From contig CAYHAA010000008.1 of the NCBI GenBank assembly GCA_964354495.1, positions 50,954 to 82,953 on the forward strand: a stretch of 32,000 bases of DNA, given 5' to 3'. A program made the position numbers and the translations under genes. Below the pieces are notes generated by a model that was not told the origin of the DNA, did no database searches, and saw nothing but the letters and a program-made list of their open reading frames with translations. Shown one piece after another: positions 1 to 32,000 of this stretch. The DNA comes from an uncultured archaeon (lineage in GTDB: Archaea > Asgardarchaeota > Thorarchaeia > Thorarchaeales > Thorarchaeaceae). Position 1 is the stretch's first letter, and the number at the start of each line of letters is the position of its first letter.

Positions 1-111
1 AACGCTTAAGAATTCATCTTCACGAGAGCTGAAGTTCATCAATCCATGCTTTGTGAGTTGGTTGCTTGATACTCAGCGACACTCATTCCTTCATGGGGGC
101 TAGACACTATA

Positions 112-1143
112 CTAAGTCGAATGGGACTGCCAGCCCTCCTTATCACGAAAGATGACTGATACAATTACCCACAATAGCCCAATCCCAGCGCATGCCAACA
201 GTACTGAAACAGCGATATCATTCAAGCCTCCGTTGCTGCCTGTGATTCCAGTGCTTCCATTATCTATTGGTGTTGTTGAAGTGCCTGTGCCTGAAAGGAG
301 AAGGTCGGACACTCTATAGAAGACAAGATTCATTGTTTGTGCAGCTTCTAGAATCGATACTAGTTTCTCCACCGGAGTACCATAGTCGGGAGAGCCATAT
401 ATAGGAGTGTGTCCATATAAAATAATGACCTCATCAGAGTCATGGGCTCGCTCCAGTCCTTGGATTATTTCATCAATTGTATTTCCATACTCACTATCAA
501 TCCCAACTCCGCGAATCAATGCTTCATTCTGCCACTTGTAGTAGACCGAATCCAAATCCACTATACGAGTTGTGTTTGATGTATATGCTGTTGACCTGAG
601 GCGTTGAAAATACTTGAGCAGTTCGGTATCAATTAAGGAGTTGCGAGAACCAAATGGATATGCAAAGGACTTTGGAGGGAGTTCATTCTCAGTCATGAGC
701 TCGATGGCTGGAGCAATTTCCTCATCAATGTAGACTTGGAGAGAGTTATTGCTAACAAACTCCACAGCATTCACATATCGGAGCCCTGATACTGCAACTT
801 CGTGTCCCGCATTCTTCATCACTCTGAGTTTTTCAAACTCGCTACTAGTCAAGTTATTAATGTTGCCAAGGAAAAAAGTTACCTTTGCACTATAGTTGCT
901 CAGTAGGCTCATGATACTATACCATTCATCTACTGCCCAGCCATTGAAAGTAATAGCAATTCCAGGCAGTCCTGGGGTGACCAGAGCAGTTGATCCATAA
1001 CAATCGAAAGGCACTCCCGAACAAGTTACGGACTGAGATGGAGAAACAACAATCCGGTCTTTACTCCCAAGAAGACCCATTGATATTGAGAGGATCAGGA
1101 AAAGAACCATGGCTCCAACAAGAGCATCCTTGTGCATCGACAT
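112..1143 (-). CDS. Membrane-anchored polysaccharide deacetylase (NodB/CE4)-fold protein, catalytic residues degenerate
   Basis: CE4 layout: AITF.., KVTFF, GHE, SFAYPFG, IILYGH. N-terminal hydrophobic helix, Ser/Thr/Gly linker and C-terminal TM helix. Motif 1 reads TFNG instead of TFDD and motif 2 reads SGLRY instead of HxxxH. Confidence 0.8.
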   Translation of the reverse strand: MSMHKDALVGAMVLFLILSISMGLLGSKDRIVVSPSQSVTCSGVPFDCYGSTALVTPGLPGIAITFNGWAVDEWYSIMSLLSNYSAKVTFFLGNINNLTSSEFEKLRVMKNAGHEVAVSGLRYVNAVEFVSNNSLQVYIDEEIAPAIELMTENELPPKSFAYPFGSRNSLIDTELLKYFQRLRSTAYTSNTTRIVDLDSVYYKWQNEALIRGVGIDSEYGNTIDEIIQGLERAHDSDEVIILYGHTPIYGSPDYGTPVEKLVSILEAAQTMNLVFYRVSDLLLSGTGTSTTPIDNGSTGITGSNGGLNDIAVSVLLACAGIGLLWVIVSVIFRDKEGWQSHST

Positions 1144-1367
1144 TTACTTCAGTCCATACCAATTTTGCAGATACACTTTGGGCGCCTTCGTATTTAATGA
1201 TTTGTCAGAAAACAGTCTGTTGGTATCCTAGTATGTCTTGATGCGGATGATCCACGTATATCCAATGGGATGCGAGCTCCGGATTTGTAATAGTAACACG
1301 ACATCTTTATCTATTCAAGCACTTAACGCAACCATTAGACCTATCGGAAAAAGGGGCACTTGACACG

Positions 1368-3422
1368 ATGGCAGTGTATACTCCCCTCGATCATCCAACC
1401 CGGAGGGGTACTATTCGGAAATCCATCATAACGAGAAAAGAGCTCATAGTACTTGTTTTGCTGAGTATAATGTTGAGAATACCCCGAGTTACTGGCATAA
1501 TTGGAGATGACGCGTTTGTTATTTTGTGGATGGGACGAATACTGAGTGAAGGGTATTTCGAGAACTATACTCTTTCTCCTTTTTCTCTATTAGGTCTCTA
1601 TCCCTTTGCTTCCTACCCCCTGGGCATTCCACTAGTAGTTGCCATCATGCTAAGACTAGGACTCTCTTTTGAGGTCATCGTTTCTGTGGTTTCAATAACT
1701 GCAGGAGTAGTTGGAACAGCGGGTGCGTACGTACTTGGAAGAGAGATCTGCGGGACCAATCAAAGACCCTTATTCTTCGCGACCTTCTATTCCTTCAGTT
1801 CTGTATTTGTTAATTTCACTTACTTCACGATTACTGCCAGAGGGTCATTCCTTGCAGTCCTACCTTGGTTCCTTTTCTATAGTGTCAGATTCATGAGGGG
1901 ACGAAATGTCAGATACTGGAAACTGACCGATGGTGGACTTATGCTCGTTCCTGCAGCAACGTTGAGGGATTTAGTAATTGCATCCATACTTCTTGCTGCA
2001 CTTTTTTTCATTCATGGGCTGGCCGTGTTCATTTCAATCTATATTGCTGTGTTTATTGGCTACTATATTATAAGAGAAATGCAGAACACTAGGATTGTAT
2101 GTTGGCTGACTAGAACCCTTGGCGATGTACGTCTTGCTATTTCTGCCAGTGGGTCTTCCACCATCTCAGATGGTAGACATTCCAGTTTCAGTACTTCTAC
2201 AGGTTTAGGGCAGAGAGTAAAGAAAAGAATACCCAGCGACTGGCCGTCATGGTTAATATATATCCTACTTCTCTGCGGAGCCCTTGTCCTCGGAATCATT
2301 TTCGTCCCCATAGATCCTTCAAAGACTGCTCCATTTCTCTTCTCAAATAGCACGCTCTTCGGTAGGAGCTGGAATCTGATAGTTGACTATGGGATTCTGC
2401 TCGGATTTCTGAGCTTATTCCTCCCAATTGGAATTCTTGGTGCTTTTCAGGAGGACAAAGGAAGTAACAGGAGATTGATACATGTCATTCTGGTTCCGCT
2501 GGTCTTGTTCATTCTGCCAATGAGCGTCTATACATCGGTACTCTTTCTCCCTGTTTTCGGATACTACTCAATTGTAGGATTTGATAAAGTCCGAACCTCC
2601 TTCAAGGATAGGTGGCTTGGCCTACTCTCCGTGGTTTTTGTGGCAGTCTATGTGACGATCTATATGCAGTTTGCAGCAATCCTACCACCCTGGTCACTCG
2701 GATTTGTGATGGCAACTATTGTCATTGCGCTTTTGGTTCCAATACTTGCTTTGCGAAGGTGGAGTATGTATCGCACTACCGTCGGGCATCAGTTAAGAAG
2801 GTGGAGAACGTCAGTTGGTCAAGGACCAGTGAATTTCCTTGATTTGCAAGGAATACGCGTATTCTTCATCTCAGTCATCATCATCTCACTGATAACTTCT
2901 GAGGGAATACTCCTCCAAGGCGACTTCAAGTATGTCACTAATGATGAACGCTTGATATACGAGTACCTCGGTGAACAGCCTAAACCAGGGATTATCTTCG
3001 TGCCAACACCGCCTCTGGGAAGACGATTGGAGGCTTATGGTTTTGAGGCGGTTCTCTCGTTTAACGGTGACGCCGCGCTCTACTTCGGATGGATTGAACC
3101 TTCCAACATAACAGCTAACTCCCGCATGAGTGTATCAAATCTCGTTCTGCGTGGACGGCTTTTTGTCTATGACGGACCAGATGTTGAGAGACAATTATGG
3201 ATTCAGCTCTTCAGTCTCGACCTGACCTCACCAGAAGGTCGAGAATCAGCAGTAGCACTCAGGTTGGAATATGTGATTGTCGAAAAGACTCCAACTGGTT
3301 ATAGTGATACATTCTACTCAATCTACGGGGACTACTACTCGCAGCTTCTCTATTCAACTCCTCTGGCATGTAATCGGGTTTTGGACGGAGAGAAGCTGAG
3401 TCTATTCCAGATTCCCTCTTGA
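1368..3422 (+). CDS. Multipass membrane protein, GT-C-like (ArnT/PMT-type) putative glycosyltransferase
   Basis: 684 aa with many TM helices. Acidic GDDAF motif directly after the first TM, YP.G.P loop, soluble C-terminal domain, glycosylation gene context. Confidence 0.6.
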   Translation: MAVYTPLDHPTRRGTIRKSIITRKELIVLVLLSIMLRIPRVTGIIGDDAFVILWMGRILSEGYFENYTLSPFSLLGLYPFASYPLGIPLVVAIMLRLGLSFEVIVSVVSITAGVVGTAGAYVLGREICGTNQRPLFFATFYSFSSVFVNFTYFTITARGSFLAVLPWFLFYSVRFMRGRNVRYWKLTDGGLMLVPAATLRDLVIASILLAALFFIHGLAVFISIYIAVFIGYYIIREMQNTRIVCWLTRTLGDVRLAISASGSSTISDGRHSSFSTSTGLGQRVKKRIPSDWPSWLIYILLLCGALVLGIIFVPIDPSKTAPFLFSNSTLFGRSWNLIVDYGILLGFLSLFLPIGILGAFQEDKGSNRRLIHVILVPLVLFILPMSVYTSVLFLPVFGYYSIVGFDKVRTSFKDRWLGLLSVVFVAVYVTIYMQFAAILPPWSLGFVMATIVIALLVPILALRRWSMYRTTVGHQLRRWRTSVGQGPVNFLDLQGIRVFFISVIIISLITSEGILLQGDFKYVTNDERLIYEYLGEQPKPGIIFVPTPPLGRRLEAYGFEAVLSFNGDAALYFGWIEPSNITANSRMSVSNLVLRGRLFVYDGPDVERQLWIQLFSLDLTSPEGRESAVALRLEYVIVEKTPTGYSDTFYSIYGDYYSQLLYSTPLACNRVLDGEKLSLFQIPS

Positions 3423-3463
3423 TGTCTACTAAGTAGAGATAGTGCTGATTGTCATTCTTCTGT

Positions 3464-4531
3464 CTACTGGTACTTTCTCTTTACCGAATCTAGCAGTTCC
3501 CTGAAAATGAACTCAACGACGTCAATTTTGCCAGAAAGGAATTTCCTGCTCCGCTCTCTGAACTGCTCATGCTGAGTCGCCATAATCTCATCTATGGCCC
3601 TTCGGATTTGGCCCTCCATCTTCTCTGATGGTATAATATGATAGAGTAGTCCAGCCGCCTCCTCGGCATCTATAGTACCTGCCATTTGCGTATTCAAGTA
3701 GATGGAGGGAGTACCCAGACATGCACACTCTGAGGCCATTGTGGCACCTTCTCCGACGTATGCTCTCGCATATGCAAGCATCGAATGCATATCCTCAGGC
3801 GCTATCGTCAATGTGTGATACTTAAGATCCGAGCTCACGCCTGATTCCATAGACAAGACAACCTTGCCATATTTCTGGAGATGCTGAACCAAACCAGGAA
3901 GGTCAGCAATCCCTCTCTGACCCCAATCATGAGTAGCTTTCCAAGATACAACTCGCACTACAAAAAAGGTGTCTTCCTCTGTGAGTCCATATTTAGAGAG
4001 GACTTTCACATCAGGCTTGAAATACTTGGGCGAGAGATACGCCATCTTCTGGGATCCATTGTAGCGTATGTGTTTCTTACCGAGGTTTCTTCGGAATACT
4101 TCTGGCGTGTAAACCATGCTAGAAAAGAACCTGATAACATACCCTTGAATGATACTCGCCTCGGTGTCGTCAAAGGTCATACATACTCTGTTTAGAATGC
4201 GAGCTACAGGGGCAGCATGGACAGAACCACAACTCAAGAAGGCATGGGGATTGAATTCCTGTGCTATTCTTAGTAACCTGTGGGTTGTCTTGACCAAGCT
4301 CATGGCTCTATCTAGGAGATTCGAGTATTGACCCACTATACGATAGCCAAACCCATAGGCATCAAGAAGGTCGGTGGCGACATCCTTCTTGCGAGTTGTT
4401 ATACAGACCTTACCTCCGAATTCTTCTATCCGCCATATGACGTGTTTCAGCACATGGACGTGTGCTGGATGGCCAATGTCGACAAGAACCCTAAGCGTCA
4501 TACTCTCATTCCTAGTTATCACTTGTTTCAT
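3464..4531 (-). CDS. DUF354-family GT-B glycosyltransferase-like protein
   Basis: Typical N-terminus VLVDIGHPAHVH, plus ATHD and YVGEGATMASECACLGTPSI. The start may be the ATG at 4501. Confidence 0.85.
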   Translation of the reverse strand: MKQVITRNESMTLRVLVDIGHPAHVHVLKHVIWRIEEFGGKVCITTRKKDVATDLLDAYGFGYRIVGQYSNLLDRAMSLVKTTHRLLRIAQEFNPHAFLSCGSVHAAPVARILNRVCMTFDDTEASIIQGYVIRFFSSMVYTPEVFRRNLGKKHIRYNGSQKMAYLSPKYFKPDVKVLSKYGLTEEDTFFVVRVVSWKATHDWGQRGIADLPGLVQHLQKYGKVVLSMESGVSSDLKYHTLTIAPEDMHSMLAYARAYVGEGATMASECACLGTPSIYLNTQMAGTIDAEEAAGLLYHIIPSEKMEGQIRRAIDEIMATQHEQFRERSRKFLSGKIDVVEFIFRELLDSVKRKYQ

Positions 4532-5153
4532 TCATAGGTCCGGATACCGGTTTCAGCCAATCTTCTCTCCAGAAACAGAAACAAGATCTATCACAATCTC
4601 CGTGGGCTTCCCCTGAGCAGAAAGCACCTTCGAGGAGAAACGTCGGCAATCGTATTCTTCGTAGTTCTCCAGTGGTTTCTAAGACTATCTTCTCAAGTTT
4701 CCTAAAGACCTTGAATCTTCGCCCACAATGCTGTTTCATCTCTTTCATGAAAGCTAACCCTCGAAGCTTTCCTTCCTCATCTAATGTGTTGAAGATTTCT
4801 TCGAATGACTTGACCTCGACCCAGTCCCCAGAACCTATTCTCAGTTCACTCTTGCCACTCCCACTACTGCCGTGTTTCGGTTCTTTCCCTCTAAGAGCTC
4901 TACTTGCTTTCGTTGGTAGAAGGGCGCTCGATTGGTAGTCTGATGGACCAAAGACTCCGAATCTCCATGCGTGCTTCGCCAGAGTGAACCATGGCTCATT
5001 AGAGCCCAACTTCTTAGACATGAATCGAAGAGGACCTAAGACTGCAGTGTGCCAAATCAGGCTTTTCAACTTCCGCCAGAAACTCAAGGTCGTATCTGGT
5101 CTTGAAATCCCCAACAAGTTATCGTAGACAAACTGACAGTGGCCTAATCCCAT
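4512..5153 (-). CDS. Conserved hypothetical protein with SH3-like segment and Cys-rich C-terminus
   Basis: GDWVEVKS..EI..TLD..G..RGL.F..EM..HCG..FKV and C..EAHGDCDRSCFCFWRE.WL pattern, which I recall from hypothetical proteins in polysaccharide loci. Overlaps the DUF354 ORF by 20 nt as called. Confidence 0.65.
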   Translation of the reverse strand: MGLGHCQFVYDNLLGISRPDTTLSFWRKLKSLIWHTAVLGPLRFMSKKLGSNEPWFTLAKHAWRFGVFGPSDYQSSALLPTKASRALRGKEPKHGSSGSGKSELRIGSGDWVEVKSFEEIFNTLDEEGKLRGLAFMKEMKQHCGRRFKVFRKLEKIVLETTGELRRIRLPTFLLEGAFCSGEAHGDCDRSCFCFWREDWLKPVSGPMNETSDN

Positions 5154-5581
5154 TTGATCGCCCTTGCCTTACACAGAACTGACACCTTAGAGGTATCCAT
5201 AACTCCTAAAATTGATTCTGGTTATCCAATTGTCAATTCTGAGACATAGTCCATTGACGAATATCGTATGTTCTTTGCTATATGCATATGTAGAAACACC
5301 CAAGGAAATGAAGCAGCTACAGGAAACTGAATGAACTTGAATGATTACCATAATGAGCAGTTACACGCAATACAGGAAAGAAACGGAAGAGCGCGTGCCT
5401 AACGTAGTCTTCCCTCATTGATTGCTAGGATGTGTTAAAGCATATCTTGGAGAGATTTGCTATGTCCATATGTAAACACCAATTGTCACTCCACCGAACA
5501 AAGGACATATCATTGGGCGTGCAATAGAGGCATCGAGAGATGGCAGGCTGAGCCAATACTGAATCTGGAGGGTATTGAATA

Positions 5582-6592
5582 ATGAACGAAACTGAGGCTC
5601 GAGAAACATCCGAACGACGTAGGCGCCTCAGAAGTGCACCTGTCCGATATGCATTTGAAGAGATGAAGTTTCTTAGGTCCTTCAAAGACCTGCGCAATTT
5701 TTATGAAAAGGTTAGGATTGTATTTCCGCGCGTCACCAGGACTTTTGATAGGTTTCACATGGCGCCACCTGTTCTGCAGATTGAGCCCACCAACTACTGC
5801 AATGCCAACTGCATTTGTTGTCCTACTGCCAGGAGTTCGAGAAAGAGAGGATACATGGACTCTGACCTGTTCTGCAAAATCATTGATGATGCTTCCATGA
5901 TTGGAGTGAGGGCTGTCTTCTTGTTCCTTCATGGCGAACCAATGCTTCACCCAGGGATAGTAGAGATGATACGCTACATCAAGCTGAAAGGACTGGCGTA
6001 TCATATGACAACTAATGGTGTTCCGTTTGACGAGAAGAAAATCAGGGGAATCCTTGGCTCTGGAACTAACAATGCAGATCACATATCATTTTCGATACTA
6101 GGAGCATCAAAAGAAGTTCATGAAAAGATAGTCAGGCCGGTGAGTCATGAGAAAGTAGTGGAGAATCTTCACATGCTTCTGAACATGAGGAAAAGCATGA
6201 GGGTAAATGGCCCTGTGATTGAAGTCATCTTTCACACGATGCCTGAGAACAGACATGAGGAGGATGAATTCATCAGGAAATGGCGAGGGGTTCTGGATCA
6301 TGTAAGGATGAGCGGTGATATATCACAGTCATTTTCAGAGTACAAGAGAGAGCGTCCATTTCCTGTGGTCAGAACCAGAAAATGCCTGAACCTCTGGCAG
6401 AAGATGACGATCCTCTGGAATGGGGACGTCACATTATGCTGCGAAGATGTGGATGGAGATTGGATTTTCGGTAACTTGAATGAACAGACAATCAGCGAAG
6501 TCTGGAACGACAAGAAGTTGTTGGCCATAAAGAGTATCCATAAGAAGAGGCAATTTGACAAGATTCCCTTTTGCTATTCATGTGACATGTGA
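5582..6592 (+). CDS. Radical SAM protein with C-terminal SPASM/Twitch Fe-S domain
   Basis: IEPTNYCNANCICC (CxxxCxxC), GEPMLHP, MTTNG, C-terminal CLNLWQ..I.WNGDVTLCCED..GNL..C..C. GGAGG RBS upstream. Confidence 0.93.
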   Translation: MNETEARETSERRRRLRSAPVRYAFEEMKFLRSFKDLRNFYEKVRIVFPRVTRTFDRFHMAPPVLQIEPTNYCNANCICCPTARSSRKRGYMDSDLFCKIIDDASMIGVRAVFLFLHGEPMLHPGIVEMIRYIKLKGLAYHMTTNGVPFDEKKIRGILGSGTNNADHISFSILGASKEVHEKIVRPVSHEKVVENLHMLLNMRKSMRVNGPVIEVIFHTMPENRHEEDEFIRKWRGVLDHVRMSGDISQSFSEYKRERPFPVVRTRKCLNLWQKMTILWNGDVTLCCEDVDGDWIFGNLNEQTISEVWNDKKLLAIKSIHKKRQFDKIPFCYSCDM

Positions 6593-6677
6593 TAGCAGGG
6601 GACAACACACCAAAGGTTGTTCTCGAGATGATGAGCCTGTTTCGGCAAACATACGTACAGATACTTTTTCTAATTCA

Positions 6678-7775
6678 TCATTGTGAGGCGTTACTAGCAG
6701 ATGAGCGGATTTGCTGCTTCTCTATTTCAGGAGTGAATTGTCTGACCCGTTTGACTGCTCTCCACACCTTATATCCTACTTGGGCAACAAGTGCTTTCAA
6801 CCGATTGTGTGTGCAAACTAGCCTTCCAAGCTCTATTTGATGGCCGCCCATGCTCTTCTTGAACTCCCTTACTCCGTACTCCTGCCCATGTCGCCCTGCT
6901 CCCCCGAAATCGAATAGTCTAAATCCATTTGCCACAGCCCATTCAATGGCAGACCAGAAGCTGTACTCCCCGATACCAAGATCAGAATGCTGCATATCAG
7001 CCGAGTTGTACCATAGATAGATGACTTCCTTGAATGTCAAGAAGACTCCGACACCCACCAACGCTCCTTGGAGTCTGACACCCACCAATCGTGCAAGACT
7101 CTTTTCTTGAAGTACTGTTATCACTGACTCAAAAAGCGACTTCGGCGGCATAGGGACTCTGATCCGTTCGTAGGTTTGCTTCACAAGAGAATACAAATCG
7201 TCAAGACTGTCAATTGTCACGACAACAGATGATAACTCTGATTTGAGAGCCTTCCGAATACCTCTCTGTCTGTTCTTGTGAAGGCCCTCCCATAGTCTGT
7301 CCATGCCGACTGTGAGATCAATATGGATGTTAAGATGGTCGATATACCCGTATCCAGCTGATTCAGCCAGATGGTTTATGTCTGCTCTTTGGGTGAGATT
7401 TCTGATTTCAGTGAAGACCGCTCTCTTACCAGCTTCCTTATTGTGCGCCTTGAGTATCTTTTCAACCAGAAAAGTTTTGTCGTTTCGATTTGAAATCAGA
7501 GGGCCGCCATACACCACTACCCTGCTTGAGAACCTGCTTGCTAATCGACCGGGTTCTTCAATGCGAACACCTAGCATCAGGGCGATAAGGTCTCCATTCT
7601 CATCTAGGATTGCTGTGAAAACCGGCACGTATCGTTCAGTAGTGAGATAGGCCCTATACATCTCTGGCGTCTGGAAAACGTTCCCGTCATCATTCTCTGT
7701 CACAAATCGACTCCATGCTAGCTCGTCTATCTCCCTAGGGTCGTGGACAATGCGATAGTTATCCTTGGGATTCAT
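6678..7775 (-). CDS. FemAB/FemX-like GNAT (tRNA-dependent aminoacyltransferase fold), paralog 1
   Basis: NVFQTPEM, YGGP, FTEIRN, RQRGIRKA, FDFGGAG, GVREFKKSMGG. Confidence 0.85.
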   Translation of the reverse strand: MNPKDNYRIVHDPREIDELAWSRFVTENDDGNVFQTPEMYRAYLTTERYVPVFTAILDENGDLIALMLGVRIEEPGRLASRFSSRVVVYGGPLISNRNDKTFLVEKILKAHNKEAGKRAVFTEIRNLTQRADINHLAESAGYGYIDHLNIHIDLTVGMDRLWEGLHKNRQRGIRKALKSELSSVVVTIDSLDDLYSLVKQTYERIRVPMPPKSLFESVITVLQEKSLARLVGVRLQGALVGVGVFLTFKEVIYLWYNSADMQHSDLGIGEYSFWSAIEWAVANGFRLFDFGGAGRHGQEYGVREFKKSMGGHQIELGRLVCTHNRLKALVAQVGYKVWRAVKRVRQFTPEIEKQQIRSSASNASQ

Positions 7776-7806
7776 AGGTGTTGCTCCAGGAACTTCCTTG
7801 TCAGTT

Positions 7807-8835
7807 TCAACGAATAGCCCTCCAGATTCTAAAGCCCAGAGTCGCCAATTTGTGTTTCAAATGGTTGTGCACACATTCGTATTTTCCAGTCTCTCGTGTC
7901 ATGCCACCCAAGCGTTCTTTGAAGACTCTCACTCCACTTTCTTCTTCTAGCGGACCACCGCCACCAAAGTCAAACAGTGTAAAGCCGTTTTCCGCTCCCC
8001 ATTCAAAGGTACTCCAAAACGCCAGTTCGTTGCAGTGGAATCGTGCGTACTCCATGCTTCCGGCGCAATACCAAGCATAGATTATGTCCTTGTACAACAA
8101 ATTCACGACTACTGCTACAAGCTTTTCTTCATGTTTGACTCCTACAAATCGTGCAAGACTCTTGCTCTGAAGAATGGACAAGACTGACTCGAAAAGCGAC
8201 TTGCGGGGGACGGGGAATGCAATCCGCTGATATGTTTCCTCGAATAGAGCGTAAAGATCGTCTAAGTCTTCCATAGACACAACACATGCTGTCAGACCTT
8301 CCTTCATAGCTTTTCTTATTTGTTGTCTTCTCTTTGAAGCAAGATTGTTCCAGAGCTGCTCAATTCCAGGGGTCAGGTCAAGATACGTGCTAGCATGAGG
8401 AATGAAGTTGTACCCTGCAGCTTCAAAAAAGGGATGTAGATCAGCTGACGGTGATAGGTTCCGCACTTCAGTGAACATTGCCTTACCATTCACATGCTTT
8501 GTATGTGCTCTCAATATCATCTCATGCAGAGCAGCTCTCCCATCTTCATCAGATACTATGGGCCCGCCAGCCACAAGAACTCTGCTAGAGAATCTTCTCA
8601 CGAATGATCCCATTTCCTCCTTGCGAGCTCCTAGCATCGTAGCAGCAATATCTCCGCTCTTGTCCAAGATAGCAGTGAAGACTGGTTCGTATCCCTCGGT
8701 ACTGAGATACACCTTGTACATCTCAGGAGCCTGGAAGATATTCCCTCTTGTGTTTGCTAACACGAAACTACTCCAAGCATCTTGATCCAGTTCGGTGGGT
8801 TCATGTACAATAGTAAATCCGCTTAAGGACTCCAC
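7807..8835 (-). CDS. FemAB/FemX-like GNAT, paralog 2
   Basis: GNIFQAPEM, GGP, FTEVRN, RRQQIRKA, FDFGGG, GVRVFKERLGG. GTG start with GGTGGTG RBS. Confidence 0.85.
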   Translation of the reverse strand: MESLSGFTIVHEPTELDQDAWSSFVLANTRGNIFQAPEMYKVYLSTEGYEPVFTAILDKSGDIAATMLGARKEEMGSFVRRFSSRVLVAGGPIVSDEDGRAALHEMILRAHTKHVNGKAMFTEVRNLSPSADLHPFFEAAGYNFIPHASTYLDLTPGIEQLWNNLASKRRQQIRKAMKEGLTACVVSMEDLDDLYALFEETYQRIAFPVPRKSLFESVLSILQSKSLARFVGVKHEEKLVAVVVNLLYKDIIYAWYCAGSMEYARFHCNELAFWSTFEWGAENGFTLFDFGGGGPLEEESGVRVFKERLGGMTRETGKYECVHNHLKHKLATLGFRIWRAIR

Positions 8836-9253
8836 TCGGTATTACACCACCTTGATTGGCGAAACTAGTCTAGAGCAACTTTGAAGCAATAATCTACTCC
8901 TTGTTAACGATGTTCAGACATGTGATAGGTTTACCTTCACCACGCCACAATGATTGATATCCTTGGTGCGATTTAAGCCTTCTCGGAAATGAGTCTGCAC
9001 TGTTGTTTTGCCATGAAGATGACTTATCAAAGCATTAGACTAGCTGCTCTGGATTTACGACAATCCTTTTGTATAGGAGCATGATGGCAAAGACATCCCG
9101 TGACTCTGCATACTGAAAATCAGCACCAGTACAAGAGGGGTAGAAATCGAGCTGTAAGGAGGCTCTCCAACCGAATCAGAATGTGGATGAAATCTGACTC
9201 AGAACTGCTGCAAAACCAGGTCACGGGTAGGTCAGGTAGCCGTAGGTGTTGCC

Positions 9254-10606
9254 TTGGTGTCGACAAAAGATAGGATCTGCTTAACCTCATCAGACTCAAG
9301 AAGCCAAACACATTCAGCTGTTGTGGGAGAGGAGATTCTAAACAACCTCGGAGTGGTTGATGGGATGAGTCATATCTCATACCCGAGCACTGGGGCTTGG
9401 AGAATCGACACTCTGTCCTTTCAAGAGAGTAGGATGACGAAACTGATTCTCAAACGACCCGAGACTTCTGTTTTTCCCATCTCTGCAAGATTCAGCAACG
9501 AACATCTAACAGGTGAAGCAATTTGCGAATTGTCAGATGGCACTCCAGCAATCACCCTTGAGGATCAGACACTCAAGTTCGGATTTGATCCCTTTGCAAT
9601 GTATATTGCATCTTTGCAAGAGGGATTTCGGAGTAGTAGGATTAGTGCGCTCAAGCAGTCAGCGCTCATGATATACTGGTATATGCCACCAGTTGTGAGG
9701 AGAGGAGTGAGCAAGTTTTCAAGGAGCCATGAAACATCTCATGTGCGCTGTCTGAAAGACATAGGTGTACTCGGAATATGCAACAATGTGATAGTGCACC
9801 TGATAGAGCAGCATATGCTTGAGATTGGATTGTTGAAAAGACACACAGAGTCCTCTTTTGCCGTTATCACGCATGATATTGACACAGATTTCTGTCAGAA
9901 AGAGGGCAGGGAGCTAATCGCATCAATAGAAGAGAAGGAGAATGTTAAGGCCACATGGTTTTTCGTCCCCAGGTCTGTTCAATATTCTTTGGATACAAGA
10001 GGAGTACAGTGTTTAACAGAAGAAGGACATGAGATTGGGATGCATGGCTATTCTCACAGTGGAAAACTTGCACTCTACAATGCCAAAAACCTTGCCAAGC
10101 AACTACGAAAGGGCAAGAGAATCTTGGAGTCTACTGGAGCCGATGTGCAGTCTTTCCGGAGCCCGTATACCCTACGGTCACCACTCCTCCTCCCGACATT
10201 GGTAGATGAGGGGTTCGAGATCGATTCAAGCTATATGGACGCGAAAACGTTTGGCGTGGCAGGTGGACTCAAGGGCTTGTCGTATAATAGACCCTTCAGG
10301 CCACCAAGTTATCAAAACAAATCACTCTCTAAGTTTCTACCACTCTGGGAAGTACCAATCGCATGCCCTCAAGATGTTCATCTCATAGAGAGCCTTAGGT
10401 TCACAAATGAGCAGGTGCTCAAGATGTGGAGCTATAAGGCAGACTTCTGTATGGATTTTGGAGGTGTTCTTGTCCTTTTGACTCATCCAGTTCACATAGT
10501 CAAGCGCATTGATGCCTTTGTTCAACTACTCAAGAACCTAAAAGCGAAGGGATTCCGAATCGTGCCTCTGAAGGACTTGCCGCATTCCACGGGGAAAGAG
10601 TGTTAA
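9254..10606 (+). CDS. Polysaccharide deacetylase (CE4/NodB) with N-terminal extension
   Basis: Intact motifs ITHDID, ATWFF, HEIGMHGYSH, FRSPY, DSS, LWEVP, LTHP. Start position uncertain (TTG). Confidence 0.85.
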   Translation: MVSTKDRICLTSSDSRSQTHSAVVGEEILNNLGVVDGMSHISYPSTGAWRIDTLSFQESRMTKLILKRPETSVFPISARFSNEHLTGEAICELSDGTPAITLEDQTLKFGFDPFAMYIASLQEGFRSSRISALKQSALMIYWYMPPVVRRGVSKFSRSHETSHVRCLKDIGVLGICNNVIVHLIEQHMLEIGLLKRHTESSFAVITHDIDTDFCQKEGRELIASIEEKENVKATWFFVPRSVQYSLDTRGVQCLTEEGHEIGMHGYSHSGKLALYNAKNLAKQLRKGKRILESTGADVQSFRSPYTLRSPLLLPTLVDEGFEIDSSYMDAKTFGVAGGLKGLSYNRPFRPPSYQNKSLSKFLPLWEVPIACPQDVHLIESLRFTNEQVLKMWSYKADFCMDFGGVLVLLTHPVHIVKRIDAFVQLLKNLKAKGFRIVPLKDLPHSTGKEC

Positions 10607-11097
10607 AAGAACCAGCAAGAAAAAAAGCAGAGCTCGTCGAATAACCAGTATGGAGTCAAATCAGGAGGTGTCTGAAATCACAACAAGCATCGCGTTCATA
10701 GGGATTGAGATACAGGATACTGACTCAATTGTGTGTTATTGGTACCGATTTTCTGACGAGACTGTCCTTCTTTGAGAAGTATCTTCTATCTTACTGTCTG
10801 ATTAGTGTGAAATTGATATCGATTTTCTGGAAAGTATGTCCCTATTTGAGAGAATCGTACAAATTAAGGGGCGGAGAATTTTCCTAGAACACTTTATTAT
10901 AGGTTACAGCTGCGTTCTCTGAGCCGGGTAACCTCGCAAATTGGAGAGAGATGCCCGCGGTATCGCACATATCGCGTGGAAGGGATGCGACTTACAGGAG
11001 AGACAGCGGCAGTCTAAGTGAGTGTGAGAGCTCACTAGTAATGGCACTGGTATTCGGCAATTCGCATCTCACGCGAATCACCAAGGTGATTCCTGAG

Positions 11098-12294
11098 ATG
11101 TACAAGGGAATGAGAGTAGCGGCTATAGTACCTGCACATAATGAGGAGCGTCTGATTGGACGGACAATCTGGCCCGTACCTGAAGTTGTAGATACAATAT
11201 ATGTCGTTGATGACGGCAGCAAAGATAGGACTGCAGAGATGGTCAGACATTATGCAAGCTTTGATTATAGAATCCGTCTGATACAGCATATTATCAATAG
11301 AGGCGTAGGAGCAGCCATCATCACAGGCTACCGTCATGCCTACGTGGACGGACATGATATATTCGTCGTTGTAGGCGGTGATGCACAGATGGACTGGCTC
11401 GATCTCGATAATCTGCTCAAACCCATAGCAGAAGGGAGGGCAGACTACACCAAGGGTAATCGTTTCATCTATGGGCATTCAAAGAACTCTCCAGGGAACG
11501 CATGGCGCGAGATGCCATCAAGAAGACTTCTTGGCAATATCACCCTCTCCGTCATGACGAAGCTTGCCTCAGGGTATTACCACATAAGCGACTCGCAGAT
11601 GGGTTACACGTCAATGCATAGACGTGTGTTCCCTCTTGTTGACTGGAGCAAAGCCCGCAAGGGCTACGGCTACCCAGCTGAGTGGCTAATGAGGTTCCAC
11701 TCACTGGGTGTACGTGTGCATGATGTCCCTGTTCGTGCGATATACTTACGTAATGAGAAACAGACTCAAATCCGTGTAAGACGATTCGTTTTCTACATGA
11801 TGGGCATCATTGTCAAAGGAGGCCTTGAACGCCTGAATCGAGAATATGTGTTTGGAAGGTGGCCTCTGCCAAAGATCTCGATGCCGATGATAGGCGTTCA
11901 GATTGGCAATCTCTTCAGACAGCTAAACCTTAGAATTGCAAGTATGAGAATCTTGAGCCGGTTCTCGGGATTGCTTAGTTTCAGACGAATATTCAGTAGA
12001 GCCCGATCGTTTCCAAAGGTGCTCTTGCAGACAGACAGGCTGAAGCTGGCGCTGGGTCCGAAACAGAACAAACATCCCCTCAACATATATGGTGGACAGG
12101 TCAAGAACACCCCCATCGACTTTAGTGTTGGGACGCAGGTCAACAAAATCCTAAGGGAGACATCTCGCATTGCCTTTGAGAGAGCTCCTTCAGGAGAACA
12201 GATGAGTAACTCAATCGAGAACCTCCGAACCAACTTTGAGAGAGTTGGCAAAACGATACGGGATCTGTTTTCGAAGACAGAAACAGCTAGCTAG
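11098..12294 (+). CDS. GT2 glycosyltransferase (polyprenol-phosphate sugar synthase-like) with long basic C-terminal tail
   Basis: IVPAHNEE, VVDDGSKD, NRGVGAA, GGDAQ (DxD region), KGNRF, DSQMGY, YGYP. Start moved to ATG 11098, which follows an AAGGTGA RBS. Confidence 0.9.
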   Translation: MYKGMRVAAIVPAHNEERLIGRTIWPVPEVVDTIYVVDDGSKDRTAEMVRHYASFDYRIRLIQHIINRGVGAAIITGYRHAYVDGHDIFVVVGGDAQMDWLDLDNLLKPIAEGRADYTKGNRFIYGHSKNSPGNAWREMPSRRLLGNITLSVMTKLASGYYHISDSQMGYTSMHRRVFPLVDWSKARKGYGYPAEWLMRFHSLGVRVHDVPVRAIYLRNEKQTQIRVRRFVFYMMGIIVKGGLERLNREYVFGRWPLPKISMPMIGVQIGNLFRQLNLRIASMRILSRFSGLLSFRRIFSRARSFPKVLLQTDRLKLALGPKQNKHPLNIYGGQVKNTPIDFSVGTQVNKILRETSRIAFERAPSGEQMSNSIENLRTNFERVGKTIRDLFSKTETAS

Positions 12295-12537
12295 ATTGTA
12301 TCCCTAGATCATATCCGCATTTGCTGCATTCTCCATCAACACTGGTAGCAGCATTCCTTGATGACAGTGCGTGCCACTCGTAACACAGAGCACCGCAGTT
12401 AGGGCACACAGTATCCTCAAGCCCTCTGACATCAGCATTGCCAACACATACGAACTGTAGTCCTAGGTGGAATGGTCGAAGAAGAATTAGGGATGTGCGA
12501 AGGCATTTGAGAAACTTACGCAGCTCAGGTCTACTGC

Positions 12538-13749
12538 CTAGTTCTTGCGGTCGAGGCTGAAGAAGAGGAGTAGTGGTACTATAAAGATCAGGACAGACGC
12601 CAATACGAACGCGAAGGTGTAGCTATGGCCACCAAAAGCCAAGAGTACACCGAGGACCAATGGTCCTGAGGAGTGTCCAACATCCATTATCGTACTGAGC
12701 AGACCCAGAGCAGATCCCTTCAATGATGAGTCTACCCTTTCGGTCACAAGCGGGGATGTTGTGGAATCGGTAGATGCAATCGCTAGCGCAATCGGGACCA
12801 CAAGAATGACCTGAAGCACGAAGTTGGTCACCGCAGAGGCTAGGGCAACTAGGATACAGAGACACCCCAGGCCACCCACAATGAATGGGAAGCGGCTGCT
12901 TCTATCGGAGGCTCGGCCTATGATGGGACCTGCTATCAGTATGGTGACTGTCAGGAGTGTGAACATCGGACCTGCAAACCACTCTGGAATGCCCACGACC
13001 TCATTCCAGAAGAGAGGCATGAAGAACTCGTACGCACCATAGAGAAAGTAGGTGGCAGCCTGCGCTGCACAGATGAGCAGGACATCGCGCCTGATGACTT
13101 CCCTCGTTGGTCTTCGAGTGACGGCCTTGCTAGAGATGCTCGTAGGCTCCGTGGCACCTCCCGTTCTTATCGGCAGTATTATGGTCAGTGCCAAGACAGT
13201 CATGCCGAATAGCCCACAGACTAGGTAGATACCTCGATAGACGTCGATTCCGAACGACTCAAACGCCGGCACGGCGAATAGGAATCCACCCAGAAGGGGT
13301 GCAAGAGTGCGACCAGCACGCGTAGACGAGGAGTAGAGAGCCATCCGTTCTCCACGTTGGTTTCCGAACCAACCTGCAACTAGTGCGAGCGCGACTGGAC
13401 CTAGTATAGCAGTAGCGGTCCCGTGAATGAAGCGGACAACAACAAGCTGCAGAGCAGTGGACACCCAGAAGTACAGGAAAGGCACAAACGCGAAGAGTCC
13501 GGCCGCCGCCCAGAGCAGCATCTTGGGACCCTTGCGGTCCATCAGAATCCCGATTGGAGCACTGACCAGTACGCCAGTGGCAGGCGACGCGGCCCCGATG
13601 AGGCCCAACTCTTCATCTGTGGCTCCAAGGGCAGATGCGAAATACGGAAGAACCGGAGACTTGGCCATTGTCGTACTGAATATAGCAAGCGCACCTAGAA
13701 TACAGAGTAGCAGCATCTTGCGTGCTACCTGAGGCGAGTCTGTGCTCAT
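12538..13749 (-). CDS. MFS transporter
   Basis: About 12 TM helices, motif A-like GILMDRKGPK and GRASDRSSR. ATGA overlap with the upstream ChrB-like gene. Confidence 0.93.
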   Translation of the reverse strand: MSTDSPQVARKMLLLCILGALAIFSTTMAKSPVLPYFASALGATDEELGLIGAASPATGVLVSAPIGILMDRKGPKMLLWAAAGLFAFVPFLYFWVSTALQLVVVRFIHGTATAILGPVALALVAGWFGNQRGERMALYSSSTRAGRTLAPLLGGFLFAVPAFESFGIDVYRGIYLVCGLFGMTVLALTIILPIRTGGATEPTSISSKAVTRRPTREVIRRDVLLICAAQAATYFLYGAYEFFMPLFWNEVVGIPEWFAGPMFTLLTVTILIAGPIIGRASDRSSRFPFIVGGLGCLCILVALASAVTNFVLQVILVVPIALAIASTDSTTSPLVTERVDSSLKGSALGLLSTIMDVGHSSGPLVLGVLLAFGGHSYTFAFVLASVLIFIVPLLLFFSLDRKN

Positions 13750-14288
13750 TTCATTGGTCCGGCCTTGATAGTACGAGGTAGTTGTTGTCTGAGTTGCGCG
13801 TGGAGCAGACGAAAGGCATCCTCGCGCGATTTCCCTTCAGTCTTGTCTTTCAGCTTTTGTCGGAGCGTCCTCAGCAGCAGGCCTGCATATATGGAGTCAC
13901 ATGTGATGAAGCCTCTTTCGAGTGCTTGGTAGTCATCGTCACTCGCGAAGGCAAGACCGCTGAGGGTAAGCTCAACTCCCCGAGCCTCTGGCGTCTTGTC
14001 AATGTCTTTCTCGACATCAGCTCCGTGAATTATTGCAGCCATCTCCGAAAGAATGGGATCTTGCAGACCATAGTGATCAATCAGCACCTCGAATGTACAC
14101 TTTCCCTCGTGGTGGGTGAAAGGGATATCCATATCGGGAAAGTCGAAAGGAGTGCCATCACCAGCATTCAGAGCAGTCCCAGGCCAGACTACGAACTTGA
14201 ACTCCGCCTTTGGGTCGATGAAGCGACGAATGAGCCAAGGGCAGGCCACACGATCCACATGGACATGAGCACGCGTCACCCATTTCAT
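13746..14288 (-). CDS. Chromate-resistance ChrB C-terminal-domain (ChrF-like) protein
   Basis: MKWVTR..VHVDRVACPWLIRRFIDP.AEF, FD, H..GKCTFEVL, IIHGAD, PEA.G. Start set at the MKWVTR ATG. Confidence 0.88.
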   Translation of the reverse strand: MKWVTRAHVHVDRVACPWLIRRFIDPKAEFKFVVWPGTALNAGDGTPFDFPDMDIPFTHHEGKCTFEVLIDHYGLQDPILSEMAAIIHGADVEKDIDKTPEARGVELTLSGLAFASDDDYQALERGFITCDSIYAGLLLRTLRQKLKDKTEGKSREDAFRLLHAQLRQQLPRTIKAGPMK

Positions 14289-14346
14289 TTTGTTCACAAT
14301 GCCGCCAACGACACGGACACTCATAAATTCAACGGGCCTGATTGGT

Positions 14347-15318
14347 CTACCTGACAGCTGATTCGTCAATCGTTATCTGTTTCTTAGTCGCGTCGAGGGT
14401 GGCCTTGCAGCCAATTGGCAAGACATAATTCTCCACGTAGTGACCGAGCTCACCTATCTCAAGAACTGGGAAATCATAATCCCTAGTTTCCTCGAGAAAG
14501 GCATCACTGACTGGGCGACCTAGCTCTTTCTCCTCAAGTTCGCTGCCCTCAAACCATCCAAGGATTACACCTGCGACTTGGTCAAATACCCCATGCAGCC
14601 TGAGAGCTGCTACGAAGCTGTTTGTGTGTCCCACATTGTCAGTTCCCTCGAGAAAGAGAACTGCGCCCTTGAAGTCGGGGCCGTAACCAGCCAGTATTGC
14701 ATTGGCAAGAATCCTGATATGCCCTCCTACGAGTCGCCCTGTGCTTTTTCCTTTTCGAAGGCATCTCCACCCAGGGTATTTGATGTCTGGCCTCAACTGG
14801 TGCTGCCAGTCTTGATTCGGTCGTAGTTCTATAGGCTTTCCATCGAAGAAGGTGCTCTTGATGTTCTTCTCGATCTGAGGGGACATTTTCTGACCGAAGG
14901 TATAGATGAGGTCTGGACCGTGAAACGTCACGAGACCGGTTCTAGCGTGGACTGCATTCAGCAAAACAGTCCCATCGGAGATCCCTGAGAATATCTTGGG
15001 ATTGTCTCGAAGCAAGTCATAGTCGATGCCATCCAGAAGTTGGTTGGCTGTATTCCCTCCCTGTGCCATCAACACCCACCTCACCTCGGGGTCTGCCCAG
15101 AGAGTGTGCAGGTCCTGCAGCCTCTCCTTGCGAGTACCGGAGCTGTAATAGTACTGACCAAGCGTGTGCTCTGCGATTTTGACATTGAGTCCAAGTGACT
15201 TGAGTTTCTCTACACCTAAGTCGAACTTCTCACGCGTGTCCTGTGTGACGGGCCATGAGGGAGAGAACACTCCAACAGAGTCGCCTGCCTGCAGTTTCGG
15301 GGGCTTGATGAGATCCAT
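14347..15318 (-). CDS. S66 family peptidase (LD-carboxypeptidase/MccF-like)
   Basis: PPKLQAGD.VGVFSPS, GGNTA, NPKIFSGISD (Ser nucleophile), HGP, LFLE (Glu), GH (His). Confidence 0.92.
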   Translation of the reverse strand: MDLIKPPKLQAGDSVGVFSPSWPVTQDTREKFDLGVEKLKSLGLNVKIAEHTLGQYYYSSGTRKERLQDLHTLWADPEVRWVLMAQGGNTANQLLDGIDYDLLRDNPKIFSGISDGTVLLNAVHARTGLVTFHGPDLIYTFGQKMSPQIEKNIKSTFFDGKPIELRPNQDWQHQLRPDIKYPGWRCLRKGKSTGRLVGGHIRILANAILAGYGPDFKGAVLFLEGTDNVGHTNSFVAALRLHGVFDQVAGVILGWFEGSELEEKELGRPVSDAFLEETRDYDFPVLEIGELGHYVENYVLPIGCKATLDATKKQITIDESAVR

Positions 15319-15372
15319 GTGATTCCCTCCGACTTTCGATAGGCTGCTAATGGCTGTCCCTTCTACGTTGGG

Positions 15373-16665
15373 CTATGCGTCTTTCTTTGTGCCTCTTCCT
15401 GTTTCAGGGATTGTCAGGACCAAGAGAGTGGAAACCGCCATCACTATCACTAGATAGAGGATTGAGTAGAAGTAAGAGCCTCCCACCCTGAACAGCTCCA
15501 GCAGGACTGTCCCGAGGAACCCACCAAGGTTGCCGAACCAGAACGCCAGTCCCGTGCTTGCGCCTGATAGTTCTGGACCAACTGATTTCAGTTCCTCGAC
15601 CACAGAGAGGGCTATTGGCATCACAGCAATGAGGAAGAATCCCAGAATCGCAGATGTGAGGTACGTGAGCTCGAGTACAGTACTAGTACCCAGAACAAGA
15701 GTTGCAGCCGTACCGACTACCATAGACATCACAAGGAAGGGCTTCCTCTTTCGTATCTTGTCTGATATCCCGGGGACGATGACCGCTCCCAATATTCCGA
15801 AGACCAGCAGAAGAATCATGACAATCGCCGGACTCCCTAGGCCTGCGGACACCGGGATTCCAAGACTCAGAAGCAGCTCCTCAATGACTGCAGTCAGTCC
15901 GATGAAGATGCCAAAGCCTGCAAAGAATCCGAATGAGATGATCCACACATTCCTGTCTCTCAGCATGCCTCTGACACTCGGTTTTCGTTCTGCAAGTACA
16001 ACGATGTCAGGAGGTTTCGGTGGCTTGTTGCGTGCGATGGCAAAGAAAAGCACTGTGAGTGCCAAGGCAGCTACAGCATCAATCTGAAGTATCCAGACCA
16101 GATTCGCTTGAGCAAGGGGAACAGTATAGCCTGGTGCACCATAGAGGGGTGCAGTCCAGAGAACCATGCTCAGTGCAGTTCCCAAGAGCATTCCAAGAAG
16201 CATGAAGAGTGTGCCGACTCCAGTCGAGAGCCCTCGTTCACTCTTTGGAAACCAGCTGACGCTGAGATAGACAATGCAGTTCTGAATCATGACTGAACCG
16301 ATTGAGAGCCCGAACTGGCAAATGAATATCATCGTGAAGTCGTTCACGAGAAATATCCTGAGTACGCCGAAAAGGGTCTGGATGATTGCACCTGTACCAG
16401 CCACCATGACAAGTCCTTTTCGGTCAGCTAGCAATCCTACTGGTATAGAGAGGATTATGAATGCAAGAGGCTGAGACGCCGTCAGAAGAACAACTCCCGG
16501 GTCGCCAGGAGCGAGCCCGAGAACAGGCGTCACCTCGTTTCTTATCAACGAGAATACAAGCCACATCATCTGGCCGACCATAAAGATCAGACCAAAGACA
16601 AGAAGAACAGCCCAACGATACCCGTAGACCTGAGTCTTCGCAGCCTCATCCAATGCCATATTCAA
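15373..16665 (-). CDS. MFS transporter (FLVCR-like)
   Basis: VYGYRWAVL, GLLADRKG, WFPKSERG, GISDKIRKRKP, about 12 TM helices. Confidence 0.92.
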   Translation of the reverse strand: MNMALDEAAKTQVYGYRWAVLLVFGLIFMVGQMMWLVFSLIRNEVTPVLGLAPGDPGVVLLTASQPLAFIILSIPVGLLADRKGLVMVAGTGAIIQTLFGVLRIFLVNDFTMIFICQFGLSIGSVMIQNCIVYLSVSWFPKSERGLSTGVGTLFMLLGMLLGTALSMVLWTAPLYGAPGYTVPLAQANLVWILQIDAVAALALTVLFFAIARNKPPKPPDIVVLAERKPSVRGMLRDRNVWIISFGFFAGFGIFIGLTAVIEELLLSLGIPVSAGLGSPAIVMILLLVFGILGAVIVPGISDKIRKRKPFLVMSMVVGTAATLVLGTSTVLELTYLTSAILGFFLIAVMPIALSVVEELKSVGPELSGASTGLAFWFGNLGGFLGTVLLELFRVGGSYFYSILYLVIVMAVSTLLVLTIPETGRGTKKDA

Positions 16666-16893
16666 TCTCTCCTAACTCAAGGCGAATTATGCTTCAAAAT
16701 ATGAGGAAGCCTTGCCTAAATCAGTTCCGACTCATCATTTCCTGACCTGAATCATATCACTCAGACAACGAGATCACGTCCTGCTGGCATTCAATCGTGA
16801 CATTATGGCGCACTAATCGTGACAGTCTACGGAAAGACGTTTTAGGATGAGCTGCACATTTGTAATCTGGGATGCAAGGGACAGGGATAGAAG

Positions 16894-17325
16894 ATGACAG
16901 AACCTAAGACTCATATGAGAACAGCCCTGGTTGGCTGGATTGTCGTGGGCTGGCTGCTTACAATGGTTGTGGCAATCCTGTGGATTCTGACAGACCCGAT
17001 TACGACACTGGTCATAGCCCTTGGCATCGGATTGGGGATTGGCATTGCCTTCATCATCATAATGAATGAGGCTCTGATTCTGACCACAATTCAGACACTC
17101 CAGAATGCGGGCGAGAGCATAGTACGACTGATGAGTCTACGCAAGAACATGAGAGCGATTTTGGCAATATGGATCTTTGCGCTCTTCACACTGGTCGTGG
17201 TGATGACCGTATTCAATCAGCTAGATCTGGAGAAGTTCGGTGCAATCATGGGTGTCCTGGGCAGCTTCGTTGCCTCTGTGGTTGCATACTACTTCGCTGC
17301 AAACAGAACTGAAGCAACACCATGA
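16894..17325 (+). CDS. Small four-TM hypothetical membrane protein
   Basis: 143 aa with four hydrophobic segments ending VVAYYF. Purine-rich sequence upstream of the ATG. Confidence 0.7.
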   Translation: MTEPKTHMRTALVGWIVVGWLLTMVVAILWILTDPITTLVIALGIGLGIGIAFIIIMNEALILTTIQTLQNAGESIVRLMSLRKNMRAILAIWIFALFTLVVVMTVFNQLDLEKFGAIMGVLGSFVASVVAYYFAANRTEATP

Positions 17326-17434
17326 TGTGAGGAGTTACCTTGCTACAGCTAGTATGTACTATCAGCATGCTTTCTTAATACACCTGACAACTATTCCGCA
17401 TGTCGGCTAATTGTGACTCATCAACACACTTAAA

Positions 17435-17448
17435 TGAATCTGGATTCA
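17435..17448. promoter_or_regulatory. Palindromic operator TGAATC-TG-GATTCA upstream of mrp
   Basis: Perfect 6-2-6 inverted repeat directly after TTAAA (17430-17434). Recurs twice at 20541 and 20566. Confidence 0.8.
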
Positions 17449-17491
17449 AAATCACTAATAGAGCCTGAACCCATGAGGGTGATGAAACCAG

Positions 17492-18322
17492 ATGACAGCG
17501 AGTGCTGAGCAAAGAGAGAGTATGATTCAACCCGAAATCAGGGAGCGAATGAAACATATCAAACACAAGGTTGTAGTGCTATCTGGGAAGGGAGGGGTCG
17601 GAAAGAGCACAGTCTCCGCGAACCTAGCCATGGCGTTCATCAAGTCGGGCGCAAGCGTCGGCATACTCGATGTCGACATATATGGTCCGAGCATTCCAAA
17701 GATACTCGGTCTCGAAGGGGAGCATCCGAATGTTTCAGGCAAGTCCCTCATGCCTGTGTCAGGTCCACTTGGAGTCAAGGTCATGAGTATGGGATTTCTG
17801 CTAAGGAATGCGGATGATGCAGTGGCATGGCGTGGACCTCTTGTTGCAAAGGCAATCACTCAGTTCCTCGGTGATGTGGAGTGGGGCGCCCTCGATGTGC
17901 TAGTGGTTGACCTGCCGCCAGGAACGGGGGACGAGATACTGAGCATTCTTCAGTCAATCCCGGGGGTCGATGGTACGTTGATAATCTCCACTCCACAAGA
18001 GGTCGCGGTTCTCGGCGCACGAAGAGCTATTCAGCTCACACAGAAGATGGGTGTTGGTGTACTAGGCGTTGTGGAGAACATGGGTGAGTACGTATGCCCA
18101 AAGTGCGGAGAGCGCTACAGGATGTTCAGGGAGGGTGCAGTCGAGCGAGCTGCGAGTGATTACGGAGTGCCATATCTAGGGTCATTGCCCTTGGACCCAA
18201 GGATTGGGAACATGTCAGACGAGGGGACCCCGTTCGTCATAGCTGCTCCAGATTCAGAGTCGACCAAAGCGTTTCTAGCATTGACCGAGCGGATTGGCGT
18301 CCAGATCGGGCTTCGGAAGTAA
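17492..18322 (+). CDS. mrp: Mrp/NBP35 (ApbC) Fe-S cluster carrier ATPase
   Basis: SGKGGVGKSTV, DVDIYGPSIP, MSMGFLL, WRGP, DLPPGTGD, STPQ, VENMG..CPKCG. Confidence 0.96.
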   Translation: MTASAEQRESMIQPEIRERMKHIKHKVVVLSGKGGVGKSTVSANLAMAFIKSGASVGILDVDIYGPSIPKILGLEGEHPNVSGKSLMPVSGPLGVKVMSMGFLLRNADDAVAWRGPLVAKAITQFLGDVEWGALDVLVVDLPPGTGDEILSILQSIPGVDGTLIISTPQEVAVLGARRAIQLTQKMGVGVLGVVENMGEYVCPKCGERYRMFREGAVERAASDYGVPYLGSLPLDPRIGNMSDEGTPFVIAAPDSESTKAFLALTERIGVQIGLRK

Positions 18323-18341
18323 CAATGAACTGGTAGTTGCC

Positions 18342-26817: not shown

Positions 26818-27092
26818 TATCTAGAATCCGTGGAAATGGCTGATATGGTCTTTGATACCAGCCCTGGTCGGGTTCAGCACGATTCAAGTCATAATCCTCC
26901 GGAAATGCTGTTGTGCGTTATGGTGTTTGTCGTAGCACGATCTCCAACTTGCTTCATGACAGGTGACCTGACTATGCCCGCTGAAACAATGACTCGCCGA
27001 TTTGCAGTGCCATGCAAATGCGCACCTTGTAAGGTTTAATAGACTTTGAAGGAATAGATATGGCTTGGACTAAACCAGTCGATTGAATTCCT

Positions 27093-28850
27093 GTGAGGGG
27101 GTTCTACAGGAGAATGCGCTGCAGGCCTATCGTGACGTTGCTGGGGGTTGCTCTGCTAGTATCTCTGATACCTGCATGCGGCTCTGTCCCGCCAGAGGAT
27201 GAGCTTAGTCTTCCACTACTCTGGACGCATGACCTCAACTCGACATGCCTTGGCGGACCTGCTGCTGGTGATATCGATAGTGATGGCATGCTTGAGGTCG
27301 TATTCGGCACACATCTTGGCGATGGGAATCTGTACGCCCTGAATGGAGAAGACGGGAGTCTGCTATGGAAGTTCTATGCAGGCGGCTGCCCTGTCGACTC
27401 GTCAGTCAGATTGTATGATGTTGACAACGATAGTCAGCTGGAAGTCATTTTCACTGCACTCAGTTCATATGTCGAAGGTGCCGGACTGTTGTATGCCCTG
27501 AGGGGAGAAGATGGGTCTGTACTGTGGAACTGTACTCTGGCCGCACCTTCACTGGGAGGAGCTGCCATTGAAGACCTTGATAATGACAATAGACCTGAGG
27601 TCATCATTGGCACAGTACAGAATGCAACCGGTGGGTATGTCCACATAATCAACGCGGAGGACGGCAGTCTAAGTAGTACTGTTGGTCCATTTCTTGGTGA
27701 TATCTGCTCTAACCCTGCAGTCTTGGACTTGAATTGTGACAGCTTCCTTGACTTCGTTGTTGCTACACAGGAGGGGAACAATTCCGTCTATGCTATTGAT
27801 GGACCATCTCTAACCATCATGTGGAGATATCACGGAGAGTCGAGTTTCAGAGGGGGCTGTGCCTATGCCGATCTCGACGGCGATGCCATCCAAGAACTGG
27901 TCATAGGTTCCACAGATGGCCATATCCATGCAATCAATGCTGAGGACGGCAGCAGTCTATGGACATATGCTGGGAAATCCTCCTACTATGCTACCTGTAT
28001 TGCTGATATGGGCCGGGTCTTTGGCTCTGAGATTGTGGCAATTGGAGAAAGAGAGGTTCTAGTACTGAATAGCGATGGCGAGCCTAGCTGGGGATATTCT
28101 CATGGTGCGACCAGTATCTCGTACCCCTTGACCACGCCTTCTATCTCTGACCTCAACGGTAATGGTGTCGCAGATGTTTGCTTCGCAGACTCTCAAGGTG
28201 TAATTGAAGTCAGAGATGGCAATAGCGGAATCATTCTACAGTTCAACGTGAGTGATAGCAATCCTCTGGGCACTATGGGTGTCTATCACAGCCCCATTAT
28301 CGCAGACCTCGATGGAGATGGCTTCCTTGACATATTCATTGTGGGTGGAGAGGGGAACTCATCAAATCCCATTGAGAACTATGGTCAAGCCTATGTGTTC
28401 AAAGGGTCTGGCGGTTCTGGTGTGGGCTGGCTAATGGATAGACACGATAGCCGCAATAGCGCCTGTTTCAATGGTTACTCACACGTCGTTCGTATCACGG
28501 GTCACGTCGAGGACTATGAAAATCATAGCTCAATTGCAGGTGCGCGAATTGGTACGCTGGGCGGCAAAGTATCTGCTACAACCAATTCGGGTGGCAATTT
28601 CTCGCTCAACCTCTACCCCAGTTTCACAACCCTTGTTGTCGAGGCCGATGGGTATGAATCTGTACTCCGGAGTGTGACGATCTTGGATACAGAGGGGCAG
28701 TCGTTTCTCTTTCGACTCAGGGTGCCAACAACTGAATCGGCCACCGTTATCTTTCCGATAATCGATCCGGCTATCCAGGCTGTGCTAGCTATTGCTGTAG
28801 CCGGAATTGTCATTGTGATGGTTGCAGCGCGCAGACTTCCTCGTCGCTGA
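27093..28850 (+). CDS. Secreted, C-terminally anchored FG-GAP/PQQ-like beta-propeller protein with carboxypeptidase-regulatory-like (Ig) domain
   Basis: Signal peptide, eight D.D.D-type repeats, G..YA.NG.DGSLLW repeats, ITGHV.D..IAGA..T...G.F domain, C-terminal TM followed by RRLPRR. Confidence 0.88.
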   Translation: MRGFYRRMRCRPIVTLLGVALLVSLIPACGSVPPEDELSLPLLWTHDLNSTCLGGPAAGDIDSDGMLEVVFGTHLGDGNLYALNGEDGSLLWKFYAGGCPVDSSVRLYDVDNDSQLEVIFTALSSYVEGAGLLYALRGEDGSVLWNCTLAAPSLGGAAIEDLDNDNRPEVIIGTVQNATGGYVHIINAEDGSLSSTVGPFLGDICSNPAVLDLNCDSFLDFVVATQEGNNSVYAIDGPSLTIMWRYHGESSFRGGCAYADLDGDAIQELVIGSTDGHIHAINAEDGSSLWTYAGKSSYYATCIADMGRVFGSEIVAIGEREVLVLNSDGEPSWGYSHGATSISYPLTTPSISDLNGNGVADVCFADSQGVIEVRDGNSGIILQFNVSDSNPLGTMGVYHSPIIADLDGDGFLDIFIVGGEGNSSNPIENYGQAYVFKGSGGSGVGWLMDRHDSRNSACFNGYSHVVRITGHVEDYENHSSIAGARIGTLGGKVSATTNSGGNFSLNLYPSFTTLVVEADGYESVLRSVTILDTEGQSFLFRLRVPTTESATVIFPIIDPAIQAVLAIAVAGIVIVMVAARRLPRR

Positions 28851-28886
28851 GTCTCAAAGGAGAAGCCATCGTTTCGAGGGCCCGTT

Positions 28887-29432
28887 TCAGGTGTCTATAT
28901 CAATATCCTCCTTTTTGACCGATTTACTATACTCGACGATTTTTCCGCAATTCTGACACTCTACTCGACCATCTCTAGTTATTCTCATGGCCCTTAGACG
29001 GTACTGTGCTGAGCACTTCGGACAGACAAAGATCTCATCGCCCCTCAGATTGCTGAATACACTTAGGTCAATATCTATGAAGTCCTCAAGTATATCTCGA
29101 AGACGCCTGCCGGACCAGAGTGCCTCCGTGACTCCGCCGACTACATTCAGATCATAGGCATATATGATGAATTTGGCTGTTTCAAGGTCTCTCAGGTATT
29201 CTGTGAGGAGAGTAATCACAATCGAGCCGGAGGACTGAGTAAAAGTTTGGACTACAAAGAGGAGATTATCCTTATTCCCAAATTTGTCAAAGAGCAAATT
29301 CAGAGATGGTTCAAAAGATCCCTTTCTGGCATTCCATAGGTTTGGAAGTGTGCCCAAAATACCCAGAAGATTCTCCTCTTTCATCCCGGAGATTTCGATT
29401 GTTTCCATGGACGGATTACCCTCATGCTGCAT
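28887..29432 (-). CDS. Hypothetical protein with C-terminal Zn ribbon
   Basis: CPKC-x16-CQNC. Clean ORF with no competing ORF. Confidence 0.75.
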   Translation of the reverse strand: MQHEGNPSMETIEISGMKEENLLGILGTLPNLWNARKGSFEPSLNLLFDKFGNKDNLLFVVQTFTQSSGSIVITLLTEYLRDLETAKFIIYAYDLNVVGGVTEALWSGRRLRDILEDFIDIDLSVFSNLRGDEIFVCPKCSAQYRLRAMRITRDGRVECQNCGKIVEYSKSVKKEDIDIDT

Positions 29433-29627
29433 TCACCCGAATGCATTTCTGTTTAGCTCATCGATACGGGAAACATGAAGAGAGAGGCTTCTCATGTTGA
29501 AGAGAGATTCAAGAGGTACGGGATATGCTCACCCCTCTCAAATCCATCTTCAGAAACGGAACAACCAATTGGTGCTGTCTACGCCAAGTTGTCGCATATC
29601 GGCAGCAGTGGTTGAGAATCCGCCGCG

Positions 29628-30572
29628 TTGACTGGTTCAGAAGACCTTTATCCAAGACTAGGCTCTGAAGAAGGACTGCTGCGCACGGCGAAACTGGTAG
29701 TCCATGCCGCTGATGAGGTCTCTAAAATGTCGGAGGAACATGCGATGTCTCTTCATGATATCGAGCAGTTGTCGTGGTACGACCTCAATGCTCATCTTGG
29801 GATTCCCTACTTCCATCAGGGTGGGCTTCGGGCTACGGACCGTCTTGCTGACTTGTGTGGTGTCGGATCTGAGACGAAAGTCCTTGTTGTCGGCTGTGGT
29901 ACAGGATACAGCGCCTGCTACTTGGCGCGGACAAGAGGCTGTCGAGTCGACGGTTTCGATCTGGCTGAGAATATGGTGGCGAAGGCGAAGGCAAGAGCGA
30001 ATGTGGAAGACGTCGCTGACAGGGTGTCCTTTCAGGTGGCGGATGCGCACCGTATGCCATTTGGGGATGCTCAGTACGATATTGTCCTCACGGAGTTTGT
30101 ATCCATGTTTCTTGACCGCGACCGGGCGTTTCGAGAGTGTGTAAGAGTCTTGCGACCGGGGGGCCATCTGGGCATAAACGAGCTATACAAGGAAGACATC
30201 ATCCCCGAATCATCCAAGGCAAAGATAGACGAGGCCGAGGGCTTATACGCCGAAGTAACAGGTCTACCGTTTGCAGCGCTCACTATATCCGCCTGGCGGA
30301 ATGAGCTTCAGAAAGTGGGGCTAATAGACATTTTGTCTGAGAGAGTCGACTATATGGAGAGTCTGCGAGAGCGTGCCCAATCGGTGGGCGGCTGGAGGAA
30401 GCTGTTGAGGATGATTGGTCGCGGCTTTCTCTATACGTTCAGAAGCAAAGAAATCAGGCGGAAGATGCTCATTCAAGCACGATTCAGGCGAATTATCAGA
30501 AGGGACAAGTCTACCAAGCAATATATTGGCGCACTACTATGCGTCGGAAGCAAAAGGGGCGAGGGCAAATAG
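29628..30572 (+). CDS. Class I SAM-dependent methyltransferase (Methyltransf_11 type)
   Basis: HQGG..AT..L, VLVVGCGTG, GFDL, ADAHRMPF.D..YD.V, RVLRPGG. Start uncertain. Confidence 0.92.
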   Translation: MTGSEDLYPRLGSEEGLLRTAKLVVHAADEVSKMSEEHAMSLHDIEQLSWYDLNAHLGIPYFHQGGLRATDRLADLCGVGSETKVLVVGCGTGYSACYLARTRGCRVDGFDLAENMVAKAKARANVEDVADRVSFQVADAHRMPFGDAQYDIVLTEFVSMFLDRDRAFRECVRVLRPGGHLGINELYKEDIIPESSKAKIDEAEGLYAEVTGLPFAALTISAWRNELQKVGLIDILSERVDYMESLRERAQSVGGWRKLLRMIGRGFLYTFRSKEIRRKMLIQARFRRIIRRDKSTKQYIGALLCVGSKRGEGK

Positions 30573-30714
30573 CGCTACGCTGGAATGTCGTACTCACAGA
30601 TTGATAGAGGACCATATGTGCTTGTCATCGTGAAAAGCGCATACGGGCTCGCGGATCTCATGTGTCATGATAATTTAGGATGAGGCCTAGTTGATTGGGA
30701 TTCGCCAGCATTTC

Positions 30715-31263
30715 TCAATATGTGTACAGTACTGGGGAGGGAGGTGTAGTCAATGTCATCTCGATCCCATCGCCCCAGGTGACAAGAACCCTACTGTATA
30801 GTCTTGTGCCCTCATCAATTGTCGGCGAGTAGATTTGCTCTCTAGAGTTCGTGAACTCAAGGACAACGTTCTCACCGGGTCCTATCTCAGGCAAGTCTCC
30901 AACGAGAGTCAAGTTGAGCGTGACTAGGGGCACCATCGAGTCATCAAAATAGATCGTCATTCTGATAGCCCTTAAGTCGCTCACCGTGGCATTTCCCGTA
31001 TTCGTGACATTCACACGAACCACTGTGAAGAAAGGAGGCCCCTCTTCAGGAATCATTGGCATGAAGTCCTGCCAATACACAGCCTCAGCGCAGGCCTCAA
31101 GTCCATGTGAAACAATAGTATCTACACTATCGCCCGGCGGAGATAGGGGAGGTGGAACCTGAAGTGGATTGGTCTGTGACACATTAAGAACTACTCCCAC
31201 TGCACCTACACCGATAGCTGTGACCACGATGGCTATCGTCGCTACAAATCTTCTGTCCAGCAA
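30715..31263 (-). CDS. Membrane-anchored hypothetical protein with Ig/CARDB-like beta domain
   Basis: N-terminal TM helix, Pro-rich linker, V.VNVTNTGN motif, I.PGE. Confidence 0.7.
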   Translation of the reverse strand: MLDRRFVATIAIVVTAIGVGAVGVVLNVSQTNPLQVPPPLSPPGDSVDTIVSHGLEACAEAVYWQDFMPMIPEEGPPFFTVVRVNVTNTGNATVSDLRAIRMTIYFDDSMVPLVTLNLTLVGDLPEIGPGENVVLEFTNSREQIYSPTIDEGTRLYSRVLVTWGDGIEMTLTTPPSPVLYTY

Positions 31264-31541
31264 TTGTATTCCAATAGACTATGACACTTTCAGATATAAC
31301 ACTTGGCCATGGGACAGGGTCGCCAACAGACACAAGAGATTTGGACAGAGTCGAACAGGTGTATATGTAGTGAAGGTCGGAATGAGAGTCTGAAGTCCAC
31401 ACTACACGACCATCAATCTCACGGAGTCGTGCCCAATGCCCTCTCTCGGGCTGATAATACTGGTGTCCAAGATTGTCTGACTAGAAATGAACGGTGAGGG
31501 AGAGAGGAAGAACCTCTTACAATTTGTGCTTTGAATTATCA

Positions 31542-32000
31542 TCAGAATGGTTCAGAGAATCGGGATTTCTCTTCGATCCATTCTGCCATGACCTCGAGTG
31601 CAAGGCCAATATTGCCAATCTGGCAATGGTTCTGAGCCTCTTCTCCCCTCGTAAAGACGCGACTGGACACGGATTTGGCTGAAGTCAAGGCACTCAGTTG
31701 TTCTTCGTGCATCTTCAATGGAATCAAATGGTCTTCCTTTCCGCTGAGAATCAGAACATCTTGCCTGACAAGCTCTGAATGAATGTTCTCCTCGTTCATC
31801 AGGAAATATGTTTCGAGAGCGTCCATGGGCTTGTTCTTCTTCGTGATGTACATCAGCTGCTTTACCATCCAAGACTGGATATTATTGCGCTGGAACTTCC
31901 ACATTGCCATTCTATCCATGAAATCTCTGGAATGAATGAAGAACCATCGATGCAATTTCCGAAAGATGACATTCATGTTCTTCATGTAATCGATGGAATG
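31542..32000 (-). CDS. Alpha/beta hydrolase, C-terminal part (5' end outside window)
   Basis: VLILSG.EDH.IP (acid residue) and HCQ.GN (His). Frame stays open to the window edge. Confidence 0.85.
   Translation of the reverse strand, partial: HSIDYMKNMNVIFRKLHRWFFIHSRDFMDRMAMWKFQRNNIQSWMVKQLMYITKKNKPMDALETYFLMNEENIHSELVRQDVLILSGKEDHLIPLKMHEEQLSALTSAKSVSSRVFTRGEEAQNHCQIGNIGLALEVMAEWIEEKSRFSEPF

What the first reader, a model, noticed from the sequence alone, without database searches (positions are those of the whole stretch)
112..12294. Candidate archaeal surface-glycan pathway using deacetylation followed by tRNA-dependent aminoacylation
Seen: one locus encodes GT-C-like, GT-B (DUF354) and GT2 transferases, an intact CE4 deacetylase, two FemAB/FemX-like enzymes, a Twitch/SPASM radical SAM and a Cys-rich unknown. 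Established: FemX/FemAB enzymes move amino acids from aminoacyl-tRNA onto amines, CE4 enzymes unmask sugar amines, and amino-acid-decorated N-glycans exist in some methanogens. No mur genes are in the window. Inference: a lipid-linked or S-layer glycan is de-N-acetylated, radical-modified and then aminoacylated by one or two amino acids.
Basis: inference. Interest (0 to 1): 0.7.

Follow-up and report, generated by a model that had tools for sequence, protein, structure and literature searches.

The report
Asgard surface-glycan aminoacylation gene cluster
An Asgard (Thorarchaeota) archaeon carries a surface-sugar gene cluster in which a sugar deacetylase sits beside two FemX-type enzymes, the kind that take amino acids from charged tRNA, so its surface glycan is probably decorated with amino acids; the same gene pairing is known from bacterial exopolysaccharide loci, but the chemistry has not been proven in any organism.

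Summary
Window 112-12294 encodes a GT-C, a DUF354 GT-B, a DPMS/PpgS/AglJ-like GT2, an intact cytoplasmic CE4, two tandem FemX-like double-GNAT paralogues, a Twitch/SPASM radical SAM and a Cys-rich protein.

Corrections:
- There is a second, catalytically dead, membrane-anchored CE4 (112-1143).
- The cluster continues about 4.2 kb upstream (CapK-like ligase, Wzx flippase, GT4).

The genome is an archaeal Thorarchaeota MAG with TBP and AglB, and no McrA or Mur ligase.

The Fem-likes match only aminoacyl-tRNA-dependent enzymes by profile, and those enzymes fill the top 25 structural ranks. They keep the catalytic Lys and lack a CoA motif. CE4-Fem adjacency recurs in 8 of 20 Fem-positive Asgard genomes and in other metagenomic loci. 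One closed Asgard genome has Fem-CE4-GT2-GT-C in a row.

Best reading (0.55): a dolichol-phosphate-linked HexNAc is deacetylated, aminoacylated from aa-tRNA on the cytoplasmic side, flipped, and transferred by an STT3-like GT-C that lacks WWDYG.

The logic is not new. Bacterial XrtA/PEP-CTERM loci (TIGR03019 + TIGR03006) and Caulobacter HfsH/HfsK share it, so this is a new archaeal variant of a known but biochemically unproven kind. This scan had also noted the same stretch in an overlapping window.

The parts
112..1143 (-). Pseudo-CE4: a deacetylase-fold protein with TM helices at both ends and a Ser/Thr/Gly-rich linker before the C-terminal helix. It is probably displayed on the surface and catalytically inactive, perhaps as a glycan binder.
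   Evidence: Pfam PF01522 8e-8. The alignment to 2y8u shows TFDD replaced by TFNG and HxxxH replaced by SGLRY. TM segments at 7-25 and 314-332. Conserved next to the GT-C in L010/L053.
1368..3422 (+). STT3/AglB-like GT-C glycosyltransferase paralogue (684 aa, about 12 TM plus a C-terminal globular domain) without a WWDYG motif. Proposed to transfer the lipid-linked modified glycan to an extracellular acceptor.
3464..4531 (-). DUF354 protein, taken to be a GT-B-type glycosyltransferase (GT-B assignment from memory, not tested here). It recurs beside Fem-like genes.
   Evidence: PF04007 1e-14. Homologues at 38-39% identity next to Fem-like genes in L015 and L032. No PDB sequence match.
4512..5153 (-). 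Cys/His-rich protein of an uncharacterised family, probably metal or Fe-S binding. Its gene overlaps the DUF354 gene by 20 nt.
   Evidence: No Pfam or NCBIfam hit. 137 relatives. C6, C143, C179, H184, C187 and C191 are invariant and C193 nearly so. Elsewhere it follows PIG-L plus a BshC-like gene, or sits by CE4, GT2 and Acetyltransf_6.
5582..6592 (+). Radical SAM enzyme with one Twitch/SPASM-type auxiliary-cluster domain. Proposed to tailor the sugar or the amino acid.
   Evidence: PF04055 6.5e-17 and PF13186 1e-15. CX3CX2C at residue 73 and five C-terminal Cys. PDB sequence hits: BtrN 1e-10 (auxiliary-cluster domain only), PqqE 4e-5, BlsE 1.7e-4. 59-91% identical copies next to Fem pairs in L010, L011, L032 and L034.
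6678..7775 (-). Fem-like transferase 2 (365 aa), a tandem-GNAT paralogue of Fem-like 1.
   Evidence: PF13480 2e-16, PF02388 28.8 bits (cut-off 24), TIGR03019 3e-15. 49% identical to Fem-like 1. Aligned aromatic-Lys motif present. No CoA motif.
7807..8835 (-). Fem-like transferase 1 (342 aa), a FemX-type double GNAT. Proposed aminoacyl-tRNA-dependent N-aminoacyl transferase acting on the freed sugar amine.
   Evidence: PF13480 3e-21, PF02388 49.8 bits, TIGR03019 1.7e-21. AF2 pLDDT 92.3. Best structural matches are FemX and Sbb17 at TM 0.71. K306 invariant.
9254..10606 (+). Intact CE4 de-N-acetylase (450 aa), cytoplasmic, with a conserved N-terminal domain of about 200 aa of unknown function. 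Proposed to unmask the sugar amine.
   Evidence: PF01522 4e-10. HGYSH aligns to the metal His pair of solved CE4s, including H. pylori PgdA. H264, H268, R302, P304 and H411 are invariant among Fem-partnered CE4s, and T-H-D-I/V-D/E is kept in close relatives. No TM or signal sequence. Weak TIGR03006 hit.
10951..12294 (+). GT2 of the polyprenyl-phosphate sugar synthase type (DPMS/PpgS/AglJ-like). Proposed to load HexNAc onto dolichol phosphate.
   Evidence: PF00535 5e-22. Best NCBIfam hits are PpgS 6e-18 and AglJ 3.5e-12, all below cut-off. The only PDB sequence hit is P. furiosus Dol-P-Man synthase at 2.4e-9. GT2-CE4-Fem trios also occur in L033 and L035.

Best explanation
The locus is a self-contained, accessory, AglB-independent surface-glycosylation pathway of a Thorarchaeota archaeon, built on dolichol phosphate. 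In full it covers window 112-12294 plus about 4.2 kb upstream.

Proposed sequence of steps. All are inferred; only the folds, motifs and gene linkage are shown.
1. The DPMS/PpgS/AglJ-like GT2 loads an N-acetylhexosamine onto dolichol phosphate at the cytoplasmic face.
2. The cytoplasmic CE4 (9254-10606) removes the N-acetyl group, as ArnD and NaxD do on lipid-linked sugars and as is proposed for HfsH.
3. The two FemX-like paralogues use aminoacyl-tRNA to acylate the freed amine. They act either one after the other (amino acid 1, then amino acid 2) or as alternatives.
4. The GT-B enzymes (DUF354, and the upstream GT4), the Twitch-type radical SAM, the Cys-rich protein and the CapK-like adenylating enzyme extend or tailor the unit.
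5. Wzx flips it across the membrane.
6. The STT3-like GT-C, which lacks the sequon-reading WWDYG motif, transfers it to an extracellular acceptor. Candidates are the giant secreted proteins encoded next door, or another glycan.

The dead, membrane-anchored CE4 (112-1143) probably binds the product outside the cell.
For: Fem-likes belong to the aa-tRNA-dependent class:
- A profile search of the PDB hits only such enzymes.
- Structural ranks 1-25 are all such enzymes. They include Sbb17/Sba18, which were crystallised with the amino-sugar intermediate streptothrisamine.
- The catalytic Lys is invariant within (F/Y)-K.
- There is no CoA motif.
- There is a biochemical precedent for tRNA-dependent glycylation of an amino sugar (PMC12945691, citing Maruyama 2016).

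Linkage to amine-generating enzymes:
- CE4 is adjacent in L010, L011, L017, L032, L033, L034, L035, L041 and L053, and 1-3 genes away in L043 and L014.
- DegT or GFO/IDH/MocA genes flank Fem-likes in L014, L017, L040 and L043.

Lipid-carrier route:
- The GT2 resembles DPMS, PpgS and AglJ.
- The closed genome G259 has Fem-CE4-GT2 (4 TM) followed by a PMT_2 GT-C in a row.
- L015 has Fem, DUF354, GT2 and a homologue of this GT-C.
- The locus has no priming phosphoglycosyltransferase. The genome's only PF00953 gene is on contig C21.
- A Wzx gene lies upstream.
- CE4 #2 and the Fem-likes have no TM or signal sequence, which fits cytoplasmic chemistry where aa-tRNA is available.

Chemical precedent in archaea: N-glycyl-glucosamine bridges in Halococcus walls.
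Against: - No enzyme of the EPS-associated Fem-like group (TIGR03019, HfsK) has had its donor identified. Sprecher et al. explicitly left it open.
- The window's Fem-likes score far below the TIGR03019 cut-off (77 and 56 bits against 260).
- The GT2's hits to Dol-P sugar synthases are all below curated cut-offs, and the GT2 lacks clear C-terminal TM helices.
- The Asp pair of CE4 motif 1 is inferred by eye (THDID), because the multiple alignment did not put it in register with distant relatives.
- Some Fem-positive Asgard loci show no deacetylase nearby, although many of these are at contig ends or are distant hits.
- The amino acid, the sugar, the acceptor and the order of the steps are all unknown.
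Confidence: 0.55

Rival explanations
1. The pathway is the same, but the Fem-like enzymes re-acylate the deacetylated sugar amine from a non-tRNA donor (acyl-CoA, acyl-ACP, or an acyl-adenylate made by the neighbouring CapK/PaaK-like enzyme). The product would be an unusual N-acyl sugar rather than an N-aminoacyl sugar.
For: - PF13480 proteins are widely annotated as CelD/BcsL acetyltransferases (names).
- The HfsK authors considered any acyl donor possible.
- A CapK/PaaK-like adenylate-forming enzyme travels with the Thor-type locus: upstream of the window and in L011, L034 and L053.
- Acyl-CoA tandem GNATs still give significant structural matches (E about 5e-11).
Against: - The profile search finds no acyl-CoA GNAT at E below 0.01.
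- aa-tRNA enzymes outrank acyl-CoA tandem GNATs by about 7 orders of magnitude in E-value and about 0.15 in TM-score.
- The FemX catalytic Lys is invariant.
- The R/Q-x-x-G-x-G/A CoA motif is absent.
Confidence: 0.2
2. The Fem-likes are aa-tRNA dependent, but the acceptor is not the amine exposed by CE4 on a lipid-linked sugar. It could be a nucleotide-sugar amine, an amino acid already attached to a uronic acid by the CapK-like ligase (building a short peptide stem), or a protein or peptide. The GT-C would then act as a polymerase or ligase in a Wzx/Wzy-type repeat-unit pathway.
For: - Weissella FemX uses a nucleotide precursor, not a lipid (PMC2175331 abstract).
- The locus has two extra GT-B enzymes and a Wzx, as repeat-unit pathways do.
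- Other Fem-like loci are Wzy-type (L017: Wzy_C, Bac_transf).
- Some Fem-likes sit next to an aminotransferase rather than a deacetylase.
Against: - CE4-Fem adjacency is the most persistent link across lineages.
- The four-gene run Fem-CE4-GT2-GT-C in G259 contains no Wzy or priming transferase.
- The GT-C resembles OST, ArnT and PMT.
Confidence: 0.15
3. The genes are bacterial (a contaminant contig) or serve a peptidoglycan- or pseudomurein-type wall.
For: - JGI names for homologues read 'lipid II:glycine glycyltransferase'.
- An S66 LD-carboxypeptidase lies at 14347-15318.
Against: - The 122-kb contig sits in a genome with TBP and AglB.
- The same locus occurs at about 90% identity in another Thorarchaeota MAG.
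- No Mur_ligase_M match anywhere in a genome that is 97.7% complete.
- No McrA.
Confidence: 0.01

Closest known systems
Bacterial XrtA/PEP-CTERM exopolysaccharide loci: FemAB-family protein TIGR03019 plus XrtA-system polysaccharide deacetylase TIGR03006
   Same: The same adjacent pair of a CE4 and a FemX-like double GNAT inside a polysaccharide cluster with GT4s, Asn-synthase-like or adenylating enzymes and a Wzx. Both window Fem-likes have TIGR03019 as their best NCBIfam hit over nearly its full length. An Asgard relative (L033) passes the TIGR03019 cut-off at 312.9 bits, and its CE4 neighbour is closest to TIGR03006. The gene order of a bacterial example is listed in PMC3684757.
   Different: The window proteins fall far below both cut-offs. 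No exosortase or archaeosortase was detected in this genome. The setting here is archaeal and dolichol-based, with an STT3-like GT-C, a Twitch radical SAM, a tandem duplication of the Fem-like gene and a 200-aa N-terminal domain on the CE4. I found no report of the biochemical function of the bacterial pair.
Caulobacter crescentus holdfast: HfsH (CE4 deacetylase) and HfsK (FemX-like tandem GNAT)
   Same: A cytosolic deacetylase and a FemX-like enzyme are proposed to act in turn on lipid-linked EPS precursors, with HfsK acylating amines exposed by HfsH (PMC5362036). CE4 #1 weakly touches the HfsH model.
   Different: The HfsK donor is unknown. HfsK is regulated by c-di-GMP through a C-terminal extension. 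It is a bacterial Wzx/Wzy pathway, and no GT-C or radical SAM is mentioned in the passages I read.
FemX/FemA/FemB and MurM (peptidoglycan cross-bridge aminoacyl-tRNA transferases)
   Same: Tandem GNAT fold, the aromatic-Lys catalytic motif and Pfam FemAB hits above the cut-off. Paralogues that add residues one after another offer a model for the tandem pair here (PMC6428869 abstract).
   Different: The genome has no peptidoglycan precursor pathway. There is no coiled-coil arm as in FemA: the protein is 342 aa, against 420-426 aa for S. aureus FemX and FemA in the PDB listing, and the model shows a compact double GNAT. Sequence identity is only 12-18%.
Orf11 / Sbb17 / Sba18 of streptothricin-type (BD-12) antibiotic biosynthesis
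   Same: A FemX-like enzyme that transfers glycine from Gly-tRNA to the amine of an amino-sugar intermediate, streptothrisamine. It is among the best structural matches (TM 0.71 by query, 0.83 by target) and profile matches (1.6e-9). The reaction is described in PMC12945691.
   Different: It belongs to a small-molecule antibiotic pathway in Streptomyces, not to a surface glycan. No lipid carrier is involved.
GT2 + deacetylase + GT-C lipid-carrier sugar modification systems (ArnC/ArnD/ArnT; FlmF2/NaxD/FlmK; PpgS/Rv3779). Described from my own knowledge; only the title of the NaxD paper was seen.
   Different: Those systems deliver the free amino sugar. Here two Fem-like enzymes are inserted, so the delivered sugar would be N-aminoacylated. 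There are also extra GTs, and a Wzx instead of a small flippase.
Haloferax-type Dol-P N-glycosylation (AglJ priming, AglB transfer) and archaeal AglB/STT3
   Same: The GT2 resembles AglJ. The GT-C resembles STT3/AglB, including the C-terminal globular domain.
   Different: No WWDYG motif in any family member. No Pfam STT3 hit. The genome's canonical AglB is elsewhere, on contig C3.
N-glycyl-glucosamine bridges in the Halococcus morrhuae cell-wall heteropolysaccharide (Steber and Schleifer 1979, cited in PMC4187196)
   Same: An archaeal surface polymer in which an amino acid is amide-linked to a glucosamine nitrogen. This is exactly the product type predicted here.
   Different: It is known only chemically, and I know of no enzymes assigned to it. 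Whether Halococcus has Fem-like genes was not tested here.

Membership tests
Fem (FemABX) aminoacyl-tRNA-dependent transferases | Tandem (double) GNAT fold | tested here: met
   AF2 model with pLDDT 92.3. Best matches are FemX_Wv, Sbb17, FemX_Sa and FemA at TM 0.64-0.72.
Fem (FemABX) aminoacyl-tRNA-dependent transferases | Pfam FemAB (PF02388) score above the gathering cut-off | tested here: met
   49.8 and 28.8 bits against a cut-off of 24. Acetyltransf_6 (PF13480) is the stronger hit for both proteins.
Fem (FemABX) aminoacyl-tRNA-dependent transferases | Catalytic Lys (K305 of Weissella FemX) preceded by an aromatic residue | tested here: met
   The HMMER alignments place the F-K of both proteins on FemX residues 304-305. 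K306 is invariant and position 305 is F/Y in 31 of 32 family members. The role of K305 is taken from PMC12945691.
Fem (FemABX) aminoacyl-tRNA-dependent transferases | Aminoacyl-tRNA is the donor | not testable with these tools
   Indirect evidence only: no CoA pyrophosphate motif, and the proteins are predicted cytoplasmic.
Fem (FemABX) aminoacyl-tRNA-dependent transferases | Acceptor is a peptidoglycan precursor (UDP-MurNAc-peptide or lipid II) | tested here: not met
   No Mur ligase domain in a genome that is 97.7% complete, and the genome is archaeal. These proteins work like a Fem enzyme but are not peptidoglycan Fem enzymes.
TIGR03019 FemAB family, XrtA/PEP-CTERM system-associated | Score at or above the curated cut-off (260.35 bits) | tested here: not met
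   Window proteins score 76.7 and 56.1 bits. The Asgard relative in L033 scores 312.9 bits.
TIGR03019 FemAB family, XrtA/PEP-CTERM system-associated | Lies in an EPS locus next to a CE4 deacetylase | tested here: met
   CE4 #2 gives only a weak TIGR03006 hit (34 bits against 276).
TIGR03019 FemAB family, XrtA/PEP-CTERM system-associated | Genome has an exosortase with PEP-CTERM-type sorting | tested here: inconclusive
   No PF09721 match in the genome. The same search rang in only one of four archaeal control genomes, so sensitivity is doubtful.
CE4 metal-dependent de-N-acetylases (PF01522) | His-His metal pair, Arg-x-Pro-Tyr and late His (motifs 2, 3 and 5), for CE4 #2 (9254-10606) | tested here: met
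   HGYSH aligns with the His pair of solved CE4s. H264, H268, R302, P304 and H411 are invariant in 9 Fem-partnered CE4s.
CE4 metal-dependent de-N-acetylases (PF01522) | Asp pair of motif 1 (catalytic base plus metal ligand), for CE4 #2 | tested here: inconclusive
   T-H-D-I-D at 204-209 is kept as T-H-D-(I/V)-(D/E) in close relatives, and D-(I/V)-E is seen in L033 and L035. The alignment did not place these in one register.
CE4 metal-dependent de-N-acetylases (PF01522) | Catalytic Asp/His/His set, for CE4 #1 (112-1143) | tested here: not met
   TFNG in place of TFDD and SGLRY in place of HxxxH, in the alignment to 2y8u. The fold is retained but it is not an active CE4.
GT2 + deacetylase + GT-C lipid-carrier modification systems (Arn/NaxD/PpgS type) | GT2 is a polyprenyl-phosphate sugar synthase | tested here: inconclusive
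   Best hits are PpgS, AglJ and Dol-P hexose transferase, and the only PDB sequence hit is DPMS. All NCBIfam hits are below cut-off, and no clear C-terminal TM helices were found.
GT2 + deacetylase + GT-C lipid-carrier modification systems (Arn/NaxD/PpgS type) | A GT-C transferase is encoded with the GT2 and the deacetylase | tested here: met
   This holds in the window, in L010, L053, L011 and L034, and independently in L033, where the GT-C is a PMT_2 member (PF13231 1.7e-14).
STT3/AglB oligosaccharyltransferases | GT-C membrane domain plus C-terminal globular domain | tested here: met
STT3/AglB oligosaccharyltransferases | WWDYG motif and a Pfam STT3 match | tested here: not met
   No WWD-like string in P0001 or in 16 relatives. 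No PF02516 hit. The genuine AglB is on contig C3.
Radical SAM with SPASM/Twitch domain | CX3CX2C cluster motif plus a Cys-rich auxiliary domain | tested here: met
   CNANCICC at residue 73. Cys at 268, 286, 287, 331 and 334. PF04055 and PF13186 above cut-offs. BtrN matches over residues 278-335.

The most novel reading that the evidence does not exclude
Asgard archaea build a surface modification not described in any organism. A dolichol-phosphate-linked hexosamine carries a one- or two-residue aminoacyl stem made from aminoacyl-tRNA. An STT3-like GT-C without a sequon-reading motif delivers it onto giant surface proteins or a wall polysaccharide. There the free amino-acid amine could act as a cross-linking or anchoring point, in a way analogous to peptidoglycan cross-bridges and to the N-glycyl-glucosamine bridges of Halococcus. 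The Cys/His-rich P0002 family would be a general accessory of sugar-amine aminoacylation modules, whether Fem-like or BshC-like.
Probability: 0.2. Interest if true: 0.8.

Novelty: new variant of a known kind. Interest (0 to 1): 0.55.

Why it matters
The cell surface of Asgard archaea, the closest prokaryotic relatives of eukaryotes, is chemically almost unknown. This locus gives a concrete, testable prediction: an N-aminoacyl hexosamine carried on dolichol phosphate and transferred by an STT3 paralogue.

It also bears on an open question that spans domains. The deacetylase plus FemAB pair has been an annotated signature of bacterial exopolysaccharide loci since 2006 and was linked genetically to holdfast cohesion in 2017. 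I found no report that identifies the donor or the product. The compact four-gene version in a closed Asgard genome (Fem-CE4-GT2-GT-C) is a minimal system in which the chemistry could be reconstituted.

If it is confirmed, the use of aminoacyl-tRNA outside translation would extend to archaeal glycans. It would also suggest an enzymology for the long-known N-glycyl-glucosamine of Halococcus walls.

Tried and rejected
- rRNA searches in the genome, bacterial and archaeal SSU, found nothing. The domain was assigned from TBP and AglB instead.
- No tRNA gene lies in the window. ARAGORN found only 14 tRNAs in the MAG, which is too incomplete to look for dedicated isoacceptors.
- The look-up of sequencing runs listed only small-share DNA holders (wetland and sediment metagenomes) and no RNA holder. 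I did not lay reads, so this says nothing about expression or habitat.
- hhalign of the GT-C family profile against the multi-TM proteins of L032 and L033 found no significant similarity. The L033 protein was identified as a GT-C through Pfam PMT_2 instead. The L032 789-aa protein remains unassigned.
- DUF354 has no PDB sequence match at E of 1 or below.
- No exosortase or archaeosortase match in the genome. The search had low sensitivity.
- The NaxD paper could not be read, so the Arn/NaxD/PpgS analogy rests on my own knowledge.
- The locus GC (0.453-0.456) is lower than the genome mean (0.478, sd 0.016), but 8.7% of 12-kb windows are as low or lower. It is not an outlier and is not evidence of recent transfer.
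- The methanogen idea was rejected: no McrA.
- The idea that P0002 is specifically a partner or substrate of the radical SAM was weakened. Elsewhere P0002 travels without that enzyme.

Full report
**Organism and setting**

The window is G000:C8:50954-82953 of a 3.3-Mb MAG with 51 contigs, 97.7% complete. The genome has three TBP genes and one AglB/STT3. It has no McrA, no Mur-ligase domain and no assembled rRNA. The nearest public relative of the locus is a Candidatus Thorarchaeota MAG, OWC2. It carries the whole gene set in the same order at 83-93% protein identity. This is therefore an Asgard archaeon, neither a methanogen nor a bacterium, and it has no peptidoglycan or pseudomurein ligases.

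**Checking the observation**

Two corrections are needed:
- There are two CE4 genes. The one at 9254-10606 keeps the His-His pair, R-x-P-Y and the late His, all invariant among relatives. It has no TM or signal sequence.
- The one at 112-1143 has TFNG in place of TFDD and SGLRY in place of HxxxH, with a TM helix at each end. It is a surface-anchored pseudo-deacetylase.
- The cluster does not start at 112. Immediately upstream lie a CapK/PaaK-like adenylate-forming enzyme, a Wzx-type flippase and a GT4, and beyond them two giant secreted proteins.

**Are the GNATs FemX-like or acyl-CoA-like?**

The two paralogues are 49% identical and 31 nt apart. Both pass the Pfam FemAB cut-off, and both have TIGR03019 (the FemAB family associated with the XrtA/PEP-CTERM system) as their best NCBIfam hit over nearly its full length, although far below its cut-off.

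A profile of 32 family members finds only aminoacyl-tRNA-dependent enzymes in the PDB: S. aureus FemX 4e-18, Weissella FemX 3e-12, the tRNA-dependent peptide synthase Sbb17 1.6e-9, and FemA.

The AF2 model of Fem-like 1 (pLDDT 92.3) gives the same answer. Ranks 1-11 are FemX, Sbb17/Sba18 and FemA (E about 1e-18, TM 0.64-0.72). Ranks 12-25 are MprF-type aminoacyl-phosphatidylglycerol synthases. Acyl-CoA tandem GNATs start only at rank 26 (E about 5e-11, TM about 0.55).

The Lys that aligns with FemX K305 is invariant and follows F or Y in 31 of 32 sequences. [quoted passage not shown] Neither protein has the GNAT CoA-pyrophosphate motif, and the family does not conserve one.

Sbb17 and Sba18 were crystallised with streptothrisamine. 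The homologous Orf11 glycylates that amino-sugar intermediate from Gly-tRNA (PMC12945691, citing Maruyama 2016). A Fem-type enzyme acylating a sugar amine therefore has a direct biochemical precedent.

**Does the gene set co-occur elsewhere?**

The family profile hits 20 of 301 sampled Asgard genomes (13 of 70 genera) but only 3 of 24 other genomes of the same genus. It is an accessory trait with a patchy distribution.

A homologue of CE4 #2 lies next to the Fem-like gene in G000, G191, G290, G211, G259, G053 and G178, and one gene away in G009. That is 8 of the 20 positive genomes. Most of the others are at contig ends or are distant hits. Outside that sample, 30-35%-identical Fem-likes again sit beside CE4s of about 430 aa in Wzy-type or GT4-rich clusters (L014, L017). 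L015 is clearly archaeal, with an S-layer protein and an archaeosortase. There the Fem-like gene is followed by DUF354, a GT2 and a homologue of this GT-C.

Where no deacetylase is adjacent, the neighbours are often the other route to a sugar amine: a GFO/IDH/MocA dehydrogenase and a DegT aminotransferase (L014, L017, L040, L043).

The radical SAM (59-91% identity) travels with the Fem pair in the Thor-type loci and in G211. B12-type radical SAMs flank Fem-likes in L033 and L039.

**A more specific mechanism**

- The GT2's best NCBIfam hits are PpgS, AglJ and a Dol-P hexose transferase, all below cut-off. Its only PDB sequence hit is the Pyrococcus Dol-P-mannose synthase.
- A GT2 of this type sits directly beside the CE4-Fem pair in three independent contexts: the window, L033 and L035.
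- In the closed 4.9-Mb Asgard genome G259 the run is Fem-like (312.9 bits against TIGR03019, above its cut-off) - CE4 (closest to TIGR03006) - GT2 with about 4 TM - PMT_2-family GT-C.
- The locus has no priming phosphoglycosyltransferase. The genome's only PF00953 gene is on C21.

Together with the upstream Wzx and the predicted cytoplasmic location of CE4 #2 and the Fem-likes, this points to the following sequence. HexNAc is loaded on dolichol phosphate, de-N-acetylated and aminoacylated at the cytoplasmic face, where aminoacyl-tRNA is available, as for FemXAB on lipid II. It is then possibly extended by DUF354 and GT4 and tailored by the radical SAM, flipped, and transferred by the STT3-like GT-C. 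This combines the ArnC/ArnD/ArnT (NaxD, PpgS) logic, which I describe from my own knowledge, with a Fem step. The radical SAM's PDB sequence hits include two enzymes that act on sugars or aminocyclitols, BtrN and BlsE, along with PqqE. Its actual substrate is unknown.

**Comparison with what is known**

The pairing of a deacetylase with a FemAB-like enzyme is a curated signature of bacterial XrtA/PEP-CTERM exopolysaccharide loci (TIGR03006 and TIGR03019; an example gene table is in PMC3684757). In Caulobacter, the cytosolic deacetylase HfsH and the FemX-like HfsK were proposed to act in turn on holdfast precursors, with the acyl donor left open (PMC5362036).

What is new here:
- the archaeal (Asgard) setting;
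- the tandem Fem pair;
- the coupling to an AglJ/DPMS-like GT2 and an STT3-like GT-C that lacks WWDYG;
- the Twitch radical SAM;
- the P0002 family.

A chemical precedent for the predicted product exists in archaea: N-glycyl-glucosamine bridges in the Halococcus morrhuae wall (PMC4187196).

**Verdict**

The class is a new variant of a known kind. Confidence is 0.55 for tRNA-dependent aminoacylation of a CE4-exposed sugar amine on a lipid carrier. Lower-probability rivals differ in the donor (0.2) or in the acceptor (0.15).

Noticed in passing
window 4512-5153 (-); L036 6001-6585; L037 6001-6561; L038 6001-7050: The Cys/His-rich protein P0002 belongs to a sizeable family with no Pfam domain: 137 relatives, seven conserved Cys/His positions (six invariant, C193 nearly so), and the motif C-D-R-x-C-F-C-F-W-R-E. 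In two archaeal-looking clusters it directly follows a PIG-L deacetylase and a BshC-like gene; BshC is the candidate cysteine-adding enzyme of bacillithiol synthesis. In a bacterial cluster a fused form sits by GT2, CE4 and an Acetyltransf_6 protein. It may be a general accessory of modules that deacetylate a sugar and then add an amino acid.
   Followed up: partly
L044 (G195:C68) 7935-10473: In another Asgard genome a distant Fem-like gene (profile E 1e-17) lies directly next to a Mur-type ligase (Mur_ligase_M 8e-38 plus the C domain), with a proteasome-subunit-like gene nearby. A Fem-like plus Mur ligase pair in an Asgard archaeon deserves its own look.
   Followed up: no
L017 8677-9996 and L014 6304-7587: The CE4 partners of these Fem-likes lack a motif-1 Asp pair near the N-terminus, but they end in S/T-G-D-I-D, which looks like motif 1 moved to the C-terminus. 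This could be a circular permutation or a truncated second domain.
   Followed up: no
L019 (C8:31000-50953) 72-8258 (+), 8353-9825 (-), 10126-15075 (-): Giant secreted proteins flank the cluster: one of more than 2728 aa with a faint DUF7738 hit, and one of 1649 aa with BNR_4 and DUF2341. The 1649-aa protein ends in PHGF, a TM helix and RRRR, which resembles an archaeosortase-type signal, yet no archaeosortase was detected in the genome. A ~490-aa protein next to the giant gene is conserved (57% identity) beside the 70%-identical version of the cluster in L011. These proteins are candidate acceptors.
   Followed up: partly
L033 7909-9366 and L039 1855-3276: B12-binding radical SAM enzymes lie immediately next to Fem-like genes in two other Asgard loci. 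In the Thor-type loci the neighbour is a Twitch/SPASM radical SAM instead. Radical SAM chemistry of different classes therefore recurs beside Fem-likes.
   Followed up: no
window 12538-16665: An MFS - ChrB_C - S66 LD-carboxypeptidase-like - MFS gene group sits directly after the glycan cluster, in a genome without peptidoglycan. GC rises from about 0.46 to about 0.52 at this border.
   Followed up: no
G000:C2:13543-14681 and C2:207051-207494: The genome has three TBP genes, two of them in tandem.
   Followed up: no
L032 16449-18359: The G211 version of the cluster includes an Asn-synthase-like gene and a Wzx-like gene. This matches the make-up of bacterial PEP-CTERM EPS loci, which carry several Asn synthase genes (PMC3684757).
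   Followed up: no
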